This document shows positions 1 to 64,000 of a stretch of 64,000 bases of DNA, piece by piece. Source of the DNA: an uncultured Bacilli bacterium (GTDB taxonomy: Bacteria > Bacillota_I > Bacilli_A > RF39 > UBA660); NCBI GenBank assembly GCA_910587065.1, contig CAJUMA010000001.1, positions 82,221 through 146,220 on the forward strand. Reading direction: 5' to 3'. Positions within the stretch are counted from its first letter, which is position 1. Each line of letters starts with the position of its first letter. The position numbers were made by a program, and so were the translations under genes. A model generated the notes under the pieces. The model did no database searches. It worked only from the letters and a program-made list of their open reading frames with translations, and had not been told where the DNA came from.

Positions 1-669
1 ATTGCTAAATCTTCGGGCGGAGATATCTCTATAACAATCGGAACATTAGAAACTTTTCTAACTTCTTTTAAAATGTTTTCATATTGTTTTGCTCCCCTAT
101 CAGAAGTATATAAATTCCCCCCTGTCAAATTAATTGATTTGATTGAATCATCTTCTATCAAGATTATTTTTAAGGCTTCTATAATGGAATTTACTCTATC
201 ATTTTCTTTTGTAGTCGTACCACCATTTAAAGCACAAAAAGCACATTGTTCATTTTTTGAAAAATAACAACAGGAAGAAGAGACTGAACAAATTAAAACA
301 TCTTTTCCTTCTTTTTGAATATAATCCGAAAAAAACTTACCATTCTTTAATGTATAATCATACCAAAACGGACTTTTTAAAGGAAAAGGAGAAACTTCGA
401 TAGTTATTAAATCATTAGTTAATAATAACCTATCTTCCTTTTTACAAAGATAATATTTACTCATAGAATTATCTTTTTTATTATATGGAACACTCACGAT
501 AATATCTTCTGATAACATAAATTGTAGACCCATATTACTAGTTCTTTGAACTTTAGTTTTATGTTCCATATCATATATATCATTAGATATGCTGTTCCGT
601 TTTATTCCATAACACAATAGTTCTGATTTTATTTTTAATAAGTCTTTTATATTAATATCTTTATTCATG
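1..669 (-). CDS. Cys-rich hypothetical protein, possibly radical-SAM-like; C-terminus runs off the window
   Basis: Open minus-strand frame from ATG at 669-667 through position 1. Translation MNKDINIKDLLKIKSELLCYG...KDVLICSVSSSCCYFSKNEQCAFCALNGGTTTKENDRV...INLTGGNLYT. The Cys cluster has Cx7-8CxxC spacing, not canonical CxxxCxxC, plus a GG-rich segment. Translationally adjacent to the upstream SDR gene. Absent from the ORF track, probably because it is truncated by the window edge. Confidence 0.4.
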
Positions 670-678
670 TAAACCTAC

Positions 679-1437
679 TTATTTTAAAAGTATTCCACCA
701 TTAACATTGACATTTTCACCATTTATATAATCGGCATCACTAGAAAGCAAAAATAGAATAGTGTTTGCAACATCTACTGGATCACAGACTCTTCCACTTG
801 GATTAATTTTAGCATAAGCATCAAAATCTTCTTTATTCATAATTGCTTCTGTTAAAGGTGTTATAGCAAGTGCTGGACTAACAGTGTTTACTTTAATGTT
901 AAACTTTGCTAATTCTAACGCTGCTACTTTTGTAAGCATTACAGTACCTGCTTCTGATATACATAAAGGAGAAGCATCAGCTAAAGGTCTTTCTGCATAC
1001 CTAGATGCAACATTAACAATTCGGGGTTGACTAGAATTTTTCATTAAATCAACAGACTGTTGAATTAAGTAAAAACGATGTACTAAATTAGCATCTATTT
1101 CTTTTTTAAAATCGTCTATAGAAAATTCTTCAAAAGAACCACCAATATCAATAGCAGCATTATTAACTAAATAATCCAACTTTCCAAATTTTTCTTTTAT
1201 TGTTTTTACAATTTTAACTATATCTTCCTCTTTACTAATATCTGCTTTTATACAATCTCCAACAATGCCAATAACTGATATTTCTTCAACTGCTCTTTTG
1301 GCCCTTTCATCATCATTAAAATAATTTAGTATAACTACTGCACCATTCTTTGCTAATAATCTAGCAGTTGCTAAACCAAAACCTGAAGTACTTCCCGTTA
1401 TAAAAGCAACCTTATCTTTAAAACAATCATATTTCAT
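679..1437 (-). CDS. short-chain dehydrogenase/reductase (SDR) family oxidoreductase, FabG-like
   Basis: 252 aa. N-terminal Rossmann motif AFITGSTSGFGLATA (TGxxxGxG), NNAA motif, central Ser/Tyr/Lys region and typical SDR length. Confidence 0.8.
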   Translation of the reverse strand: MKYDCFKDKVAFITGSTSGFGLATARLLAKNGAVVILNYFNDDERAKRAVEEISVIGIVGDCIKADISKEEDIVKIVKTIKEKFGKLDYLVNNAAIDIGGSFEEFSIDDFKKEIDANLVHRFYLIQQSVDLMKNSSQPRIVNVASRYAERPLADASPLCISEAGTVMLTKVAALELAKFNIKVNTVSPALAITPLTEAIMNKEDFDAYAKINPSGRVCDPVDVANTILFLLSSDADYINGENVNVNGGILLK

Positions 1438-1557
1438 ATTAACACTCCTTCAATAATAAAATTAATTCCATTTCTAAAGATATTCTAACATAGATTTAGG
1501 CATTAAAAAACTCAAATTAATCTAAAATTTGAGTTTTGTACAAGTTCCTTATCTTGA

Positions 1558-2019
1558 TTATCTTCTTAGTTGTTTATCATTTAACTTGATAGTATAACCA
1601 CCATCTACAACATCTTCAAGTGAAATGTTTAAACCGTTTTCAGGTGTTCCATTTAATACATCATAACCAGCTACTAATCTATCGTCTGTTGATCTTACTC
1701 TGTATACTGGTCTATCTGTTACCTCTTCTGCCTCTTCTTCTAATTCAAAACATCCATTATAGAAAAAAGCCTTTGAAGTTGCCTTATCTAAATACCAAAC
1801 ATTTGCAGTTGCTGGAAAATATTTTCTCATAGATGATGACATCATACCTATCTCAACTGCATCCGAACCTGGAAGTCTATATAAAACATATATACTTTCA
1901 TCTCCCATAAATCCACTTTCGATTTGTATTTTTTCTTCTTCTGTAATAGGTGTCAAAATTATATCAGGATTTCTTAATCTAACACTTGTCATTACCATTA
2001 TAAATGCCCCCTTTTTCAA
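1558..2019 (-). CDS. hypothetical protein
   Basis: 153-aa ORF with no recognisable motif; same-strand neighbour of other small hypotheticals. Confidence 0.35.
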   Translation of the reverse strand: MKKGAFIMVMTSVRLRNPDIILTPITEEEKIQIESGFMGDESIYVLYRLPGSDAVEIGMMSSSMRKYFPATANVWYLDKATSKAFFYNGCFELEEEAEEVTDRPVYRVRSTDDRLVAGYDVLNGTPENGLNISLEDVVDGGYTIKLNDKQLRR

Positions 2020-2109
2020 TAATGCAAATATTATATCATAATCTCTATTTATGTCAAATTAGCATATTAAAAAACATTAGTTAATAAAACTAATATTTTT
2101 TATATTAAT

Positions 2110-2436
2110 TTAATTCTCATAAAACACATCATCTAACTCTGAAAAATTAATAATAAGCTTTTTTTTACTTGAGAATGCATTTATCAAAGGAAGTTTTTTT
2201 TGTTCTTCATTTAACTCTTCAAAAATATGACCCTGAATATTTCCTTTTTCTTTTATGCTAATAAACGACGAGCATTTATTACATTTCATTACATTGTAAT
2301 TTTCAATCCTTCCATTTAATCGCTTTACTCGCAAAATACAATGAATACTAAAATCACATTTATGTTTAATATCGAAGGTTTTATCTTTATACATTGTTTC
2401 TTTTTTTAATATCTTTCTTAAACCTAAATTTCCCAT
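2110..2436 (-). CDS. hypothetical Cys-containing small protein
   Basis: 108-aa ORF with HKCDF...CNKCSS Cys pairs, possibly a zinc ribbon. Coding potential only. Confidence 0.3.
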   Translation of the reverse strand: MGNLGLRKILKKETMYKDKTFDIKHKCDFSIHCILRVKRLNGRIENYNVMKCNKCSSFISIKEKGNIQGHIFEELNEEQKKLPLINAFSSKKKLIINFSELDDVFYEN

Positions 2437-2445
2437 AACACCATT

Positions 2446-3438
2446 CTAAATTAGTTTATTTCCATTGGTTACATCTTCTTGCAAATTAATTGTCTTACCA
2501 ACTGCGTATTTTCTATTTTTACTATCTCTAACTCTCTTACCATTTTCATAATGATAATCAGGAAATTCTAATAAACCATCCTGCATTAAATAATCATCAC
2601 CACTGATAGCACAAGCATAAGGCTCTCTTTTAAAAAACTGCCCATTTTTATAAGAATACACAGTATTACTAAAATCTATAATTAATATATTACCAAATTT
2701 GTCACAAATTGAATTCCAACAATGGCTTTCAATTGTTCCAAAAGACGCACAATCACCATACATTATTGAAGAATTATATCCACATAATTTCATAATATTA
2801 TGAGCTAATGCTGATCTTTCAACACATTGTGCAGAATAAGTTCCCTTTAGAGCACTTAGCGGAAAGTCTCCTAATATTTGCATTTGATCTATAGCTCCCA
2901 TAGCTTTATCTACAGGTATATTATATTTTTTATAAAAATCTTCAGCATACGCGACTGCAAAATTATATAAAACATCTTCACGACGATCAATTTTATCTTT
3001 TGGAAAACCAAAATACGAATTCAAATATTTCATTACATAAGGTAAAATATTTGTTTCCTCTGGCAAATCTAATTTCCTAAGTCCATAAGCAAAAGCATAT
3101 AAATAATCTCTATCATATATACGATAACCGAAACCCGCTGTTGCGTTTAATATTTTAATTGAAGGATGGATAAAACCACTATATTTTCCATCATTAAGGT
3201 AAGGTGATTGGACAAATAAACCACTTGGCGCTCCAATCTGCTTTACATTTTCATCAAGGGGAAAACCATTAACGATACTATCAACAAAATTAATAATATC
3301 TTCATTAGAATTGCATTTTTTTAATCCACTCAAAAACGAATTACATTTATATGCATCTTTTGAAAAAAATTGGTTTGAGATCTTAGGATTATTTTTTTCA
3401 TTTGACTGAATAGTTGATTTTATTGTTTCTTGACTCAT
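2446..3438 (-). CDS. transglutaminase-like (papain-fold Cys-His-Asp) domain protein
   Basis: 330 aa. Motif GTYSAQCVERSALAHNIMKLCGY...GDCASFGTIESHCWNSICD fits the transglutaminase-core pattern GxCxxxAxLxxxxxRxxG...HxW...D. Confidence 0.5.
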   Translation of the reverse strand: MSQETIKSTIQSNEKNNPKISNQFFSKDAYKCNSFLSGLKKCNSNEDIINFVDSIVNGFPLDENVKQIGAPSGLFVQSPYLNDGKYSGFIHPSIKILNATAGFGYRIYDRDYLYAFAYGLRKLDLPEETNILPYVMKYLNSYFGFPKDKIDRREDVLYNFAVAYAEDFYKKYNIPVDKAMGAIDQMQILGDFPLSALKGTYSAQCVERSALAHNIMKLCGYNSSIMYGDCASFGTIESHCWNSICDKFGNILIIDFSNTVYSYKNGQFFKREPYACAISGDDYLMQDGLLEFPDYHYENGKRVRDSKNRKYAVGKTINLQEDVTNGNKLI

Positions 3439-3486
3439 TTACCTTCCAAAATTAAACAAATAATTGTTTTTCTTTTAATATAATTT

Positions 3487-3840
3487 TTAAAGCTTTTGTT
3501 TAGCTGTGCTTACTATCTCACCAGTTCCCATCGACCACATTTCTTGTTCCATACTAGATAGTTCTTCGATAGGTAAATAGCCATTCCCATAATACGCTCT
3601 TCTTTGTAATTCAAAATACATATCACATAAAGAAGAATCCCTATCTTTTAAGGCTAATTTTGCTAATAAAAGTGAAAAGTTGCTATATTCTTCTTCCGTA
3701 AAAGGTAAAGCATTTATTTGTTCTTTAGATCTAGTTTCAAGATTAGATTCATTATCTAAATCCCAACCACGTTCTTCATATTTTTCCTTTACTACATCAG
3801 CTGTAGTACGATTATTTAAATTTACAGGTTGAAGTTGCAA
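3487..3840 (-). CDS. hypothetical protein
   Basis: 117-aa charged ORF. Its start abuts the 5'-truncated ABC transporter remnant. Confidence 0.35.
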   Translation of the reverse strand: MQLQPVNLNNRTTADVVKEKYEERGWDLDNESNLETRSKEQINALPFTEEEYSNFSLLLAKLALKDRDSSLCDMYFELQRRAYYGNGYLPIEELSSMEQEMWSMGTGEIVSTAKQKL

Positions 3841-5268
3841 GAAGTATTATTGACTTAGAAACAATAGAAATAGACCAAAATTCATCTGGCGTATTTATTG
3901 ACAGACTAAGTCAAGATACATCAAATATTGCAGAAGTATTTAGAACAATTTTTAAAAGATTAAATATAATTATTACTAATGTAGGTATACTATTTGCTGT
4001 ATTTACCATTAATAAACTAATCTTTTGATATTTTGTAATTGCTTTATTTATTATGTTTAATTTTGAAAGAATGTATTTAATCAAACATTTTGAAAGACAA
4101 AAATCTTTTAAAAAAATAAAGGAAGCTAACACAGGATTAGTATCTGAACTTGTTCGCGGCATTAGAGACATTAAAGTATTAAATTGTTATTCGGATTTTG
4201 AAAATAAAATTTATAATAAACTTAAAAAAGCGAATAAGCTTCAATATCAAATGTCCGAAACTACTAAAAGATATGAGTTGTTACGAGAATTTTTAAAGAA
4301 TTTCTTCAACTATATTTTTATTTTACTTGGTATATATCTAGTAATTAAAGGAAATTTACTTGCATCTAGTTTTGTTATTCTTTTTATGTATAGCGATAAG
4401 ATCTTCGACTTTTTGGTTACCATTATTGATTTATTAGAAGTATTAAAAGATTTTAATTTATCTTCCGAAAGAGTATTTGAAATCATTGATGGCAAATATA
4501 AAAAAGAAGAATTTGGTACTCAAATTGTTAAAAGTTTAAACGGTGATTTTAAATTTAAAAATGTAAATTTTGGATATAGAAAAGATCATATGGTTATTAA
4601 GAATATGAATTTAGAAATACCAGCTTTTAAGACCACGGCCATCGTAGGTGAAAGTGGAGCCGGTAAAACTTCTGTTTTTAATATGATCACAAAATTATAC
4701 AGAATAAACAGTGGTAAAATCACGATTGATGGTATAGATATGGATGAACTTACAGAAGAAAGTTTACGAGGAAATATTTCATTAATTACCCAAAACCCAT
4801 ATATTTTTAATTTTTCGGTTAAAGAAAATTTTCAAATTGTTAAAAAAAATGTAACCATGAAAGAAATAGAAGAAGTTTGTAAAAAAGCATGTATTCATGA
4901 TTATATCATGTCTCTTCCAGAAAAGTATGATACACAACTAGGAGAAGGAGGAGTAACTCTTTCAGGTGGGTAAAGACAAAGAATTGCAATTGCTAGGGCA
5001 TTACTTACAGATACAAAAATAATACTTTTTGATGAAGCAACTTCTGCTCTAGACAACGAAACTCAACAAAATATAACAAAAGCAATAAACAATTTACAAG
5101 GGAACTATACTATTATTATCATTGCTCACAGATTATCTACAATAAAAGAAAGTGATCAAATTGTAGTTATGAAAGAAGGAAAAGTAGTAGGTGTTGATAC
5201 CCATAAAAATCTTCTTCAAAATAATCAATATTATCAAAAATTATATGCCAACGATATGAAAAGATAAT
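3841..5268 (+). pseudogene. ABC exporter (fused permease-ATPase, MsbA/LmrA-type) pseudogene: 5'-truncated with two in-frame stops
   Basis: Translation begins inside the transmembrane domain (...IEIDQNSSGVFIDRLSQDTSNIAEVF...), so the first ~110 aa are absent. In-frame TGA at ~4036-4038 inside the hydrophobic segment INKLIF*YFVIALFIMF. Walker A GESGAGKTS is present. Signature reads LSGG*RQRIAIARA, with TAA at 4973 replacing the Gln codon of LSGGQ. Walker B ILFDEATSALD and H-loop IIIAHRLST follow in the same frame to the stop at 5268. Confidence 0.75.
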
Positions 5269-5320
5269 AGTTATTTGTAAAAATTTTAAGGAGATAATTA
5301 AAATTTATTTAACCAATAAG

Positions 5321-5347
5321 TTAGCCACTACAACTGTGGCTTTTTTT
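5321..5347 (+). terminator. rho-independent terminator
   Basis: AGCCACTACAACTGTGGCT hairpin followed by T7 directly after the ABC remnant. The same GCCACA...TGTGGC hairpin type is reused after rpmH. Confidence 0.5.
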
Positions 5348-5402
5348 CATTTATATATCAAAAAACTCGAAACATTAAAAATTTTCGAGTTTACTATCTC
5401 TC

Positions 5403-5759
5403 TGGTGGAGTCGAGCGGAATTGAACCGCTGTCCAAGTTACTCTTCTAAATAGCGTCTACAAGTTTAGTTAAAACTTTAATTTTCATAAATGATATAAGC
5501 TTCTAACAAACAAATCATTTACTATCTTATAAGTATTCACTTACTTCATATAAGAACTAAAATAAGTATATTCCATATTTATGAACCGAATAATTTAACT
5601 ATGGAAGAATTAAACTATCAGCCTCCTTGCTAACTATTAAGCAAATACTGGAGAAAAATTAAATTTATTGTCAGTTAATTTTAAACTTTTGCCACTTAGG
5701 ATTGGCTACCACTTGCAACTAAGTCAAGACTATAACCTGTCGAAACCAAGTACGACCCC
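5403..5759 (-). ncRNA. ssrA: tmRNA (SsrA)
   Basis: Minus-strand RNA starts GGGGUCGUACUUGGUUUCGACAGG (RC of 5736-5759) and ends GCGGUUCAAUUCCGCUCGACUCCACCA (RC of 5403-5429), a tRNA-Ala-like acceptor/T-arm plus CCA. Internal tag frame GGC AAA AGU ... GUA UUU GCU UAA UAG predicts tag (A)GKSLKLTDNKFNFSPVFA followed by a double stop. Confidence 0.85.
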
Positions 5760-5857
5760 ATATACAAGATAAATAATACCATATTTTTAGTGTCTAAGCA
5801 AGTAAACCGCATTTAGACAATATTTAGGTTATATAAAAAGAAAAGAAGAATAATTTC

Positions 5858-6145
5858 TTACTCTTCTGATTTTCCCATATCTATTATTAATTCGCCATCT
5901 TTAGTAAATAAATATTTTTCTCGAGCATATTTAGCTACATATTCTGGATCCTGTAACTTTACAACCTCTCCTTCTAATGACTCTTCATTCTCAAGTAACT
6001 CGCTATACTTACTTGTTAACTCTTCTTTTGTTTTTCTATTAGCAACAATCTGCTTCCAAGTGCTAAAACATGATAAAGACAAAATTGCACCAATACTAAC
6101 TAAAAGACCTAAGTATATGAGTAATCTTAACCTATATTTTTTCAC
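5858..6145 (-). CDS. divIC: septum formation initiator DivIC/FtsB family
   Basis: 95 aa. N-terminal TM, coiled coil, conserved C-terminal LQDPEYVAKYAREKYLFTKDGE motif. Position after yabP-yabQ matches Bacillus. Confidence 0.7.
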   Translation of the reverse strand: MKKYRLRLLIYLGLLVSIGAILSLSCFSTWKQIVANRKTKEELTSKYSELLENEESLEGEVVKLQDPEYVAKYAREKYLFTKDGELIIDMGKSEE

Positions 6146-6191
6146 AATTTAGCATCTCCTTCAAAAAGATTATACTAAACTTTTTTTATAT

Positions 6192-6455
6192 TTACACTTG
6201 TTTTGGTTTATTTACTCTTTTCTTTACACGTACTTTTACGATATAAGCAGTGTAAACTGAATATAAAATATCCAAAATAACATATTCATTAAAAATGAAA
6301 CAATTATAAAGGTAACAGACATATGAAAAAACTAATGAAAAAAGAATTATCATTAATAGTTTTATAACTGGACCTCTTTTATTATTAAGCATAAATACTA
6401 AAGAAAGAAGAAAAGAAATAATAAATATTAAAATTAAATATACTAATTGACTCAT
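6192..6455 (-). CDS. yabQ: YabQ-like spore cortex membrane protein
   Basis: 87-aa polytopic membrane protein between yabP and divIC (conserved yabP-yabQ-divIC synteny). Stop/start overlap with yabP. Confidence 0.5.
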   Translation of the reverse strand: MSQLVYLILIFIISFLLSLVFMLNNKRGPVIKLLMIILFSLVFSYVCYLYNCFIFNEYVILDILYSVYTAYIVKVRVKKRVNKPKQV

Positions 6456-6718
6456 TTAAATAATTTGGTTATCAATGATTCACTAGACTTAACATTTGAA
6501 TAGATAATAGAATCAATAGAACCCTTTATAGAAACATTACCATCTATTGTATCTAACTTAATCATTTCTAAAGATTCGCCTTTAATTATTATATCTCCCA
6601 TGTTCGATTCTAAAGAAAACTGTTTATCATCAAAATTAATAATTCTTTTTATACCGCTTATAATAATGCTTTTACGATCTACCATTTTTACTATATGATT
6701 CATGCTTTGTGTTTCCAT
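6452..6718 (-). CDS. yabP: sporulation protein YabP
   Basis: 88 aa. YabP-family pattern ...IIISGIKRIINFDDKQFSLESNMGDIIIKGESLEMIKLDTIDGNVSIKGSIDSIIY; synteny. Confidence 0.75.
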   Translation of the reverse strand: METQSMNHIVKMVDRKSIIISGIKRIINFDDKQFSLESNMGDIIIKGESLEMIKLDTIDGNVSIKGSIDSIIYSNVKSSESLITKLFK

Positions 6719-6775
6719 AATATCCTCCTAATAAAGAATATTATAGAACATAAAAAAAATTCACAAAATTGTGAA

Positions 6776-7054
6776 TTATTCAGAAACTTCAGCGTTTTTT
6801 AGTTCTTTTTCATATTCTGCTAAAATAGCATCAGTAAAAATTCGACGTGCTTCTGGGTTAATTGGATGAGCAATATCTCTATATTCTCCAGGAGCAGTTT
6901 GTTTACTAGGCATTGCTAGAAATAAACCATTGTCTCCTTCAAGTATTCTTATATCATGTACAACAAATTGATTATCTATTGTCACAGATGCGAATCCTCT
7001 CATTTTCGAATTTTCCTTTTCAACTACACGTACACGTACATTTGTAATCTCCAT
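6776..7054 (-). CDS. spoVG: septation protein SpoVG
   Basis: 92 aa. [71 protein letters not shown] is near-identical to the SpoVG consensus. Confidence 0.92.
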
Positions 7055-7116
7055 CCTGTTTCACCTCTCTATTATATTATCATTTTAATACATTTAAAAG
7101 ATAAATGCAACAAATT

Positions 7117-7638
7117 TTAACGAGGATAACCAACATACATCATTCCTTTTCCTAAAATACCTCCAATACCATTCTTTCCATACTTAGTCTTACTAAGTAG
7201 TTCTTTTATGTCGATTTGTTTGTCTCTCTCTGTTAAAGAAATATTAACAGCGATAACTGCTGGATCTAAAGCATGAATATTTACTCTTTTAGGACTAGAT
7301 GCAAAATTTGCTCCACTTTTAATTAAATCTTCATAATCACTTTGACACGCTCCGGCAATAATCACGAGTTTCTCATGTGATTTTTCAAATTCACGAGCTT
7401 TTATAATTGTATCCCTAAAATATTTCGAATTTTTATAATTGTTAATATTAGACACATCGCCAGTTTTTGAATCATAAGCATCATGTCCAGTTATAACTAA
7501 AATATCTGGTCTTGTATCATTTAACAATTTAGTTATTTGATTTGGCATATCTGACTCTTGAATTTTTTTACCAATTGCTAAACAATCACATTCTTTATAA
7601 AAATCTAAAGACTTATTTAAATAATCTACATCACCATC
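7117..7638 (-). CDS. yabG: sporulation protease YabG (peptidase U57), C-terminal fragment of a gene split by an intervening element
   Basis: RPDILVITGHDAY...NYKNSKYFRDTI...LVIIAGACQSDYEDLIKSGANFASSPKRVNIHALDP matches the B. subtilis YabG C-terminal half. Homology continues 30 codons upstream of the first Met (DGDVDYLNKSLDFYKECDCLAIGKKIQESD) with no start codon, then ends at a TAA at the element boundary. Confidence 0.75.
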   Translation of the reverse strand, partial: DGDVDYLNKSLDFYKECDCLAIGKKIQESDMPNQITKLLNDTRPDILVITGHDAYDSKTGDVSNINNYKNSKYFRDTIIKAREFEKSHEKLVIIAGACQSDYEDLIKSGANFASSPKRVNIHALDPAVIAVNISLTERDKQIDIKELLSKTKYGKNGIGGILGKGMMYVGYPR

Positions 7639-7724
7639 TGCTGTCTTTTTTTATGTAACAATTTTTTTAAAAATAAAGATTTATTATACTTTTTATGCTA
7701 TAATAACTTAAAGAAGGTGTTAGT

Positions 7725-8714
7725 GTGACTAAAATAAAGGAGTTTGTCGAAGATAATAAGCCTATTGCTATACTTTCAATTCTTACATTTATCGCGTTTA
7801 TTATCGGAATTGTTATATGTTTTGGAACAGACAATAAACATATTAATAAAGAAAAAAAGGTATTAGAAGAAAATTCCTATACTATGTATTATAAAGAAGA
7901 TGCAATTGTTAAATTTACCTTTAGAGAAAGTTTTTATAAATGTGGGAATTCTGTTTGTAGTGAGTACACTGAAAGAATCTCTAACTTTGAACTAGTTAAT
8001 GAACAAGCAAAAAACTTATATTCTAATGTTAACATAAAAAATAAAGATCTTGATGAGGCTGTTGGTATTTTAATTAACGAAGCAAAAAACAAAAGCCATA
8101 TCGTTCAATCACTTCAATTAATAGGTGATTGGAAATCACGTTACAATGAAGAAGAATTTAAGATATTACTAAAAGATCATCTTACAGAAATTCCAAATTT
8201 CCCAATTGCTTTTGAATATCGAGAACAAGTAGATGACCAAACGGTGATGGAAACAATTGCTAAAAAAACTTATACTGTAACTTTTGATAGTAATTTTGGT
8301 TCACCTGTAGACCCTCAAATTATAACCGAAAACGAATTAGCTGTCGAACCACTTGCACCTACAAGAGAAGGATATGACTTTGTTAGATGGCAATTTAATA
8401 GCAGACCATACAGTTTTGAAACTCCTGTTACAAAAGATATAACTTTAAAAGCATCATGGAAGAAAAAACCAACAGTATCAACAATACAAACAACTACTAA
8501 AAAAACCACCACTGCAAAGCCCGCTGGTGATACTGAAAAACCAAATACGGGAGATAATAATAAACCTGAAACAGAAAATCCAAATAAGCCAGAGACTCCA
8601 AGTCCAGGTGACAATAATCCACCAACTGAACCTGAAAAGCCTGTTGAAAAGCCTGATGAGCCTAGTAAGCCTGATGATAATAAGGGTGAAGAAAACCAAG
8701 GAACAACTGAATAA
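7725..8714 (+). CDS. membrane-anchored protein with Listeria-Bacteroides repeat (Flg_new) domain and Pro/Thr-rich C-terminus
   Basis: GTG start with RBS GAAGGTG. N-terminal TM (IAILSILTFIAFIIGIVICFG). TYTVTFDSNFGSPVDPQIITENELAVEPLAPTREGYDFVRWQFNSRPYSFETPVTKDITLKASW fits the Flg_new/Listeria-Bacteroides repeat. PxxP-rich tail. Extended -10 TGcTATAAT upstream. Hairpin terminator at 8714-8738. Confidence 0.6.
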   Translation: MTKIKEFVEDNKPIAILSILTFIAFIIGIVICFGTDNKHINKEKKVLEENSYTMYYKEDAIVKFTFRESFYKCGNSVCSEYTERISNFELVNEQAKNLYSNVNIKNKDLDEAVGILINEAKNKSHIVQSLQLIGDWKSRYNEEEFKILLKDHLTEIPNFPIAFEYREQVDDQTVMETIAKKTYTVTFDSNFGSPVDPQIITENELAVEPLAPTREGYDFVRWQFNSRPYSFETPVTKDITLKASWKKKPTVSTIQTTTKKTTTAKPAGDTEKPNTGDNNKPETENPNKPETPSPGDNNPPTEPEKPVEKPDEPSKPDDNKGEENQGTTE

Positions 8715-8738
8715 AAGGACTAATAAGTCCTTTTTTTA
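8714..8738. terminator. bidirectional hairpin terminator
   Basis: AAGGACTAATAAGTCCTTTTTTT between convergent genes. Confidence 0.5.
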
Positions 8739-10139
8739 ATGAAAACTATACTTTACTATAATTTGTTCATCAATGTATATACTTTCAACAAGTTCTTTTT
8801 TAACTAACTTGTCTATAGAATTTTTATACAAGATATCAATATCATCCATCTTAAAGTTAGTAACATTATCAAACATTTTCAGCAAAGTCTTTTTCTTATT
8901 GTCTATTGATTTTTTTACTTTTTTAAAGTCTTGTTGTGTTATTTCACCACTATAATTCTTTATATAGGCTTCTTTTAATTTTAAATCATTAACTCTAATT
9001 TTTTCCCTAATACTATCTTTTATTGATTCTATATAACATTTGATTTTAGAAAAACAGTTGTTAATAACCATCCGTTTATCAACATCTGCAACTAAATTAC
9101 TAATATTTTCATCAATAGCTACTAATATTTTTTTTAAAATAATACTTTTTAAACATTTAGAACATTTAAAATAATACTCTAGTTTATTATTTTTATGCTT
9201 TTGATAGCATCTCATATAATTACCACACTTGTTACAAAATACTTTGTTCTCAAACATTACTTTTTCTTTTGCTTTTCTATAATTTTTGTATTTCTTTAAT
9301 CTATTATTAACTTGTAAAAATAACTCTTTATCAACAATAGATGGAAAGACATTTTCTATTATCTGATAATCACTTGGTCTAATATATTTTCTTTTTTTAT
9401 CCTTGTAATTATATTTATAAGACTTTCTAACAACTAAATCGCCCTTATACACGGGATTTTCAAGTATTCTACGAACTTTTCTATTATTCCATGTATTTGT
9501 AGCTGTTTTTTTGTTTTTCACCTTTAAATCATCTAATAATATGTTATTTAAATAAACAGCTATATAATTTAAACTATAACCATTAAAATTTAAATTAAAA
9601 ATGTCTTTTACGATACTTGCTTCATTTTCATTTATAGAAAGGGTTCTTAAACCATTAAAATAAAATATATCATAACCAAAAGGAGGATAAGGACCAATAA
9701 ATTCATGGTTCAAAGTTTTATTAATAGCTACATTTCTTCTTTTTAAAGAGGCTTCTTTCACATAGTAATCATTCATGATAGAGTGAATATTAACTAATAC
9801 CCTATTAGTTGTATCCTCATTATTAATAGAAATTAATAGAACATTATGTAACTTAAAATATTCATTTATATAATAACTAGATAAAAAAAGTTCTCTTCCA
9901 AGCCTTGATATATCCTTAACTATCACCGTGGAGATTAGTCCCAATTCTATATCTTTTTTTAATTTTAAAAATGCTTCCCTACTAAAATCAATCCCCGATA
10001 TACCATTATCAACATATATATCATCTAATTTTAAATTATTTGAATTACAATAATCTTTAATTAAACTTATTTGATTACCAATACTATTTCCATTATCTTT
10101 AACCGAAACACGAACATATCCCACAATAAACTTATTCAA
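8736..10139 (-). CDS. large serine recombinase (resolvase/invertase N-domain + recombinase domain + zinc ribbon)
   Basis: Catalytic-Ser motif GYVRVSVKDNG near the N-terminus. DISRLGRE motif. C-terminal Cys pairs CNKCGNYMRC...CSKC. Long coiled-coil tail. Probable TTG start at 10139 preceded by GGAG; the ATG-initiated ORF in the track reaches 10184 and overlaps the upstream gene. Confidence 0.85.
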   Translation of the reverse strand: MNKFIVGYVRVSVKDNGNSIGNQISLIKDYCNSNNLKLDDIYVDNGISGIDFSREAFLKLKKDIELGLISTVIVKDISRLGRELFLSSYYINEYFKLHNVLLISINNEDTTNRVLVNIHSIMNDYYVKEASLKRRNVAINKTLNHEFIGPYPPFGYDIFYFNGLRTLSINENEASIVKDIFNLNFNGYSLNYIAVYLNNILLDDLKVKNKKTATNTWNNRKVRRILENPVYKGDLVVRKSYKYNYKDKKRKYIRPSDYQIIENVFPSIVDKELFLQVNNRLKKYKNYRKAKEKVMFENKVFCNKCGNYMRCYQKHKNNKLEYYFKCSKCLKSIILKKILVAIDENISNLVADVDKRMVINNCFSKIKCYIESIKDSIREKIRVNDLKLKEAYIKNYSGEITQQDFKKVKKSIDNKKKTLLKMFDNVTNFKMDDIDILYKNSIDKLVKKELVESIYIDEQIIVKYSFH

Positions 10140-11634
10140 AATTACTCCTAAATTTATAAAAAATTCTAACCATCTTATGATCATCTATCGTAATCTTTGA
10201 TATCAATCTACCAATAACTTCTTTTTTTTGAATATTTAAACCTTCTTTTATAATTAGGTCGATCGTAGGCACATTGTTTTTAAATATACCCATCATTCGA
10301 CTTTTCTCATCATTAAAATATTCTAAGTCCGAGTTAAGTGAGTTATTTATAATCTCAAAATCGGATTCATCAACTATACCTTCTAATTTATCCTTATACA
10401 ATTGAATTTTCATAGCAGACAGCCTTTTTATTCTAGTATTTATATTATTTAAAACATATTCACGCTTTTCTTTAAAAGTAGCATTAAATATTTTTTTTAC
10501 CAAATTATTTATATCTATATTTTTCATTAACTCAGCCAAATTAGAAAAAAGAATATTATTTAATATTTCCTCTCTAAAATAATGCATTGAACACACATTA
10601 TCACGGTATTTTGCATATGTCCTACAACAATATATACTCGATGATTTTAGTCTCCTTACCAACATGGTTGACGAACACTCATTACAACATACAAACCCTT
10701 TAAGTAAATAATCATATTTTCTTCTTCTTACATGCCCACTTTTTGATAAACTATTGACCAAGTTAAATTGTTCTCTATTTATTATGGGCTGATGATTATT
10801 TTCGATTTTTATCCATTCATCTTCTTTTAACAATCTTTTTCTTTTCGATTTCAAACTAACTCTTTCATATTTTTTTTGAACAAGAGTACCAATATAAACA
10901 ACGTTTTTTAATATATAGCTAACTGTTGCTGGTTTCCAGATTGTACTAAAAAAGGTTTTATTTAAATCTCTATTATTATAAATATTAGGTGGCATTACTT
11001 TTTCATGAGTTAACTTCCTAGCAATTATTGTTGTACTCAAACCCGCTTCTTTCATTGAAAATATCCTTTTTACTATTGAAGACGCATAATCATCTATTTC
11101 TAATATTCGTGAATCTATTAAAGACCTTTTATAGCCATAAGGAACTGTACTTCCGAGAAAATATCCTTTACGCATCAAATCATGTCTTGATGACTTAATC
11201 TTTTTGGATATATCATTTAAATACATATCATTTAAAACAGCTTTAAATGGAATAATATCATCACTCAAAGTTGGAATTAAAGAATCATAATTATCAAGTA
11301 TTGCTATATATCTTATACTATTATCGGGAAAAAATTTATAAATATATTCTCCCGTTCCAATAAAATCTCTTCCAAGCCTTGATATATCCTTTGTTATTAC
11401 ACAGTTTACTAACTCATTTTTTATATCTAAAAGAAGTCTCTTAAATGAAGGCCTATCAAAATTTCCACCCGAATAGCCATCATCAATATAATAATCATAT
11501 ATTTGAATACCTTTATTCAAACAATAATCTCTAATTATATTTTTCTGATTAACTATACTTGTACTAACATTTTCTTCTTTACTCTCAGAAACAGATATTC
11601 TTACATAAACAGCCGCAATATACTTACTCTCCAT
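10132..11634 (-). CDS. large serine recombinase
   Basis: 500 aa. N-terminal AAVYVRISVSES catalytic-Ser motif, DISRLGRD, recombinase domain, CCNECSSTM...CC zinc ribbon/coiled coil. Directly upstream of and co-oriented with the second LSR. Confidence 0.85.
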   Translation of the reverse strand: MESKYIAAVYVRISVSESKEENVSTSIVNQKNIIRDYCLNKGIQIYDYYIDDGYSGGNFDRPSFKRLLLDIKNELVNCVITKDISRLGRDFIGTGEYIYKFFPDNSIRYIAILDNYDSLIPTLSDDIIPFKAVLNDMYLNDISKKIKSSRHDLMRKGYFLGSTVPYGYKRSLIDSRILEIDDYASSIVKRIFSMKEAGLSTTIIARKLTHEKVMPPNIYNNRDLNKTFFSTIWKPATVSYILKNVVYIGTLVQKKYERVSLKSKRKRLLKEDEWIKIENNHQPIINREQFNLVNSLSKSGHVRRRKYDYLLKGFVCCNECSSTMLVRRLKSSSIYCCRTYAKYRDNVCSMHYFREEILNNILFSNLAELMKNIDINNLVKKIFNATFKEKREYVLNNINTRIKRLSAMKIQLYKDKLEGIVDESDFEIINNSLNSDLEYFNDEKSRMMGIFKNNVPTIDLIIKEGLNIQKKEVIGRLISKITIDDHKMVRIFYKFRSNFE

Positions 11635-11752
11635 TTATTTCCTTTAATAGATTTTCTTTAATATAGTCTAATAAGATTTCTTCTATAAGCTCGCTTAAAC
11701 TAGGTCCAGTATCATCAAAAATAGTAATTACTTCATTTTCCTTATTCTTCAT
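11627..11752 (-). CDS. 42-aa ORF translationally coupled to the upstream LSR (possible directionality or regulatory factor)
   Basis: ATG...MKNKENEVITIFDDTGPSLSELIEEILLDYIKENLLKEINGE; its TAA overlaps the ATGGAGAGTAA start of the recombinase. Below the ORF-track size cut-off. Confidence 0.3.
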
Positions 11753-11834
11753 ACATATTCCCTCATAAATAATTTATGAAATAAATTATTTATAAGAACC
11801 AAAAAACCAGCTAGAGTATTCTAACTGGTTTATA

Positions 11835-14800
11835 TTATTTTTTTACATACAATCTTACTAAAATAGCTACGAAGAACAAGAATATTACTAAACAACCTAT
11901 AACAATCTTATAATTAATTCCAAATCTCGAAGTTTCATTATTTTCTTCATCTTGTGTTTCTGGAGCCTTTATTTCAATATGATCAGTTTTCGAAACTGCG
12001 CTAGTTGTTGTAGTTTTATCTTCTTCAGTTTTATTAGTAGTTGTTGTTTGTTTATTTTGACTGTTTGCAGTTGTTGTATTACCAATACCTTTATTAGGAT
12101 TATTAACAATTGTACTTCCGCCATTAATTGGTTTAGAATCAATTGTTGGAATACTTGGTTTTGGATCTACAGGTTCAACTGGTTTTTCTGGTTGAACTGG
12201 ATCAACTGGTTTTTCTGGTTTTTCTGGAACACTAGGATCCACAACGTCCTCGGTTATCCAACTCACAGTCGCTGTTGCAGTTCCTTTGTTTCCAGCCTTA
12301 TCTACAAACTCAAATGTAAATTTGCCATTCTTAGTAAATACATATGTGAACTTGCCATCATTATTTAGCACTGTTACATCTTCATTTGTTTTTAATGTAA
12401 CAATAATACTTTCATAAGTTGGTTTAGTTATTGAATAAGATATTTCTCCAACTGGAGCACTCTTATCTATCCAATCAACTATAGCAACCGCACTTCCTTT
12501 ATTTCCTGCTTTGTCCACAAACTCGAATACAAATTTGCCGTTCTTAGTAAATACATAAGTATTTAAGCCATTATTGTTTAATATTGACACTCCATCTTCA
12601 ATTACTAATGTTGCTGTTACATCTTTGTTTGTTAAATCCTTAACATTATATGTTACTTTGCCTATTGGAGCACTCTTATCAATCCAATTCACAATAGCTT
12701 CGGCAGTTCCTTTGTTTCCAGCTTTATCAACAAACTCAAACACAAATTTACCATTGTCTGTAAATACATAAGTAGTTAAACCGTTATTATTTAGTACTGT
12801 TACATCTTCATTTGTCTTTAATGTAGCAATAACTTGTCCATTTGTAATAGTAGTCAAACTATACTCAACTATTCCAACTGGAGCAACTTTATCAATCCAA
12901 TCCACTTTAGCTGTTATGGTTTCTCTGTTTCCATAAGCATCAGCTATTATAAAATCAAATTTTCCATTCTCCTTGAAAGTATAAGTATTTAAACCACCAT
13001 TATTTATGATTCTAACACCTTCACCTACTTCTAATGTTACTATTACATCTTTGTTTGTAGCAGAGGATTCGCTATAGACTAATTTACCAAACAGATTTGG
13101 GTTGACAATCCAATCCACTTTAGCTTTAACGCTTCCCTTATTTCCTGCTTTGTCCACAAACTCAAATGTAAATTCTCCATTTTGAGTAAATGTATATTTT
13201 AGTGAACCACCATTATTAGTTATTGTAACATCTTTATCAACACTTAATGTTGCTGTTACAGGACCTTCGGTTTTTTCACTTATGTCATATGTTATTTTTC
13301 CTTTTGGAGCAACCTTATCTATCCAGTTAACAGTTGCTACTGCAGTTCCTTTATTTCCTGCATTATCTACAAATTCAAATGTAAATTCGCCATTATTTGT
13401 AAATGTGTATGTTCTAGAACCATTATTATTAGTAATTGTAATTCCATCCCCAACATTTAATGTTGCTATTACATCTTTATTTGTTAAACTTGTAATATTA
13501 TAACTTATCGTTCCAACTGGAGCTTTCTTGTTTATCCAATCTACTTTTGCAGTTGCAGTTCCTTTGTTTCCAGCTACATCGACAAACTCAAAAGTGAATT
13601 CTCCGTTTTCACTAAACCTATATGTTTTTAATCCACCATTGTTTGTAACAGTTACCCCATCCGCAACGGTAAGGGTTGCTACTACATCCTTATTTGTTAG
13701 AATTGTTATATCATAACTTATCGTTCCAACTGGAGCATTCTTGTTTATCCAATCTACTTTTGCTGTTATACTTCCTGTATTTCCAGCTAAATCTCTAAAC
13801 TCAAAAGTGAATTCTCCATTTTCACTAAATACATATTTTGTTGAACCATTATTATTTGTTACTATTGTTTCTTCATTAGTAATTAATGTAACTTCAACAT
13901 TCTTATTTGTTATATCTTTTGTGCTATATACTAAAGAACCTTTAGGTGCAACTCTATCAATCCAATTAACTGTTGCTGTAGTTGTTCCTCTATTACCAGT
14001 GGCATCAACAAATTCAAACGTAAACGATCCATTATTATTAAATGTATATGTTTTAGAACCGTTATTATTTGTTACTGTTACGCCTGCTGCTACATTAAGT
14101 GTTGTAACAACATTTTTATTTGTTGGAGTTGTTATATCATAAGTTACATTTCCTGATGGAGCCTTCTTATTTATCCAAGTAACGTTTGCAGTTGCTCTTC
14201 CTGTATTTCCAGCTTCATCGACAAATTCAAATGTAAATTCGCCGTTTTCTGTAAATATATATGTTTTCTTACCATCATTATTTGTTACTGTTACTTCTTC
14301 GCTTGGAATTAATGTTACAATAACATCTTCATTTGTTATATCTCTTGTTCCATATTCAATTGTTCCAGTTGGAGCAATCTTATCTATCCAAGTAACAGAT
14401 GAATTAATTGTACCAGTATTTCCAACTTCATCAGTATATTCGAACACGAAAGTTCCATTTTCATTAAATGTATAAGTTTTACTTCCATTATTGTTTGTTA
14501 CTGTTATTTCTTTATCAGAAATTAATGTAGCAGTAACGGAAGTATTTGTCTTATTAGTAGTACTATATTCAATACTTACATGTGGAGCAACTTGACTACG
14601 ATCTTCATATAAGTTAATCATAGCTGCTGATGCAAATATATCATATGTATCAACTTCAAATTTTACATATTGTCCATATACGCTTTCATCAAATGTTATT
14701 TTTCTCATTTCATTATCTTGTGGACAATTCTCAATGCTTCCTGCTAAGTTCCAGTCTTCACCATCTAAACTTACAAATACTCGAGCATTTTTGATAAAGT

Positions 14801-17800
14801 CTGGGTCAACACTCCTATATTTCTTTTGAATAAATTCAAGAGCTGAAATATATCTTGGAGCATCTAATTTAATTGTAACAAATGGTTTTACAGTTTGAGT
14901 CAATACTGAATATCTAAAATCAGTATGCCATAAAGTGTTTGGATTTCCATCAATTACATTAGGAGCATAGAAAGGTCTAGAAGAATCAATTGATTGAGTA
15001 GAATAACCATGTATTGATAAATGCTTAATAGGAATATATTTTTCTGTATCAGGTTGATTATCTTCTGTAAATTCATACTCTAATACATTACTTGCAACTG
15101 AAGTTGAAGTTGCTTTATTTCTTAATTGAAGTACTCTATCACCAGTAACTACTGGCTCTACATCAGAATAAGATGTCCACTCAGTAGTATCTGAATATTT
15201 CCATTCAAGTTTCGACACATCACCTAAGGCAATAAGTCTATTTTCTAAATCATTAACATAAGGATCAAGCGTTAATTCATCTGCTTCCTTAATTTTTATA
15301 GAATATTCAGTTTCATCTCCACTTAATTTTATTTTTATTCCATTTTCTGGAGAAATTTTATTAAGAGTCTCTTTTGATAATTGTGCATTATTACCAGTAA
15401 CAGTAATCCATGTAGCACCACCATCAACTGAATATTTCCATTCATTAGTATAATCTGAATCATTTAAAACTATCTTACCAGCATTATTTCCATCAAATGA
15501 GAAACTTGCAACAACCTTAACTGTTTTATTCTCATAAAAGTTAAACATAGCACCTGCTATAAAACTCATACTTGCGCTTACAGCTTGAGTCTTTTTACCA
15601 ACAATTTTAATATATTGCCCTCTTACAGGTTCAAAATCAATTGTTTTTACAGAAACATCGTTTGTATTTCTATAAGTCCAATCTGTTTCAGCTGCTTCAG
15701 TATAGTTTATTCCATCCATACTAACTAATATTTGCGCTTTTTCAATTTTTCCATTACCACCAGCTAAAGGATAATAATCCATAGCAGTTATATTTTTTGG
15801 TTCATCTAATTTAATAACTATTTCTTTTTTTCTATCGCTACCATCCCAAGCTGAGTGCCAATTTGTATGTATATTACCATCTATAATATTTCTAGCATGT
15901 CGCCCTTGTCCTGTAGCTTCTGATGAAACACTATTAATAGAAAGATGAGAAATTGATATATATTTTCTAGTATCTGGTTGAACATTATTAGTAAAATGAT
16001 ATGTAACTGAATTTGTATCAGCTAAATACAACCCTGTTGCTCCAGCTTTAACAATTACATCTCTATCTCCAGATAAATCTGGTTCCTCATCTTTATAATA
16101 AGTCCAATCATCCGTTTCATTATATTTCCATAACATTGTTGGAACAGAAGCAATTAATTTATCCTCTAAATCGTTAGCATATAAATTTCTAGGTAATCCT
16201 GCAGAATTTAATATGTCGATTTTATATAAATTTTCTTCCGAATAATTTACTCCAACTATATGAATATAAATATCATTTTCTGCTGTTATACTAGCAATTT
16301 GTTCTTGAGTTAATTCAAGTTCATGAGCTTCTTCACCTGTGAATGAAACTTCATTCCAAGTATTCTTTCCATCTAAACTATAATCCCATCTAATTCCGCT
16401 TCCATCAAATCTCTTTGATAGGACAATTTTATTTGCTTTGTCTCCATCAAACGAGAATGTCGCTAAAGTAGAATCAAATTGACCTAAAAGATATGATGCT
16501 TCAACTCTAGTAACTCCAGGTTGTAATACATCTGTACCTTGATAATTCTTTGCTCTAGTTAATGTATCAGTAACTAATAAAGAATATTTAAATTGATAAG
16601 CATTTGATGTAAATTTAGGTTTTAGTAGGGAAGATAGTTGATAGAATGGCAAAGGATATTCTAAGAAACTATCACTTAATTCTTCAACTAAGTTGAAATA
16701 ATCTTCTTCAGTTTTAGTTGAATCATTATTGTATAATTCAATTAATTTATACCAAGCATCAACATTAAAATCTAACGCTGATATGGAAGCACGAAGATAT
16801 TCTTCATACTTGCTTGTATTATCCTTATAACTATTCGCTATCATTAGTAACTCACTAGATCTTTGATAATCAGCAAATCTATTTACGGCTTCTTGAGCCA
16901 TTACCATATAAGGAATTGTATAACCAGTTGCATATCTTCTATCATTTCCCCATCCAAGAAGCATTCTTTCACCCTTCTCAGATAAAGTCCATCCACTAAC
17001 ATCATTATCAATTCCCCAGTAACCTTGTCCATTTGTATTTTGTGAATAATATAAAAGTGCAGCATGTCCAGGTTGACCAATTACGGTTGCAGGAATACCA
17101 TGAGTAGCACGAATATTTGAACCAGACTTAGAGATACCTCCACAAACAGCACCTGTTCCAAATTTATTTCTAAAGTTCATCCACACTTTATAAAGTTTAT
17201 AATCGTTTGTTCCTCTAGTAACCTTGATAGTATATTCTGGACTGTCCTTTCCACCTGGAATGGTGTAAGTCAAATCCCATAATCCAATTTTCTCATCTGG
17301 ATTTTCTTTGTTTGGAACTGCAAATAATTCGTTGAAATAATCTTTGTTAGCTTCATCATAATATACACTATTTCCATAATTTGGCCATACATATGCCATA
17401 TATGGATGTGGTGTCAAAAGAGATCCAACACTACCAGGAGCTGCATCAATTCTTGATTGTACGTAATCATTAAGCCATAAAATTGATTCATCATCTATTA
17501 AGTTATTCATAACAAAACGCATTGTTTCAATTGGTAGCGACTCAAACATTGGTGTCATATCGACACTGTCTGTAGCCTTAAATCTACCATTTTTATGCAT
17601 AAACTTATAAATAGCATATCTAACTACTGCATCCGATTGATTTTCTGTCGAATTTTGCATCCATAATCTTACTGTTCCTGAATGAGTTAAAGAAAGTGAG
17701 AGAGCCATCTTTTTATAAAGATCTCCATAAGTTAGTGTGGCATCCCATTTATTATTAAGAAGTGTATTATTGCTAAAATCTTCTTTATAGTTATAATATA

Positions 17801-18791
17801 ATCTATTTAATTCTACTATAGATTTATAATAGCTTCCATCAGGTTTTCCACCCATAACATATAATCTCAAATTTTCTAAATCAGTCATTAACCATTTGAT
17901 TGTTTCATTATACGAAGAATTAAATGTTGCCATATTTTGCAATAAATCATATGTTGCATTATTAACAAAATCTCTTTGTAACACTATTAATTCTTGTTCA
18001 TTTGTTAAGTTAGATGATGGAAAATTTTTAATCATCTCATCATACTGCTCAACTGTTTTTATGTAATCCACTGTGTTTGAAGGCTCTTCATATCCAGCTT
18101 TTATAAGTTTTGCATCCGCTAAAACTGAATGATCATTACTTTCATTTCCACAATTTTGAATTACAAATTTAATGTATTTTACATCTTTAACAGGATATTT
18201 AAGGAAAAAAGCATCCCTATCTCCTTTAAATACCGCATTATTGTTGACTCTTTCTCTAAGAGTCCAAGTCTCGCCATCATCCGATGTGTGAATTTCGAAT
18301 CTAACACCATTACCTGCTGAGCCAACGCTTGCGTCAACTCCTAAATAAGCTGTTAGATAGTCATAGTCGTATCCACTAAGGTCATAAGCAACGGTTGCAT
18401 TTGCATGTGCTAAAATACCTTTCATAAACATTTTTCGTCTACCATCAACATTAACAGTAATTAACCCTCCGGATAAATTCTTGTCTAATTGAATCGTACT
18501 ATAAGATGTATATGATATTCCAGGCATATAAGGAATATCAGAAAGGTAAACCATATCCGTGGCGTTAGCTTTCGCTTGTGCATTAGTATCTTCAGCCTCT
18601 GTTGAATTTAAGTTAAATTGATTTTCAATCTCACTTTCATTAGCCAAAGTGCTTGTATTTCTATTCATTAGAACACTCATATTTGAGAGGCTAGGCCCCA
18701 GAGTTACAAGTGTTAAAAGTATTACAGATAATACAATCGTACTAATTATGTCGTGCTTATATCCTTTGGATCGTAAACACTTAAATTTCAT
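11835..18791 (-). CDS. giant (2318 aa) multidomain surface protein: signal/TM - NPCBM - transglutaminase-like core - 2x F5/8 type C (discoidin) - 11 tandem ~71-aa repeats - Pro/Thr stalk - C-terminal TM anchor
   Basis: N-terminal hydrophobic segment. Residues ~80-232 VYLSDIPYMPGISYTSY...GILAHANATVAYDLSGYDYDYLTAYLGVDASVGS...DHSVLADAKL match the NPCBM/NEW2 domain. Residues ~540-600 GTGAVCGGISKSGSNIRATHGIPATVIGQPGHAALLYY...GIDND match the transglutaminase core (Cys-His-Asp). IDGNIHTNWHSAWDG and IDGNPNTLWHTDF mark discoidin domains. Repeats VTVTNNNGSKTYTFxENGxFTFEFVDxAGNKGTAxAxVxWIDKxAPxGxIxY x11. PEKPEKPVDPVQPEKPVEP and a T-rich linker. C-terminal IVIGCLVIFLFFVAILVRLYVKK with no LPXTG. Confidence 0.85.
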   Translation of the reverse strand: MKFKCLRSKGYKHDIISTIVLSVILLTLVTLGPSLSNMSVLMNRNTSTLANESEIENQFNLNSTEAEDTNAQAKANATDMVYLSDIPYMPGISYTSYSTIQLDKNLSGGLITVNVDGRRKMFMKGILAHANATVAYDLSGYDYDYLTAYLGVDASVGSAGNGVRFEIHTSDDGETWTLRERVNNNAVFKGDRDAFFLKYPVKDVKYIKFVIQNCGNESNDHSVLADAKLIKAGYEEPSNTVDYIKTVEQYDEMIKNFPSSNLTNEQELIVLQRDFVNNATYDLLQNMATFNSSYNETIKWLMTDLENLRLYVMGGKPDGSYYKSIVELNRLYYNYKEDFSNNTLLNNKWDATLTYGDLYKKMALSLSLTHSGTVRLWMQNSTENQSDAVVRYAIYKFMHKNGRFKATDSVDMTPMFESLPIETMRFVMNNLIDDESILWLNDYVQSRIDAAPGSVGSLLTPHPYMAYVWPNYGNSVYYDEANKDYFNELFAVPNKENPDEKIGLWDLTYTIPGGKDSPEYTIKVTRGTNDYKLYKVWMNFRNKFGTGAVCGGISKSGSNIRATHGIPATVIGQPGHAALLYYSQNTNGQGYWGIDNDVSGWTLSEKGERMLLGWGNDRRYATGYTIPYMVMAQEAVNRFADYQRSSELLMIANSYKDNTSKYEEYLRASISALDFNVDAWYKLIELYNNDSTKTEEDYFNLVEELSDSFLEYPLPFYQLSSLLKPKFTSNAYQFKYSLLVTDTLTRAKNYQGTDVLQPGVTRVEASYLLGQFDSTLATFSFDGDKANKIVLSKRFDGSGIRWDYSLDGKNTWNEVSFTGEEAHELELTQEQIASITAENDIYIHIVGVNYSEENLYKIDILNSAGLPRNLYANDLEDKLIASVPTMLWKYNETDDWTYYKDEEPDLSGDRDVIVKAGATGLYLADTNSVTYHFTNNVQPDTRKYISISHLSINSVSSEATGQGRHARNIIDGNIHTNWHSAWDGSDRKKEIVIKLDEPKNITAMDYYPLAGGNGKIEKAQILVSMDGINYTEAAETDWTYRNTNDVSVKTIDFEPVRGQYIKIVGKKTQAVSASMSFIAGAMFNFYENKTVKVVASFSFDGNNAGKIVLNDSDYTNEWKYSVDGGATWITVTGNNAQLSKETLNKISPENGIKIKLSGDETEYSIKIKEADELTLDPYVNDLENRLIALGDVSKLEWKYSDTTEWTSYSDVEPVVTGDRVLQLRNKATSTSVASNVLEYEFTEDNQPDTEKYIPIKHLSIHGYSTQSIDSSRPFYAPNVIDGNPNTLWHTDFRYSVLTQTVKPFVTIKLDAPRYISALEFIQKKYRSVDPDFIKNARVFVSLDGEDWNLAGSIENCPQDNEMRKITFDESVYGQYVKFEVDTYDIFASAAMINLYEDRSQVAPHVSIEYSTTNKTNTSVTATLISDKEITVTNNNGSKTYTFNENGTFVFEYTDEVGNTGTINSSVTWIDKIAPTGTIEYGTRDITNEDVIVTLIPSEEVTVTNNDGKKTYIFTENGEFTFEFVDEAGNTGRATANVTWINKKAPSGNVTYDITTPTNKNVVTTLNVAAGVTVTNNNGSKTYTFNNNGSFTFEFVDATGNRGTTTATVNWIDRVAPKGSLVYSTKDITNKNVEVTLITNEETIVTNNNGSTKYVFSENGEFTFEFRDLAGNTGSITAKVDWINKNAPVGTISYDITILTNKDVVATLTVADGVTVTNNGGLKTYRFSENGEFTFEFVDVAGNKGTATAKVDWINKKAPVGTISYNITSLTNKDVIATLNVGDGITITNNNGSRTYTFTNNGEFTFEFVDNAGNKGTAVATVNWIDKVAPKGKITYDISEKTEGPVTATLSVDKDVTITNNGGSLKYTFTQNGEFTFEFVDKAGNKGSVKAKVDWIVNPNLFGKLVYSESSATNKDVIVTLEVGEGVRIINNGGLNTYTFKENGKFDFIIADAYGNRETITAKVDWIDKVAPVGIVEYSLTTITNGQVIATLKTNEDVTVLNNNGLTTYVFTDNGKFVFEFVDKAGNKGTAEAIVNWIDKSAPIGKVTYNVKDLTNKDVTATLVIEDGVSILNNNGLNTYVFTKNGKFVFEFVDKAGNKGSAVAIVDWIDKSAPVGEISYSITKPTYESIIVTLKTNEDVTVLNNDGKFTYVFTKNGKFTFEFVDKAGNKGTATATVSWITEDVVDPSVPEKPEKPVDPVQPEKPVEPVDPKPSIPTIDSKPINGGSTIVNNPNKGIGNTTTANSQNKQTTTTNKTEEDKTTTTSAVSKTDHIEIKAPETQDEENNETSRFGINYKIVIGCLVIFLFFVAILVRLYVKK
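12254..14594. repeat. 11 tandem ~213-bp coding repeats inside the giant protein gene
   Basis: Periodic near-identical protein units VTVTNNxGxKTYxF...WIDKxAP... The repeated DNA also produces the spurious antisense ORFs at 12574-14142 in the track. Confidence 0.8.
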
Positions 18792-19065
18792 TTCATAATC
18801 CCCCCATTTATCGAAATTTAGAGCATATTATAGCACATTTTTCGATAAATGCAAGTTTTTCCACTCTCCTTTCTTATAAATTATATTCATCTATATAAAA
18901 TAGTGACTAATTCTAAATTATCACTATTTTATACCAAATATTAAATTGTTTAAAAACTATTCTTTTTATCTATATATATTAAACCATATTTTAGCATTAA
19001 AGTAAATATTCACATGAGATTTAAAAGGTACAAATATATACATATTATTACATAAAAAAAGGCAG

Positions 19066-19312
19066 CATCAATATGAAGAATTTTACCAGGGAGATAAAAA
19101 TACTCATCTCGGTCCAATAATTCATTGCTTATTTCTGGACGATAATCATCAACTCTCTCAGCAATAGTCAAATCATCTAAATTAGCATCAGCATAAAGTC
19201 TCACATCAGCCCCCTTTAAGTAAGCTACATCATCTTTAATATCAACCACTATAAAAACAACATCATTGTTATAACTATTTCTAGTAACAATAGAGCCTTT
19301 TTCTATTTTCAT
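19066..19312 (-). CDS. yabG: sporulation protease YabG, N-terminal fragment (split gene)
   Basis: MKIEKGSIVTRNSYNNDVVFIVVDIKDDVAYLKGADVRLYADANLDDL...DEYFYLPGKILHID aligns with B. subtilis YabG residues 1-~115 (MQFQIGDMVARKSYQMDVLFRIIG...HMPGKVLHLD). Homology stops at HID; the remaining 16 codons of the tracked ORF (AAFFYVIICIYLYLLNLM*) are element-derived. Confidence 0.75.
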
Positions 19313-19353
19313 AAACCTCACCTATGGTATATTATGCCAAAAGAAAAAAGTGT

Positions 19354-20373
19354 TTAACACTTTTCTAAAAATTTACTTGGACAAAAATCATTGGTAAAAG
19401 ATACAGCAATATGGTTTAAATTAGCAAAAACCATTTCATCTTGATCACTATATTTAGAGAAATATTCCTCTAGAGAAACATTTTCATAATACGATTTATT
19501 TAATAGCTTATTATCTCTATTACTTATATCAAAATTATAAAAAATATCATCTATCATAAGCATTACTTCTTCATCATTTATATTAAGACGATAAATATCT
19601 TTAGATTTCAATATTTCATCCATTCTGTTTCCTAATCCTTTATATGGTGGATATCTAAAAAAATAAATATAGCTAGCTCCAAATGGACCTCGAAAAGTTT
19701 CTAGTGCCTCAATTATATCTTCTCTACTTAAATCACATTCTTTCATACCATGGAATTTATCTATATTCCAAGCTCCAACTATACGGTACTTATACTTATC
19801 AGCATATTTATCAAATAAATCATACATTTTATTATCATAAAAATATTTTAAACTAAAAAGACCCTTAGATAAATCAGCACTTTTATCAACAAGATGATAA
19901 AAATAAAGAGGACTATTTAATTTTATAAGTTTCTGTGACTGACAATATAACAAAAACTCTATTGACTTCATCTTTTTCTTTGGCTTCTCATATTCATACA
20001 TAAAAACTTCACTAGTAGAAGAAAAATCTTTAATAAGTTTTTCTTTCACATCTAATAGTAAATCTTGCAAAGAAGCATATTCATGAATTCCTGTATATAG
20101 CTCCCATGCATGCTCAAACCAAAAGTAAGAATGTCCTTTTTTATATATAATAAAGGTATGCGTTTGAAATTTTCCTTTGTCATCACTCAATGCCACATAA
20201 TAAGAAGTAACAGTTATTCCATATTGATAAAATAACTCTCTTTCTAATTCAACTTGTTCCCAACAATTTCCTTCCTTTTTATCTAAAACTTCTGTTGCGC
20301 TATAAATATATGTATCATCATCTATCCACCTATAATTAATGTCTTGAAGTATTTGCATTATTTTTATATCCAT
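19354..20373 (-). CDS. hypothetical protein with possible transglutaminase-like Cys/His motif
   Basis: 339 aa. EGNCWEQVELERELFYQYGIT...HTFIIYKKGHSYFWFEHAWELY resembles the GxC...GI...HAW transglutaminase-like core. Sits between rsmA and yabG-N. Confidence 0.4.
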   Translation of the reverse strand: MDIKIMQILQDINYRWIDDDTYIYSATEVLDKKEGNCWEQVELERELFYQYGITVTSYYVALSDDKGKFQTHTFIIYKKGHSYFWFEHAWELYTGIHEYASLQDLLLDVKEKLIKDFSSTSEVFMYEYEKPKKKMKSIEFLLYCQSQKLIKLNSPLYFYHLVDKSADLSKGLFSLKYFYDNKMYDLFDKYADKYKYRIVGAWNIDKFHGMKECDLSREDIIEALETFRGPFGASYIYFFRYPPYKGLGNRMDEILKSKDIYRLNINDEEVMLMIDDIFYNFDISNRDNKLLNKSYYENVSLEEYFSKYSDQDEMVFANLNHIAVSFTNDFCPSKFLEKC

Positions 20374-20381
20374 AATCTCTC

Positions 20382-21164
20382 CTATTTATAATATTCGTTT
20401 GTTAAAAACACAAAATCCTGATACGACATATCCTCTGCTCTATTATCCAAAGATATATTTCTTTTTTCTAAAATCTCTTTTATTTTCTCTTGATTATAAC
20501 TTTTTAAATTATTTCTTAAATTTTTTCTTTTAAAAGTGAATGAATCTCTCACAAATTTATTAAATAAAAGCAAATCAGCCTTCATTTTTTCTTCTTTTCT
20601 AACCAGTTTGATAACCGAACTATCAACATTAGGAATAGGATAGAATTTATTTTTATTAACATGAAACAAAACTGAAACATCAAAAAAATAATTTAAAAAG
20701 ACAGTAATTGATCCATATTCTCGCGTACCAACACTTGCCGAAAATCTTTCTGCTACTTCTTTTTGCACCATAAATACCATTTCTTTGGGTAAAAGTTCCT
20801 CATCTATGATTTTTGTAATTATAGGTGTTGTTATATAATAAGGTAAGTTTCCAATTATATAAAGATTATTATATTCAATTTCATTTATATCAGCAAAAAC
20901 GTTTCTTTTTAAAAAGTCATCAAATATAATCTTACATTTATCACTTTCAAGCGGTTCCAGATTACTTTTTAAATCATGGTCTATTTCATAAGCAAGTATA
21001 TAAGCATTATTTTTTATTAATTCTTTTGTTAAAGCTCCGCTTCCTGGACCAATTTCAATAACCAAATCACCGTTTAAAGGATTGATTGAAGATACAATAT
21101 TTTTGATTATAGATTTATCTTGCAAAAAATTTTGTCCATATTTCTTTTTAAAATTAAATTTCAT
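20382..21164 (-). CDS. rsmA: 16S rRNA (adenine1518/1519-N6)-dimethyltransferase RsmA/KsgA
   Basis: KKYGQNFLQD N-terminus, EIGPGSGALT SAM motif, NLPYYITTPII motif; ksgA-yabG synteny. Confidence 0.9.
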   Translation of the reverse strand: MKFNFKKKYGQNFLQDKSIIKNIVSSINPLNGDLVIEIGPGSGALTKELIKNNAYILAYEIDHDLKSNLEPLESDKCKIIFDDFLKRNVFADINEIEYNNLYIIGNLPYYITTPIITKIIDEELLPKEMVFMVQKEVAERFSASVGTREYGSITVFLNYFFDVSVLFHVNKNKFYPIPNVDSSVIKLVRKEEKMKADLLLFNKFVRDSFTFKRKNLRNNLKSYNQEKIKEILEKRNISLDNRAEDMSYQDFVFLTNEYYK

Positions 21165-21210
21165 AGAATCGCTCCTTCAAAAGAAGTTTATCATATAATG
21201 AATTATAATT

Positions 21211-21242
21211 AAAGCAAAAGAAAAGAGACTTAACATAGTCTC
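21211..21242 (-). terminator. rho-independent terminator after the 3D-domain gene
   Basis: Minus-strand GAGACUauguuaAGUCUC hairpin followed by a U-run. Confidence 0.45.
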
Positions 21243-21246
21243 AAAA

Positions 21247-21801
21247 TTACTCTCTTTTAAACCCAAATCTTAAAACATCATATGTTAGTTTATGTCTTCC
21301 AATTTGTTTTATTGCAATATCACTACTAGATACAAGTAAATCTAGATCGTTACCTAAAACACCACGATCCAATACTATTCCAGTAACTTTTTTATCAGAT
21401 ATGTACGATGCATCAAATGTTACAATTGATCCACAAGGAAGATTCTTGGATGAAGCTAAAATAACAACATCACCATATTCAGAGTCATTATATTTAGTTG
21501 TGCCATTTGCAACATATGCACCAGTACAAGCTAAATAGCCAGTACACAAAGGGCAATCAGCTGAATATCCTGTTAAATCGCCTGTAAAAGTATCTAAAGG
21601 ATAATATTTGTCAGCCATATTAATTTCGTTTAATTTCAAAACCATAGCCGTTAAATCTAATGTTTTATTTAAATTTTCATTAATAACTTTTTCATTTTGA
21701 TTAATAACGTTTACTTTTTGAAGTGTTAAAATCAATAACAATAATAATAAAAATTTGGAGGTTTTATTAAATTTTGAAAGAATCTTTTTCATTACTATCA
21801 C
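21247..21801 (-). CDS. secreted 3D-domain protein (YabE-like)
   Basis: Signal peptide (KFLLLLLLILTL). C-terminal TGDLTGYSADCPLCTGYLACTGAYVANG...CGSIVTFDAS...GIVLDRGV matches the 3D (Asp-rich MltA-like) domain. Position between tatD and rsmA equals B. subtilis yabE. Confidence 0.7.
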   Translation of the reverse strand: MIVMKKILSKFNKTSKFLLLLLLILTLQKVNVINQNEKVINENLNKTLDLTAMVLKLNEINMADKYYPLDTFTGDLTGYSADCPLCTGYLACTGAYVANGTTKYNDSEYGDVVILASSKNLPCGSIVTFDASYISDKKVTGIVLDRGVLGNDLDLLVSSSDIAIKQIGRHKLTYDVLRFGFKRE

Positions 21802-21856
21802 CTTATATACGAATTATAACAAAAAGCAAGAGTAAAGTAAACATTTTACATCAACT

Positions 21857-22615
21857 TTATATAAAAAATATCTCTTTCACATTGTTTTCTGTTTCTTTTT
21901 CTACTTCCAATACATCTATATGCTTTATATTTGCTAAATATTCTGCAATTATTTTAATATATTTTGGCTCATTAGAATATTTTCTATATGGTTCTGGTGT
22001 TAAAAAAGGAGAATCGGTTTCTAAAACAATCCGACTAAGGGAAATATCTTTGATTATCTCATCAATTTTTGAGTTTTTAAAAGTCATAACTCCGCCAACT
22101 CCAATATAAAACCCCATTTTAATTAATTCTTTTGCCGTTTCTAAACTCCCAGAAAAACAATGCATTACTCCTTTAACATTAAATTTCTTTAATGATTTTA
22201 ATGTGTCTAATGTTGCCTCTCTTGAATGTACTACAACTGGCAAATTATATTTTTCTGCAAGTGAGAGTTGAAATTCAAAAACTTCTATCTGCCTTAATCT
22301 ATTTTCTTTTCCGTAATAATAATCTAAACCAATCTCCCCAATCGCGATTATATTTTTATTACCTTTATTACCTTCTAGTAATTTTTCAAATTCTAAAATA
22401 TCATCATCACAATTCTCGGGATGAATCCCAATAGCTACATATATTTCATCATACTTATTTGATAAAACTATCATTTCCTTTGTCGATTCCAAACTATCAG
22501 CTGCACTAATATAACGATGCACTCCCCAATCTTTGGCATCAGCTATTAATTTTTTTATATCCCTAAAGTACTCCTTAGTTAAATGACAATGTGTATCTGT
22601 TAACATAAACTTCAC
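21857..22615 (-). CDS. tatD: TatD family metal-dependent DNase/hydrolase
   Basis: MLTDTHCHL start, 252 aa, GIHPE and EIGLDYYY motifs; follows metG as in Bacillus (yabD). Confidence 0.85.
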   Translation of the reverse strand: MKFMLTDTHCHLTKEYFRDIKKLIADAKDWGVHRYISAADSLESTKEMIVLSNKYDEIYVAIGIHPENCDDDILEFEKLLEGNKGNKNIIAIGEIGLDYYYGKENRLRQIEVFEFQLSLAEKYNLPVVVHSREATLDTLKSLKKFNVKGVMHCFSGSLETAKELIKMGFYIGVGGVMTFKNSKIDEIIKDISLSRIVLETDSPFLTPEPYRKYSNEPKYIKIIAEYLANIKHIDVLEVEKETENNVKEIFFI

Positions 22616-22640
22616 TCCTTTAATAAAAGAAGAATAAAAC

Positions 22641-24179
22641 CTATTCTTCTTTATTCTCTATACGTTTAAATATTGGTTCAGGGTCATTAAGTACAGTCCC
22701 AAGAGAAAGACCACCAAATTCCTTAACACTTTCTAAACTTGTTTTCTGAGTATTTAATTGCCTAAATATCTCTTCACTAGTATCAGGTAAAAAAGGTCTT
22801 AAAAGTATTGCACCAATTCTAATTGACTCAAGCAAATTATATATAACTGTTTTTAGTTCATCATGCCTTGATTCATCTTTTGCAAGTAGCCAAGGTGTTG
22901 TTTCATCAATATATTTATTACATCTTCTAAATATTTCCATTATAGCATCAATTGCTTCAGGAACCTTTAATTCATCCATATATTTATCAACAATTTCTTT
23001 TGTCTTTAAAGTTTCACTTATTAATTCTTCATCAAATTCTGTTGACTTATCACTTTTAACGACAACATTATTAAAATACTTTTTATTCATCGCGATAGTT
23101 CTATTAACTAAATTACCTAAAACATTTGCTAAATCTGCATTGGTACGATTAATTAAAGCAATTTCTGAAAAATTACCGTCATTTCCAAATGGAACTTCTC
23201 TTAAAGCAAAATATCTAACTGCATCTTTTCCATAAGCCTCAATGTATTCACGTGGATCTTTATAATTTCCTGAACTCTTAGAAATCTTACCTCCATCAAT
23301 AACTAACCATCCATGCCCAAATACTTGTTTTGGTAAAGGTAAATCAAGCGCCATTAACATAATTGGCCATATTATAGTATGAAATCTTACTATTTCTTTA
23401 CCTACAATATGCAAATCTGCTGGCCAAAACTTCTTAAATAGCTCATCATTATCACTTAAATAACCTAAGGCACTAATATAGTTACTTAAGGCATCAACCC
23501 AAACATATACAACATGATTTGAATCAAAATCAACTGGAACTCCCCATTTAAAACTTGTTCTTGATACACATAAGTCTTCAAGTCCTGGTTTAATAAAGTT
23601 ATTAATCATCTCATTTTTTCGAGAAGTTGGTTGAATAAATTCAGGATGTGACTCAATATGTTCAACTAAACGATCAGCATAATTAGAAAGTTTAAAGAAG
23701 TAGGCTTCTTCATGAGCTTCTTCTACATCTCTCCCACAGTCAGGACACTTTCCATCAACTAACTGTGATTCTGTCCAGAATGATTCACAAGGAGTACAGT
23801 AAAGTCCAGAATATTCACCCTTATAGATATCTCCTTGATCATATAATTTTTTGAATATTTTTTGAACTGTTGCAACATGTTCTTCATCTGTTGTTCTTAT
23901 AAACTTATCATATTCAATACCTAAAGATTTCCATAAATCTTTAGCATTCTCAATAATCCTATCAACATACTCTTTAGGTGTTACCCCTGCTTCTTTTGCT
24001 TTTTTTTCTATCTTCAACCCATGTTCATCAGAACCAGTTATAAAAAATGTATCGTATCCATTTTGTTTTTTATATCTTGCTATTGCATCAGCAATAATAG
24101 TTGTATAACAATGACCTATATGGAAATTTGCACTTGGATAATATATAGGTGTTGTTACATAAAATTTTTTATTTTCCAT
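22641..24179 (-). CDS. metG: methionine--tRNA ligase (short form)
   Basis: PIYYPSANFHIGHCYTTIIADAIARY (HIGH), Zn knuckle CPDCGRD, KISKSSGN (KMSKS); 512 aa. Confidence 0.92.
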   Translation of the reverse strand: MENKKFYVTTPIYYPSANFHIGHCYTTIIADAIARYKKQNGYDTFFITGSDEHGLKIEKKAKEAGVTPKEYVDRIIENAKDLWKSLGIEYDKFIRTTDEEHVATVQKIFKKLYDQGDIYKGEYSGLYCTPCESFWTESQLVDGKCPDCGRDVEEAHEEAYFFKLSNYADRLVEHIESHPEFIQPTSRKNEMINNFIKPGLEDLCVSRTSFKWGVPVDFDSNHVVYVWVDALSNYISALGYLSDNDELFKKFWPADLHIVGKEIVRFHTIIWPIMLMALDLPLPKQVFGHGWLVIDGGKISKSSGNYKDPREYIEAYGKDAVRYFALREVPFGNDGNFSEIALINRTNADLANVLGNLVNRTIAMNKKYFNNVVVKSDKSTEFDEELISETLKTKEIVDKYMDELKVPEAIDAIMEIFRRCNKYIDETTPWLLAKDESRHDELKTVIYNLLESIRIGAILLRPFLPDTSEEIFRQLNTQKTSLESVKEFGGLSLGTVLNDPEPIFKRIENKEE

Positions 24180-24181
24180 AA

Positions 24182-24616
24182 TTATTTTCTCTCCTCATAT
24201 ATAGTTTTATTTTTATAATTCTTAAGTATTACTTTTGAAGGTTCACATAAGTTATCAGGTAAATTATCTAAATCAAAATATCCATAATCCACATGTTCTT
24301 CTGTATCGCCTAGTGAAATAGTACCACTCGACATCCATGCAAAGAGACCAACTGTTAAAAAGTGAGCATACTCATTGATATCATCATTAATAGATATAAC
24401 TTCTAAGTCATCAACATTTAAATTAACTTCTGATAAGACTTTTCTTTTTGCTGCATCTATTAAAGTTTCACCATATTTAACCTTTCCCGCAGGAAGTGTC
24501 CATGTTCCTTCCAAACGCATATCACTTAAAGCTTTCTCTGCTTCACTATTTCTTAAAATTAATAATACTTGTTTTAATTCATTTAAAATAATAATTCCAA
24601 TTCCGACTCCTGGCAT
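24182..24616 (-). CDS. NUDIX hydrolase (degenerate Nudix box)
   Basis: GKVKYGETLIDAAKRKVLSEVNL approximates Gx5Ex7REUxEE. 144 aa. First gene after the T-box leader; ATGA overlap with metG. Confidence 0.55.
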   Translation of the reverse strand: MPGVGIGIIILNELKQVLLILRNSEAEKALSDMRLEGTWTLPAGKVKYGETLIDAAKRKVLSEVNLNVDDLEVISINDDINEYAHFLTVGLFAWMSSGTISLGDTEEHVDYGYFDLDNLPDNLCEPSKVILKNYKNKTIYEERK

Positions 24617-24629
24617 ATCATCACTTCCT

Positions 24630-24876
24630 AAAAAAATAAAAAAGCCAAGAATTTAAGGACGAGATAACCCGCGGTACCACCTTAATTCATGACTTTGCTT
24701 CATGCTCTTTAATCTTAACGCGATTAAACGATTTAAACTCCAGAGCCATTCGACTAAAAATCATCTCGTTTGCTTTCACCTAACCAAACTCTCTTATAAA
24801 GACCTAATTTAGCTTCTTTCCTTCACCGTTCAACAAATATACTCTAACACAAAAATTTAAATTCTTCAAGTTTTAT
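24630..24876 (-). promoter_or_regulatory. T-box riboswitch leader (probable Met specifier) controlling the nudix-metG operon
   Basis: Minus strand contains AGAGA stem I elements, ...GAGAUGAUUUU (AUG candidate specifier), the conserved T-box AAUUAAGGUGGUACCGCGGG (plus 24669-24688), then the terminator UCUCGUCCUUAAAUUCUUGGCUUUUUUAUUUUUUU immediately before the nudix start. Confidence 0.7.
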
Positions 24877-25485
24877 TTATTTTTTAAATCCAAAAAGTGT
24901 ATAGACTTCAGTAGATGCACCATCATCTTGATAGCGCTTAACTGAATCAATTAAATCACCAAAGTAAGAATATATATATTCATATGCATTTTCATTTTTA
25001 AGTTCTTCGATAACTTCACCATATATCTTCTTTGCTTCATCTATAGGAAGTATTTTCATTGCAATATCAACACATTTTTAATCAGGATAAAGAGCTCTAT
25101 TTTTTTAAGAGGTTTTAAATGATATTCAAAATCATCATACATACAACTTCCCATATCAGCAATTATTGCTCTTTTTCTTCCAGAAAATCTATTTACTAAA
25201 CACAAAGACACAACTGGTAAATAAATATTTCCCTTTTTCATAATATTGTCATCGTATATATATAGCTTCCTCGTTTGTTCCACATCCAAATTCATGGTAA
25301 TATGGAATTTCAAATATAGAATGTTTAAAATCAATTCCCCTTCTTCTTATTAAATTAGCTACTTTAAAATTAATTGTATATGGATGTTCAAAATTATCAA
25401 GTGATTTACCTTGACAATACTCTAAGTATTTAACATCTCTTCCTTTTGCTAATATGACATCCATTATTGTCCCATAATTAAACAT
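24877..25485 (-). pseudogene. three overlapping ORFs in different frames; probably one ~200-aa gene with two frameshifts, function unknown
   Basis: ORFs 25249-25485, 25056-25334 and 24877-25059 overlap by 86 nt and 4 nt in shifted frames. No recognisable motif. Confidence 0.3.
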
Positions 25486-25540
25486 TAAATTAGTAACTCC
25501 AAAAGATAAACATTCCTTCTAAAATATTATAATATTGATT

Positions 25541-28500
25541 TTACAAAATCATATTCACTATTTCATTTAATAAATCGACTAAATAATAAACAAAATGTTT
25601 TTCTAAATTCACTAGTGATAAATTAATATATATTCTTTTCATTCTATAACTTAATCTAAATTTAGGATTTATATTATAAGCAATTAAGAATAATTTATCC
25701 CCTTGAATTTTATTCGATACATCCTCTGGTAACTCAATTTCTAAAAGTGTTTCTGTTTGCTTAATTCTTTTTATATTTAATTGTTGAGCTATTTTTTCAA
25801 ACCATTCTTCATACATGTATACATCCATCTCTTCACTTACATGCCCAAATCTATCGAGAATCTCTGCTCTAACTTTTCCTAAACTCATCTGATCTTTTAT
25901 TTCACTAATAAGTTGATGAATTTCAATTTTTATACTTTCTTCAGATACATACTCATCACTTATATGATTTTCTACTTCAATTAATGGATTTGTGTTTTCT
26001 TCTTCATCTTCTACATCTTCACCATTTAATCTTCTAATTTCATCATTAACCATCTGAGTATAAAGCTCTAACCCAACTGAATCGACAAAACCAGCTTGTT
26101 CAGCACCTAATAAATCTCCAGCTCCTCTAATAGATAAATCTCTCATTGCAATTTTATACCCACTACCAAGTTCCGTAAAATCTTTTATTGATTGAAGTCT
26201 CTTAACAGCTGTTTCTGTTAATACTTTTGCTTTATTATACATCAAATAAGCATAAGCAATTTTATCGCTTCTTCCAACTCTTCCACGAAGTTGATATAAC
26301 TGTGCAAGTCCAAAATTATCTGCATCAATTACTATTAATGTATTAACATTAGGAATATCAATTCCTGTTTCAATAATAGTTGTACAAACCAAAACATCAT
26401 ATTTATAATCAACAAAATCTGTAACGATATTTTCAAGTTCTGTTTTGTCCATTTGTCCGTGAGCCATAACAATTCGAGCCTCTGGAACCAATCTAGCAAT
26501 CTTATCTACCTCATCTTGAATAGAAACAACTCGATTATATAAAACATATACTTGCCCATTACGAGAAAGTTCTTTATATATTGCATCCTTTATCAAGGCC
26601 TCTTGTTCTTCAACAACATAAGTTTGAACAGGATATCTATTAACAGGTGGAGTATCAATGATTGATAAATCACGAAGTCCACTCATTGCCATTTTTAGTG
26701 TTCTTGGTATAGGTGTAGCAGATAGTGTAAGAACATTAACATCATTTTTAAGTTCCTTAATTCTTTCTTTATGAGTTACTCCAAATCTTTGCTCTTCATC
26801 TACAACCAATAGTCCAAGATTATTAAAAGAAAGAGCCTTATTAAGAAGCTTATGTGTTCCAAAAACAATATCAATCGAACCATTTTCTAAACCTTCATAA
26901 ATTCTTTTTACTTCTTTTTGAGTAGTAAACCTATTTAATAAAGCAATGTTAATAGGAAATTCCTTAAATCTATCTAAAGCATTATTATATTGTTGACGCG
27001 ATAACAAGGTTGTTGGACACAGATACGCAACTTGATAGCCATTCATAACAGTTTTAAACATACCTCTAAATGCCACTTCTGTCTTACCAAAACCAACATC
27101 ACCGCAAAGTAATCTATCCATTGGAACACTTGATTTCAAATCATTATCAATTTCTTTAATTGTTTTTAATTGATCATTAGTCTCATTATAATTAAAATTA
27201 GAAGCAAACATTAATTCATCATCAAAACTGTTAAAAATTGGACCTTTAATATTAGTTCTTGCTGCATAAAGTTTAATTAATTCTTCACTAATATACTTTA
27301 TCCTATTTTTAACCTTCATTTTAGTTTTTGCCCAAGTTGTTGAATTTAGCTTATTTAGCTTTGGAGGTGTTCCATCAGCATCAGAATATTTGTATATAGT
27401 TGAAATTTTTTCGACTGGTATATATATTTTATCATTGCCTAAATAGTTAATCTTTATATAATCTCTTACCATACCATTTTTAGTTATTGCTTCTATCCCA
27501 CCATAAACACCTATTCCATGTTGCGAGTGAACTACATAATCACCTATTTTAATATCATCAAAACTTTTGATTTTTCTTCCTATCTTAATATTATTTTTAT
27601 AAATATTTGAAATCTTTGAATCATCAATATCAAACTCAGAAATTACTATATACTTATCTATAATAAATCCTTCATTAATCTTAATTTCTAAGATATTAAT
27701 TGCGTTTTCTTTTATACTTCCAATATTCACTTCTTCTAAAAGATCTTTAATAATATTAATCTGCTTTTCTTTAGATAAACAAATTATTAAAGTATTCGTA
27801 TTTTTACGGGTATAGCAATAATCTTTTAATGCATTATAATCTCCTCTAAACTTTATTATATCTTTTGAATTATACATTAAAGAATTATCAACATTATTAA
27901 TGGTCTCAACTTTAATAAAATCTTTTACTAATATATCGTCATACTTATACATATAATCTTGATTATCCAAATTTAAATTCTCATTGTACTCTAAGATATC
28001 ATTTAAAATCTTTTTATATCCATTTATTATCTGATTTTCATCAACAATAAAGACAAAGGGATTAATCATATAGTCAAATAAACTACTATGTTCATCGAAA
28101 TTAAGTTCTTGAATAGGCAGTATTACTAGATCTGTAATTTCATTAATAGATAACTGTGTTTCTTCATTAAAAATGCGGACTGATTCTACTTCATCACCAA
28201 AAAATTCAATTCTAATTGGATGTGCTTCTTCAATTGGAAAAATATCTATTATAAAACCACGAACAGCATACTCTCCTGTTGAAGTAACTAATGATGTTTT
28301 TTTATAACCATATTCTTCCAAAGAAGAAAGAAAAGATTCCCTATTTACCTTTTCCCCTTTTGCTATATTAATCTTCAAGTTTTTTGATTTTTCATAAGAT
28401 GGTAGATACCTTAAATAACCCATTAGATTTGTTACAACAATTGTTTTTTTATGATTCTTTAGATATTCTAAAGTCTCGAGTCTATTAATCTTTAAATCGG

Positions 28501-28750
28501 GTGATATTGCAAGTGCTACGGAAGATAAAAAATCATCCATTGGAAAAAGACATACATCATTCGTGTAAGTTTTTAATCTCTGATATATTTTATTTGAATC
28601 ATACAAAGAATTTGTAATAATTAATACATTTCTATCATTGTTCTTAAAATAATTATAGTAATATATTGCTAACAATTCATTTGTTAACCCACAAACTCGT
28701 GCATGATTTTCATATTTAAATAAATTATTTAAGAAATCCACAAAAATCAC
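25541..28750 (-). CDS. mfd: transcription-repair coupling factor Mfd
   Basis: 1069 aa. UvrB-homology N-terminus, helicase motifs GDVGFGKTEVA and LLVVDEEQRFGV, TRG motif, C-terminal D7 domain. pth-mfd synteny. Confidence 0.93.
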   Translation of the reverse strand: MIFVDFLNNLFKYENHARVCGLTNELLAIYYYNYFKNNDRNVLIITNSLYDSNKIYQRLKTYTNDVCLFPMDDFLSSVALAISPDLKINRLETLEYLKNHKKTIVVTNLMGYLRYLPSYEKSKNLKINIAKGEKVNRESFLSSLEEYGYKKTSLVTSTGEYAVRGFIIDIFPIEEAHPIRIEFFGDEVESVRIFNEETQLSINEITDLVILPIQELNFDEHSSLFDYMINPFVFIVDENQIINGYKKILNDILEYNENLNLDNQDYMYKYDDILVKDFIKVETINNVDNSLMYNSKDIIKFRGDYNALKDYCYTRKNTNTLIICLSKEKQINIIKDLLEEVNIGSIKENAINILEIKINEGFIIDKYIVISEFDIDDSKISNIYKNNIKIGRKIKSFDDIKIGDYVVHSQHGIGVYGGIEAITKNGMVRDYIKINYLGNDKIYIPVEKISTIYKYSDADGTPPKLNKLNSTTWAKTKMKVKNRIKYISEELIKLYAARTNIKGPIFNSFDDELMFASNFNYNETNDQLKTIKEIDNDLKSSVPMDRLLCGDVGFGKTEVAFRGMFKTVMNGYQVAYLCPTTLLSRQQYNNALDRFKEFPINIALLNRFTTQKEVKRIYEGLENGSIDIVFGTHKLLNKALSFNNLGLLVVDEEQRFGVTHKERIKELKNDVNVLTLSATPIPRTLKMAMSGLRDLSIIDTPPVNRYPVQTYVVEEQEALIKDAIYKELSRNGQVYVLYNRVVSIQDEVDKIARLVPEARIVMAHGQMDKTELENIVTDFVDYKYDVLVCTTIIETGIDIPNVNTLIVIDADNFGLAQLYQLRGRVGRSDKIAYAYLMYNKAKVLTETAVKRLQSIKDFTELGSGYKIAMRDLSIRGAGDLLGAEQAGFVDSVGLELYTQMVNDEIRRLNGEDVEDEEENTNPLIEVENHISDEYVSEESIKIEIHQLISEIKDQMSLGKVRAEILDRFGHVSEEMDVYMYEEWFEKIAQQLNIKRIKQTETLLEIELPEDVSNKIQGDKLFLIAYNINPKFRLSYRMKRIYINLSLVNLEKHFVYYLVDLLNEIVNMIL

Positions 28751-29296
28751 CTAATTATATCTACTCATTAAATTGTTTATATTATCATAATCAAAATCTT
28801 CAATAATATTATATATTGAACTAAAATTCGCTTCGATTAAAGAGAGTTCAGATTTAGAGAAATTACCTAAAACATAATCTTTCGTATCCATAAGTTTATC
28901 ATTAGAAATACCAATTTTAATTCTAGCAAAAGCATCACTGTGAAGAGATGCAATAATATCTTTTATTCCGTTATGCCCTCCCGAAGAAGAATTAATCTTT
29001 AATCTAAATTTTCCAACTGGTAAGTCTAAATCATCATGAATAACTAGAATATCTTTAATGTCTATTTTAAAAAATTTAACAAAAGAATACACTGAAGATC
29101 CCGATAAATTCATATATGTTTGAGGTTTTAAAAATACATACTTTTCTCCATTAATAATCGTTTCATGATAAAGTCCATTAAACTTTTTTGACCAAGAAAC
29201 ACTCCCTAAATATGAATCTATCGCCATAAATCCAACGTTATGACGGGTATTTTTATATTCATTTCCTGGATTTCCTAAACCAACTATTAATTTCAT
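28751..29296 (-). CDS. pth: peptidyl-tRNA hydrolase
   Basis: MKLIVGLGNPGNEYKNTRHNVGF... classic Pth N-terminus. ORF-track start at 29305 is a few codons upstream. Confidence 0.92.
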   Translation of the reverse strand: MKLIVGLGNPGNEYKNTRHNVGFMAIDSYLGSVSWSKKFNGLYHETIINGEKYVFLKPQTYMNLSGSSVYSFVKFFKIDIKDILVIHDDLDLPVGKFRLKINSSSGGHNGIKDIIASLHSDAFARIKIGISNDKLMDTKDYVLGNFSKSELSLIEANFSSIYNIIEDFDYDNINNLMSRYN

Positions 29297-29301
29297 ATCT
29301 T

Positions 29302-30033
29302 TCACCTCTCAAATATATTTTTAAAACTACTGTATTCATTTACAAAAACAGGCGGTAACACATTTACATAATCCTTACCATTAAACATAGCTTCTACTAA
29401 AAACAAAGTTGCCTTCTCACATTTATCATCATGGATAAAAACTAGTCTTTTAATACCAAAATTATATTTTTTTAAAATGTTTATAACATCTGCAAATCTA
29501 GTGATGTGATGGATCATATAAAAATATCCTTGATTTTGAATAACTTTTGAAGTCGAAAAAATTAAGTCATTTAAAGAAAGCATTAATTCATGTCGCGCAA
29601 TAGCCTTAATTTCGTTATCGTTTACCATAGTGCCTTCATCAATTTTAAAGTATGGTGGATTACAAACTACTACATCAAATTTTGTATTTTTAAAAGTTTT
29701 TTTTATATTCTTAACATCTTCATTAATCATTGTTATTGAAGAAATTTTATTATATTCAATAGACTTTTTTGCTAGATCATATATCTCTTTTTGTAATTCT
29801 ACACCTGTTATATCTAACTCACCATATTTTTTTTGTAAAATCATAGGAATAGGAGCGTTTCCTGAACATAAGTCCAAAATTTTATTTGATCCTTTTCTAA
29901 TTTTAACAAATTCTGCAAGTAATACTGAATCAATAGAAAACTTAAAATAATCGTCATTCTGATAAATATAATATCCATAATCAAATAAATCATTTATGCT
30001 AATCGAGCTCATATTCCTTCTTGTCTCCATCAA
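29302..30033 (-). CDS. SAM-dependent N6-adenine methyltransferase, tRNA1(Val) m6A37 YfiC/YabB-like
   Basis: VVCNPPYF (NPPY) motif, DLCSGNAPIPMIL SAM-binding loop, 243 aa; Bacillus yabB position. Confidence 0.65.
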   Translation of the reverse strand: MMETRRNMSSISINDLFDYGYYIYQNDDYFKFSIDSVLLAEFVKIRKGSNKILDLCSGNAPIPMILQKKYGELDITGVELQKEIYDLAKKSIEYNKISSITMINEDVKNIKKTFKNTKFDVVVCNPPYFKIDEGTMVNDNEIKAIARHELMLSLNDLIFSTSKVIQNQGYFYMIHHITRFADVINILKKYNFGIKRLVFIHDDKCEKATLFLVEAMFNGKDYVNVLPPVFVNEYSSFKNIFER

Positions 30034-30778
30034 TCAAGACTGTATATTTCTTATTTAGAACATCCAAAGTAACAACTTTTCCTGATCCATCCTTAGTAGT
30101 TACAGTTTCGCCCAATTTAGGCAAATATGATCTATGCTCTGTATAAACATCATCTTCATAAGATAAACAACACAAAAGTCTTCCACATGCTCCATTAATT
30201 TTAGATGGATTAAGTGCAATATTCTGATTCTTAGCCATATTTATACTAATTGTGTCTATTCCATTTAAAAATTTTGCACAACATAGTTCTCTTCCGCATT
30301 GTCCTAGACCACCTATTTCTTTCGATTTATCGCGAACTCCCAATTGATGTAATTCAATTCGAGTTTTATATTTTGCTGCTATTTCTTTAACCAAAATACG
30401 AAAATCAATACGAGAATCGGCAATAAAATTAATTGTAAGTTGCTTTTTATCTAGAGTAAATGTTGCATCTAAAAGACGCATCTCTAAATTCATATCTCGT
30501 ACTAATTTACGAGAAAAGTTTAAAGCAGAAGCAGCATCCTTCAAATTTTTCATATATTTATTATAATCTTCTTTTGTTGAAATTCTTAAAACATTTTTCA
30601 TAGTGTCCAAGTCTATGTTCTTTCTATTCAAAACATTTGTTTCTGAGACTTTCGCAAATTGTTCACCTTTTTCAGTATCAACAACAACTGTTAAGTCTTT
30701 CTTTAGATTAAGACCATTATTCTTAAAATAATATACTTTACCAAAATCTTTAAATTTTACTCCGCATATATTCTCCAT
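29999..30778 (-). CDS. ricT: PSP1 domain protein RicT/YaaT
   Basis: MENICGVKFKDFGKVYYFKNNGLNLKKDLTVVVDTEKGEQFAKV PSP1 C-terminal domain and a Cys cluster (CGRELCC...CGRLLCC); holB-yaaT synteny. Confidence 0.75.
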   Translation of the reverse strand: MENICGVKFKDFGKVYYFKNNGLNLKKDLTVVVDTEKGEQFAKVSETNVLNRKNIDLDTMKNVLRISTKEDYNKYMKNLKDAASALNFSRKLVRDMNLEMRLLDATFTLDKKQLTINFIADSRIDFRILVKEIAAKYKTRIELHQLGVRDKSKEIGGLGQCGRELCCAKFLNGIDTISINMAKNQNIALNPSKINGACGRLLCCLSYEDDVYTEHRSYLPKLGETVTTKDGSGKVVTLDVLNKKYTVLIDGDKKEYELD

Positions 30779-30782
30779 AGAA

Positions 30783-31640
30783 TCACTCCCATAACACAAA
30801 AAATTTATTAACAATTAAGTCTTTATTAACATAGATATTTAAATCATTAATGATATTATCTAATATTTTAATTCGTTTTACAATAACAGAAATATCATCT
30901 GTAGTAATTACTTCTAATATTCTTTCCACATACTCTAATCCAATATACTTAGATAGTTGAATATTTTCATATTTTAACACATAAAATTTTTTTATCAAAT
31001 TAAATATTAAATCCATTTCTTCTCTTTCCTTTTTAGAAATGCTTTTACTATCAGCCATTAACAAATATTTAGGTTCACTATTTAATTTATTAGTTAAATC
31101 TAGCGCCACATCAAAAGATAAAGCATACTCTTCCTCAGTTATATCTAAAACATCTAAAATAGAGTTGTTTCCAAAATGATAATTGTATATTTCACATCTA
31201 CTTCTAATAGTCGGAATTATGCCATTTAATTTATCAGTAATAAAGAAACCAACAATATCTCCCTCTGGTTCTTCTAGAAATTTCAACATTTTATTAGCAG
31301 AAAAATCATTCATTTTTTCAGCATTACAAATTATATAAGTTGAATATTTAGAAATTATTGGTTTTGTAGAAAATGAATTAATAATATTAAGTATTTGGTC
31401 CTTTTTTATCTCTTTTTCAGCAGCATTAATAATAATTAGATCAGGGTTTGTATTACTGTCAATAGTTGTACAAATATTACAATTGTCGTGTCCATTATTG
31501 TCACAGTTTATTTTTTTTATAATCTCGATAACATCATTTAAACAATTATCAAGATTATTAGTAGAAAGCAAAAAAGCATGAGAATTTTTTTTCTCATGAA
31601 AAGAATTAATAATAAGTTTTTTAATTTCTTCTGTATTCAT
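30783..31640 (-). CDS. holB: DNA polymerase III subunit delta'
   Basis: HAFLLS (delta' P-loop remnant), Cys cluster CDNNGHDNCNIC, KMLKFLEEPEGD, TIRSRC motif. Probable start MNTEEIKK with AGGTGA RBS. Confidence 0.7.
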   Translation of the reverse strand: MNTEEIKKLIINSFHEKKNSHAFLLSTNNLDNCLNDVIEIIKKINCDNNGHDNCNICTTIDSNTNPDLIIINAAEKEIKKDQILNIINSFSTKPIISKYSTYIICNAEKMNDFSANKMLKFLEEPEGDIVGFFITDKLNGIIPTIRSRCEIYNYHFGNNSILDVLDITEEEYALSFDVALDLTNKLNSEPKYLLMADSKSISKKEREEMDLIFNLIKKFYVLKYENIQLSKYIGLEYVERILEVITTDDISVIVKRIKILDNIINDLNIYVNKDLIVNKFFVLWE

Positions 31641-31642
31641 AA

Positions 31643-31828
31643 TCACCTGTATTTTATCATTAGAAATATATAAATAAGAATTCCTGGAGAGCCAAGTAAA
31701 GTACAAATAATAGAACTAACATAATTAATTGGTAGAAAGAAATCAAATCTAATTAAAAGGTAATTTAGCGAATAAATCATAATAACAGAAAAAATAAATC
31801 TCTTTAGGTATTTTTTCAAAAATGGCAT
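31643..31828 (-). CDS. small two-TM membrane protein (possibly BofA/YaaL-position protein)
   Basis: 61-aa hydrophobic ORF whose stop overlaps the holB ATG (ATGA). Position between recR and holB matches Bacillus yaaL/bofA. Confidence 0.35.
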   Translation of the reverse strand: MPFLKKYLKRFIFSVIMIYSLNYLLIRFDFFLPINYVSSIICTLLGSPGILIYIFLMIKYR

Positions 31829-31865
31829 TTTATCACCACTAAATTATATTAATAATTATTATTTT

Positions 31866-32462
31866 TTATGAAATCTCTTTTCTATCTAATAAGGCTCTAT
31901 CTAAAGTAATTGAATCAAGATAATCAATATCAACACCCATCGGAATGCCATAAGACAAACGTGAAACCTTAATCTTCTTATTTTCAAATATTTTCTTTAT
32001 GTAAAGAGTTGTAGTTTCACCTTCAATAGAAGGTTTCAAAGCAAGAATAACTTCAGCATTTTCCTTATCCTTTAAACGATCCAATAATGTAGATAAATTA
32101 ATGTCTTCTGGAAAAATTCCATCCATTGGTGAAATCAAACCATTTAAGACATGATATTTTCCCTCATAAGATTCTGATTTTTCAAACATGAAAACGCTTT
32201 TATAATCCTCAACTACGCAAATTAAATTATCTTTTCTATCTCCATCAGAACAAATTGAGCAAACTTCTTTGTCCGTTAGATGGCCACACACAGAACATCG
32301 TGTTAACTTTTTTTTGCATTCTTTTATATTCTTAGCAAACGTGTCTATATCCTCATCTGTAAGATCTAACATCGATAAAGCGTATCTTTCTGCACTTTTT
32401 TTTCCAACTCCAGGTATTTTTTCAAAGGATGCAATTGAATTATTAAGTACTTCTGGATACAT
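31866..32462 (-). CDS. recR: recombination protein RecR
   Basis: HhH FEKIPGVGKKSAERYA, C4 zinc finger CSVCGHLTDKEVCSICSD, Toprim domain; 198 aa. Confidence 0.92.
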   Translation of the reverse strand: MYPEVLNNSIASFEKIPGVGKKSAERYALSMLDLTDEDIDTFAKNIKECKKKLTRCSVCGHLTDKEVCSICSDGDRKDNLICVVEDYKSVFMFEKSESYEGKYHVLNGLISPMDGIFPEDINLSTLLDRLKDKENAEVILALKPSIEGETTTLYIKKIFENKKIKVSRLSYGIPMGVDIDYLDSITLDRALLDRKEIS

Positions 32463-32463
32463 T

Positions 32464-32763
32464 TTAGATTAAACCACCCAATTGTTTTGCGTAAGGCCCC
32501 ATTTTAGCTTCCATGTCAGCATCTATCTTTTTTACAGCGTCAGCATGAGCAATTTTAATCATATCTTGTAATATTTCTAAATCATCTTTATCAAAGTTTT
32601 CCATATCTTTAAATATTATCTTCTTTAACGATTTATCTCCCATTAAGATAATATCAACCAGTTGGCTTTCCCCAATATACTCCGTAGATTTCAATTCTTC
32701 TTGTTTTTTTTGCATGTCTCTTTGCATCTTTTGAGCTTGTTGCATTATAGCATTCATATTCAT
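32464..32763 (-). CDS. ybaB: nucleoid-associated protein YbaB/EbfC
   Basis: 99 aa. MNMNAIMQQAQKMQRDMQKKQEEL...GGLI typical; dnaX-ybaB-recR synteny. Confidence 0.88.
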   Translation of the reverse strand: MNMNAIMQQAQKMQRDMQKKQEELKSTEYIGESQLVDIILMGDKSLKKIIFKDMENFDKDDLEILQDMIKIAHADAVKKIDADMEAKMGPYAKQLGGLI

Positions 32764-32775
32764 AATTAATCTCTC

Positions 32776-34362
32776 CTAATCTATTTTTAATTTGTCAGTA
32801 CCGAAAACATCCTCAGCTAATGATACTGAATTGGTATCGGTATTAATATATTCACTTTCATCCATAATATCATATTTCTTAGCTTTATCATAACTTTGCA
32901 TAAATTTTTTCCAATCTTCTTCAGAAATAAAGATAAACTTGTAAGAACTATCATTAAATGTATTAAACTTATTTTCAAGTTCATATAATTTAGAATTGCC
33001 AACAATCTTAATACTTTCTGACTTAGTTAAAAGAATTGCATAAGAATCACTTACAACTTGAGGGACAGACTTAGTTACAATATTCAACATTTCGGCAATA
33101 CTGTCGGCCTTAAGTTTACTTACAAAATTATTCCATAAATCTAAAAAACAAACTTTATATTCTTTATTACATTTTACAAATGTATTGTTAATTCTAACAT
33201 TAATAAATTCGTCACTTATACGATACATTTGATTACTATTCTCATTATTAAGCATTTTATTTATGTCAACTTCATTGTCAACTGGAATTATTTCCCGGGA
33301 AATAATTTGATTTATTTCTCGATTAGATAATTGATTCTCATCATCGTTTATAAAAGAAATAAGTTCCAATTCTAAAAGCAAAAATCCATTACTATTGTAA
33401 TTAAGTTTGCTATAAATTTCTGTCAAAACTTCTATTATTTTTTTTAGTTGATTAAAAGCAGATGAAGAAACATTTTTCTTTTTCATATCAATAGCCTTAT
33501 CAAGAAAGTTATCCAGTATCTTATCAATAAAGATTTTAATATCAATTCCTGATTCTTTTATTTTTCTTAATAAAGTAACTAAACCATCAATATCATTTTT
33601 TATGATAAAAGAATAAAGGATATTTAATTCAGAGTCCGTTACTGTACCAAAATTAGATTTAATAACATCCATATCAATCATATCCGAAACCTTAGAAAGC
33701 TGATCTAATATACTTAACGCATCACGCATACATCCATCGCTCAGATAAGCTATTTCCTTTATAGCATCTTCATCATATTTTATTTCTTCCAATGCACAAA
33801 TTCTTTTTAAATTTTCAAATATCAAAGTTCTATCAATACGTTGAAAATCAAAACGTTGACATCTAGATAATACAGTTATTGGAACTTTCTGTATATCAGT
33901 AGTAGCCAGAATAAATACTACATTTGATGGTGGTTCTTCTAAAGTTTTTAAAAAAGCATTCCACGCTTGATTAGAAAGCATGTGAACTTCATCTATAATG
34001 TATACCTTATATTTACTATTAGTAGGTGCTATACCTATATTATCAACTATTTCTCTTATATCATCCACACTATTATTACTAGCAGCATCCATTTCAATAA
34101 CATCAGGCGAAGTATTAAAATTAACACAATTATCACATTCACCACAAGGTAATCCATCGTGCTGATTCAAGCAATTGAGAGTTCTTGCAAAAAGTTTAGC
34201 AGTACTAGTTTTTCCTGTCCCTCTTGGTCCCGTGAACATATAGGCGTGAGCAATTTTATCATTTATAATCGAATTTTTTAATATTCTTTTTATATGTTCT
34301 TGACCTACTAAATCATCAAAATTAGTAGGTCTATATTTTCTATATAAAACTTTATAATTCAT
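32776..34362 (-). CDS. dnaX: DNA polymerase III subunits gamma/tau
   Basis: YRKYRPTNFDDLVGQEHI, Walker A GPRGTGKTS, Zn module CLNQHDGLPCGECDNC, Walker B IIDEVHML, SRC motif. Confidence 0.92.
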   Translation of the reverse strand: MNYKVLYRKYRPTNFDDLVGQEHIKRILKNSIINDKIAHAYMFTGPRGTGKTSTAKLFARTLNCLNQHDGLPCGECDNCVNFNTSPDVIEMDAASNNSVDDIREIVDNIGIAPTNSKYKVYIIDEVHMLSNQAWNAFLKTLEEPPSNVVFILATTDIQKVPITVLSRCQRFDFQRIDRTLIFENLKRICALEEIKYDEDAIKEIAYLSDGCMRDALSILDQLSKVSDMIDMDVIKSNFGTVTDSELNILYSFIIKNDIDGLVTLLRKIKESGIDIKIFIDKILDNFLDKAIDMKKKNVSSSAFNQLKKIIEVLTEIYSKLNYNSNGFLLLELELISFINDDENQLSNREINQIISREIIPVDNEVDINKMLNNENSNQMYRISDEFINVRINNTFVKCNKEYKVCFLDLWNNFVSKLKADSIAEMLNIVTKSVPQVVSDSYAILLTKSESIKIVGNSKLYELENKFNTFNDSSYKFIFISEEDWKKFMQSYDKAKKYDIMDESEYINTDTNSVSLAEDVFGTDKLKID

Positions 34363-34398
34363 TTTATATCACCTACATAAATTATATCACACATATGC

Positions 34399-34824
34399 TC
34401 ATCTTTTGCAGTTATCTTTAAAAAAAGTTGATAACTTTTCTTGATATATTTTTTGTTGAAAACTGTTTTCTCTATTCATCTTGTTAAAATTTGTTTTATT
34501 ATATTCTTTTTTGTAATCTAATTTGTCTAAAAGATAATAAACATTCCTAATCCTAGACTGTTTTATAATTTCTTTACACATATTACATGGTTCTAACGTG
34601 ACATAAAGATCACAAGTATTAAGTCGCCAGTCTCTAAGTTTACGTGCCGCTTTTTTTATAGCAATAATTTCAGCATGATTGGTAATATCATGTTTTCTGT
34701 TTTTTTTGTTATATCCTTTAGATATTATTTTGTTGTTGAAAACTATAATAGCACCGACCGGTATCTCATTTTTTTTATAAGCCTTATTTGCTAAATCCAT
34801 TAACACTTCTAAATAATCATTCAT
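34399..34824 (-). CDS. tadA: tRNA-specific adenosine deaminase TadA
   Basis: HAEIIAIKKA and TLEPCNMC CDA zinc-binding motifs; 141 aa. Confidence 0.85.
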   Translation of the reverse strand: MNDYLEVLMDLANKAYKKNEIPVGAIIVFNNKIISKGYNKKNRKHDITNHAEIIAIKKAARKLRDWRLNTCDLYVTLEPCNMCKEIIKQSRIRNVYYLLDKLDYKKEYNKTNFNKMNRENSFQQKIYQEKLSTFFKDNCKR

Positions 34825-34847
34825 AAATTTATCACCTCATAAAAAAA

Positions 34848-34918
34848 GCACACACAAACAGAGGCTAATATGGCTGCTATCTTCCGATCCTGACCAGTTT
34901 ATAACATATTTGTTGTGC
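34848..34918 (-). ncRNA. ffs: putative small SRP RNA (4.5S/scRNA-like, single hairpin)
   Basis: Minus-strand GCACAACAAAUAUGUUAUAAACUGGUCAGGAUCGGAAGAUAGCAGCCAUAUUAGCCUCUGUUUGUGUGUGC. Terminal helix GCACAACAAA/UUUGUGUGUGC. Apical CAGGAUCGGAAGAUAGCAGCC matches the SRP domain IV consensus CAGGNCCGGAAGGNAGCAGCC, including the GGAA tetraloop. Followed by U7. Lies next to tadA/dnaX as scr does in Bacillus. Confidence 0.45.
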
Positions 34919-35100
34919 AAATTAATTATATCACATATAAATTATATTTAAAGTGTTTTATTTAACATATTTTATTTTTTTGTTTATAAGTAACTAGAAA
35001 ATAGCAGTTTTACTATTTTTGTTTATTTATTTCAACCAAAATTTAATATTTGTACTATTTTTTTGAGTTTTTAGATGCAAATAAATAAAATTTGTTTTTT

Positions 35101-35660
<560 letters not shown>

Positions 35661-35741
35661 AAAATAATTGTTATTATCATTTTAGTAATATCGTATTGAT
35701 ATTTCTATTATGTTAATATCAGCATTAAAAAAAGAAGATTA

Positions 35742-38207
35742 CTATTCAGCAATCTCCTCTATAGATAAATCATTATTTTCTATTGTTTCATCTACTTTAT
35801 CTACGACACTTATTGTCGAAACAAATTGATTATCTTTCAAGTTAATTAATTTAACGCCCTGTGTTACACGTCCCAATTGAGAAATTTGATTGATAGGGAG
35901 TCTAATTAACATACCAGACTCTGTTATTATCATTAAATCTGCTTCATCTTTAACAACTTTATGTGCTACCAAAGCACCGTTCTTATCTGTTATACTTAAA
36001 GCTTTAACACCTTTGCTGCCACGTTTTGTCATTCTATATTCATTTACAAAAGTCTTCTTACCATATCCATTCTTAGTAACAACTAATATGTTATCATCAG
36101 ATTTTCCAACTTCCATTCCTGTACAATAGCCCGAATTATCCAAGTTAATTCCTCTAACTCCAGAAGCAGTTCTTCCCATTGGTCTTATCTCATTTTCATC
36201 AAATACGACCATTCTACCAGAAGTACTAGCTAAAATAATCTTCGAATCTCCATCTGTTAATTTAACATCTAATAATTCATCGTTTTCTCTCAAACTAATA
36301 GCAATCTTTCCGCTTGCTCTAATATTTTCAAATTCATCAACTAAAGTACGTTTTACAATACCATTTTTTGTTGCAAATGTTAAATATCTTCCGCCAGATT
36401 CTTTATTATACGAGACAATAGAATTAATTCTTTCATCTTTTTCAATCTGTAAAAGATTAATAATAGGTAATCCTTTAGCTTGTCTTGAATACTCTGGTAT
36501 TTCATAACCCTTAATTCTATATACTTTTCCTTTATTAGTAAAGAAATTTACATAATCATGAGTAGAACAGTTAATTAAATGTTTAACATAATCTTCCTCA
36601 TTAGTAGCCATTCCTTTAACCCCAACACCACCACGATGTTGAGATTTAAACGTACCAGAAACGCATCTTTTAATATAACCTTTATCCGTTATACTTATAA
36701 TAATATCCTCTTCTGGAATTAAAGATTCATCATCAATGAAATCTACTGCAGTCATATCAATATACGTGCGTCGTTCATCTGCATATTTATCCTTTATCTC
36801 ATTCAATTCCTCTTTGATAATGTTCAAAACTAATTGATCATCTGCTAATATTGCCTTATATTCTTCAATTTTCTTTAGCAATTCTTCTAATTCAGCTAAA
36901 ATTTTATCTTTTTCAAGAGCAGTTAAACGTCTTAAACGCATTTCAAGAATAGCTTCTGTTTGAATATCTGTAAGACCAAATCTGTCCATTAAAGTTTGTT
37001 TTGCTTGATCATCGCTTCTTGAATTACGGATAATTTGTACAACATCATCAATATTTTCAAGAGCAATTTTATATCCATTCAAAATATGAACTCTTTCCTC
37101 AGCTTTTCCTAAATCATATTTAGTACGTCTAATAATAATCTCTTTTTGATATTCAATGTATTTAGAAATAATTTCCTTAAGTCCCATTGTTCGAGGTTTT
37201 TGTTGATCTAACATAAGAAGATTAATACTAAAGTTTGTTTGTAATGATGTTTGTTTATATAAATTGTTTAAAACTACATTAGCATTAGCATCTTTCTTAA
37301 GTGTAATTACTATCTTTACGCCATTTTCTAGATTAGTTTCTTCATGTAAATCGGCTATTCCATCTAATAACTTATCACGAACAAGTTCTGCAATACGTTG
37401 TTGAAATAATTTCTTATTTACTTGATAGGGTAACTCAGTAATTACAATTAATTGATGTCCATTATGTTCTTCAATTGCCACTTTACCACGAATAGTAATA
37501 GTTCCTTTTCCCGTTTCATAAGCTCTTCTAATACCTGAGTTACCAAGTATTAAAGCTCCTGTAGGAAAGTCAGGTCCCTTAACATGTTCCATAAGTTCTT
37601 CAGTAGTTATATCATGATTATCAATATAAGCAATACAGCCATCTATAGTCTCTCCCAAATTATGAGGAGGAATATTTGTTGCCATACCAACAGCAATACC
37701 AACTGTTCCATTAACTAAAATATTTGGAAATCTACAAGGAAGAACTGTTGGTTCTGTTGTTGTATCATCAAAGTTAGGCACAAAATCAACTGTATCTTTC
37801 TTAATATCTCTTAATAATTCTAAAGATAATTTAGATAATCGTGCCTCAGTATAACGCATAGCTGCTGCACCATCTCCATCCATAGAACCAAAATTACCAT
37901 GACCATCAATCAATACATTTCTTATTGAAAAAGGCTGTGCCATACGAACCATAGCATCATATATTGATGAATCCCCATGAGGGTGATAATTACCCATAAC
38001 CTCTCCAACCGTTTTAGCACACTTTCTAAAAGGCTTATCAGGTGTGTAGCCATTTTCATACATAGAATATAAAATTCTTCTGTGAACAGGTTTTAAACCA
38101 TCTCTAAGATCAGGTAAAGCACGTGCTACAATTACGCTCATTGAATATTCAAGAAAAGAACCCTTAATTTCATCTACTATATTACGTCTTACTATATTTC
38201 CATCCAT
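35742..38207 (-). CDS. gyrA: DNA gyrase subunit A
   Basis: 821 aa. ...[30 protein letters not shown]..., active-site region AAAMRYTE, C-terminal beta-pinwheel repeats. Confidence 0.96.
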
Positions 38208-38217
38208 ACTTTACCTC

Positions 38218-41221
<3,004 letters not shown>

Positions 41222-41322
41222 TTTAACCCCCTTAATTTCAATTTTAAATGATTTTTAAGTTATTAGTGTACACCTATACCACATACTAATTATATCACAA
41301 TATAGATATTTAAAAAAGAATT

Positions 41323-41781
41323 TTATGCTCTATAGATTCTTTTTTTCTTTAAATAATGTTCCAATTGCATAGATTTTAAAAGCTGATTGTTAATAATATT
41401 TAAACTTACATTAAATTCTACTAAAGTATTATTGTTAAATACTATAACTGAAACTTTTTTTAAGACATTATAATACGTCTTATCAACATTCATCATATTT
41501 ATCCAAGCAACAGAACTTAACCTTGGAGATGAAGTAGGGAAGAAAATAAGTTTATTTGAGCCACTTACTAATATTGGTGTTTTATAACTTGTACCTGTTA
41601 TCTTTTCAGCACTTTTTAGTCTACCATCAAAAGTACTTCCGTATCTCATACAATTTCTTTTAATTATATTGTTAGGTTTAGCATTAACAATAATCATTTT
41701 CTCACCTTCATAAACTAAAGACATTTTTTCTCCACACGGCAAAATAGCCAATGTTTCCTTATTAATAATATAATTATCCAT
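41323..41781 (-). CDS. comK: ComK-family competence transcription factor homologue
   Basis: 152 aa. LAILPCGEKMSLVYEGEKMIIVNAKPNNIIKRNCMRYGSTFDGRLKSAEKITGTSYKTPILVSGSNKLIFFPTSSPRLSSVAWIN is colinear with B. subtilis ComK (IAVLPEEIDGK...YVNMKPLQIVDRSCRFFGSSYAGR...KPPIMVDPSNQIFLFPTLSSTRPQCGWIS). Confidence 0.7.
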   Translation of the reverse strand: MDNYIINKETLAILPCGEKMSLVYEGEKMIIVNAKPNNIIKRNCMRYGSTFDGRLKSAEKITGTSYKTPILVSGSNKLIFFPTSSPRLSSVAWINMMNVDKTYYNVLKKVSVIVFNNNTLVEFNVSLNIINNQLLKSMQLEHYLKKKRIYRA

Positions 41782-41867
41782 GTTCCACCTCCGTTCTTGG
41801 GTGGATAGACTACCACAAGAAAAGAGAAAATTTTGTCGAAAAAAAGGAACTATATAAATAATTCCTT

Positions 41868-42989
41868 TTAGTATGTCTTAATTGGTAAAACTAATTGAAC
41901 TAAAGATTCATCTGTTGCTGATTTTACAACAATAGGTTTTGAATCACTGTTCATACATATTATTATGTCTTCATCATCAAATGTTCTCAAAGCATCCATC
42001 ATATATTTAGCACTAAAGGAAATAGAAATATCATCATTTACATTTCTTTCTACTGTTATTCTATTTTCGGCTTTTCCAATTTCTGATGCAAATGAACTAA
42101 TAATCAATTCATTTCCATTAGCTTCCATTTTTACGATATTCTTTTCTTTACTTTGAGTTAATAAGGAAGCACCATCAATTGATGAAAAATAATCATTTAG
42201 TTTTGTCGAAATAATATATGCGAATTCTGCGGGAATAAAATTAGAAGTATTTGGATAACTTCCATTTAAAAGATTAGATTGAAATTTTATACCTTCATAT
42301 TTAAACATTATTTTGTTATCAAAAATATGAATTTCGACAATTTTATCATCTTCAGTTATAATTTTATCTAATTCATTAATATTCTTCCCTGGTATAACTA
42401 TATCTATAGCATCTCCATAGGGAGACTCAAGATTTAAAGTCTTCTTTGCAAGACGATAAGAATCTGTAGCAACACACTCTAATATACTTCCATTTATCTT
42501 TATATTAACACCAGTAAGTAGAGGTCTTGATTCTTGAGTAGAAACAGCAAAAATTGTTTGTTTGATCATCTTTTTTAAATCTCCTGATTTTAACTCAATA
42601 TGAGTTGTATTATCATTTAATTCTATTTGTGGATAATCAACACTATTTAAACAATTTAAATTATATTGACTTGTTTCTGTATAAATTAATATTTTTAAAC
42701 TATCTATAACTTCGAAATTAACTATATCACTAGGGAGTTTTTTAATAATTTCTAAAATATATTTACTTTGAATTATTATTTCTCCTTCAATTTCTATTTT
42801 TTCAATCTTATTGGCAGGAATAAAAGATTCAATTGTTAAATCAGAATCACTTGCTGTTAAAACTAAACCTTCTTTAGATAACTCAAATTTTATTCCATTT
42901 AATATAGGAATAATATTCCTTGATGATATTGCTTTGCTTACATTTGTTAATTGTTCTAATATTATATTTTTCTTTATCGAAAATTTCAT
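41868..42989 (-). CDS. dnaN: DNA polymerase III subunit beta (sliding clamp)
   Basis: 373 aa, three-domain clamp architecture; MKFSIKKNIILEQLTNVSKAISSRNIIPILNGIKFE... N-terminus; dnaA-dnaN synteny. Confidence 0.92.
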   Translation of the reverse strand: MKFSIKKNIILEQLTNVSKAISSRNIIPILNGIKFELSKEGLVLTASDSDLTIESFIPANKIEKIEIEGEIIIQSKYILEIIKKLPSDIVNFEVIDSLKILIYTETSQYNLNCLNSVDYPQIELNDNTTHIELKSGDLKKMIKQTIFAVSTQESRPLLTGVNIKINGSILECVATDSYRLAKKTLNLESPYGDAIDIVIPGKNINELDKIITEDDKIVEIHIFDNKIMFKYEGIKFQSNLLNGSYPNTSNFIPAEFAYIISTKLNDYFSSIDGASLLTQSKEKNIVKMEANGNELIISSFASEIGKAENRITVERNVNDDISISFSAKYMMDALRTFDDEDIIICMNSDSKPIVVKSATDESLVQLVLPIKTY

Positions 42990-43137
42990 TTAAATTCCTT
43001 CTTTCTAATTTATTATTTATTATATTGTTATTATTATTAGGGTTGAAAAAGTTGATAACTTCATTTTCTCTAAATATTTCGGCTTTTTTTTCAAAACTTT
43101 TTAGATTTAATTGTTAAAAACTATCAACTTATTAACA

Positions 43138-44496
43138 TTAATTAGTAATTTTATTTTTTATCTCTTTTATTTCATTTTTTAAATCTTCACTCTTTTTATA
43201 CTCATCTTCTATTTTATCGCAAGCGTGTATTACTGTTGCGTGATCCCGATTAAATTCTAAACCAATTCTTTCAATTGTTTCCTCTGTTGTCATCTTGCAT
43301 ATATACATTGCAACTTGTCTTGCTTTATTAATATTTGCCGTTCTTTTCTTACTCTTTAGGTTTTCCACAGTTAAATCATAAAATTCTGCCACGGCTTTTT
43401 GTATTTTTGCAATATTATTGGTTATATATAGTGAATTTCCAATATAATCTTTTAAATTCTCTTGAGCAAATTCTAGGTTTATCTCCTTTGGAGAATACAT
43501 AGCAGTCACTGCATAAAGTCTATTTATTGTACCCTCAAGATGCCGAACGTCACTTTCGCAATTATTCGCTATAAATTCTAGAACTTCAGGTTTTATTAAT
43601 GTTGAGACTTCAGTACCTGCTATTTTATTTTTTATAATTTTTAATCTTAATTCATAGTCTGGTGGAGTAATATTTACTGTAATTCCCCAATTAAAACGAG
43701 TCTTTAAGCGGTCTTCTAAAACTTTTAAATCATCTGGAGATCTATCACTACTAATAATTATTTGTTTTTGCCCTTGATGTAAGAAATTAAAAGTGTTAAA
43801 AAACTCATCTTGTGTTTTTGTAGCTCCTCCTAAAAATTGAATATCATCTATTATTAATACATCAACATTTCTATATTTATCTTTAAATTTTTGTTCCAAC
43901 TCATATTTTTCTTCATCCTTTTTATAAAGGTTAGTAAAGTCCGATATGAAAGTGTCACTAGTTACATATAAGACAGATTTTGTTGAGTTTGCTTTTATAA
44001 AATTTCCAATTGCGTGCATCAAGTGAGTTTTTCCTAATCCACTTTTACCATATATAAATAGGGGATTATATACTTTGCCGGGTTGTTCGGCAACAGAAAG
44101 TCCAACTGTAGCAGCAAACCTGTTAGTATCTCCAATAACAAAGTTATCAAAAGTATAAGATGGATTTAAATTAGAGTTATCTTCTTTAAATTTAGGTAAA
44201 TCTAATGCCTCTTCAAAAATAACTTCTTCTTTAACTTCTGATTTATCAATATCTTCTTGAATAACTACTTCAAAGGAGTAGGTTATATCAGAGCAATGTT
44301 CTAACATTTCCTCAAGTAACTCTGTATAATATAAATTAATATGATCTTTAACATAAATATTTTGAACTCGTATAACAAGTGTTCCTTCTTTTATGTTAAC
44401 AAGTTCGGATTCTTTAAACCAAATACTAAAAGATATCGCGTCCATTTTTGATTTTAAGAATTCTAAGCACCTATTCCATAACTCTTCTCTGCCCAT
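43138..44496 (-). CDS. dnaA: chromosomal replication initiator DnaA
   Basis: AAA+ Walker A GKSGLGKTHL, Walker B LIIDDIQF, sensor motifs, C-terminal HTH (box-binding VAMYICKMTTEETIERIGLEFNRDHATVIHA). Confidence 0.96.
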   Translation of the reverse strand: MGREELWNRCLEFLKSKMDAISFSIWFKESELVNIKEGTLVIRVQNIYVKDHINLYYTELLEEMLEHCSDITYSFEVVIQEDIDKSEVKEEVIFEEALDLPKFKEDNSNLNPSYTFDNFVIGDTNRFAATVGLSVAEQPGKVYNPLFIYGKSGLGKTHLMHAIGNFIKANSTKSVLYVTSDTFISDFTNLYKKDEEKYELEQKFKDKYRNVDVLIIDDIQFLGGATKTQDEFFNTFNFLHQGQKQIIISSDRSPDDLKVLEDRLKTRFNWGITVNITPPDYELRLKIIKNKIAGTEVSTLIKPEVLEFIANNCESDVRHLEGTINRLYAVTAMYSPKEINLEFAQENLKDYIGNSLYITNNIAKIQKAVAEFYDLTVENLKSKKRTANINKARQVAMYICKMTTEETIERIGLEFNRDHATVIHACDKIEDEYKKSEDLKNEIKEIKNKITN

Positions 44497-44913
44497 ATAA
44501 CCACCCTGTTGTCTTAGTTTTCTAACTAATTAAATTTTATAACTTTTTAGTTGAAAAAGTAAAGGGCAATTTAACACATTTTAGTTTTTACCACATTTTT
44601 CAACAAAGTTTTCAACTAATAAATATCTATAATAAAGTATTTTACAGTAGTTTTCAACCTTTTCAACAAATTAATAAACAAAGTTTTCAAAAGTGTTAAA
44701 AAGTTATTAACTTTTGTTGTTGAAATTGTTGATAAGTAAATAATTGTTAGAAAAAACGTTTTAGTTTTCAACAATTAGATGTTTATAACTTTAATAATTA
44801 AAAATAGTCCAATTTTGTTGACTTAATTAATTTAATATAATATAATAACCTTGCTTTGTGATTGTATCAGTAAAGTTTTACTGAACAAAAAAAGAACCGG
44901 AGGTGGAGCAATT
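44497..44913. other. oriC: oriC region: cluster of degenerate DnaA boxes plus AT-rich unwinding element (second smaller cluster in the dnaA-dnaN spacer 42990-43137)
   Basis: TTTTCAACA-type 9-mers (TTATCCACA with 1-2 mismatches) at about 44597, 44609, 44651, 44660, 44688, 44765. Inverted copies TGTTGAAA and TTGTTGATAA (TTATCAACA) at 44717-44735. AT-rich tract 44790-44860. AGTTGATAAC in the dnaA-dnaN spacer. Confidence 0.55.
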
Positions 44914-45036
44914 ATGAAAAGAACTTATCAACCAAATAATCGTAAAAAAGCAAAAAAACATGGTTTCTTTGCACGTAAAAATACAAAAATATTAAAATCA
45001 AGAAGAGCTAAGGGACGTAAAGTACTTTGCAAATAA
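44914..45036 (+). CDS. rpmH: 50S ribosomal protein L34
   Basis: [40 protein letters not shown]; GGAGGTGGAG RBS. Followed by the hairpin AAGCCACAATGTGGCTTTTTT. Confidence 0.92.
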
Positions 45037-45083
45037 AGTAAGCCACAATGTGGCTTTTTTCTTACTTGTGAGGAGGAAACTAT

Positions 45084-45404
45084 ATAAAAAAATTTGAAAT
45101 TGTTAAAGAACATAAAGATTTTGATAACATAATCGCATCTGGAAAATATAAAAAGAATAAATATTTTATACTATATAATAAGGAAAGTAGTTTTGATCAT
45201 CCTCGTTTCGGAATTGCTGTTGGAAAAAAAGTAGGTAATGCAGTTATAAGAAATAAATTAAAAAGACAATATAGAATGTTAATTACAAACAACAAAAAGT
45301 TATTTTCAAATAACCAAGATTATATTATAATAGTGAAAAGAAGTTCACTTGATACAAGTTTTAGCAATTTAAATCTTGAACTAAGGAGAACTTTAGAGAA
45401 ATAG
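45084..45404 (+). CDS. rnpA: ribonuclease P protein component RnpA, no canonical start codon
   Basis: Frame open from 45072 (after TGA) to TAG at 45402-45404. (x)KKFEIVKEHKDFDNII...FGIAVGKKVGNAVIRNKLKRQYRM has the RnpA RNR-motif region. GAGGAGGA RBS at 45070-45077. First in-frame candidate start is ATA (45084); no ATG/GTG/TTG in frame. Confidence 0.65.
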   Translation: MKKFEIVKEHKDFDNIIASGKYKKNKYFILYNKESSFDHPRFGIAVGKKVGNAVIRNKLKRQYRMLITNNKKLFSNNQDYIIIVKRSSLDTSFSNLNLELRRTLEK

Positions 45405-45412
45405 GTGAATAT

Positions 45413-46342
45413 ATGAAGAAAAAAATAGTAGTATTATTTGCAATTGTTTTATTAACATTAACAGGATGTACAAAATATCTTTCAGATGACAATAATAAAA
45501 GAGTGGTAAATGATAAAACAGGTCAAAATTTAACAGCAAATATTTTGTGTTTACCAGAAGATCAAGAACTATTAGATGAATACAAAAGATATGAAGGTAA
45601 TTTAAAAGTAAAATTAGATGAATTACCAAAATGTACAAATATGAAAATATATGAAAAAAAATCCTATAATGGTTTATGGGTTGGATTATTTGTTAGACCA
45701 CTAGCATGGTGTATTATTCAACTTGGAAAAATATTTAACAACTACGGAATATCTGTTATGCTAATAGGTTTAATTATTAGGCTTCTAATGCTTCCAGTAT
45801 CAGCAAAAACAGCTAAACAACAAGAAAATATGAAAAGTATTCAACCAGAGATGGAAAGAATTGAAAAGAAATATGCCAACAAAACTGATCAAGAGTCAAT
45901 GATGAAGAAAAGTCAGGAAACTTTAGCACTTTATCAAAAATATAATATAAATCCAATGAGTAGCTGTTTAGTTTCCTTTATTCAACTTCCAATATTCTTT
46001 GCTTTTCTCGAAGCAATAAATAGAGTTCCGGCAATATTTGAAAATTATTTTTGGAAATTTCAACTTGGAACTACGCCTCTTGTAGGTATAAAACAAGGAA
46101 ATTATTACTATATAATTTTAATAGTTTTAATCTTAGTATTTACGGCCCTTTCCTTTAGACATAGTATGTCATCAATGTCATCATCGCCTGAACAGGTGAA
46201 ACAAACTAAATATATGTTAATATTTATGACAGTATTTATTGGTATTGCATCATTTCAATTACCATCTGCAATTGCTCTTTATTGGGTAGTTACAAATGCA
46301 TTTAATGTAGTTCAAATGGAATTGATGAAGAAGAGAGGTTAA
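45413..46342 (+). CDS. yidC: membrane protein insertase YidC/OxaA (lipoprotein)
   Basis: Lipobox LLTLTGC; five-TM 60-kDa IMP core with GLWVGLF...LLMLP motif. Confidence 0.88.
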   Translation: MKKKIVVLFAIVLLTLTGCTKYLSDDNNKRVVNDKTGQNLTANILCLPEDQELLDEYKRYEGNLKVKLDELPKCTNMKIYEKKSYNGLWVGLFVRPLAWCIIQLGKIFNNYGISVMLIGLIIRLLMLPVSAKTAKQQENMKSIQPEMERIEKKYANKTDQESMMKKSQETLALYQKYNINPMSSCLVSFIQLPIFFAFLEAINRVPAIFENYFWKFQLGTTPLVGIKQGNYYYIILIVLILVFTALSFRHSMSSMSSSPEQVKQTKYMLIFMTVFIGIASFQLPSAIALYWVVTNAFNVVQMELMKKRG

Positions 46343-46346
46343 ATTT

Positions 46347-46958
46347 ATGCAAGTAGAAGTATTTGAGGGAAAAGAAGAAAAAGAGGTTTTACAATCTGCT
46401 TTAGAAAGTTTAGGAGTAGATGAAAAAGAGGTAATTTATTATTTTACTAAATCAAAAGCAGGTTTATTAAAAAAAGAAGTAGTAAGCATTCATATCACAA
46501 CCTATGATAATATTATAAGTTACATAAAAGAATATCTTGAGACACTTACTAAAGATATGGGGTTAAATGTTACTTTTGAATCTAAGGTAAGAGACTCACA
46601 AATAACCATAAAAATGTATTCTGAAAATAATAATATTTTAATTGGAAGAAATGGACAGACTCTTCAAGCTTTAACGACTATAGTAAAACAAGTTGTATAT
46701 AATAATATTCGTAGTTATCCACACCTAATTTTAGATGTCGAAAACTATAAAGAAAAGAAAGTTAAATACTTGGAAAGACTTGCAAAAAATATCGCAAAAG
46801 AAGTGGCAGTAACAAAAAATCCAGTTGAACTTGAAAATATGAATTCTTATGAAAGAAGAGTAATTCATAATATTTTAACAGATAATCAACATGTTTATAC
46901 TGAATCTGTTGGCAAGGAACCAGATAGACACGTTGTAATTAAACCAAAAGAGGATTAA
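46347..46958 (+). CDS. jag: RNA-binding protein Jag/KhpB (KH + R3H domains)
   Basis: C-terminal R3H NSYERRVIHNILTDNQHVYTESVGKEPDRHVVI; yidC-jag synteny. Confidence 0.8.
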   Translation: MQVEVFEGKEEKEVLQSALESLGVDEKEVIYYFTKSKAGLLKKEVVSIHITTYDNIISYIKEYLETLTKDMGLNVTFESKVRDSQITIKMYSENNNILIGRNGQTLQALTTIVKQVVYNNIRSYPHLILDVENYKEKKVKYLERLAKNIAKEVAVTKNPVELENMNSYERRVIHNILTDNQHVYTESVGKEPDRHVVIKPKED

Positions 46959-47060
46959 TTCCTCTTTTTCTATGATATAATTTGTAGTAAACTTTAATTA
47001 TAGTAGAATATATAACTTTATGCTATAATACACAAAGTAGAAAAAAGGGAGGGATACTTT

Positions 47061-48416
47061 ATGAATGAAAATATATGTGCCATTTCAACATCTTTGGGTG
47101 TAGGAGCAATTTCTATTGTAAGATGCAGTGGGCCAGATGTCATAAAAATAGTTTCCGAAGTCTTTAAGGGAAAAGACTTAAATAAAGTTAATACACATAC
47201 GATAAACTATGGACATATTATCTATAATGGCGAAATTATAGATGAAGTACTTGTATCAGTCATGAAAAAACCAAAAACTTTTACTAAAGAGGATATAGTA
47301 GAAATAAATTGTCATGGCGGTATATCATCAACAAATAAAGTATTAGAGATTTTAATAATAAAAGGAATGCGTCTTGCAACTCCCGGAGAATTTTCGAAAA
47401 AAGCATTTCTAAACGGCAGAATTGATTTAATTGAGGCAGAAGGAATAAATGACTTAATCTTAGCTGAAACAGATGAGCAAAGAAAATACGCTATCAACAG
47501 GGAAATGGGAAATTTATCAAAATTAATAATAAATAATCGAAAGATATTAGTTGAATTACAAGCCAAATTAGAAGTAAATTTTGATTATCCTGAGGAAGCA
47601 GATAATATTGAAATGACTCACGAATTAGTTAGGAAAGAATTATTAAAAATAAAAGAAAATTTAGAAGTTCTTTTAAACTCTAGTCGTGATGGAAAAATAG
47701 TAAGGGAAGGAATAGATGTTGCAATAGTTGGTAAGCCAAATGTTGGGAAAAGCAGTATCTTAAATCATTTGTTAGATGAAGAAAAAGCAATTGTAACAGA
47801 TATTGCTGGAACAACAAGGGATATAGTTGAAGGATCAATTACTTTGTCTGGAATAAAATTAAATTTAATAGATACAGCTGGAATACGAAAAACCGACGAT
47901 ATTGTAGAAAAAATTGGTGTAGACAAATCTCTTGAAATGACAGAAAAAGCAGATTTAGTAATTTTTGTATTCAATAACAATGAAGAAATTTCTGATGAAG
48001 AATTAAGCTTACTTAATAAAATAAAAAATGTTCAAAAAATTGTCTTTATCAACAAATCTGATTTACAATCAAAAATAGACGAAAAAGATTTAAAAAAATA
48101 TGCGATCATCTATGGAAATACAATCGAACCAGATGGCTTAGAAACTTTAAAAGCCGAAATAATAAAAATGTTTAAACTAGATGAAATAAAGACAAAAAAT
48201 TATAACTTTTTATCTAATTCACGTCAAAGTGCACTTGTATCATCTGCCCTAAATTCAGTAAATGAAGCATTAAAAAGTGTTGAAAATGAAGTGCCTTTAG
48301 AAATGATTGCTGCTGATATAAAAGAAGCTTTTGATACATTAGGAGAGATAATTGGAAAATCTTATAACGAAGAATTATTGGATGAATTATTTTCTAACTT
48401 TTGTTTAGGAAAATAG
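47061..48416 (+). CDS. mnmE: tRNA modification GTPase MnmE
   Basis: G1 GKPNVGKSS, DTAGIR (G3), NKSD (G4), C-terminal CLGK. Confidence 0.92.
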   Translation: MNENICAISTSLGVGAISIVRCSGPDVIKIVSEVFKGKDLNKVNTHTINYGHIIYNGEIIDEVLVSVMKKPKTFTKEDIVEINCHGGISSTNKVLEILIIKGMRLATPGEFSKKAFLNGRIDLIEAEGINDLILAETDEQRKYAINREMGNLSKLIINNRKILVELQAKLEVNFDYPEEADNIEMTHELVRKELLKIKENLEVLLNSSRDGKIVREGIDVAIVGKPNVGKSSILNHLLDEEKAIVTDIAGTTRDIVEGSITLSGIKLNLIDTAGIRKTDDIVEKIGVDKSLEMTEKADLVIFVFNNNEEISDEELSLLNKIKNVQKIVFINKSDLQSKIDEKDLKKYAIIYGNTIEPDGLETLKAEIIKMFKLDEIKTKNYNFLSNSRQSALVSSALNSVNEALKSVENEVPLEMIAADIKEAFDTLGEIIGKSYNEELLDELFSNFCLGK

Positions 48417-48430
48417 GGGAAGTGAATAAA

Positions 48431-50305
48431 ATGAAATATGATATTATAGTAGTTGGAGGAGGACACGCTGGATGTGAAGCGGCAAATGCGGCAGCAAAAC
48501 AAGGGTTAAAAACTGCTCTTATAACCTCAAACAAGAAAAATATAGCTGACATGCCATGTAATCCTTCAATAGGTGGAACAGCAAAAGGAATAGTAGTAAG
48601 AGAAATTGATGCCCTTGGAGGACTTATGGGACGAGTAGCTGATGTATCTCATTTACAAATAAAAATGCTTAATTCTGGAAAAGGTCCTGCTGTAAAATCT
48701 TTAAGAGCCCAAGGAGACAAAATAACTTATCCCAAAAATATGGTACGTGTTCTAGAATCTTTAGAAAAATTAGATATTATTGAAGCAATGGTTGAAGACC
48801 TAATAGTTGAAGGTAACACCATAAAAGGGGTAATAACTCTAAATAAAGAAACATATTTGTGTGATGCCTTGATATTAACTACGGGAACATATTTAAAAAG
48901 TAAAATATTAGTTGGTGATACAAGCAAAGAAGAGGGTCCTCATGGAGAAGTATCTTCAAAACACTTATCAGATAAATTAAGAGCTTTAGGATTTGAAATT
49001 CAGCGCTTAAAAACAGGAACACCTCAAAGATTGGATCCTAATACTATTGACTATTCAAAACTAACAGAAGAAAATGGTGACCCTATTCCTCTAACATTCT
49101 CTTTTGACTTAGAGCCATCTTATGATGTAAATAAGCAAAGAAAATGCTATTTAGTATATACAAATGAATTAACTCACCAAATAATAAGAGATAATCTAAG
49201 TCTTTCAGCAATGTATGGAGGATATGCCGAAGGAATTGGTCCTCGTTACTGTCCTTCAATTGAAGATAAAGTTGTAAGATTCGCAGATAAAGAAAGACAT
49301 CAGTTATTTTTAGAACCAGAAAGCGACTATTATGAAGACTTATACTTACAAGGTTTTTCAACATCTATGCCTATTGAAGTTCAAGAAAAAATGGTTCACT
49401 CTTTAGTTGGATTAGAAAATGCTCGTATTCTAAAATACGCCTACGCTATTGAGTATGATGCAATAAATCCGTTACAAATGTATCCGTCTTTAGAATCAAA
49501 AATTATTAAAAATTTGTATACAGCAGGTCAAATTAATGGAACAAGTGGTTATGAAGAAGCTGCAGGTCAAGGCTTAATTGCTGGAATAAATGCTGGATTG
49601 AAATTAAAAGGAAAAGATCCATTAATCTTAAAAAGAAACGAGTCTTATATAGGAGTGTTAATAGACGATTTAGTAACAAAGGGAACAAAAGAACCATATA
49701 GATTACTAACATCACGTGCTGAATATAGATTAATATTAAGACACGATAATGCCGATTTAAGATTAAGAAAATATGGCTATGAGGTTGGATTAATAAATGA
49801 TGAACAATACAATCGACTAAAGATGAGAGAAAAAGATATTGAATCTTTAACTAATGATTTAAAAACAACAAAAATACATCCTACGAACATAAACTCATCA
49901 ATAAAAGAATCCTTAGGAATAGACAAACTTAATTCTGGAATGAGTCTTTACGAATTATTAAAAAGGCCACAGATAAAAATAGACTTTTTAAAAGAATATT
50001 TACCAAATGAATATAAGAAAGAGATTTATGAAATAGTCGAAATAGCTATAAAATATGAAGGATATATTGCTAAAACCAATCGTGAAGTTGAAAAAATGTT
50101 AAAACTTGAGAGCAAAAAAATACCTAAAGATATAGACTATAATAAAGTCAAAAACCTGGCTAGTGAAGCAAGACAAAAATTATCTCAAGTAAGACCTGAG
50201 ACAGTTGCACAAGCTACTAGAATTAGTGGAGTAAATCCGACAGACATTTCCATATTAACAATATATCTAAAAAAAGAATATGGAAAAGAGGACAAACATG
50301 AATAA
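48431..50305 (+). CDS. mnmG: tRNA uridine 5-carboxymethylaminomethyl modification enzyme MnmG (GidA)
   Basis: MKYDIIVVGGGHAGCEAA FAD-binding start and GidA core. The track's longer ORF begins 10 codons upstream. Confidence 0.92.
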   Translation: MKYDIIVVGGGHAGCEAANAAAKQGLKTALITSNKKNIADMPCNPSIGGTAKGIVVREIDALGGLMGRVADVSHLQIKMLNSGKGPAVKSLRAQGDKITYPKNMVRVLESLEKLDIIEAMVEDLIVEGNTIKGVITLNKETYLCDALILTTGTYLKSKILVGDTSKEEGPHGEVSSKHLSDKLRALGFEIQRLKTGTPQRLDPNTIDYSKLTEENGDPIPLTFSFDLEPSYDVNKQRKCYLVYTNELTHQIIRDNLSLSAMYGGYAEGIGPRYCPSIEDKVVRFADKERHQLFLEPESDYYEDLYLQGFSTSMPIEVQEKMVHSLVGLENARILKYAYAIEYDAINPLQMYPSLESKIIKNLYTAGQINGTSGYEEAAGQGLIAGINAGLKLKGKDPLILKRNESYIGVLIDDLVTKGTKEPYRLLTSRAEYRLILRHDNADLRLRKYGYEVGLINDEQYNRLKMREKDIESLTNDLKTTKIHPTNINSSIKESLGIDKLNSGMSLYELLKRPQIKIDFLKEYLPNEYKKEIYEIVEIAIKYEGYIAKTNREVEKMLKLESKKIPKDIDYNKVKNLASEARQKLSQVRPETVAQATRISGVNPTDISILTIYLKKEYGKEDKHE

Positions 50306-51017
50306 AGAAGAATTCATAAAAAGAGTTAAGGAAGATTTAAATATTACTTTAACGAAAGAAATGTTAACTAAGCTAGATTTTTATGCAGCATTTTTGATTG
50401 AATATAATAAGCATACTAATTTAACTGCACTAAAAACTCTAGAAGAAATATATTTGAAGCATTTTTATGACTCTCTAACATTAATAAAAACTATCAATTT
50501 AAGTAGTATAAATACTTTATGTGATGTTGGTACTGGTGCAGGTTTCCCTGGATTAGTATTAAAAATTGTTTTTAATAATTTAAATGTCACATTAATAGAT
50601 TCTAATAACAAAAAGATTAAATTTTTAGAAGAATTAGTCAAAAAATTAGAATTAAATGGTGCTTCTGTTATTAATATGCGAAGTGAAGATTATGCTAAAG
50701 AAAATAAAGAGAAATTTGATGTTGTAACAGCTCGAGCAGTTACAACTTTACCAGTCCTAATTGAATTATGTTTACCATTAGTTAAAGAAAATGGATATTT
50801 TATTCCACTAAAAGGAAATGCAGAAGATGAAATAAATATATCTAAAAATATTTTAGGTATATTAAATGGTGCAATAGAAGATATTTATAAATTTGTTTTG
50901 CCAGAGGAAAATTCCACAAGAACAATAATAAAAATTAAAAAGAATAGTAAGACACCTGAAGGCTATCCAAGAAGCTACGATAAGATTAAAAAGTCATTGA
51001 AAAAATATCTAAAATAA
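50298..51017 (+). CDS. rsmG: 16S rRNA (guanine527-N7)-methyltransferase RsmG (GidB)
   Basis: GTGAGFPGL SAM motif; probable start MNKEEF after an AAGAGGA RBS. Confidence 0.88.
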   Translation: MNKEEFIKRVKEDLNITLTKEMLTKLDFYAAFLIEYNKHTNLTALKTLEEIYLKHFYDSLTLIKTINLSSINTLCDVGTGAGFPGLVLKIVFNNLNVTLIDSNNKKIKFLEELVKKLELNGASVINMRSEDYAKENKEKFDVVTARAVTTLPVLIELCLPLVKENGYFIPLKGNAEDEINISKNILGILNGAIEDIYKFVLPEENSTRTIIKIKKNSKTPEGYPRSYDKIKKSLKKYLK

Positions 51018-51061
51018 AGTAATATTAATATAGGTAAATAATAAAAAAGGGGAAATATTTC

Positions 51062-52198
51062 ATGAAAATGGAAGCTCAAATTAGATTAATTAATATTGAT
51101 AGTATTATTCCAAACAGATTTCAACCAAGACTTCAATTCGATGATGAAGCCTTAAATGAATTAGCAGCATCTATTAAAGAGCATGGAATAATTCAACCGC
51201 TTGTTTTAAGAAGAGTAGGAGATAAATTTGAAATAATAGCCGGTGAAAGAAGATTTAAAGCAGCCCAATTGGCTGGACTGACTTCTGTTCCTGCTGTCAT
51301 ATCGGACTTAGACGACAATGAATCTGCAGAAGTTGCCATAATTGAAAATACCCATCGAAGAGACTTATCTCCCATCGAAGAAGCAAAATCTTACAAAAAA
51401 CTTTTAGATAGAAAGTATGTCACTCAAGAACAATTAGCAAGTAGACTTGGAACGAGTCAATCAAATGTTGCCAATAAAATTAGATTATTAACCTTAGACG
51501 AAACAGTACAAAATGCTTTATTAAAAGAACAAATAAGTGAAAGACATGCAAGAAGCTTGTTACGTGTAACAGATAAATTTAAACAGGTAGATTTATTAAA
51601 TAAAACAATTAACGAAAAATGGCCAGTAAGAAAACTAGATGAGGAAATAGATAAAATACTTGGTACATATAAAAAAGATAGTACGACAACAGGTGCAATT
51701 AATACCAACAGTAGAATAGATATAGATGTAGATAATATAGTTGAAAATTCAGCAGATATTTTATTAGATGAAGAGTACACTCCTGTAAATTACCAATACC
51801 AAACACGAGTAAAAGATGACAATAAAAAAAGAGATTCATTATTCTTTAACAATTTAGAAAATGAATCGGCTAATATGGATCCTACATTAAATTTTGGCTT
51901 TAATCCCTTTAAAAACAGTTTAACAACGGAAAAAGCAATAGAAAGAGATTATGAGTTACTTGAACTTGATGAGGAAGAATCAGAAGAAGTAGAAGAATTA
52001 GTTGCCAAAGAAAGTGCTTCAAGTGAAGTAAAAGAAATCATTGTTGAAGAAGATTATAAGACTATGGACGATGTAATAATGGGTTTTAAAAAGATAGTTA
52101 AGAAAGCACGAGCAAATGATATTCCCATTGAACTTGAAGAATTTAATTTTGATAAATTTTATCAATTTATTATTAGAATATATGAAGACAAAGAATAA
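51062..52198 (+). CDS. parB: ParB/Spo0J family partition protein with extended acidic C-terminus; no adjacent parA
   Basis: IPNRFQPR box, GERRFKAAQLAGL (ParB box II), HTH TQEQLASRLGTSQSNVANKIRLL, arginine patch. 378 aa with an E/D-rich tail. gidB is immediately upstream with no Soj/ParA or Noc gene between. Confidence 0.8.
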   Translation: MKMEAQIRLINIDSIIPNRFQPRLQFDDEALNELAASIKEHGIIQPLVLRRVGDKFEIIAGERRFKAAQLAGLTSVPAVISDLDDNESAEVAIIENTHRRDLSPIEEAKSYKKLLDRKYVTQEQLASRLGTSQSNVANKIRLLTLDETVQNALLKEQISERHARSLLRVTDKFKQVDLLNKTINEKWPVRKLDEEIDKILGTYKKDSTTTGAINTNSRIDIDVDNIVENSADILLDEEYTPVNYQYQTRVKDDNKKRDSLFFNNLENESANMDPTLNFGFNPFKNSLTTEKAIERDYELLELDEEESEEVEELVAKESASSEVKEIIVEEDYKTMDDVIMGFKKIVKKARANDIPIELEEFNFDKFYQFIIRIYEDKE

Positions 52199-52219
52199 CC
52201 TAGAAAAGTTTCTAGGTTT

Positions 52220-54160
52220 TTAATTTATATAAGCAAGCTCAGTACCTTCAAGGAAATAAAAGAGATTTTTCGATTTCGTATTATATTTTCCCGTTATTGG
52301 GTCCATAGGGACTGCAACAACGTTATCAGGTTTTGTATACCACACATCTTCCATATCTTTTTCAATAGTTTCCATTGTATCTAACCATATATTTTTAATA
52401 ATTTTTGAGTAAGTTTTAGGAGTCTCTTCGTTTAAGTCATTACCCGCCCATATTAGCATTAAAGCATTTTTGTTGTAACCTGATAACCAATAGTCATTAT
52501 CAGTTGTACCACTCTTTAAAGCATACTTATGGCTTAACTTTCCATTTAAATACAAGACAGTAGGAGAGTAGTAGTCAACAAAATTGTAATTATAAGTATT
52601 AGTCATCATTTCATTAACGATGTACGTAATAGACTCATCTAATACTCTCGTGTCTTCAATAGTTCGCTCATATATTTTATTTCCATTTATATCTTCTATT
52701 CTTCTAATAAAAAATAAATCTCTTTTTAAACCTCCAGAAGCTAAAGATGTGTAAGCAGTGGCATAGTCTAGCATATTAATTTCTTTTGCTCCCAAAGCAA
52801 GAGAAGGATTAGGTAATAAACTTTCCTTTAATCCACAAGTTTTAAGAGTATCAACAAGTGTGTTTTCTCCTAAAAAGAGATGCGTTTTCACAGCAAATAT
52901 GTTATCTGAATAAGCTAGAGCAGCAGCCATGGATATATCTTTATTTCCATATAAATCTCCATAATTAGTTGGAGTATATGTTTTATTCTCGCCAAATACA
53001 AAAGATGTTTTTTCCGATTTAAATGTGGAAGCAGATGTCATTCCATTATTTAAAGCAGCATAATATAAAAAAGGTTTAATAGTTGATCCAACTTGTCTTT
53101 TAGCTTGTGTTACACGGTTATATTGACTTTTCGTATAATTTTTGCCGCCAGCTAATGCCATAACGCCTCCAGTGTTAGGATTAACAATAACAGAAGCAAT
53201 TTGATTATTATCATCAACATTATTTTCTTTAATAGAGTTTTCCATAGCTGTTTGGGCATCAATATCTAAATTAGTATAAATCCTTAATCCACCATCATCT
53301 AATAAACTCTTTGGAATGTTTTTTATATTCTTAAGCTCAGCAATAACAGCATCTTGGTAATACATTAAAGTATCCAAATTATTGTTCTGATGTTTTCCAT
53401 ATACTTCTAAATCATTGAAATTAAGAGCATTAAATTCCTCTTCCGATATTATTTCATTATCTTTTAAAAAATTAGCGACAATTTTAACTCTTTTAAGATA
53501 AGAATCTTTATTACTAATTGGGTTATAATTATTGGGGCTTTTAGGAATACCTGCTAATGTAATTGCTTGCTCTATAGTTATGTCACTTATATCTTTGTTA
53601 AAATAATATTGAGCAGCATCTTTAACTCCATAAATACCTTGTCCAAAATATATGGTATTTAGATATCCTTCAAGTATCTCTTTTTTTGAATAATGTGTTT
53701 CTAATCTAATTGTTAAAAAAGCTTCTTCTATTTTTCTTTCCCAAGTTTGATCAAACTCTAAAAATAGGTTTTTTACATATTGTTGCGAAATTGAAGAAGC
53801 TCCTCCAACTATTTTTCCTGCACGCATATTTAAATATAAACTTTTTAATATTCTTAAAATATCAAATCCTTTGTGTTGATAAAAATGTTTATCTTCAACT
53901 GAAACAATATATTCAATAAATTTACTATCAATATTATCTAAAGATACCCACTCAGAATTATTAGAACCTTGATAAATAACATTGTCATTGCTATCGTAAA
54001 TATAATAAGAATTAGCTGTATTAAGTGCTATCGGGTCTGTAAAATAAGCAAATACATAAAGTCCGATTAAAACGACAATACCAATTATTCCTAACAAAAC
54101 TCCAATTTTAAATAATCGTTTTACATGTTTCATCACATCACCATTAATATATTGAGACAA
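52220..54160 (-). CDS. class A penicillin-binding protein (glycosyltransferase GT51 + transpeptidase)
   Basis: N-terminal TM. GT51 motif EDKHFYQHKGFD and RKIEEAF. Transpeptidase motifs STIKP (SxxK), SDN and KSGTT (KTG). Confidence 0.85.
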   Translation of the reverse strand: MSQYINGDVMKHVKRLFKIGVLLGIIGIVVLIGLYVFAYFTDPIALNTANSYYIYDSNDNVIYQGSNNSEWVSLDNIDSKFIEYIVSVEDKHFYQHKGFDILRILKSLYLNMRAGKIVGGASSISQQYVKNLFLEFDQTWERKIEEAFLTIRLETHYSKKEILEGYLNTIYFGQGIYGVKDAAQYYFNKDISDITIEQAITLAGIPKSPNNYNPISNKDSYLKRVKIVANFLKDNEIISEEEFNALNFNDLEVYGKHQNNNLDTLMYYQDAVIAELKNIKNIPKSLLDDGGLRIYTNLDIDAQTAMENSIKENNVDDNNQIASVIVNPNTGGVMALAGGKNYTKSQYNRVTQAKRQVGSTIKPFLYYAALNNGMTSASTFKSEKTSFVFGENKTYTPTNYGDLYGNKDISMAAALAYSDNIFAVKTHLFLGENTLVDTLKTCGLKESLLPNPSLALGAKEINMLDYATAYTSLASGGLKRDLFFIRRIEDINGNKIYERTIEDTRVLDESITYIVNEMMTNTYNYNFVDYYSPTVLYLNGKLSHKYALKSGTTDNDYWLSGYNKNALMLIWAGNDLNEETPKTYSKIIKNIWLDTMETIEKDMEDVWYTKPDNVVAVPMDPITGKYNTKSKNLFYFLEGTELAYIN

Positions 54161-54200
54161 TTTAAAAAAAATATGATAAAATACGCCTAAAGGTGATTAT

Positions 54201-54539
54201 ATGAATAAACTTCACTTTATAATGGAGTCTAACAAAAAAGAAATCATAAATGAGTATCCAGCATATTATACAAAAGATGAAAAAATCATTTTTAAAATAA
54301 ATGATGAAATTTATCAATATGATAAAAAAAACATTATTCTAAGTAAGAAAGATTCTGAAAAAGAATTAGTAATAAAATTTAAGGAAAAACTTATAATAAT
54401 TGCAGTGAATATTAATAATATTAAAATAGATTATCCTATCGCAAAAGTTAATGTACAAACAGACGAAAAAAAAGTGCTTTTGTCTTATGAATTGGATGAT
54501 ATAGAACCACTAAATAATAGGATAACAATAGAATTTTAA
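54201..54539 (+). CDS. hypothetical protein
   Basis: 112-aa ORF, no motif. Confidence 0.3.
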   Translation: MNKLHFIMESNKKEIINEYPAYYTKDEKIIFKINDEIYQYDKKNIILSKKDSEKELVIKFKEKLIIIAVNINNIKIDYPIAKVNVQTDEKKVLLSYELDDIEPLNNRITIEF

Positions 54540-54649
54540 TATTTTTATTGACAACACATAATTATATGATAAAATTATTATTGTTTTAAGTATCAATGAC
54601 ATTTTTTGATAACTTACATATAATGTTTTTTGTAATTAGGAGGAATATT

Positions 54650-55084
54650 ATGAAAAAAGTTAAAATATCACCAGAGGAGTTAGAACAAATGTCACATGCT
54701 GACGTTGCTAATATTGTACTAAAAGAGAACGGCAAAAAAATGACTATTCAAGACCTTTTTAAGGAAGTAATAAGAATTATGGGGTTGCCCGAAAGTTATT
54801 TTGAAAGCAAAATAGGTGATTTTTTTGGACTTTTATCAACTGATAAGAGATTTATAATGTTAGAAAAAGGATTTTGGGATTTAAAAGATAATCATTCCAC
54901 AAAAGTTGTTATAGATGATGAAGAAGACGATGAAATCATTATAGAAGAAGAGGAAGGTCTTGATGAAGTAGAGACTGATGAAGAAATTAACTTTGATGAT
55001 GACACAGTAGATGATGACGATGAGGATGATGATTTAAAAGATCTTGTTATCATGGATGACAGCGAAGGCGAAGATATGATGTAA
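54650..55084 (+). CDS. rpoE: DNA-directed RNA polymerase subunit delta (RpoE)
   Basis: AGGAGG RBS then MKKVKISPEELEQMSHADVANIVLKE...GDFFGLLSTDKRFIMLEKGFWDL (HARE-HTH N-domain), followed by a ~60-residue D/E-rich tail. Confidence 0.75.
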   Translation: MKKVKISPEELEQMSHADVANIVLKENGKKMTIQDLFKEVIRIMGLPESYFESKIGDFFGLLSTDKRFIMLEKGFWDLKDNHSTKVVIDDEEDDEIIIEEEEGLDEVETDEEINFDDDTVDDDDEDDDLKDLVIMDDSEGEDMM

Positions 55085-55116
55085 TTAGTGCTTCATTTAG
55101 AAAGTGAGGTAGCACA

Positions 55117-56172
55117 ATGCTAGAAAGACTAGAAATAATATATAATCATTATAAAGATATTGAACTTGAACTTAATTCGCCAGAAATTATAAATGATTAT
55201 ACGAAAATGACAAAGCTCTCTAAAGAGAAAGCTGATTTAGAACCAACTATAGAAAAGTATGAGGAATACAAAACCATCACAAATGAAATAGAAGAATTAA
55301 AAGAATTAGTGAACGATCCTGAAATGGGAGAAATGGCATCATTAGAACTAACAGAAAAACAAGAAAGACTTCCTATACTGACTCATGAAATTGAAGTTTT
55401 ACTTATTCCAAAAGATGAAAATGATGGAAAAAATATAATTATGGAAATACGTGGAGCTGCAGGAGGAGATGAAGCAAATATTTTTGCTGGGGATCTTTAC
55501 CGCATGTATACGAGATATGCAGAGAAGCAAGGATGGAAAACAGAAATTATAAATGAAGTTCCAGGAGCTTCTGGAGGATATGCTCAAATTGAGTTTTCAA
55601 TTAAAGGTGAAAGCGTTTATTCTAAGTTAAAATTTGAGAGTGGTTCACACCGTGTGCAAAGGGTACCAACAACTGAATCACAAGGAAGAATTCAAACCTC
55701 TACTGCTACAGTTGCGGTAATGCCAGAAGCAGAAGATTTAGATTTTGAATTAGATATGAACGAGATAAGAATAGATATAACACGTTCATCAGGTTGTGGT
55801 GGACAAGGGGTTAATACTACAGATTCAGCAGTTAGATTAACTCATATTCCAACTGGAATAATTGTTTACAGCCAAACGGAAAGATCTCAAATTAAAAATA
55901 AAGAAATTGCTATTAAAATAATGAAAACACGTTTATATGACTTAAAACTTCGTGAAAAAGAAGCAGCTGAAGGTGAAGAGAGAAGAAATAAAATTGGAAC
56001 TGGAGATCGTGCGGAAAAAATAAGAACTTATAACTATCCTCAAAATAGAGTTACAGATCATCGTATAGGTTTTAGTGTAATGAATTTAGAAAAAGTAATG
56101 GATGGAGATATAGACGCTATAATCGAGGCTTTAATTACTGAAGATCAAAGGAGAAAACTTGAAAATAGTTAA
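55117..56172 (+). CDS. prfA: peptide chain release factor 1
   Basis: GGQ motif RSSGCGGQGVNTT; RF1-type tripeptide region QRVPTTESQGRIQTSTATVAVMPE. Confidence 0.9.
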   Translation: MLERLEIIYNHYKDIELELNSPEIINDYTKMTKLSKEKADLEPTIEKYEEYKTITNEIEELKELVNDPEMGEMASLELTEKQERLPILTHEIEVLLIPKDENDGKNIIMEIRGAAGGDEANIFAGDLYRMYTRYAEKQGWKTEIINEVPGASGGYAQIEFSIKGESVYSKLKFESGSHRVQRVPTTESQGRIQTSTATVAVMPEAEDLDFELDMNEIRIDITRSSGCGGQGVNTTDSAVRLTHIPTGIIVYSQTERSQIKNKEIAIKIMKTRLYDLKLREKEAAEGEERRNKIGTGDRAEKIRTYNYPQNRVTDHRIGFSVMNLEKVMDGDIDAIIEALITEDQRRKLENS

Positions 56173-56899
56173 ACCAGATTATTTAACTCAAAATGACTGG
56201 GAATTATTAACAAAAAAATATAAAAATATGCACAGGGTTCTAAAAAAATTAAATAAGAACTATCCTGTGCAATATTTAATTGGAGATGTATCTTTTTACG
56301 GTTACAAGATTATTGTTAATAAAAATGTTTTAATTCCACGTTTTGAAACAGAAACTTTAGTTGAGAAAACTATTAATTATATAAAGAAATATAATTTAAC
56401 AGAAGGTAATGTATTAGATATCGGAACAGGATCTGGATGTATTCCAATAGTTTTAAAAAGTAACTTAAATAATCTAAAAATTACAGCAATAGATAAATCT
56501 AATAAAGCATTAAAAATAGCAAAAAAGAATTTAAAAAAGAATAACGTACAAATCGCGCTTATTAAACAAGATATCTTTAAATATAATCCATTAAACAAAT
56601 ATGATGTTCTTATAAGTAATCCACCCTATATAGACAAAGATGAAATAATAGACGAAAGATGTAAATATGAACCTAAAATGGCTTTATATGCAAAAAATAA
56701 AGGGCTTTCATTCTATGAATATATAATTTCATCAGCGAACAAATATCTAAATAAAAGGAGTATTTTGGCTTTCGAAATTGGCTACAAACAGGGTTCATAT
56801 TTAAAAAAATATGCTAAAACGTATTTTCCCCAAGCCAAAATTACCATAGAAAAAGATTTATCTGGAAAAGATAGATATTTATTTATAATAAATGAATAA
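56159..56899 (+). CDS. prmC: release factor glutamine methyltransferase PrmC (HemK)
   Basis: DIGTGSGCIP SAM motif and LISNPPYI (NPPY); overlaps prfA stop. Confidence 0.82.
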   Translation: MKIVKPDYLTQNDWELLTKKYKNMHRVLKKLNKNYPVQYLIGDVSFYGYKIIVNKNVLIPRFETETLVEKTINYIKKYNLTEGNVLDIGTGSGCIPIVLKSNLNNLKITAIDKSNKALKIAKKNLKKNNVQIALIKQDIFKYNPLNKYDVLISNPPYIDKDEIIDERCKYEPKMALYAKNKGLSFYEYIISSANKYLNKRSILAFEIGYKQGSYLKKYAKTYFPQAKITIEKDLSGKDRYLFIINE

Positions 56900-56945
56900 A
56901 TTTATAAATACTTTCCCATATATAAAGTAGAAAGGGAGAGTACTT

Positions 56946-57461
56946 ATGAAAAAAGCACTAGTCTTAGTAGCAATAGTCATGATTTTAATAGTAAGTCATA
57001 AAGAAGAATCTATAATAATTCCCGAAAGCTCAATCCGTTTTCGTGTTATAGCAAACTCAAACACATTAGAAGATCAAACAAATAAAAATAAAGTTAGCAA
57101 AAACTTAGGAACATACGTGACAAATTTAGTAAAAAATGCCAAAACCAAAGAAGAGGCAACTAAGTTACTAAATGAAAATTATGAAAATATAGATAAGTAT
57201 ATAGAAGGACTTTTAGCAGAAAATAATATAAATATTACTTATGACCTAAATATTGGAAAAAACTATTTTGGGAAAAAGAACTACAAAGGAATAAATTATG
57301 ATGCGGGCTATTATGATTCTCTAGTTTTATCGTTAGGAAAAAAACAAGGAACAAATTGGTGGTGTATTATGTATCCGCCACTTTGTTTGATAGATGAAGA
57401 AACAGAGAAGGTAGAATACACAACACTTGTCAAAGATATGTTAGATAAATACAAATTCTAA
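56946..57461 (+). CDS. spoIIR: stage II sporulation protein R
   Basis: Signal peptide. IRFRVIANSNTLEDQ and GTNWWCIMYPPLCLID match SpoIIR (IRLRILANSDSDQDQ...GANWWCVLFPPLCFLD). Confidence 0.82.
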   Translation: MKKALVLVAIVMILIVSHKEESIIIPESSIRFRVIANSNTLEDQTNKNKVSKNLGTYVTNLVKNAKTKEEATKLLNENYENIDKYIEGLLAENNINITYDLNIGKNYFGKKNYKGINYDAGYYDSLVLSLGKKQGTNWWCIMYPPLCLIDEETEKVEYTTLVKDMLDKYKF

Positions 57462-57753
57462 CATATTTTTTTGTAATTTTTTTGGAAATATTAATTCTCT
57501 TCAAAACTATTAAGTTAATAATGACTGAAGTTTAATTCTTGATATAACATATCTAAATAAAAAATTTTTAACAAAAAAAGATAATTATTTCTAAGTAATA
57601 GAATATATATATGTTGTAATATATAAAAACAAAAAAGATAAACAGGCAACGAATGGTGTTTAGAATTAGATTGTTTGCCTATTTTCATTTGATTTACATC
57701 AGATTGTTGAATAAAGAAGTATTAAATAATATAATTAGTATAGAAAAAAGCGA

Positions 57754-59025
57754 ATGGATGATAATATGAAAAGAATAATTATAGATGGTGGTCAAGAAAT
57801 TAGCGGTACGATTAAGATAAGCGGAGCAAAAAATTCTATTGTAGCCTTACTCCCTGCTAGTATCTTAACAAATGGAAAATGTGTAATAAAAAATGTTCCA
57901 GATATAAGTGATGTAAGAATTCTTTTAGAAATGTTAGAATATTTAGGCTCAGTTGTTTCCTTTGAAGATGAAACAATAATTATTGACAATAGTAATGTTC
58001 AAAATAAAGATATTACGGAAGAGTTTGCCTCTCAATTAAGAGCTTCATATTACTTTATGGGATCAATGATAGCAAAGTTTCATCATGCAAAGATTGCTTT
58101 TCCAGGTGGATGTGTAATCGGATCAAGACCAATAGATATTCATTTAGATTCATTTAGAAAAATGGGAATAAAAATAGAAGAAAAAGTTAATGAATTTATT
58201 ATGGATGTCGATAAACTGGAAGGGAATTATTTATATTTAAATTTTCCATCGGTTGGAGCAACAATTAATATTATATTAGCATCCGTTCTTGCTGAGGGTA
58301 AAACAATCATTGAAAATGCTGCAAAGGAACCTGAAATAGCTAATATAGCATCTTTTCTTAATTCAATGGGAGCTCGTATATTTGGAGCAGGTACATCAAA
58401 AATTATTATTGAAGGGGTCAAAGAATTAAAAGATGGATTTGTCGAGGTAATTCCGGATAGAATAGAAGCAGGAACTTATTTAATCATTGGAGCACTACTA
58501 GGAAATAATTTAAAGATAGAAAATGTAATAGAAAGTCATATTGATTCTATGCTTTATAAACTTAAAGAGGCTGGTGTTAAATATAAAAGTTGTGGAAATT
58601 CAATTGAAATATCACGGGCAAAAGAACTAAAACCAATTAATATAAAAACTACAGTTTATCCTGGTTTTCCAACGGATTTAGGTCAACCCATATCAACTTT
58701 TTTAACTCAATGTAATGGAGAATGTTTATTTGAAGAAACTATCTATGAAAATAGATTAAGACATATACCTCATTTAAATGCTATGGGAGCAAATATAAAA
58801 GTATTTGATAATAAGGCCCTTGTAATTGGAAAAACGCCTCTTCATGGCCGTAAAGTAAAAGCAACAGACTTAAGGGCGGGAGCAAGTATGTTGGTTGCGG
58901 GTCTAATTGCCGATGGCAGAACTGAAATATGTAATATTGAACATCTTTTAAGGGGATACGAAAGAATAGTAGATAAGTTATCCAGTGTTGGAGTAAAAAT
59001 AGAATTGATAGATCTTCCAGAATAA
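57754..59025 (+). CDS. murA: UDP-N-acetylglucosamine 1-carboxyvinyltransferase
   Basis: IDGGQEISGTIKISGAKNS, active-site Cys loop FPGGCVIGSRPID, 423 aa. Confidence 0.9.
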   Translation: MDDNMKRIIIDGGQEISGTIKISGAKNSIVALLPASILTNGKCVIKNVPDISDVRILLEMLEYLGSVVSFEDETIIIDNSNVQNKDITEEFASQLRASYYFMGSMIAKFHHAKIAFPGGCVIGSRPIDIHLDSFRKMGIKIEEKVNEFIMDVDKLEGNYLYLNFPSVGATINIILASVLAEGKTIIENAAKEPEIANIASFLNSMGARIFGAGTSKIIIEGVKELKDGFVEVIPDRIEAGTYLIIGALLGNNLKIENVIESHIDSMLYKLKEAGVKYKSCGNSIEISRAKELKPINIKTTVYPGFPTDLGQPISTFLTQCNGECLFEETIYENRLRHIPHLNAMGANIKVFDNKALVIGKTPLHGRKVKATDLRAGASMLVAGLIADGRTEICNIEHLLRGYERIVDKLSSVGVKIELIDLPE

Positions 59026-59139
59026 CAAAGTTAGACACATTTATTTAAATAATTATTGCAAAAACGCAAAAGTGTGTTATACTAAACAAGTAATGAATTT
59101 CTATAACTCGGACTGGGTTATGGCGGAAGGAGGATTTAG

Positions 59140-59340
59140 ATGAAGAAGAATTTACATCCAAATCAAGTTGAATGCACTTTTAAATGTGCTTGTGGAGCAA
59201 CATTCAAAGCCAAAAGCAACAAAGAAGAACAATTACTAGAAGTATGTTCTGAATGTCATCCATTTTATAAAGGTTCACAAGGAAACCGTAAGAAAACCGG
59301 TAATATTGAAAAATTCAACAAAAAATATAATCTTGATTAA
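59140..59340 (+). CDS. rpmE: 50S ribosomal protein L31 (type A, Zn-binding)
   Basis: MKKNLHPNQVECTFKCACG...CSECHPFY. Confidence 0.9.
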   Translation: MKKNLHPNQVECTFKCACGATFKAKSNKEEQLLEVCSECHPFYKGSQGNRKKTGNIEKFNKKYNLD

Positions 59341-59406
59341 TGAAAAGCTAGCTTTTGCTAGTTTTTTTCTTTTTCTGTATTTGTTATAATAAGAGTAGGT
59401 GATAAT

Positions 59407-60405
59407 ATGGGAAAACTCAGTTATTTAGTAAAAAGAATAAAAAAAATGGATTATAGTAAGATGTTTAAAACTATTGATTTAGTTCACGAGAAAACAAATA
59501 AATCTAAAATAAGCATTTTTTTTGATATCATTAACTGTGGTATAAAGTATCAAGCAGGGTATGTCGACTATAATCTATACGAGATGTATAAGATGAATGA
59601 AGAGGAAAGAAAAACAGTAATAACTCGCGGAATCAACAATGATATTATAAAAAAATATAACAATATGAATGAGGCATATAAATTTGAGGACAAAGCGTTA
59701 TTTAATCATTTATTTGATAAATATCTAAATCGTGAGTGGATTTACTTAAAAGAATCTAATGTCGATGAATTTAAAAAGTATTTAAAAGGAAAAAAAGAAG
59801 TAATTGTAAAACCACTATCTCTTTCCTGTGGTAAAGGTGTTGAAAAAATTAATGTAAAAGACTGCAATGTTGAAGAATTATACGAGCATTTAATGAGTAC
59901 AAATCAAACTCTTGTTGAAGACGTAGCAGTGCAGAATAAAGTATTAAATAAAATATATCCTCATTCAGTAAATACTATAAGAATAGTAACCCTTAACAAG
60001 GTAGTAGTTGCAGCATTATTACGAATTGGAAACAAAGGAAATATTGTTGACAATTTTAATCATGAAGGCATGGTTACAACAATTGATATAAATTCAGGCT
60101 ATATTAATTATCCCGCAATTGATAAAGTTGGAAATATCTACGAGATTCATCCAGAAACAAAAACAAAAATAATTGGTACTCAAATACCAATGTGGGATGA
60201 TGTAAAAAAATTATGTATTGAAGCTTGTGATATAATTCCCGAACTTGGGTACGTTGGATGGGATGTTTGTTTAGGAGAAGAAAAACCATTTTTAATAGAA
60301 GGAAATGATTTTCCTGGACATGATCTATATCAACTACCAGTACACAGAAGGGATAACTATGGATTGCTTCCCGAGTTTGAAAAAGCAATGAAAGAAGGTA
60401 AATAA
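59407..60405 (+). CDS. sugar-transfer-associated ATP-grasp (TupA-like) protein
   Basis: 332 aa; KPLSLSCGKGVEKI, LLRIGNKGNIVDNFNHEG and IEGN motifs resemble the TupA-like ATP-grasp family. Confidence 0.4.
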   Translation: MGKLSYLVKRIKKMDYSKMFKTIDLVHEKTNKSKISIFFDIINCGIKYQAGYVDYNLYEMYKMNEEERKTVITRGINNDIIKKYNNMNEAYKFEDKALFNHLFDKYLNREWIYLKESNVDEFKKYLKGKKEVIVKPLSLSCGKGVEKINVKDCNVEELYEHLMSTNQTLVEDVAVQNKVLNKIYPHSVNTIRIVTLNKVVVAALLRIGNKGNIVDNFNHEGMVTTIDINSGYINYPAIDKVGNIYEIHPETKTKIIGTQIPMWDDVKKLCIEACDIIPELGYVGWDVCLGEEKPFLIEGNDFPGHDLYQLPVHRRDNYGLLPEFEKAMKEGK

Positions 60406-60855
60406 ATGAAAGTCGGAATTGCAACAGACCATAATGGTGTAAATGAAAAAAGAGAGCTAATTGAGTATTTGAATACTTTAGGATACGAAGTTATAGATTA
60501 CAGCACTAATAATACTCCTATTGATGATTATCCAGATTTTGCCTCAATTGTTTGTAAAAGCATAATAAACAAAGAAATTGATCAAGGAATTTTAATGTGT
60601 GGAACAGGAATAGGTATGTCCATCACTGCCAATAAGTATAGTGGAATAAGATGCGCTAAAGTGTCTACATCTGAAGAAGCTAAGCTAGCTCGTGAACACA
60701 ATGATGCCAATATTATTGCATTAAGTTATAAGATGTCTATAGAGGAATTAAAAACTATAATAAAGTCCTTCCTTGAAACTGCATATTCTAAAGATGAAAG
60801 ACATATAAGAAGAATTAATAAAATAAGAAAAATTGAGGAAGAAAATGGTTTATAA
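60406..60855 (+). CDS. rpiB: ribose-5-phosphate isomerase B (RpiB/LacAB family)
   Basis: MKVGIATDHNGV, CGTGIGMSITANK active-site region, 149 aa. Confidence 0.85.
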   Translation: MKVGIATDHNGVNEKRELIEYLNTLGYEVIDYSTNNTPIDDYPDFASIVCKSIINKEIDQGILMCGTGIGMSITANKYSGIRCAKVSTSEEAKLAREHNDANIIALSYKMSIEELKTIIKSFLETAYSKDERHIRRINKIRKIEEENGL

Positions 60856-61048
60856 GCTTTGCATATATATAATATCTTTAATGCTTAGTATATTCGCTGT
60901 AAGCGGAATAAATATTAATTCTATATTTAAAAAAGGACATATTAAAGAAGCAAATGTTTTTATGCTAATTGTAATTGTATCATTAACATATTTACTTGCA
61001 AACTTTATTTTAGACATAACTTCTATTAATTTAATGCCTCTTACTTAA
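60833..61048 (+). CDS. small two-TM membrane protein
   Basis: 71-aa hydrophobic ORF overlapping the rpiB 3' end. Confidence 0.3.
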   Translation: MRKKMVYKLCIYIISLMLSIFAVSGININSIFKKGHIKEANVFMLIVIVSLTYLLANFILDITSINLMPLT

Positions 61049-61103
61049 ATCGACAAAATAATAACAAAAAAAATATTACCTTATTTATAGGTGATATTTT
61101 TTT

Positions 61104-61976
61104 ATGAAGGAATCAATTATTAATTTTTTTATATACTCTTTAATTTTTGTTTTACTTATCGGATATTTTAAATATATAAATACGTCTACTCAAGAAAAGG
61201 TAGATGTTCCCTCAAAACAAGAAGAAACCATCGAAATAAAAACAGATGAGGAACTTGAGAACTATCTTGTTCAAGTTGTTGCTTGTGAAATGCCTGCACT
61301 TTATGAGAATGAAGCTTTAAAAGCTCAAGCCATAGCGTCAAGAACATACGCACTTTATCAAAGAGATATAAACAATGTTGGTCTTACTGCTCAAGATCAA
61401 TGTTTTTTAACAGAAGATAAAATGCATGATAAATGGGGAGATGATTATCAAAAATATTATGACATAATAAAAAATGCTGTTAAAGAAACAGAAAGTTATG
61501 TTATGAAAAAAAATAATGCTTTGTTTAAAAGTTTCTATTTTTCAACATCAAATGGATATACAGAAGATTCAATGACTGTTTTTAAAGAAGGAGATATCTC
61601 TTCTGTTTCATCTCCTTGGGATAAAGAAAATAAAAATTTCGAAGTAAAAATTTACTTAGATAAAACAGAATTAATAAAAAATTTAGGAGAATTTAATAAT
61701 ATTACAATCACTAAAAGAAACGAAACCAATCATGTTGAAGAAGTACAAGTTGATGAAAAAACATTAACAGGAATAGAGTTTAGAAAAAAACTAAATTTAC
61801 GAAGTACAGATTTTGATATAAATGAAGTAAATGGAAGCTATGAAATAACAACAAGAGGTTATGGCCATGGAGTCGGAATGAGTCAATATGGAGCAAATAT
61901 GTTAGCTAAAGAAAACAAAAATTGTGAAAGTATTTTGAAATATTATTATGGGAATATCGAAATAAAAAAATATTAG
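61104..61976 (+). CDS. spoIID: stage II sporulation protein D (SpoIID/LytB domain)
   Basis: N-terminal TM. YLVQVVACEMPALYENEALKAQAIASRTYAL and FSTSNGYTEDS...HGVGMSQYGA motifs. Confidence 0.82.
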   Translation: MKESIINFFIYSLIFVLLIGYFKYINTSTQEKVDVPSKQEETIEIKTDEELENYLVQVVACEMPALYENEALKAQAIASRTYALYQRDINNVGLTAQDQCFLTEDKMHDKWGDDYQKYYDIIKNAVKETESYVMKKNNALFKSFYFSTSNGYTEDSMTVFKEGDISSVSSPWDKENKNFEVKIYLDKTELIKNLGEFNNITITKRNETNHVEEVQVDEKTLTGIEFRKKLNLRSTDFDINEVNGSYEITTRGYGHGVGMSQYGANMLAKENKNCESILKYYYGNIEIKKY

Positions 61977-62023
61977 TATAATAATTTACTTTTTGCTAAC
62001 ACTTTTATTAGGAAGGTGATAAT

Positions 62024-62656
62024 GTGAAATCTAAAAAAGTAGTTGAAGTAGTTAGCTTAAGTTTTCTTATTTTGTTTGTGGTAGGTATCATTGGAGTAAC
62101 ATCTTTTATATCTAAAAACATTTTCTATGCATTAAAAGGAGATGATAATTCTTTTGTCTTAAAAGATATTGCCTCATCTGATTTACCAGTAATTAATGAA
62201 GTAAAAAAAGTAGTTGAAAAACCATTTAATGACGAAAAGACAAATATCAATGTAAATTTTTATAGTAAGACTTCTTCAAAAGAAGAACAAGAAAAAGCAT
62301 TAATATTATACGATAATACTTATATGCCAAGCACGGGTATAATCTATTCCAATGAAAACGCGTTTGATATATTAGCTGTTGCTGAAGGAAAAATTGAAGA
62401 TATAAAAGAAGATGAAATATTTGGTACAATAATAACTATTAAACACACAAATAATTTAACAACTAAATACTCTAGCATAAAAGATGCCAAAGTAAATGTT
62501 GGAGATACAGTTAATACAGGAGAGATTATTGGTACAAGTGGTGTTAACAAAGTAACAAGTGTTTCTGAAAATATGTTATACTTTGAAATGATTCATAATG
62601 GCAAATATGTAAATCCAGAAGAATACTACAATAAAGAAATCGAAGAAATGAATTAA
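62024..62656 (+). CDS. membrane-anchored degenerate M23/LytM-domain protein (SpoIIQ-like)
   Basis: N-terminal TM. LytM fold GTIITIKHTNNLTTKYSSI...VGDTVNTGEIIGTSG...MLYFEMIHNGKYVNP, but the catalytic HxxxD and HLH His residues are replaced, as in SpoIIQ. Adjacent to spoIID. Confidence 0.5.
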   Translation: MKSKKVVEVVSLSFLILFVVGIIGVTSFISKNIFYALKGDDNSFVLKDIASSDLPVINEVKKVVEKPFNDEKTNINVNFYSKTSSKEEQEKALILYDNTYMPSTGIIYSNENAFDILAVAEGKIEDIKEDEIFGTIITIKHTNNLTTKYSSIKDAKVNVGDTVNTGEIIGTSGVNKVTSVSENMLYFEMIHNGKYVNPEEYYNKEIEEMN

Positions 62657-63186
62657 TGAATAAGAGTAAACTCTATATAAAAATAACAGATAAGTACATC
62701 TATACTTATAATAACAAGAGGGTAAAAAAATATGAATCAAAGTATATTAAAGATGGAAAAGTAGATAATGCTCATAAACTCATTATATACTTAAATAGTA
62801 TTTTAAATAAAAGTTTTATAAAAAAAAGATATATTTTTATCTTGGATACTCTTTTATGTAATTCGGATTTATTTGTTTATCGTTATGTATTTGAAAATAT
62901 GGGATTGTTAAATTATAAAATCATTACAGATGCGGATATATTGAAAACACATCTAACTGAAGACAATCTGATAATAATGAATTGGAGTTCTTCGACAAAT
63001 TATTGTTATTTAAATAATGGAGAAATCGCGATAAATAAGTTCAACCAAAATGTTATAAACAATTTAGATAAGAAATATATATTAACAATTGGCGATGAAG
63101 ATATATATATTAGTACAAATACACCAGTATATAACTATGAAAATAAAGAGAATGTTATATTTAATTTTCTAAAAGAAAGTAAATAG
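62656..63186 (+). CDS. hypothetical protein
   Basis: 176-aa ORF, start overlaps the previous stop. Confidence 0.3.
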   Translation: MNKSKLYIKITDKYIYTYNNKRVKKYESKYIKDGKVDNAHKLIIYLNSILNKSFIKKRYIFILDTLLCNSDLFVYRYVFENMGLLNYKIITDADILKTHLTEDNLIIMNWSSSTNYCYLNNGEIAINKFNQNVINNLDKKYILTIGDEDIYISTNTPVYNYENKENVIFNFLKESK

Positions 63187-63397
63187 AACTTTCTTTTTTT
63201 TATGATATAATCTATTTATAAATACAAACAAAAAGAAGCAGTCCCCCTGAGAACTGCTTCAAAGAATAAAAAGGGGTTGGCTAGTGTGATACTAGCACCA
63301 ATTCGCCTGTAAGTGAATTGGTATTTAATATACTAATTGAAAAGGCACTTTTTGTCAACACTTTTTTCGATTTTTTTTAACTTTTTGGAGGAAATTT

Positions 63398-64000
63398 ATG
63401 GAATTAAGCAAAATAAAGGGTATTGGGCCCAAAACAATTGAACATTTAAATAAATTAAATATCTACGATGTATCTTCCTTAGTAAGATATTACCCATACA
63501 GATATAATATATTTTCTCCTTCCGAAATAGAAGATAGCAAGAATGATAAAGTAATAATTGTTCCTGGAAAAATTTTATCTACTTCAAAAGTATCTTACAT
63601 TAAGAGGAATTTTAATAAACTAACATTCAGCTTTGAAACAAGTAATGTGATAATAAATGTTTCTATTTTTAATCGAGCATTTTTATCAACTCATTTAACT
63701 GTTGGAAAAAAAGTAACCGTTATTGGGAAATATAATAAAATGAATAATCAATTTATTGCATCGGATATTTTGTTATATGAACTTACAAGTACAAAAGTTG
63801 AACCAGTATATCATATGACATCTGGAATATCTGGAAAAAGTATCCAAAAATGTATCAACAGTGCATTATCAACAAATTTAGAAATAGGTGATATTATACC
63901 TGATTATCTGCAAAAGAAATATAATTTTATGAAAACAGAAAGTGCTATAAAAGAAATACATAATCCTTCTAGTGGAGTAAATTTAAAACAAGCAAAAATA
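63398..64000 (+). CDS. recG: ATP-dependent DNA helicase RecG (N-terminal wedge domain; continues past the window)
   Basis: GGAGG RBS. LSKIKGIGPKTIEHLNKLNIYDVSSLVRYYPYRY...VTVIGK matches the RecG N-terminus (L..l.GvG.k....L.klgi.tv.DLL...P.rYeD) and OB wedge. Confidence 0.6.
   Translation, partial: MELSKIKGIGPKTIEHLNKLNIYDVSSLVRYYPYRYNIFSPSEIEDSKNDKVIIVPGKILSTSKVSYIKRNFNKLTFSFETSNVIINVSIFNRAFLSTHLTVGKKVTVIGKYNKMNNQFIASDILLYELTSTKVEPVYHMTSGISGKSIQKCINSALSTNLEIGDIIPDYLQKKYNFMKTESAIKEIHNPSSGVNLKQAKI

Follow-up and report, generated by a model that had tools for sequence, protein, structure and literature searches.

A probable domesticated, non-viral intervening element with paired large serine recombinases splits the sporulation gene yabG at one codon in an uncultured gut bacterium

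The yabG gene in the window, by which we mean the whole 64-kb stretch of DNA that was analysed, is broken at codon 82 (HID|GD) by an intervening unit with imperfect inverted repeats at its bounds. The explanation we consider probable is that this unit belongs with skin, SPbeta, gin and yin as a gene-intervening element, domesticated and non-viral, and that it represents an undescribed family with a single dedicated site in yabG. The host belongs to an uncultured gut "Bacilli" MAG lineage and is not a Bacillus- or Clostridium-type isolate. The window contains the sporulation genes yabG, yabP, yabQ and spoVG, and relatives have SpoVT, SipL and YunB; judging from such genes, the uncultured hosts would be able to sporulate.

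The 5' segment of the gene, yabG-N (19066..19312, minus strand), has 82 codons running from MKIEKG to GKILHID, and is identified by its translation, by a Pfam match of the joined protein to PF05582, and by being colinear with intact relatives. The 3' segment, yabG-C (7117..7638, minus strand), runs from GDVDYL to MMYVGYPR and a stop, and is identified by translation, by Pfam, and by dN/dS against orthologous split copies; its codons from GDVDYL onward occupy 7635-7117 on the minus strand, 173 of them including the stop. The original prediction placed GATG at both junctions, and the copies are indeed at 19069-19066 and 7638-7635, with 11,427 bp separating them, which makes an excisable unit of 11,431 bp. 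It also held that yabG is split on one strand with its reading frame restorable, and here the coordinates, the join and the Pfam match all agree. Rejoined in silico, the halves give a YabG of 254 aa, in frame, with a match to Pfam Peptidase_U57/YabG (PF05582) at E = 2.9e-87, and colinear with more than 25 relatives having intact yabG. A proposed check was whether relatives with an uninterrupted yabG match the predicted junction. The intact relatives (n > 25) have GKILH[IL]DGDxDYL at that position, with the DNA CATATWGATGGNGAT, equal to the prediction. The split arrangement recurs in independent assemblies (ENA mouse-gut metagenomes, Logan, and the NCBI MAG GCA_948536525.1), and because these agree on the integrated arrangement, an assembly artefact is ruled out. 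Upstream of yabG there is a putative sigmaK-type promoter (19328..19355, minus strand), composed of AAACAC with the -35 "AC", CATAATATA as the -10 (19336-19328), and then the RBS GGTGAGG. The CATAnnnT(A) box is found at the same position upstream of yabG in most relatives. The sigmaK assignment of this promoter would follow from the B. subtilis consensus; that yabG itself depends on sigmaK is known from work on B. subtilis cited in PMC10747680.

The left end of the element, as the P' arm of attL (19037..19067, unstranded), reads GCTGCCTTTTTTTATGTAATAA... and is one arm of the terminal inverted repeat, and the right end, as the P arm of attR (7639..7669, unstranded), reads on the minus strand ...TTGTTACATAAAAAAAGACAGCA and then GATG. 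These repeats had been described as imperfect, 22 bp long and attP-like, a description that holds: 20/22 positions match, with 84% over 31 nt when extended, and the pair is among the longest inverted pairs of the region, with its arms exactly at both junctions. The arm motif TTACATAAAAAAAGRCAGC occurs in the 64-kb window only at the two element ends, and two or more matches to it were found in 0/100 shuffles. When attP is reconstructed, it forms a palindrome with AGAT at its centre, which makes the GA of GATG, at 19069-19068, the likely crossover dinucleotide, and the palindromic attP TTACWTAA-N5-6-CAGC-AGAT-GCTG-N5-6-TTAWGTAA can be rebuilt in 7 diverged elements. The rejoined attB is predicted to read ...CTTCATATTGATGGTGATGTAGAT... 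and the attP of the circle ...AAAAAAGACAGCAGATGCTGCCTTTTTTT.... The att sites of the family are defined, about 50 bp, and come with natural sequence variants. A composite of two nested elements was considered and rejected, as there is no internal copy of the att arm, and the two recombinase genes overlap and co-occur across the family.

Inside the element, a strong intrinsic terminator (11804..11831, minus strand, with a 12-bp stem and T-run) is positioned 3' of the large cargo gene. An equivalent hairpin is found in all family members, and it would insulate the recombinase operon from the cargo gene. A perfect palindrome, ATAAATAATTTAT-TTC-ATAAATTATTTAT (11765..11793, minus strand), overlaps a CATAAATTA box (11778-11770). 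The box is a putative mother-cell (sigmaE/K-like) -10 element, with transcription predicted to start about 7 nt downstream of it, and the palindrome is a possible operator of the recombinase operon. A CATAnnnT box is present at -28..-24 of the small ORF in 9/11 diverged elements (nominal binomial p ~5e-12), in a promoter that is a motif match only and lacks a clear -35 element.

The small ORF (11624..11752, minus strand) encodes 42 aa with pI 4.2, MKNKENEVITIFDDTGPSLSELIEEILLDYIKENLLKEINGE, with a stop codon that overlaps the start of LSR-A. The ORF is kept in 13/13 elements examined, at 38-44 aa and pI 4.1-5.2, overlapping and translationally coupled with LSR-A, and the motif V..[IV][FY]D[DE].G..[IL]...[IL][IL]E..[FL]..[YF][IL] is present in all 13. 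The AF2 model, made from the single sequence, has an extended N-terminus and one helix at residues 19-39 with pLDDT 84. Pfam, NCBIfam and PHROG yield no above-threshold family for it, and the Pfam match to RHH_1 is weak and sub-threshold. The small ORF is a candidate recombination directionality factor (RDF) or regulator; given the weak ribbon-helix-helix resemblance, a repressor role would fit instead of RDF.

The element had been credited with two large serine recombinases (LSRs), and by Pfam both are complete. LSR-A (10132..11634, minus strand) has 500 aa with Resolvase, Recombinase and Zn_ribbon_recom domains (PF00239, PF07508 and PF13408, all significant) and the catalytic motif YVRIS (Ser14). 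Invariant in 19 homologues are Y10, R12 and S14, SRLGR, and Cys residues, and the nearest solved structures are TnpX, SprA (YokA) and TP901-1, with E ~1e-12 to SprA. LSR-B (8736..10139, minus strand) has 467 aa, is 28% identical to LSR-A, and has the catalytic motif YVRVS (Ser12); the end of the LSR-A gene and the start of the LSR-B gene share 8 nt. Its matches to PF00239 and PF07508 are significant and that to PF13408 is weak (E = 0.009), with the CxxC...C cysteines invariant; Y8, R10 and S12, S78, R79, G81 and R82, and Cys residues are invariant in 12 homologues. The small ORF, LSR-A and LSR-B look co-transcribed. Lesions in the recombinases, which would have pointed to a dead insertion, were looked for; the ORFs are intact, and the catalytic Ser and Arg are kept across the deeply diverged family.

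The large cargo protein (11835..18791, minus strand) is a membrane-anchored surface protein of 2318 aa with a signal/TM segment at its N-terminus, another TM segment at its C-terminus and a stalk rich in Pro and Thr. Pfam identifies in it an NPCBM domain, two F5/8 type C (discoidin) domains and about 13 Ig-like repeats. A PDB sequence search with its central 540 aa gave no match. Its orthologues in L085, a sister species, and in L089 have 82-84% identity with dN/dS ~0.18, and a promoter scan places an AT-rich sigma70-like promoter region for the gene at 18800-18960. The second cargo protein (7725..8714, plus strand) has 329 aa, is membrane-anchored, and contains a Listeria-Bacteroides repeat (Flg_new, by Pfam) and a Pro/Thr/Glu-rich tail. 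Its gene is the sole element gene on the opposite strand and is conserved in the clade. A PHROGs search finds no phage structural genes in the element, and Pfam and PHROGs together find no transfer, conjugation or phage genes. Identity as a prophage was rejected for want of PHROG structural matches.

What the original prediction took for a single curiosity proves to be part of a large conserved family. The conserved core module is the 38-44-aa acidic protein with LSR-A and LSR-B. Where homologous modules have sufficient flank, 11/11 are in yabG and at the same codon, and these 11 members have LSR-A identities of 41-73%, diverse hosts, and differing cargo. Among 5.8 billion proteins searched, there is no intact YabG more than 80% identical to that of the window, and the closer copies, at 84-96% identity, are all split at residue 82. 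Pairwise identities of host and LSR-A have a Spearman correlation of 0.85. The element appears fixed within the clade of the window and to co-diverge with its host. A metagenome scan with the LSR-A profile depended on the peptide pattern KDISRLGRD, which is too general for a survey of the family, and returned mostly unrelated LSRs at 33-43% identity, none adjoining yabG. The search of annotated phages gave no characterised close relative, the nearest LSRs being at most 34% identical and in unannotated faecal phage contigs. The element family is apparently widespread, seemingly inherited, and keeps to one fixed yabG codon.

Between element-bearing species, dN/dS is ~0.10 for yabG-N and 0.03-0.06 for yabG-C, with dS of 0.8-2.3, and both recombinases are under purifying selection as well. 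The element ORFs are all intact among the species compared, and in a genome of 27% GC there are no stops or frameshifts in the yabG halves, the LSRs or the small ORF in at least 6 species. By this comparative argument, strong purifying selection on both halves means that the gene must be reconstituted. The predicted rejoined YabG of the sister species L085 has an exact match in a collection of 15 billion proteins. It is encoded on a 1.3-kb metagenome contig, L261, with the junction CATATTGAT|GGTGAT, and over the common flank this contig differs at 4/1011 nt from the element-bearing MAG L021 (99.6% identical). Instead of being mother-cell DNA after excision, this contig might derive from a rare strain that lacks the element. 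The exact rejoined YabG of the window's own species is absent from the same 15-billion-protein collection, and the attP circle junction has 0 matches in IMG/VR.

The closest published case is yin, a yabG-intervening prophage of Clostridium botulinum V73 (Douillard et al. 2023, Viruses 15:2431; PMC10747680). Like the window element, it interrupts yabG and encodes an LSR, and its precise excision, established by PCR and sequencing, restores yabG and yields a circle (PMC10747680). A small acidic protein of yin, with a sigmaK-like promoter, is its putative RDF (PMC10747680), and the acidic small ORF here is a candidate for the same role. Yet yin is a complete myovirus-like prophage, with capsid, portal, tail sheath, terminase and DGR (Table S2, PMC10747680), whereas the window element is non-phage; and yin has one LSR, a 14-bp repeat and a single strain (PMC10747680), against 11.4 kb, two tandem LSRs and a 4-bp microhomology. 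The att-spanning qPCR primers for yin lie between the GAC and LDP motifs, at about codons 176-203 in window-YabG numbering, and its "unaffected control" amplicon ends on PGKILH, which is the insertion site of the window element. Placed by these primer sequences, the yin att would be ~100 codons downstream of the site studied here. Membership with yin was rejected on prophage content, the single LSR and the different attB, with yin known by its published description and primers. The yin paper stated that there was no other yabG insertion in public genomes (PMC10747680), which the family found here contradicts. The novelty claimed in the original prediction thus needs trimming: a yabG-intervening element was already published in 2023, and what stands is the tandem-LSR, non-phage architecture and the site, apparently undescribed in the literature searched.

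In architecture, gin, in gerE of Bacillus cereus ATCC 10987 (Abe et al. 2017, Sci Rep 7:11426; PMC5595907), is similar in being a non-prophage in a mother-cell sporulation gene, with several serine recombinases including the two-gene operon girAB (PMC5595907). Sporulating cells express its RDF GirX and its recombinase, and it has an attP-like inverted repeat around a central dinucleotide (PMC5595907). However, gin is rearranged by a third, separate recombinase, GirC, together with GirX, and girAB is unexpressed and dispensable (PMC5595907), whereas the tandem pair in the window element are its sole recombinases and are conserved with the small ORF family-wide. The two differ also in target (yabG versus gerE), in content (5 genes and the small ORF versus 31 genes), and in host lineage. 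The shared logic with skin (sigK; SpoIVCA) and SPbeta (spsM; SprA/SprB) of Bacillus subtilis and skinCd of C. difficile is that LSR excision in the terminally differentiated mother cell rebuilds a sigmaK-regulon or mother-cell gene, and the spore retains the element. Those elements derive from prophages and have one LSR each, their RDF being under separate regulation; the window element has distant LSRs, small size, non-phage cargo and another target gene.

As recombinases, LSR-A and LSR-B resemble CcrA and CcrB of staphylococcal SCCmec in being an adjacent, co-transcribed pair, ~25-30% identical, from a non-phage cassette in a conserved gene. The best NCBIfam matches are CcrB and CcrC, but LSR-A scores 95 bits and LSR-B 66 bits against CcrB, where the NCBIfam equivalog cut-off is 900, and membership was rejected, the likeness going no further than the paired operon. 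SCC inserts at the 3' end of orfX/rlmH and has no developmental role, and it is not known to have a conserved micro-ORF. An XisF-type excisase, as in the fdxN element of Anabaena, was likewise rejected, with ~70 bits for both LSRs against an NCBIfam equivalog cut-off of 375; the XisF analogy is functional only.

Under the domesticated-element reading, vegetative cells and the spore germline would carry the integrated element, with yabG interrupted inside the conserved HxDGD motif, at its Asp codon, and the cargo (the 2318-aa glycan-binding-type surface protein and the 329-aa membrane protein) would be expressed from its own promoters while integrated. During sporulation, the mother-cell-type promoter with its CATAnnnT box would drive the translationally coupled 42-aa protein, LSR-A and LSR-B. 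Both LSRs would then recombine attL with attR at the central GA, probably by forming a hetero-oligomer, and the small protein would set directionality or act as a regulator. This would release the 11,431-bp circle and rebuild yabG under its own sigmaK-like promoter, and the rebuilt YabG protease would serve spore coat maturation, while the forespore would keep the element for vertical inheritance. What we infer is when and in which cells the element excises, what the small ORF does, and how LSR-A and LSR-B share the work. Excision specific to sporulation and the mother cell is suggested by the promoter-like motifs, by fixation with vertical inheritance, and by analogy. Known systems usually place the directionality factor and the recombinase under separate regulation. 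That all three operon genes look co-transcribed is unlike this usual arrangement and is a point against the main reading.

We consider it rather unlikely that this is an ordinary integrative island, using conserved yabG as its attB and excising sporadically for horizontal transfer, with carriers mostly YabG-less. Such an island would suit the variable, accessory-like cargo, the MazF toxin and third, small serine recombinase of some family members, and the common use of conserved coding sequences as LSR-element targets; contig L261 may be an element-free strain, and C. botulinum yin excises at every time point (PMC10747680). But dN/dS of 0.03-0.10 on both halves at near-saturated dS is unexpected for a usually non-functional gene, and there is further opposition in the seeming fixation of the element in the clade and its co-divergence with the host, in its host-like GC content, in its lack of transfer, conjugation or phage genes, and in the mother-cell-type -10 box conserved ahead of the recombinase operon.

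Two other explanations seem very improbable to us. The selection analysis in effect refutes a dead, fixed insertion, in which yabG would be a pseudogene and the recombinases relics: dN/dS lies well under 1, reading frames stay open in at least 6 species at dS of ~1 or more, and catalytic residues and att arms are conserved, even if many reduced-genome relatives are reported to lack sporulation genes (PMC10868615) and the own-species rejoined gene is absent from the databases searched. The other is that separate YabG fragments assemble into an active protease with no DNA rearrangement. Both halves are conserved and gene callers predict ORFs for both fragments, but the called C-half starts vary by species (117-193 aa), the junction has neither an in-frame start codon nor an RBS, the first in-frame ATG of yabG-C is 30 codons further downstream, no C-half promoter is evident, and the break falls inside the invariant HxDGD motif. 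Split protein assembly would also leave the conserved recombinases and att sites unexplained.

The skin/SPbeta-type interpretation, already offered in the original prediction, is well supported as the probable reading: in its favor are an LSR element with attP-like arms, yabG restored on precise excision, purifying selection and the sister-species empty site, and what the prediction missed was the described yin case and the family-wide occurrence.

A few cultured strains of Bacillus and Clostridium are known to harbour gene-intervening elements that reconstitute sporulation genes, and the one such case in yabG, yin, was reported in 2023 as unique (PMC10747680). The window shows yabG to be a recurrent and ancient target of a separate, non-viral element family in many uncultured gut lineages, seemingly fixed in some clades, which makes programmed DNA rearrangement look like a general feature of sporulation. 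The module of a micro-protein and two LSRs is a system for how paired LSRs divide the work and how directionality is set, and a possible source of orthogonal genome-engineering tools. Split sporulation genes will be scored as missing or as pseudogenes when sporulation is predicted from MAGs of uncultured Firmicutes. More tentatively, and a little short of expecting it, we suggest that these are a deep, vertically inherited family of "developmental introns at the DNA level" in uncultured gut Firmicutes, in which an obligate machine of micro-protein, LSR-A and LSR-B, with both recombinases catalytically competent and cooperating, acts at one yabG codon from a mother-cell promoter, and the element, retained in the germline, carries interchangeable surface or accessory cargo. 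Among the hosts would be reduced-genome RF39/RFN20/ML615J-28-type Bacilli and some Clostridia. If that is true, this would be the first developmentally regulated intervening element needing a heteromeric serine recombinase pair, and MAG calls of "yabG absent, spore coat altered" would partly be split-gene artefacts.

The yabG gene is divided into two parts on the minus strand. The 5' segment, yabG-N, runs from 19312 to 19067 and translates as MKIEKGSIV...GKILHID before passing into unrelated sequence; the 3' segment, yabG-C, runs from 7635 to 7117 and translates as GDVDYLNKS...GMMYVGYPR*. When joined, they encode a protein of 254 aa, a hit to Pfam Peptidase_U57 (YabG) with E = 2.9 × 10−87, bearing out the original prediction of a gene split by an intervening element. 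GATG is confirmed at both junctions, at 19069–19066 and 7638–7635, the two copies being 11,427 bp apart. The element is bounded by the imperfect inverted repeats GCTGCCTTTTTTTATGTAATAA and GCTGTCTTTTTTTATGTAACAA, resembling attP arms as had been proposed; the terminal pair covers 31 nt at 84%, among the longest of the region, with its arms exactly at the 2 junctions. Within the 64-kb window the arm motif is found at the element ends only, and none of 100 shuffles had at least 2 matches. Independent assemblies show an identical integrated layout (two ENA mouse-gut metagenomes, one Logan assembly, and the NCBI MAG GCA_948536525.1); the split arrangement is real, not an artefact. Uninterrupted yabG in more than 25 relatives, a comparison suggested at the outset, reads GKILH[IL]DGDxDYL in protein and CATATWGATGGNGAT in DNA, which is the predicted join exactly, and the insertion therefore interrupts the motif that is best conserved in yabG.

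This element belongs to a family. In four other species representatives yabG is broken at the same residue, with YabG-C 84 to 91% identical and a conserved element–host junction, attR, of GTTACATAA-N5-GAYAGCAGAT|GGTGAT. Same-clade loci (L085 to L091) have the gene order and cargo of the window, though their first large serine recombinase (LSR-A) is just 51 to 73% identical. More distant hosts (L092, L255, L257, and L259; LSR-A 43 to 50%), some of them clostridial-looking with SipL and YunB adjoining, carry a small ORF, LSR-A, and the second recombinase LSR-B in yabG at the HxD|GD codon, in elements of 5.6 to 9.6 kb with different cargo, including an Asp/Glu racemase, a dockerin protein, and an AAA_14 ATPase. 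Two IMG/VR contigs with no obvious link to yabG at first likewise end in ...TCAGCAGAT|RGWGAT, and yabG-C coding sequence comes next. The module is inside yabG in 11 of the 11 family members with sufficient flank. Reconstruction of the circle junction, attP, from seven elements yields one common palindrome, TTACWTAA-N5-6-CAGC-AGAT-GCTG-N5-6-TTAWGTAA. Its symmetry is centred on AGAT, which makes GA, positions 1 and 2 of the Asp codon, the most likely crossover dinucleotide. The GATG crossover originally predicted stands as microhomology at both ends, but the exchange itself is most likely at the GA inside it, and in some relatives the microhomology is AGAT.

Several relatives depart from the common layout. 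In the clostridial-type locus L259, attL has 36 additional nt (6157–6192) between HLD and the P' arm; these code for a further yabG-like stretch, GDASLQKCNYMS, which makes the core on the P'-arm side GAGT rather than AGAT. Such an insert may be the scar left by a previous integration or by an imprecise event, and excision of this element may be blocked. The same locus has a further 525-aa LSR (4013–5590) with genes of mobile-element type directly upstream of yabG. The IMG/VR contigs L176 (3786–4367 and 1–342) and L177 (5942–6523 and 2157–2498) have a third, small serine recombinase of 193 aa between LSR-B and attR, and, ahead of the small ORF, a sigma/HTH gene and a toxin of MazF/PemK type, all features typical of mobile elements. 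In L043 (43–1966), where yabG is split at the same codon, attR is adjoined by membrane proteins of 399 and 240 aa, both multi-pass, and not by LSR-B or the Flg_new protein, so gene order within the element is not fixed.

Predicted rejoined YabG was built for six elements and looked up by exact sequence in the protein collection, and that of the L085 species is present (P0241). The encoding contig, L261 (ENA ERZ28569417, 1336 bp), contains uninterrupted yabG-spoVG with the junction CATATTGAT|GGTGATATAGAT. Compared with L021, a MAG that carries the element, it has 4 differences in 1011 nt on the C side, and compared with L085 it has 2 in 325 nt on the N side, while the matching C-fragment of the integrated form occurs in at least 1000 contigs. 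Hence the predicted empty site, attB, exists in nature in a normally element-bearing species, and is rare; its source is either the chromosome of mother cells after excision or an uncommon strain that lacks the element. The exact look-up did not find the window's own rejoined YabG in the protein collection, nor was the attP junction found in IMG/VR.

No intact allele was found in the window's clade among 5.8 billion proteins; the best full-length YabG is 80% identical, and everything closer is a fragment. Between element-bearing species (dS 0.8 to 2.3), dN/dS is about 0.10 for yabG-N and 0.03 to 0.06 for yabG-C, a constraint equal to that on the neighbours spoVG, yabP, and divIC. Lesions in both recombinase genes had been named as the mark of a dead insertion, but LSR-A and LSR-B are intact, with dN/dS of 0.17 to 0.33 and 0.29 to 0.54; the giant surface protein (about 0.18) and a 329-aa protein are likewise intact, in a genome of 27% GC, where random stops are frequent. 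Pairwise host identity follows LSR-A identity (Spearman 0.85), and the GC of the element is that of the host. A mechanism that reconstitutes yabG would be expected to show just this combination, long vertical co-inheritance with strong constraint on both parts of the gene and on the recombination genes, which fits poorly with a dead insertion or a tolerated knock-out.

The element spans 7639–19065. Read in the yabG orientation, attL is followed by about 270 bp of AT-rich, promoter-like DNA, and then by a 2318-aa surface protein (11835–18791) with a signal/TM segment, NPCBM, two F5/8-type-C domains, about 13 Ig-like repeats, and a C-terminal TM anchor by Pfam. Against L085 and L089 this cargo is 82 to 84% identical in amino acids (dS 0.54 to 0.67), much better conserved than the recombinases (42 to 56%) and even than the flanking ksgA and orf339 (60 to 64%, dS about 1.15), which points to unusual constraint or else to recombination having exchanged the cargo between species more recently. 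After a strong terminator (11831–11804), a perfect 13-3-13 palindrome on the minus strand, ATAAATAATTTAT-TTC-ATAAATTATTTAT (11765–11793), overlaps a CATAAATTA box, the putative −10 of the recombinase operon. The palindrome is not kept as such in other species, L088 having the right half only; it may be an operator. Next are a 42-aa acidic ORF whose stop overlaps the start of LSR-A, LSR-A (500 aa), LSR-B (467 aa, 8-nt overlap), and, on the opposite strand, the 329-aa membrane protein with a Flg_new repeat, before attR. Pfam and PHROGs find no phage structural or conjugation genes in the element. The two LSRs are 28% identical over full length and share the YxRxS nucleophile motif, SRLGR, and zinc-ribbon cysteines; the solved structures closest to them are TnpX, SprA (YokA), and the TP901-1 integrase. 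Scores for CcrB, CcrC, and XisF were far under curated cut-offs.

Promoter assignments are inferred from sequence. Upstream of yabG is AAACAC-N13-CATAATATA, which matches the B. subtilis sigmaK consensus. A similar sigmaK-like consensus was used in the paper on yin, a yabG-intervening prophage of C. botulinum V73 (PMC10747680). Most orthologous yabG promoters have a CATAnnnT(A) box at equal distance from the RBS. CATAnnnT, a −10 signature common to the mother-cell sigma factors E and K, also lies at −28 to −24 of the small ORF, directly after the cargo terminator, in 9 of 11 diverged elements with unalignable surroundings (nominal binomial p ~ 5 × 10−12, a value to be read with care, as the homologous loci are only partly independent). 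A convincing −35 was not seen in this region. The small ORF, LSR-A, and LSR-B overlap, with co-translation probable. The small protein, conserved throughout the family, is acidic (pI 4.1 to 5.2) and predicted to have an extended N-terminus and one long helix; the search for a family match gave nothing beyond sub-threshold ribbon-helix-helix. Since known LSR directionality factors are small, acidic, and mutually unrelated (PMC10747680, Fig. S1 legend), it is a plausible candidate for that role by analogy; alternatively, it could be an autoregulator acting on the palindrome.

The window belongs to neither a Bacillus nor a Clostridium isolate. Exact copies of its sequence are in mouse-gut metagenomes, and the MAGs closest to it carry the labels uncultured Bacilli, Erysipelotrichales, Tenericutes, 'Mycoplasma sp. 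CAG:472', and 'Firmicutes bacterium CAG:582', which suggests reduced-genome Bacilli of the RF39/RFN20/ML615J-28 type. The replication origin region is at 43138–46342, where GC skew changes sign (minimum near 44–45 kb), with dnaA, dnaN, recF, gyrB, and gyrA on the minus strand (35742–44496) and yidC, mnmE, mnmG, and rsmG-like genes on the plus strand from 45413. This puts yabG about 26–37 kb from oriC; B. subtilis yabG is likewise near oriC. The origin-proximal order is classical, metG-tatD-ksgA-(orf339)-yabG-spoVG-yabP-yabQ-divIC, and the window also has a class A PBP. The 339-aa ORF (19354–20373, minus), not known from the B. subtilis arrangement, is in all close relatives at about 60% amino acid identity and has no Pfam or NCBIfam match. 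A tmRNA (Rfam RF00023, 124 bits; 5403–5759, minus) lies directly downstream of divIC, and a small SRP RNA (RF00169; 34833–34929, minus) adjoins dnaX.

Mother-cell excision by serine recombinases is established for sigK (skin), spsM (SPbeta), spoVFB (vfbin), spoVR (vrin), and gerE (gin) (including PMC5595907), and yabG joined them in 2023 with yin (PMC10747680), so an intervening element in yabG is not in itself new. Our full-text literature search on yabG with intervening elements or serine recombinases found nothing beyond the yin paper and one that cites it. Yin is a complete prophage with one LSR, whereas the window element is free of phage genes, has two in tandem, and is unrelated in content. 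The att-spanning qPCR primers of yin lie between GAC and LDP motifs, and its control amplicon ends on PGKILH, the site of the window element; judged from these primers, the target gene is common and attB different. According to the yin paper, public genomes contained no further yabG insertion (PMC10747680); the family found here shows otherwise. In architecture the nearest precedent is gin of B. cereus ATCC 10987, a non-phage element with three serine recombinases and a girAB operon, but there girAB is dispensable and the third recombinase acts with GirX (PMC5595907), whereas the window element has the tandem pair alone. CcrAB of SCCmec is the nearest analogue for an obligate LSR pair, although LSR-A and LSR-B are not Ccr orthologues.

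Precise excision very probably restores yabG. An intervening element, with yabG restored by LSR excision, is the best explanation and a likely one, and we consider it reasonably likely that excision is tied to the sporulating mother cell. The skin/SPbeta-type reading is supported by the exact in-frame junction, the constraint on both halves, and the natural attB, but the finding is not categorically new; what is new is the element family, its attB in yabG, and the three-gene tandem-LSR excision module. The family is widespread and apparently domesticated in uncultured gut Firmicutes. A KO-based survey found yabG reduced or absent in the uncultured order ML615J-28, from which altered spore coats were inferred (PMC10868615); split yabG genes could count as missing in surveys of this kind, and the altered-coat inferences may therefore be partly artefactual.

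What the first reader, a model, noticed from the sequence alone, without database searches (positions are those of the whole stretch)
8736..11752. Two tandem, co-oriented large serine recombinases plus a 42-aa translationally coupled ORF
Both LSRs (500 aa and ~468 aa) retain the catalytic YVRxS serine motif, the recombinase domain and a zinc ribbon. The 42-aa ORF MKNKENEVITIFDDTGPSLSELIEEILLDYIKENLLKEINGE ends inside the ATG of the first LSR. The second LSR appears to start at TTG with its own GGAG RBS directly after the first LSR's stop. Paired LSRs recall CcrA/CcrB-type two-recombinase systems, where both are needed for excision. The small ORF could be a directionality or regulatory factor.
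Basis: partly seen in the sequence, partly recalled or inferred. Interest (0 to 1): 0.6.

Follow-up and report, generated by a model that had tools for sequence, protein, structure and literature searches.

The report
Paired-recombinase cassette splitting sporulation gene yabG
The two recombinase genes and the tiny gene before them are the cut-and-paste machinery of an 11.4-kb mobile cassette sitting inside the spore-coat protease gene yabG, and related cassettes turn up in about fifty gut bacterial species although only one such case (one strain) is described in the papers I could search.

Summary
On the minus strand lie a 42-aa ORF (11752-11624), LSR1 (500 aa, 11634-10132) and LSR2 (467 aa, TTG at 10139, to 8736). 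Each gene overlaps the next, by 11 and 8 nt.

The trio lies inside an 11,431-bp insert (7637-19067) that splits the sporulation peptidase gene yabG at the Asp codon of ILHIDGD. The insert ends in 31-nt inverted arms around a GA dinucleotide. Joining the halves at GA gives an in-frame 254-aa YabG that passes the NCBIfam equivalog cutoff and matches an intact yabG in a relative with the same gene order.

The same module, small ORF then LSR1 then LSR2, lies in yabG at the same codon in about 45-50 species-level genomes, mostly gut metagenome-assembled genomes (MAGs). Cargo differs completely between them. In 44 compared pairs:
- both LSRs keep their catalytic residues;
- they diverge together (r = 0.95);
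- they have moved between hosts as one unit.

A conserved CATA-type promoter, unlike sigma-A promoters, precedes the module.

Most likely this is a skin/yin-like intervening element, excised in the mother cell by a two-subunit LSR, with the small protein as directionality factor. Excision, the need for both LSRs and the small protein's role are inferred, not shown. It is not a CcrA/CcrB family member.

The parts
7637..19067 (-). The whole intervening cassette, 11,431 bp, counted with one copy of the GA crossover dinucleotide
   Evidence: The yabG halves flank it. The longest inverted repeat in the region marks its two ends (I1). A relative with the same gene order has an uninterrupted yabG (L094).
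19068..19312 (-). yabG 5' part: ATG at 19312, ends ...GKILHID, with the GA crossover at 19069-19068
   Evidence: The translation is. Gene callers mark it PF05582. It is under purifying selection (omega 0.09-0.13).
19037..19067 (.). Element arm P' at the yabG-N junction (TGCTGCCTTTTTTTATGTAATAA... reading outward)
   Evidence: It is the inverted-repeat partner of 7639-7669, 31 nt and 84% complementary. The family consensus is TGCTGA......TTAAGTAAC.
11835..18791 (-). Cargo: 2318-aa membrane-anchored surface protein (NPCBM, F5/8 type C, Ig-like repeats) with a sigma-A-like promoter upstream
   Evidence: Pfam matches are. The upstream sequence TTGCAT-N17-TATAAT was read. Other family members carry unrelated cargo at this position.
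11804..11831 (-). Intrinsic terminator that ends the cargo gene, just upstream of the module's promoter
   Evidence: 12-pair stem followed by a T run.
11770..11799 (-). Conserved promoter-like element of the module: GTTCTTA (11799-11793), 14-nt spacer, CATAAATTA (11778-11770)
   Evidence: A CATA motif lies 18-45 nt upstream of the small ORF in 46 of 50 family loci, against 15% expected. The consensus is tTCATTAAAT-N11-TTCATAaatTTaAa. No sigma-70-type site is predicted here.
11624..11752 (-). 42-aa acidic small protein, first gene of the module and a candidate directionality or accessory factor
   Evidence: Homologues lie 0-100 nt upstream of LSR1 in nearly all family loci (E from 1e-19 to 4e-7). 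Apart from a second copy in L035, nothing else in the six-frame translations scores. AF2 predicts a helix at 19-39 with an extended N-terminus. No Pfam or PHROG family fits.
10132..11634 (-). LSR1, 500-aa large serine recombinase
   Evidence: Pfam Resolvase, Recombinase and Zn ribbon all match. Y10, R12 and S14 are conserved. Its clade is nested among single LSRs from other elements.
8736..10139 (-). LSR2, 467-aa large serine recombinase; its TTG start overlaps the end of LSR1 by 8 nt
   Evidence: Pfam Resolvase and Recombinase match. Y8, R10, S12 and KD.SRLGR are at least 95% conserved in 44 orthologues. It forms a deep separate clade.
7725..8714 (+). Cargo: 329-aa membrane protein (RsgI-like middle domain, Listeria-Bacteroides repeat, Pro-rich tail), opposite strand, between LSR2 and the element end
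   Evidence: Pfam matches are. It occurs only in the window's clade; in most of the family yabG-C follows LSR2 within 13-550 nt.
7637..7669 (.). GA crossover (7638-7637) plus element arm P at the yabG-C junction
   Evidence: The family consensus is GTTACTTAA-N-GTCAGCA|GA.
7117..7636 (-). yabG 3' part (…GDVDYLNKSL… to the stop), which carries the ITGHD and GACQSDYE motifs
   Evidence: The rebuilt protein scores 273.1 bits against TIGR02855 (cutoff 270.4). Omega is 0.02-0.06.

Best explanation
The 42-aa ORF, LSR1 and LSR2 form one operon. It is the recombination module of an 11.4-kb cassette with no recognised phage or conjugation genes, inserted in the coding sequence of the sporulation protease gene yabG.

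Shown from sequence:
- The insert sits at the GAT (Asp) codon of the YabG motif ILHIDGD.
- It is bounded by inverted arms around a central GA dinucleotide.
- Recombination at GA would rebuild an intact, in-frame yabG and release a circle carrying a near-palindromic attP.
- The three-gene module and this exact target site are conserved in about 45-50 species-level genomes, while the cargo is unrelated between them.
- The module has moved between distant hosts as a unit.

Inferred:
- In vegetative cells yabG stays split, and the cargo (here a giant surface protein and a second envelope protein) is expressed from sigma-A-like promoters.
- During sporulation the module is transcribed from its conserved CATA-type promoter, which resembles mother-cell sigma-E/sigma-K promoters.
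- The recombinases then excise the cassette in the terminally differentiated mother cell, and yabG is expressed from its own sigma-K-like promoter.
- The forespore keeps the cassette.

Inferred with less confidence:
- LSR1 and LSR2 act together as a hetero-oligomer because the target is asymmetric. Three of the four half-sites (P, P', B') share one motif, and the fourth (B, in yabG-N) is unrelated.
- The small acidic protein is the directionality factor that permits attL x attR excision.
For: **Split gene and junctions**
- The halves are read. Joining them at the shared GATG gives a 254-aa protein.
- That protein scores PF05582 E = 2.9e-87 and TIGR02855 273.1 bits against a cutoff of 270.4.
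- Terminal inverted repeat I1 is 31 nt and 84% complementary.
- The empty site L094 keeps the order ksgA-yabG-spoVG-yabP-divIC and reads ...GKILHIDGDIDYL.

**Family**
- LSR1 homologues of 39-94% identity are followed by LSR2 and then yabG-C.
- The junction consensus is CATATTGA|TGCTGAC..TTAAGTAAC and GTTACTTAA..GTCAGCA|GATGGTGAT.
- GA is the only dinucleotide shared at both junctions in L012, L029 and L035.

**Both LSRs look functional and linked**
- Catalytic residues are conserved in 44 orthologue pairs.
- Omega is 0.09-0.39 for LSR1 and 0.12-0.54 for LSR2.
- Pairwise identities correlate at r = 0.95 and the two trees mirror each other.

**Split yabG is still needed**
- Omega is 0.02-0.13 for the two halves.
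- No intact YabG above 80% identity exists in a 5.8-billion-protein database.

**Mobility**
- L027 and L029 share LSR1 at 95% and LSR2 at 90% identity, but their YabG-C is only 61% identical. dS is 0.2 for the LSRs and 1.0 for yabG.

**Promoter**
- The conserved motif is described. A terminator lies just upstream of it and no sigma-70 site is predicted there.

**Half-site asymmetry (matches out of 24)**
- P against P' 13.7, P against B' 10.8, and B against anything 5-7, which is chance level.

**Precedent**
- The yin prophage in yabG of C. botulinum V73 excises and circularises during growth and sporulation (PMC10747680).
- GirC with GirX, and SprA with SprB, are LSR plus small directionality-factor pairs (PMC5595907; PMC5499854).
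Against: - No excised circle or rebuilt junction was observed. attP patterns found nothing in the metagenome or viral contig collections.
- attP is nearly symmetric, which a homodimer could read. One LSR might therefore suffice.
- In the gin element, a two-LSR operon (girAB) is dispensable for the sporulation rearrangement.
- The promoter assignment rests on resemblance to consensus sequences recalled from B. subtilis and was not calibrated in this organism.
- The small protein has no detectable similarity to any known directionality factor. It is truncated to a 15-codon remnant in L016.
- dS is saturated for many pairs, so omega values are approximate.
- The organisms are uncultured MAGs. Sporulation is inferred only from their genes.
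Confidence: 0.68

Rival explanations
1. One LSR, most likely LSR1 together with the small protein as its directionality factor, does all the yabG integration and excision. LSR2 has a separate job, such as resolving multimers, fusing cassettes or mediating transfer-related integration, as suggested for girAB in the gin element.
For: attP is nearly palindromic, as expected for a homodimer. The LSR1 clade is nested among single-LSR elements, and weak small-ORF homologues sit upstream of LSR1-like genes with no detected partner in L088 and L070, both short contigs. girAB is dispensable in gin.
Against: LSR2 is directly downstream of LSR1 in the 44 non-redundant loci where both genes could be reconstructed, usually overlapping its stop codon. 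It keeps its catalytic residues, co-diverges with LSR1 at r = 0.95 and co-transfers with it. No second pair of recombination sites was found inside the element. The B half-site is unrelated to the other three.
Confidence: 0.22
2. The cassette is an immobile relic. yabG is a pseudogene in these streamlined gut bacteria, and the recombinase genes are decaying or serve nothing.
For: No excision product was found in public assemblies. The element appears fixed in the window's clade. Some Erysipelotrichia lack yabG altogether (bioRxiv 2022.02.25.481979).
Against: Both yabG halves are under strong purifying selection (omega 0.02-0.13) and still join in frame. All three module genes are intact and constrained in 44 species. 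There is recent horizontal transfer, and a non-coding promoter motif is conserved.
Confidence: 0.05
3. The two LSRs belong to two different elements nested or abutted in yabG, each with its own sites.
For: yabG can be hit twice. L024 carries a second, single-LSR insert further along yabG, and L068 has a single-LSR insert at another codon.
Against: The LSR1-LSR2 overlap and order are conserved across the family. Only one pair of terminal arms exists. The two trees mirror each other.
Confidence: 0.03

Closest known systems
yin element of Clostridium botulinum V73 (Douillard et al. 2023, PMC10747680)
   Same: It interrupts the same gene, yabG, and is bounded by repeats containing an inverted repeat. 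It encodes a large serine recombinase. It excises as a circle and restores yabG, increasingly so during sporulation.
   Different: yin is a predicted functional prophage with one LSR and a separate 72-aa candidate directionality factor, known from a single strain. Its authors reported no other yabG-disrupting element in public genomes. The element here carries no recognised phage genes in the cargo surveyed, is 5-13 kb, has two coupled LSRs plus a roughly 40-aa ORF, and occurs in about 45-50 species.
skin elements in sigK: SpoIVCA in B. subtilis; CD1231 with directionality factor CD1234 in C. difficile (PMC5025042)
   Same: A mother-cell sporulation gene is split by an element whose LSR gene lies next to the 3' gene fragment. 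Excision is developmentally controlled and needs a small acidic directionality factor.
   Different: The target gene differs, there is a single LSR, and the elements derive from prophages. SpoIVCA-type and these LSRs are only distantly related; the NCBIfam best hits are sub-threshold CcrB and XisF.
gin element in gerE of Bacillus cereus (Abe et al. 2017, PMC5595907)
   Same: It is a non-phage intervening element in a sporulation gene and carries more than one LSR, including a two-gene LSR operon (girAB). Excision needs an LSR plus a small factor, GirX.
   Different: In gin the operon pair girAB is not expressed and is dispensable, and a third, distant LSR (GirC) does the work. Here the pair is the only recombinase present and lies at the element end next to the target.
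SCC / SCCmec cassettes with CcrA and CcrB (PMC11470126; Misiura et al. 2013, recalled from memory)
   Same: Small cassettes with no self-transfer genes recognised, interchangeable cargo and a conserved operon of two different LSRs, all aimed at one conserved chromosomal gene. The pair excises and circularises the cassette.
   Different: SCC inserts at the 3' end of rlmH without inactivating it and is not tied to development. CcrAB is reported to need no directionality factor. The proteins here are not CcrA/CcrB orthologues and come with a conserved small ORF.
SPbeta SprA/SprB in spsM of B. subtilis (PMC4191935, PMC5499854)
   Same: An LSR plus a small directionality factor rebuild a sporulation gene in the mother cell. 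The SPbeta integrase is among the nearest solved full-length structures by sequence for LSR1 (E = 1e-12).
   Different: SPbeta is an active 134-kb prophage with a single LSR, and its directionality-factor gene is separately regulated.

Membership tests
Large serine recombinases (LSR) | N-terminal resolvase catalytic domain with the nucleophilic Ser in a Y-x-R-x-S context | tested here: met
   PF00239 matches both proteins. Y10/R12/S14 in LSR1 and Y8/R10/S12 in LSR2 are conserved across orthologues.
Large serine recombinases (LSR) | Recombinase domain followed by a zinc-ribbon domain with a C-terminal extension | tested here: met
   PF07508 matches both. PF13408 passes in LSR1 (34.9 bits) and is sub-threshold in LSR2 (16.8 bits), which keeps the invariant C302, C305, C326 and C329.
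CcrA/CcrB cassette chromosome recombinases | Sequence membership: NCBIfam equivalog models NF047343 (CcrB), CcrA and CcrC | tested here: not met
   CcrB scores 95.2 and 66.5 bits against a cutoff of 900. CcrC scores 70 bits. No CcrA hit appears at E < 0.01.
CcrA/CcrB cassette chromosome recombinases | Two different LSRs in one operon, both required for excision and integration | tested here: inconclusive
   The operon, translational coupling and strict co-conservation are met. The requirement for both cannot be tested by computation.
CcrA/CcrB cassette chromosome recombinases | Integration at the 3' end of rlmH (orfX) | tested here: not met
   The target is the middle of yabG.
Sporulation gene-intervening elements (skin, SPbeta, vfbin, gin, yin) | The element interrupts the coding sequence of a mother-cell-expressed sporulation gene | tested here: met
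   yabG is split after codon 81. The rebuilt protein passes TIGR02855. Mother-cell, sigma-K expression of yabG is taken from B. subtilis literature as quoted in PMC10747680.
Sporulation gene-intervening elements (skin, SPbeta, vfbin, gin, yin) | An element-encoded serine recombinase and short att sites allow precise, in-frame reconstitution | tested here: met
   There are terminal inverted arms, a shared GA core and an in-frame join identical to the intact orthologue in L094.
Sporulation gene-intervening elements (skin, SPbeta, vfbin, gin, yin) | Excision occurs during sporulation, in the mother cell | not testable with these tools
   Only indirect support exists: a conserved CATA-type promoter, purifying selection on the split halves, and no junction sequences in public contigs.
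Sporulation gene-intervening elements (skin, SPbeta, vfbin, gin, yin) | A small recombination directionality factor is needed for excision | tested here: inconclusive
   A conserved 34-48-aa acidic ORF sits upstream of LSR1. It resembles no known directionality factor. A complex prediction could not be run.
yin element (same element as in C. botulinum V73) | Prophage gene content with a single LSR | tested here: not met
   No phage genes appear in the window's cargo or in the ten family cargos surveyed. There are two LSRs. The nearest phage-record LSR is 34% identical or less.

The most novel reading that the evidence does not exclude
This is a natural two-subunit large serine recombinase in which the subunits divide up DNA recognition. 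One paralogue reads the P-type half-sites (P, P' and B', TG[C/G]TGA…TTAAGTAA). The other reads the unrelated B half-site inside yabG-N. A roughly 40-aa acidic protein, co-translated with them, switches the complex to excision. The whole unit is a portable, developmentally timed gene switch that has carried dozens of different cargos into one sporulation gene across gut Bacillota. If so, paired LSRs are a general way to target asymmetric, protein-coding sequences. That would also explain the many uncharacterised tandem LSR pairs at the ends of other gut mobile elements (for example L138/L139, L076, L084).
Probability: 0.3. Interest if true: 0.78.

Novelty: new variant of a known kind. Interest (0 to 1): 0.64.

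Why it matters
Split sporulation genes that are rebuilt by excision are a classic case of programmed DNA rearrangement. Known examples use a single recombinase and are mostly defective prophages. For yabG the only published case is one prophage in one strain, described as unique.

This window shows something different. A whole family of small cassettes with no recognised phage genes hits the same codon of yabG in about fifty species-level genomes, mostly gut MAGs. All carry the same three-gene module.

That gives a natural comparative data set in which att sites, both recombinases and the candidate directionality factor vary together. It can be used to ask:
- why some large serine recombinases come in obligate pairs, a question answered so far only for CcrAB of SCCmec;
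- how such pairs read asymmetric targets.

It also suggests that spore-coat maturation in common gut spore-formers depends on a mobile element. Finally, it offers new recombinase, att-site and accessory-factor sets for genome engineering.

Tried and rejected
- **Nested or abutting elements.** Rejected. The order and overlap of the two LSRs are conserved, and there is a single pair of terminal arms.
- **A second internal pair of recombination sites** (an invertible or excisable segment served by LSR2). The inverted-repeat scan and an arm-motif search found nothing above chance: 10 matches against 7.7 expected.
- **CcrA/CcrB, CcrC or XisF membership.** All scores are far below the cutoffs.
- **Phage origin.** The best phage-record LSR is 34% identical or less, and the cargo holds no phage genes. 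Four IMG/VR contigs with family members are short chromosomal fragments, not circles.
- **Direct evidence of excision.** Two attP patterns (one window-specific, one for the family) against metagenome contigs and one against viral contigs gave 0 hits.
- **Intact yabG from the window's own species.** None above 80% identity.
- **Family assignment for the small ORF.** There was only a sub-threshold RHH_1 hit in 2 of 10 members and no PHROG.
- **Structure of the small ORF from a family alignment.** The single-sequence model gives only one helix.
- **Domain-wise conservation** as a way to tell which LSR reads which half-site. Not informative.
- **Misiura et al. 2013 on CcrAB.** The paper is not held, so details of CcrAB half-site recognition are from memory only.
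Full report
**1. The observation**

On the minus strand the window carries three ORFs:
- a 42-aa ORF at 11752-11624;
- a 500-aa ORF at 11634-10132 (LSR1);
- an open frame from 10184 to 8736 (LSR2).

Both long proteins match Pfam Resolvase and Recombinase. LSR1 also passes the recombinase zinc-ribbon model. LSR2 misses that cutoff (16.8 against 25.3 bits) but keeps CxxC...CxxC. They are 28% identical to each other over their full length.

That TTG (10139, preceded by AGGAG) lies 8 nt before the end of LSR1. The small ORF overlaps the start of LSR1 by 11 nt. The three genes are therefore chained by overlaps. The description is confirmed with these small corrections.

**2.

The ORF at 19321-19010 encodes the N-terminal third of the sporulation peptidase YabG. 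It ends '...YFYLPGKILHIDA' and then runs into unrelated sequence. The frame upstream of the ORF at 7548-7117 reads '...ADGDVDYLNKSL...ITGHD...' to the normal YabG C-terminus.

Both junctions contain GATG. Joining them there gives an in-frame 254-aa protein. It matches Peptidase_U57 at E = 2.9e-87 and passes the NCBIfam equivalog model for YabG, 273.1 bits against a cutoff of 270.4.

The longest inverted repeat in the region, 31 nt and 84% complementary, lies exactly at the two junctions, 7639-7669 and 19037-19067. The excised circle would carry a 42-bp near-palindrome, TTACATAAAAAAAGACAGCA-GA-TGCTGCCTTTTTTTATGTAA. The insert is 11,431 bp (7637-19067).

A related MAG labelled Erysipelotrichales has an uninterrupted yabG in the same order, ksgA-yabG-spoVG-yabP-divIC. 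It reads GKILHIDGDIDYL across the predicted join (L094).

The rest of the window is ordinary chromosome near the replication origin. It holds dnaA, dnaN, gyrB and gyrA, and the GC skew changes sign at about 44-45 kb.

**3. A family, not a one-off**

The identical element is on record in mouse-gut assemblies. LSR1 homologues at 72, 55, 54, 51 and 50% identity sit in the same arrangement:

yabG-N | cargo | 38-42-aa ORF | LSR1 | LSR2 | yabG-C

A scan of one genome per species with an LSR1 alignment returned 80 loci. These are the tblastn survey results:
- In the 44 non-redundant loci with LSR1 identity of 39% or more where both genes could be reconstructed, an LSR2 orthologue lies directly downstream. 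The gap is -29 to +10 nt, mostly -8, -4 or +1, with one exception (L061, 145 nt).
- The 3' part of yabG follows 13-1650 nt after LSR2.
- Exceptions are contig ends, L044 and one degenerate locus (L016).
- Below about 37% identity the link to yabG disappears.

The junction sequences are conserved across the family: CATATTGA|TGCTGAC-N6-TTAAGTAAC at the N side and GTTACTTAA-N6-GTCAGCA|GATGGTGAT at the C side. The insertion is always at the Asp codon of ILHIDGD. In L012, L029 and L035 the only dinucleotide common to both junctions is GA. This fits the 2-bp crossover of serine recombinases.

Element sizes are about 5-13 kb. The cargo is unrelated between members and includes surface proteins, an AAA ATPase, kinases and acetyltransferases, ABC transporters, a toxin-antitoxin pair and a RelA/SpoT-like protein. 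No phage or conjugation genes were recognised.

**4. Are all three genes real and constrained?**

*The small ORF.* An HMM built from ten small ORFs was run against the six-frame translation of every locus. It finds a homologue on the same strand, 0-100 nt upstream of LSR1, in nearly all family loci (E from 1e-19 to 4e-7). The only other strong hit is a second copy in L035, and the next best scores have E > 0.4. The proteins are 34-48 aa and acidic, with the pattern hydrophobic-x-(I/V)(F/Y)D(D/E)...L-x-x-(K/L)I-x-E-x-(F/L)-x-x-Y. AF2 predicts an extended N-terminus and a confident helix at 19-39. No Pfam or PHROG family fits.

*The two LSRs.* Among 44 non-redundant orthologue pairs, LSR1 keeps Y10/R12/S14 and KD.SRLGR, and LSR2 keeps Y8/R10/S12 and KD.SRLGR.

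*Selection.* dS is often saturated, so these omega values are approximate:

| Gene | omega |
|---|---|
| yabG halves | 0.02-0.13 |
| LSR1 | 0.09-0.39 |
| LSR2 | 0.12-0.54 |

*Linkage.* Pairwise identities of LSR1 and LSR2 across species correlate at r = 0.94-0.95. In a neighbour-joining tree the two clades have mirrored topologies. LSR2 forms a deep lineage of its own, and LSR1 nests among single LSRs of other elements. The pair is therefore old, co-inherited and not a recent duplication.

**5. Mobile or fixed?**

Both occur.
- *Mobile.* L027 and L029 share LSR1 at 95% and LSR2 at 90% identity, while their YabG-C is 61% identical. dS is about 0.2 for the LSRs and 1.0 for yabG. The module has recently crossed between distant hosts, as one unit.
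- *Fixed.* In the window's own clade every member found carries the element. YabG-C is 88-96% identical across the clade. LSR dS is similar to yabG dS in the one pair (L001-L005) that is not fully saturated. No intact YabG above 80% identity exists in a 5.8-billion-protein collection. This looks like long vertical residence.

**6. Regulation**

A strong intrinsic terminator (11831-11804) ends the cargo gene just before the module. No sigma-70-type site is predicted between it and the small ORF.

Instead a bipartite motif is conserved in non-coding DNA across the family: tTCATTAAAT, about 11 nt, then TTCATAaatTTaAa, about 10 nt before the ribosome-binding site. A CATA lies 18-45 nt upstream of the small ORF in 46 of 50 loci, against 15% expected. 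In the window the motif is GTTCTTA-N14-CATAAATTA (11799-11770).

From my own knowledge of B. subtilis consensus sequences, a -10 element beginning CATA is the mark of the mother-cell sigma factors: sigma-E (kmATATT-N14-CATACAhT) and sigma-K (AC-N17-CATAnnnTA). yabG itself has CATAATATA upstream. The two cargo genes have sigma-A-like promoters, TTGCAT-N17-TATAAT and TGcTATAAT. This supports sporulation-specific expression of the module but does not prove it.

**7. Why two recombinases?**

All four half-sites were read outward from GA. Matches are out of 24 positions:

| Comparison | Matches |
|---|---|
| P against P' (the two element arms) | 13.7 (22 in the window) |
| P against B' (yabG-C arm, TGGTGAT...GATTATTTA) | 10.8 |
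| B (yabG-N arm, AATATGnAAnATTTTACC) against any other arm | 5-7, about chance |

One half-site in four thus has a different sequence. It lies in a strongly conserved coding region that cannot evolve to suit the recombinase. A second subunit with a different specificity would solve that problem.

As I recall it, this is the logic reported for CcrA/CcrB at the asymmetric rlmH site. I could not re-read that paper. The gin paper summarises CcrAB as a two-gene operon able to carry out both integration and excision, and PMC11470126 shows ccrAB driving cassette excision and circularisation.

Several points count against over-reading this:
- attP is nearly symmetric.
- In most members the outer motif is offset by only one base between P and P'.
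- The gin element's girAB pair is dispensable.

I put the hetero-oligomer model at roughly 55% and 'one LSR suffices' at roughly 20-25%.

The small protein as directionality factor is about 45% likely. Its size, charge, position and co-conservation fit SprB, CD1234 and GirX. No similarity or complex model supports the role, and it has decayed in L016.

**8. Comparison with known systems**

- *What it works like:* the sporulation gene-intervening elements skin, SPbeta, gin and especially yin. yin is the only published yabG insert, a prophage with one LSR in one C. botulinum strain. Its authors found no other yabG-disrupting element in public genomes.
- *Its architecture:* a small cassette with interchangeable cargo, a paired-LSR operon and one conserved target gene. 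This is closest to SCC elements.
- *Membership:* both proteins are large serine recombinases. They are not CcrA/CcrB, CcrC or XisF. The nearest solved structures by sequence are the TnpX catalytic domain and the SPbeta integrase.
- *Other pairs:* tandem, overlapping LSR pairs also occur at the ends of unrelated gut elements, in L076, L084, L085, L093 and L138/L139. Pairing is recurrent and largely unstudied.

**9. Verdict**

- The finding is real and more interesting in context than as described.
- It is a new variant of a known kind: a widespread family of cassettes with no recognised phage genes that split yabG and carry a conserved module of small ORF, LSR1 and LSR2.
- The split gene, the sites, the family and the constraint on all three genes are shown from sequence.
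- Excision in the mother cell, the need for both LSRs and the role of the small protein are inferred.
- No excised form was found in the collections I could search.

Noticed in passing
L058:9120-9230, L059:10145-10255, L060:5675-5790, L061:4650-4765, L062:1525-1640: In five species-level genomes the LSR1 orthologue needs a +1 frame change after about codon 70 (…EEIRK|GKINTVITKD…), at CGG AAA AGG AAA. Both frames are otherwise open and conserved over some 420 codons. This is either programmed +1 frameshifting on A_AAA_AGG or a shared inherited lesion.
   Followed up: partly
L024:7482-11189; L068:3143-7877: yabG is hit at other positions too. L024 has a second insert, with a single LSR about 25% identical, near residue 50 of the C-part, in addition to the family cassette. 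L068 (Marinisporobacter MAG) has a roughly 3.8-kb single-LSR insert near residue 118 of the C-part, while its HIDGD site is intact.
   Followed up: no
L017:6386-6820, L044:13200-13592, L096:3786-4229, L097:5957-6340: Some family members carry a third, short serine-recombinase fragment (N-terminal catalytic domain only, about 130-150 aa) directly after LSR2.
   Followed up: no
L016:9575-21548: This is a degenerate family member. The module follows yabG-N after only 403 nt, and the small ORF is cut to 15 codons although its promoter motif is intact. A second GTTAAGTAAC motif lies at about 9743. The 8 kb after LSR2 have no ORF longer than 72 aa under table 11.
   Followed up: partly
L027 and L029 (also L022, L020/L026, L030/L039): The modules are nearly identical (LSR1 up to 95%, LSR2 up to 90% identity) in hosts whose YabG-C is only 58-65% identical. 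This indicates recent horizontal transfer of a cassette with no recognisable transfer genes.
   Followed up: partly
window 19354-20373 (-): A 339-aa gene with no Pfam match sits between ksgA and yabG-N. It is present in the element-bearing relatives (L001, L006, L009) but absent from the empty-site relative L094, where ksgA abuts yabG.
   Followed up: no
L002:16526-20739 versus L001:16662-21503 (window about 700-5000): Two mouse-gut strains with the identical yabG cassette differ just downstream of divIC. One has the window's genes (ABC ATPase and neighbours). The other has an HTH regulator, SSB, a metallo-beta-lactamase-fold/anti-Pycsar-like protein and ClpP, which looks like another mobile element.
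   Followed up: no
L138:8001-11352, L139:8001-11352: Another overlapping pair of LSRs (559 + 559 aa, 8-nt overlap) sits at the edge of a different gut element that carries BREX genes (PglZ, BrxL). The flanks differ beyond the pair in the two contigs. Coupled LSR pairs seem common at element ends.
   Followed up: no
window 11835-18791 (-): The 2318-aa cargo protein has an N-terminal NPCBM domain, two F5/8 type C domains and a long run of roughly 90-aa Ig-like repeats before a C-terminal membrane anchor. Relatives carry 2460-aa versions. Its function is unknown; it may be a glycan-binding adhesin.
   Followed up: no
window about 43000-45500: The chromosomal replication origin region lies in the window. 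dnaA (44496-43138, -) and dnaN, gyrB and gyrA are confirmed by Pfam, and the GC skew changes sign at about 44-45 kb. The yabG cassette therefore lies only about 25-37 kb from the origin.
   Followed up: partly
family att sites: In most family members the outer motif TTAAGTAA starts at position 13 in the arm next to yabG-C but at position 14 in the arm next to yabG-N. This is a conserved 1-nt asymmetry in an otherwise palindromic attP. In the window both are at 13.
   Followed up: partly

What the first reader, a model, noticed from the sequence alone, without database searches (positions are those of the whole stretch)
11835..18791. Element-borne 2318-aa surface protein with an unusual NPCBM + transglutaminase-like + 2x discoidin + repeat architecture
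NPCBM and F5/8-type C domains are carbohydrate-binding modules that usually flank glycoside hydrolases. Here they flank a transglutaminase-like Cys-His-Asp core (GAVCGGISKSG...RATHGIPATVIGQPGHAALLYY...IDND, residues ~540-600). A ~780-residue stalk of 11 near-identical 71-aa repeats follows, then a Pro/Thr-rich linker and a C-terminal TM anchor with no LPXTG. This suggests a cell-surface glycan-targeted protease or cross-linker, or an adhesin. It is carried on an element predicted to excise only in the terminal mother cell.
Basis: partly seen in the sequence, partly recalled or inferred. Interest (0 to 1): 0.65.

Follow-up and report, generated by a model that had tools for sequence, protein, structure and literature searches.

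The report
Surface glycan-binding protein, novel cysteine-hydrolase domain
A 2318-residue surface protein of an uncultured mouse-gut spore-former carries sugar-binding modules around a conserved, unannotated domain that looks like a very divergent transglutaminase/papain-type cysteine enzyme; this domain defines a large family in gut Firmicutes whose activity nobody has tested.

Summary
The ORF is real: window 11835-18791, minus strand, 2318 aa. Most of the described anatomy holds: signal/TM segment, NPCBM, two F5/8 type C domains, 11 x 71-aa Ig-like repeats, Pro/Thr linker, C-terminal TM anchor without LPXTG. It lies inside an 11,431-bp element with two large serine recombinases. Deleting that element in silico restores an intact yabG.

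Two corrections. The repeats are only 41-73% identical. The conserved third catalytic candidate is Asn596, not an Asp.

The central 540 aa match no Pfam, NCBIfam or PDB sequence. AlphaFold models them confidently (pLDDT 92.8): Cys550 starts a helix, His576 starts a strand, and Asn596 follows the next strand. Cys, His and Asn are kept in 98%, 99.5% and 95% of about 200 diverse relatives.

The link to Transglut_core is collinear but sub-threshold. Pfam's best E-value in relatives is 0.044. hhalign gives P about 1e-4. The only PDB hit is the S. suis IgG protease IgdE (E 0.5). Foldseek finds nothing.

The architecture is not rare: at least 475 loci and 412 clusters at 50% identity, anchored by a TM helix or by dockerin next to a cohesin gene.

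Best reading: a surface-displayed, glycan-guided cysteine hydrolase of host glycoproteins. The chemistry is unproven.

The parts
11835..18791 (-). CDS of the 2318-aa protein
   Evidence: The exact sequence is present in public mouse-gut assemblies. A cluster relative is named 'discoidin domain-containing protein [Bacilli bacterium]'.
18681..18755 (-). N-terminal hydrophobic segment (aa 13-37) after a basic n-region; likely signal peptide
   Evidence: Hydropathy scan. Cleavage was not predicted with a dedicated tool.
18105..18551 (-). NPCBM/NEW2 (CBM51-type) carbohydrate-binding module, aa 81-229
   Evidence: Pfam PF08305, E 2e-22, 80 bits against a 23.9-bit cut-off. The family profile hits the NPCBM modules of GH98 2ygl and of 7js4 in PDB.
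16473..18089 (-). Central ~540-aa domain (aa 235-773): helical N-part, Cys-His-Asn core, TPR-like C-part. No Pfam, NCBIfam or PDB sequence match.
   Evidence: no hits. AF2 pLDDT 92.8, pTM 0.92; 412 clusters with E<=1e-30; only TPR hits for the C-terminal part.
17142..17144 (-). Codon of Cys550, candidate nucleophile, in motif G-[AGS]-V-C-G-G-I-S-K
   Evidence: C in 197 of 201 relatives. First residue of helix 316-328 of the model. Aligned to the catalytic Cys of IgdE/4XZ7 and of 3ISR.
17064..17066 (-). Codon of His576 in the family signature Q-P-G-H-A-A
   Evidence: H in 200 of 201 relatives and Q573 in 199 of 201. First residue of strand 342-350. Falls on the Transglut_core His in the extended hhalign alignment (low confidence).
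17004..17006 (-). Codon of Asn596, candidate third triad residue, in W-x-[IL]-x-N-[DN]-[VI]-S-G-W
   Evidence: N in 185 of 195 relatives and D in 6. Falls on the catalytic Asp of Transglut_core in the extended hhalign alignment (low confidence).
16182..16466 (-). First 'FSFDG' beta module (aa 776-870). It heads the first of two copies of a three-module unit that ends in a discoidin domain.
   Evidence: Internal duplication is visible in the sequence. Only weak CHB_HEX_C and DUF4073 hits. CHB_HEX_C is significant in 4 of 17 relatives.
15585..15929 (-). F5/8 type C (discoidin, CBM32-type) domain 1, aa 955-1069
   Evidence: Pfam PF00754; whole-protein E 4.6e-30.
14640..14969 (-). F5/8 type C domain 2, aa ~1275-1384
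   Evidence: Pfam PF00754, E 2.1e-13 on fragment 1240-1400.
12249..14591 (-). 11 tandem 71-aa Ig-like repeats (aa 1401-2181), 41-73% identical to one another
   Evidence: Big_3_2 and Big_9 matches lie near the cut-off. The L001 orthologue has 13 copies and one cluster member has 10.
11925..12248 (-). Pro-rich then Thr/Asn-rich low-complexity linker (aa 2182-2289)
   Evidence: Sequence. An 18-bp tandem repeat lies at 12172-12227.
11844..11924 (-). C-terminal transmembrane helix (aa 2290-2316); the last residues of the protein are basic (RLYVKK). No LPXTG-type motif.
   Evidence: Hydropathy. The same anchor type occurs in 57 of 144 family representatives, and only 2 have a sortase-like motif.
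11804..11831 (-). Intrinsic-terminator-like hairpin (12-bp stem plus T-run) 4 nt after the stop codon
18827..18835 (-). Extended -10 element TGCTATAAT, about 36 nt upstream of the ATG. TTGCAT lies 16 nt upstream of it and a GGGGGG ribosome-binding site follows it.
   Evidence: Read from the sequence. Conserved in L001 and, more loosely, in L002. The consensus scan did not list it, and promoter-like matches in this AT-rich DNA are at chance level. This is inference only.
7635..19065 (-). 11,431-bp element that carries the gene and splits yabG. It has a 4-bp GATG at both junctions and imperfect inverted-repeat ends (CTGCCTTTTTTTATGTAA / TTACATAAAAAAAGACAG).
   Evidence: in-silico deletion restores a 258-aa YabG. 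The same element occurs in another species, L001.

Best explanation
The gene encodes a cell-surface enzyme of a gut Firmicute. An N-terminal signal sequence exports it. A C-terminal membrane helix holds it in the membrane. A stalk of about 780 aa (eleven Ig-like repeats) plus a Pro/Thr linker pushes the N-terminal head through the wall.

The head consists of one NPCBM (CBM51-type) module and two discoidin (CBM32-type) modules around a compact 540-aa domain. That domain is the only candidate catalytic unit. It has a helical N-part, then a Cys550-His576-Asn596 core, then TPR-like helices. The core has the topology and collinear motifs of the transglutaminase/papain-like (clan CA) fold.

The most likely mechanism is as follows. 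The sugar-binding modules dock the protein on galactose/GalNAc-rich host glycans such as mucins or immunoglobulins. The thiolate of Cys550, activated by His576 and oriented by Asn596, attacks an amide bond of the glycoprotein. This would be proteolysis, or less likely a PNGase-like or deamidating reaction.

Shown here: the domain content, the conservation of Cys/His/Asn, the secondary-structure placement, the surface-anchoring logic across the family, and the location on a yabG-splitting serine-recombinase element.

Inferred: the fold assignment, catalysis, the substrate, and vegetative expression.
For: Modules:
- NPCBM and two F5/8 type C domains score above the curated cut-offs.

Central domain:
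- It folds confidently as one unit (pLDDT 92.8, pTM 0.92). Cys is at the N-terminus of helix 316-328, His is at the start of strand 342-350, and Asn follows strand 356-360.
- Conservation in about 200 representatives that reach down to 25-40% identity: C 197/201, H 200/201, Q573 199/201, N 185/195.

Links to clan CA, all centred on the Cys helix and the GIPA strand:
- Pfam Transglut_core, E 0.044.
- The sole PDB profile hit is 4XZ7, E 0.51, with Cys on Cys302. 4XZ7 is the S. suis Transglut_core protein (PMC5612097, PMC10318531). Its Cys302 coincides with the AxC 300-302 catalytic motif of the IgG hinge protease IgdE, MEROPS C113 (PMC5066943).
- hhalign against real Transglut_core sequences gives P 1.3e-4 and 8.5e-4.
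- The extended alignment puts C/H/W/N on C/H/W/D.

Family logic:
- The domain always travels with F5/8 (17/17) and usually with NPCBM (11/17).
- It is never fused to a glycoside-hydrolase domain, and is sometimes fused to Peptidase_M26_N.
- C-termini are either a TM anchor or a dockerin.
- 36 of 71 loci have a same-strand cohesin gene next door, and 43 of the 48 cohesin proteins have an N-terminal hydrophobic segment.

Source and transcription:
- Contigs carrying this gene come from mouse-gut metagenomes, and its relatives come from gut and unlabelled MAGs.
- The gene has its own terminator and a conserved TGnTATAAT.
Against: - No HMM or structure search reaches significance for any known catalytic family. 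Pfam finds nothing for this protein at E<=10. Foldseek against PDB and BFVD gives no hit below E 0.1, only TPR matches.
- The third residue is Asn, not the Asp that defines Transglut_core.
- hhalign probabilities are only 24-54%.
- No biochemical data exist for any member.
- The many invariant aromatic and acidic residues in the helical part would fit a glycan-processing site as well as a peptidase site.
- A few relatives lack the Cys, so non-catalytic members exist.
Confidence: 0.45

Rival explanations
1. PNGase-like or other glyco-amidase or deamidase. The Cys-His-Asn core cleaves the amide between a glycan and Asn, or deamidates Gln/Asn, rather than a peptide bond. The CBMs and the aromatic-rich helical part hold the glycan.
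For: Peptide:N-glycanases are Transglut_core members. 2F4M and 1X3W were retrieved with a Transglut_core consensus. In the mouse PNGase fragment shown there, Cys-to-His is 27 residues; here it is 26. From memory of yeast Png1, His-to-Asp is about 17, against 20 here. The helical subdomain has many invariant Trp, Tyr and acidic residues. The flanking CBM51/CBM32 modules are typical of glycan-processing enzymes.
Against: There is no significant similarity to PNGases. The best weak PDB link is to IgdE, a protease. The third residue is Asn, not Asp. No Zn-binding or XPC/Rad23-type features were looked for or seen.
Confidence: 0.17
2. True transglutaminase (cross-linker). The core forms Gln-Lys isopeptide bonds. 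It would cross-link the bacterium to host glycoproteins or cross-link its own surface layer.
For: The weak sequence links are to Transglut_core. That family includes real transglutaminases (PMC10318531).
Against: This assessment rests on general knowledge of the superfamily, not on a test here. Most bacterial Transglut_core-like proteins with known activity are hydrolases, and the papain-type Asn at the third position argues for hydrolysis. No acyl-acceptor site can be inferred.
Confidence: 0.08
3. Adhesin only. The central domain is a non-catalytic scaffold or binding module. The protein merely attaches the bacterium to host or dietary glycans through its CBMs on a long stalk.
For: Three lectin-like modules, Ig-like repeats and a membrane anchor form a classical adhesin layout. 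Relatives carry LRR_5, FIVAR and Flg_new adhesion modules. A few relatives have lost the Cys.
Against: Cys, His, Gln and Asn are 95-99.5% conserved across relatives of 25-40% identity. That is hard to explain without chemistry. The central domain is better conserved between species than the repeats and the C-terminal linker/anchor region: 88% against 80% and 57%.
Confidence: 0.15
4. Bacterial cell-envelope or spore-related enzyme. Because of its position in or next to yabG, the protein acts on the producer's own wall, cortex or coat. Examples would be a peptidoglycan endopeptidase like the pseudomurein endoisopeptidases, or a coat cross-linker working with YabG.
For: Family genes sit beside or inside yabG in several lineages: window, L001, L002, L003 and L076. 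YabG is a sporulation-specific protease that regulates spore-coat assembly (PMC10747680). Some transglutaminase-fold enzymes cut cell-wall isopeptide bonds (PMC10318531).
Against: Only 5 of 81 regions (the window plus 80 loci) are near yabG. Most other loci lie beside cohesin genes. CBM51 and CBM32 modules and gut-MAG sources point to host glycans. The upstream element looks sigma-A-like, not sigma-K or sigma-E (inference). The element would be lost from the mother-cell genome just when coat assembly proceeds.
Confidence: 0.05

Closest known systems
IgdE of Streptococcus suis (MEROPS C113, clan CA; PDB 4XZ7), a Transglut_core-type secreted cysteine protease that cuts the IgG hinge
   Same: It is the only solved structure found by the family's core profile. 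The candidate Cys is aligned on its catalytic Cys302, together with the following helix and the G-[IL]-P-A strand. Both are exported proteins of Firmicutes that live on animal hosts. IgdE shows that this fold can be a highly specific host-glycoprotein protease (PMC5066943).
   Different: The match is E 0.51 over 37 residues. There is no detectable similarity outside the Cys helix. IgdE has no NPCBM or discoidin modules, no TPR-like C-part, no stalk and no membrane anchor. This protein's third residue is Asn.
Transglut_core (Pfam PF01841) bacterial 'transglutaminase-like putative cysteine proteases', e.g. PDB 3ISR and TgpA 6G49
   Same: The motifs are collinear: G-x-C at a helix start, G-I-P-A-x-x-V strand, H-A-x strand, and W-x-x-x-[D/N]. 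hhalign gives P 1.3e-4 and 8.5e-4. Cys-to-His is 26 residues and His-to-Asn 20.
   Different: The Pfam score is below the gathering threshold: no hit for this protein, and 14.5 bits against 23 in the best relative. The family has Asn instead of Asp and an invariant Q-P-G-H signature. The core is embedded in a 540-aa helical/TPR unit and does not fold when modelled alone.
Multimodular host-glycan enzymes of Clostridium perfringens and Streptococcus pneumoniae (GH98, GH84, GH89, M60-like Zmp proteases) with CBM51/CBM32 modules and cohesin-dockerin or wall anchoring
   Same: The accessory-module logic is the same: NPCBM plus F5/8 type C around one catalytic unit. Relatives carry dockerin, with adjacent cohesin genes. 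Peptidase_M26_N occurs in 3 of 17 relatives.
   Different: The catalytic unit is neither a glycoside hydrolase nor a zinc peptidase. It is an unannotated Cys-His-Asn domain. The comparison with these enzymes' biology rests on general knowledge and was not tested here.
Sporulation-gene intervening elements (skin in sigK; the yin prophage in yabG of C. botulinum V73)
   Same: The gene sits in an insertion that splits a mother-cell sporulation gene. The insertion encodes large serine recombinases and has inverted-repeat ends. Precise deletion restores the ORF (PMC10747680).
   Different: It is 11.4 kb with four sizeable genes, not a prophage. It has two recombinases, and its main cargo is this surface protein. 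Excision was not observed. The yin authors reported no other yabG-disrupting element in public genomes as of November 2023.

Membership tests
Transglut_core (PF01841) / transglutaminase-like superfamily | Match to the Pfam model at or above the gathering score (23 bits) | tested here: not met
   No hit for the whole protein, the central fragment or the core segment at E<=10. 3 of 49 relatives hit, best 14.5 bits, E 0.044.
Transglut_core (PF01841) / transglutaminase-like superfamily | Profile-profile or structural similarity to bona fide members | tested here: inconclusive
Transglut_core (PF01841) / transglutaminase-like superfamily | Nucleophilic Cys at the N-terminus of a helix, His and the third residue on the following beta-strands, in the order Cys-His-Asp | tested here: met
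   In the AF2 model (pLDDT 92.8), Cys is the first residue of helix 316-328, His is the first residue of strand 342-350, and Asn follows strand 356-360. Only order and secondary structure were checked. Distances could not be measured because no coordinates were available.
Transglut_core (PF01841) / transglutaminase-like superfamily | Third triad residue is Asp | tested here: not met
   The position aligned to the catalytic Asp is Asn596: N in 185 of 195 relatives, D in 6. Asn is the papain-type third residue.
Transglut_core (PF01841) / transglutaminase-like superfamily | Catalytic residues conserved in homologues | tested here: met
   C 197/201, H 200/201, N 185/195 among representatives of clusters at 50% identity and hits from the first homologue search.
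Transglut_core (PF01841) / transglutaminase-like superfamily | Thiol-dependent hydrolase or transferase activity | not testable with these tools
   Needs recombinant protein, C550A/H576A mutants and thiol-inhibitor sensitivity.
NPCBM/NEW2 (PF08305; CBM51-type) | Pfam match above the gathering score | tested here: met
   80.1 bits against 23.9, aa 81-229. The family profile hits the NPCBM module of GH98 (2ygl) at E 1e-11. Sugar specificity was not tested.
F5/8 type C (PF00754; discoidin, CBM32-type) | Pfam match above the gathering score, two copies | tested here: met
   104.8 bits for the whole protein. The second copy alone scores 50.9 bits.
Sortase-anchored (LPXTG) surface proteins | LPXTG-type motif before the C-terminal hydrophobic segment and basic tail | tested here: not met
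   The hydrophobic segment and RLYVKK tail are present, but no LPXTG, SPXTG or NPXTG motif lies in the last 60 aa.
Sporulation-gene intervening elements (skin/yin type) | Insertion inside a sporulation gene, bounded by att-like repeats, encoding a large serine recombinase; precise deletion restores the ORF | tested here: met
   There are 11,431 bp, a GATG core and 17/18 inverted-repeat ends. The restored 258-aa YabG is collinear with the intact YabG of L002 and L076.
Sporulation-gene intervening elements (skin/yin type) | Excision in the mother cell during sporulation | not testable with these tools
   All 20 contigs read that carry the identical KsgA show the integrated form. No attB or circular junction was looked for in reads.

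The most novel reading that the evidence does not exclude
The 540-aa Cys-His-Asn domain founds a new catalytic family: a glycan-guided cysteine glycoprotease or glyco-amidase. Gut Firmicutes display it on their surface through a membrane anchor or through cohesin-dockerin pairs. It would be a third mechanistic class of mucin/immunoglobulin-processing enzyme, beside glycoside hydrolases and zinc O-glycoproteases. In this lineage it would also be mobile cargo of a yabG-targeting serine-recombinase element.
Probability: 0.3. Interest if true: 0.75.

Novelty: new variant of a known kind. Interest (0 to 1): 0.55.

Why it matters
If the central domain is an active, glycan-targeted cysteine hydrolase, it adds a whole enzyme family to the toolkit by which gut Firmicutes process host glycoproteins. 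The family has hundreds of sequence clusters and no database model. Today these proteins are annotated only as 'discoidin/NPCBM domain-containing protein'.

Such enzymes are also sought as reagents, as IgdE and the mucinases are.

The setting is a second point of interest. The gene is the main cargo of a compact yabG-splitting element. Such an element was reported only once before, as a prophage.

Tried and rejected
1. Direct Pfam, NCBIfam and PDB sequence searches of the central 540 aa found nothing.
2. Foldseek of the confident model against PDB and BFVD returned only TPR-type and chance hits. Menin, which has a transglutaminase-like thumb plus TPR, appeared at E about 0.6-1.3. I do not count this as evidence.
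4. Modelling the core alone (aa 460-639) for a cleaner fold search gave pLDDT 54. I did not search with it.
5. A word-indexed homologue search with the core profile, meant to find bridging sequences carrying PF01841, returned only short fragments of the same family.
6. A regex hunt for Transglut_core proteins in the 1.37 Mb of fetched loci found none. I therefore took real Transglut_core sequences from PDB alignments and from a search seeded with 3ISR.
7. A glycoside-hydrolase reading was considered and rejected. No GH domain is fused in 17 large relatives, and the conserved residues form a Cys/His/Asn pattern.
8. The sigma-70 consensus scan is uninformative in this AT-rich DNA: 69 sites found against 80 expected.
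9. I looked for strains with an empty yabG site using the exact KsgA sequence. All contigs read carried the element.
Full report
**1. Observation**

The ORF at 11835-18791 (minus strand) is real and encodes 2318 aa. Its parts are:

- A basic, hydrophobic N-terminus, aa 13-37.
- NPCBM, aa 81-229, E 2e-22.
- A 540-aa stretch, aa 235-773, with no match in Pfam, NCBIfam or PDB sequences.
- Two copies of a three-module unit. Each has an 'FSFDG' beta module, a small beta module and an F5/8 type C domain. The F5/8 domains are at aa 955-1069 and about 1275-1384.
- Eleven tandem units of exactly 71 aa, aa 1401-2181, with Ig-like Big_3_2/Big_9 matches near the cut-off.
- A Pro- then Thr/Asn-rich linker.
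- A C-terminal hydrophobic helix with a basic tail and no LPXTG-type motif.

The repeats are not near-identical. Pairwise identity is 41-73% (mean 55%) for protein and 52-75% for DNA. A strong hairpin terminator follows the stop codon.

**2. The element**

The gene lies between the two halves of yabG (Peptidase_U57). It shares that interval with two large serine recombinases and a Flg_new/RsgI-like membrane protein.

- The junctions share GATG.
- The element ends are 17/18 inverted repeats.
- Deleting 7635-19065 (11,431 bp) restores a 258-aa YabG collinear with the intact YabG of L002 and L076.
- The same element, in the same gene order, splits yabG in another species, L001. There KsgA is only 65% identical.
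- All 20 contigs read that carry the identical KsgA also carry the element. The three places shown come from mouse-gut (DRR014783/DRR014786) and unlabelled metagenome samples.

So 'element-borne' is confirmed. Excision in the mother cell remains an analogy to skin and to the yin prophage of C. botulinum. The yin authors knew of no other yabG-disrupting element (PMC10747680).

**3. The central domain**

A search with aa 235-773 found 70 metagenomic relatives, at most 64% identical. Most have an N-terminal NPCBM.

An exhaustive profile search found 1298 representatives at E<=1e-3 and 412 at E<=1e-30. The listed proteins are about 460-4070 aa long. Part of the weaker tail is probably due to the NPCBM columns in the profile.

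A scan of species-representative genomes confirmed at least 475 loci. The best 80 are all MAGs labelled Bacilli, Clostridia, 'Tenericutes' or Erysipelotrichaceae. Many come from mouse-gut catalogues.

The exact protein is in public assemblies. A cluster relative is named only 'discoidin domain-containing protein [Bacilli bacterium]'. The architecture is therefore common but unannotated.

**4. Is it transglutaminase-like?**

AlphaFold2, given 23 sequences, models aa 235-773 as one compact unit (pLDDT 92.8, pTM 0.92).

- The N-terminal part is helical.
- Cys550 is the first residue of a helix.
- His576 is the first residue of a strand.
- Asn596 comes just after the next strand.
- TPR-like helices follow.

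This order and placement is that of the papain/transglutaminase-like fold.

Conservation was counted over about 200 relatives aligned to a family HMM:

| Position | Count |
|---|---|
| Cys550 | 197/201 |
| His576 | 200/201 |
| Gln573 | 199/201 |
| Asn596 | 185/195 (Asp in 6) |
| Asp597 | 135 D, 45 N |
| Asp595 | variable |

The third residue is an Asn.

Sequence links to known families are weak but point one way.

- Scanning 49 diverse core segments one by one, Transglut_core is the family hit most often (3 members). The best is E 0.044, 14.5 bits against a 23-bit cut-off, on profile positions 43-72, which is the Cys helix.
- A profile of the core finds one PDB sequence, 4XZ7, at E 0.51, with Cys aligned on Cys.
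- 4XZ7 is the S. suis Transglut_core protein with catalytic Cys302 (PMC5612097, PMC10318531). Its Cys302 matches the AxC 300-302 catalytic motif of IgdE, the IgG hinge protease that founds MEROPS C113 (PMC5066943).
- hhalign against real Transglut_core sequences (3ISR, 6G49, 2F4M, 4XZ7 and FXIII fragments taken from PDB alignments) gives P 1.3e-4, probability 54%.
- hhalign against 120 PF01841 proteins gives P 8.5e-4.
- With a permissive alignment, Cys, His, Trp and Asn fall on the Cys, His, Trp and Asp of the template. The confidence is low beyond the GIPA strand.

My conclusion is that this is a new, unmodelled family. It is probably a very divergent branch of the transglutaminase/papain-like superfamily. 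Membership in PF01841 itself is not met.

**5. What the family context says**

In 17 large relatives the domain always co-occurs with F5/8 type C and in 11 of them with NPCBM. Other partners are Ig-like, Flg_new, LRR_5 and FIVAR modules, dockerin, and Peptidase_M26_N (3 of 17). No glycoside-hydrolase domain is ever fused. The Cys-His-Asn domain is thus the only candidate catalytic unit.

C-termini are of two kinds:

- A TM helix with a basic tail. This occurs in 57 of 144 representatives, and only 2 have a sortase-like motif.
- Dockerin repeats.

In 36 of 71 loci with a complete family gene, one or two same-strand neighbours are cohesin-domain proteins (48 proteins in all). 43 of the 48 have an N-terminal hydrophobic segment and 32 have a C-terminal one. 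The one example read by eye has LPYAG before that segment. Surface display is therefore a conserved property. In this window it is achieved by the protein's own anchor.

Upstream of the gene, a TGCTATAAT element and a GGGGGG ribosome-binding site are conserved in L001 and, more loosely, in L002. This suggests ordinary vegetative transcription. It is inference only, because promoter-like matches are at chance level in this DNA.

**6. Mechanism and rivals**

The best-supported reading is a surface-anchored, lectin-guided cysteine hydrolase acting on host glycoproteins. IgdE is the nearest characterised analogue for the chemistry. The CBM51/CBM32-decorated enzymes of C. perfringens and S. pneumoniae are the analogue for the targeting logic; that second comparison rests on general knowledge.

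The rivals are:

- A PNGase-like glyco-amidase. The Cys-His spacing is similar, and the helical part is rich in invariant aromatic residues.
- A true cross-linking transglutaminase.
- A purely adhesive protein.
- An envelope- or spore-directed enzyme, suggested by the recurrent neighbourhood of yabG.

None can be excluded without biochemistry. The near-invariance of Cys, His, Gln and Asn argues most strongly against the adhesin-only reading.

**7. Novelty and score**

The accessory modules and the kind of element are known. New here is a large, unmodelled Cys-His-Asn domain family that sits where a catalytic domain normally sits in host-glycan enzymes. I rate it a new variant of a known kind, with interest 0.55. 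The function is untested, and the fold assignment still needs a proper structural comparison.

Noticed in passing
window 7635-19065, with yabG halves at 19066-19321 and 7117-7634: A compact 11.4-kb element splits yabG. It is not a prophage. It carries two large serine recombinases, has a GATG core and has inverted-repeat ends. The only published yabG-disrupting element is the yin prophage of C. botulinum V73, and its authors found no other in public genomes (PMC10747680).
   Followed up: partly
L001:8739-21224; L002:8458-15532; L003:8092-13571; L076:6595-15001: The family gene keeps company with yabG in several species, but in different ways. In L001, and probably L003, it lies inside a split yabG. 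In L002 it lies directly downstream of an intact yabG. In L076 it lies between ksgA and an intact yabG. No explanation so far accounts for all three arrangements.
   Followed up: partly
window 11835-18791 against L001:9293-16672: The cargo gene is much less diverged between the two species than its surroundings. Protein identity is 82% (NPCBM 93%), against 65% for KsgA and 54%/44% for the element's own recombinases. Identity at four-fold degenerate sites is 0.62 (n=755), against about 0.40 in the flanking genes. Recent horizontal exchange of the cargo alone, or strong codon bias, could explain this.
   Followed up: partly
L001:9293-16672; cluster members P0248, P0236, P0245: The copy number of the 71-aa repeat varies. 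There are 13 copies in the L001 orthologue (2460 aa), 11 in the window and 10 in one member of the same 90% cluster (2246 aa). The 71-aa register is kept exactly throughout.
   Followed up: yes
36 of the 71 loci with a complete family gene among L001-L080, e.g. L068:8506-9288, L042:12932-13732: Dockerin-ended family members are encoded next to small cohesin-domain proteins with a signal sequence and often a C-terminal anchor. The one example read by eye has LPYAG before that anchor. This is a two-gene surface-display cassette in gut Clostridia MAGs.
   Followed up: partly
window 11624-11752 (-): A 42-aa ORF lies between the terminator of the big gene and the first recombinase, and overlaps that recombinase's start. 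It is called as a gene in public assemblies. It could be a candidate recombination directionality factor. This was not examined.
   Followed up: no
window 8736-10184 and 10132-11634 (-): The two tandem large serine recombinase genes overlap by 53 bp. Only the upstream one (500 aa) has the Zn-ribbon domain hit. The exact 482-aa sequence is not in the public protein collection, although its neighbours are.
   Followed up: no
L028, L030, L060, L074, L078, L080 (serine recombinase ORFs 0.2-5 kb from the family gene): Large serine recombinase genes recur near family genes in other MAGs, where yabG is not nearby. This hints that the family is often carried as mobile cargo.
   Followed up: no
window 35742-46342: The window spans the replication origin region. 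It holds the dnaA-, dnaN-, recF-, gyrB- and gyrA-sized ORFs (452, 373, 366, 648 and 821 aa) on the minus strand, and the GC skew changes sign near 44000. Only DnaA and GyrA are named by a public source. The element lies about 25 kb from dnaA.
   Followed up: no
P0121, P0136, P0170, P0213 (family representatives): A few relatives have replaced the candidate nucleophile Cys by Ser, Thr, Ala or Asn, and some have also lost the His. They are probably inactive pseudo-enzyme members.
   Followed up: no
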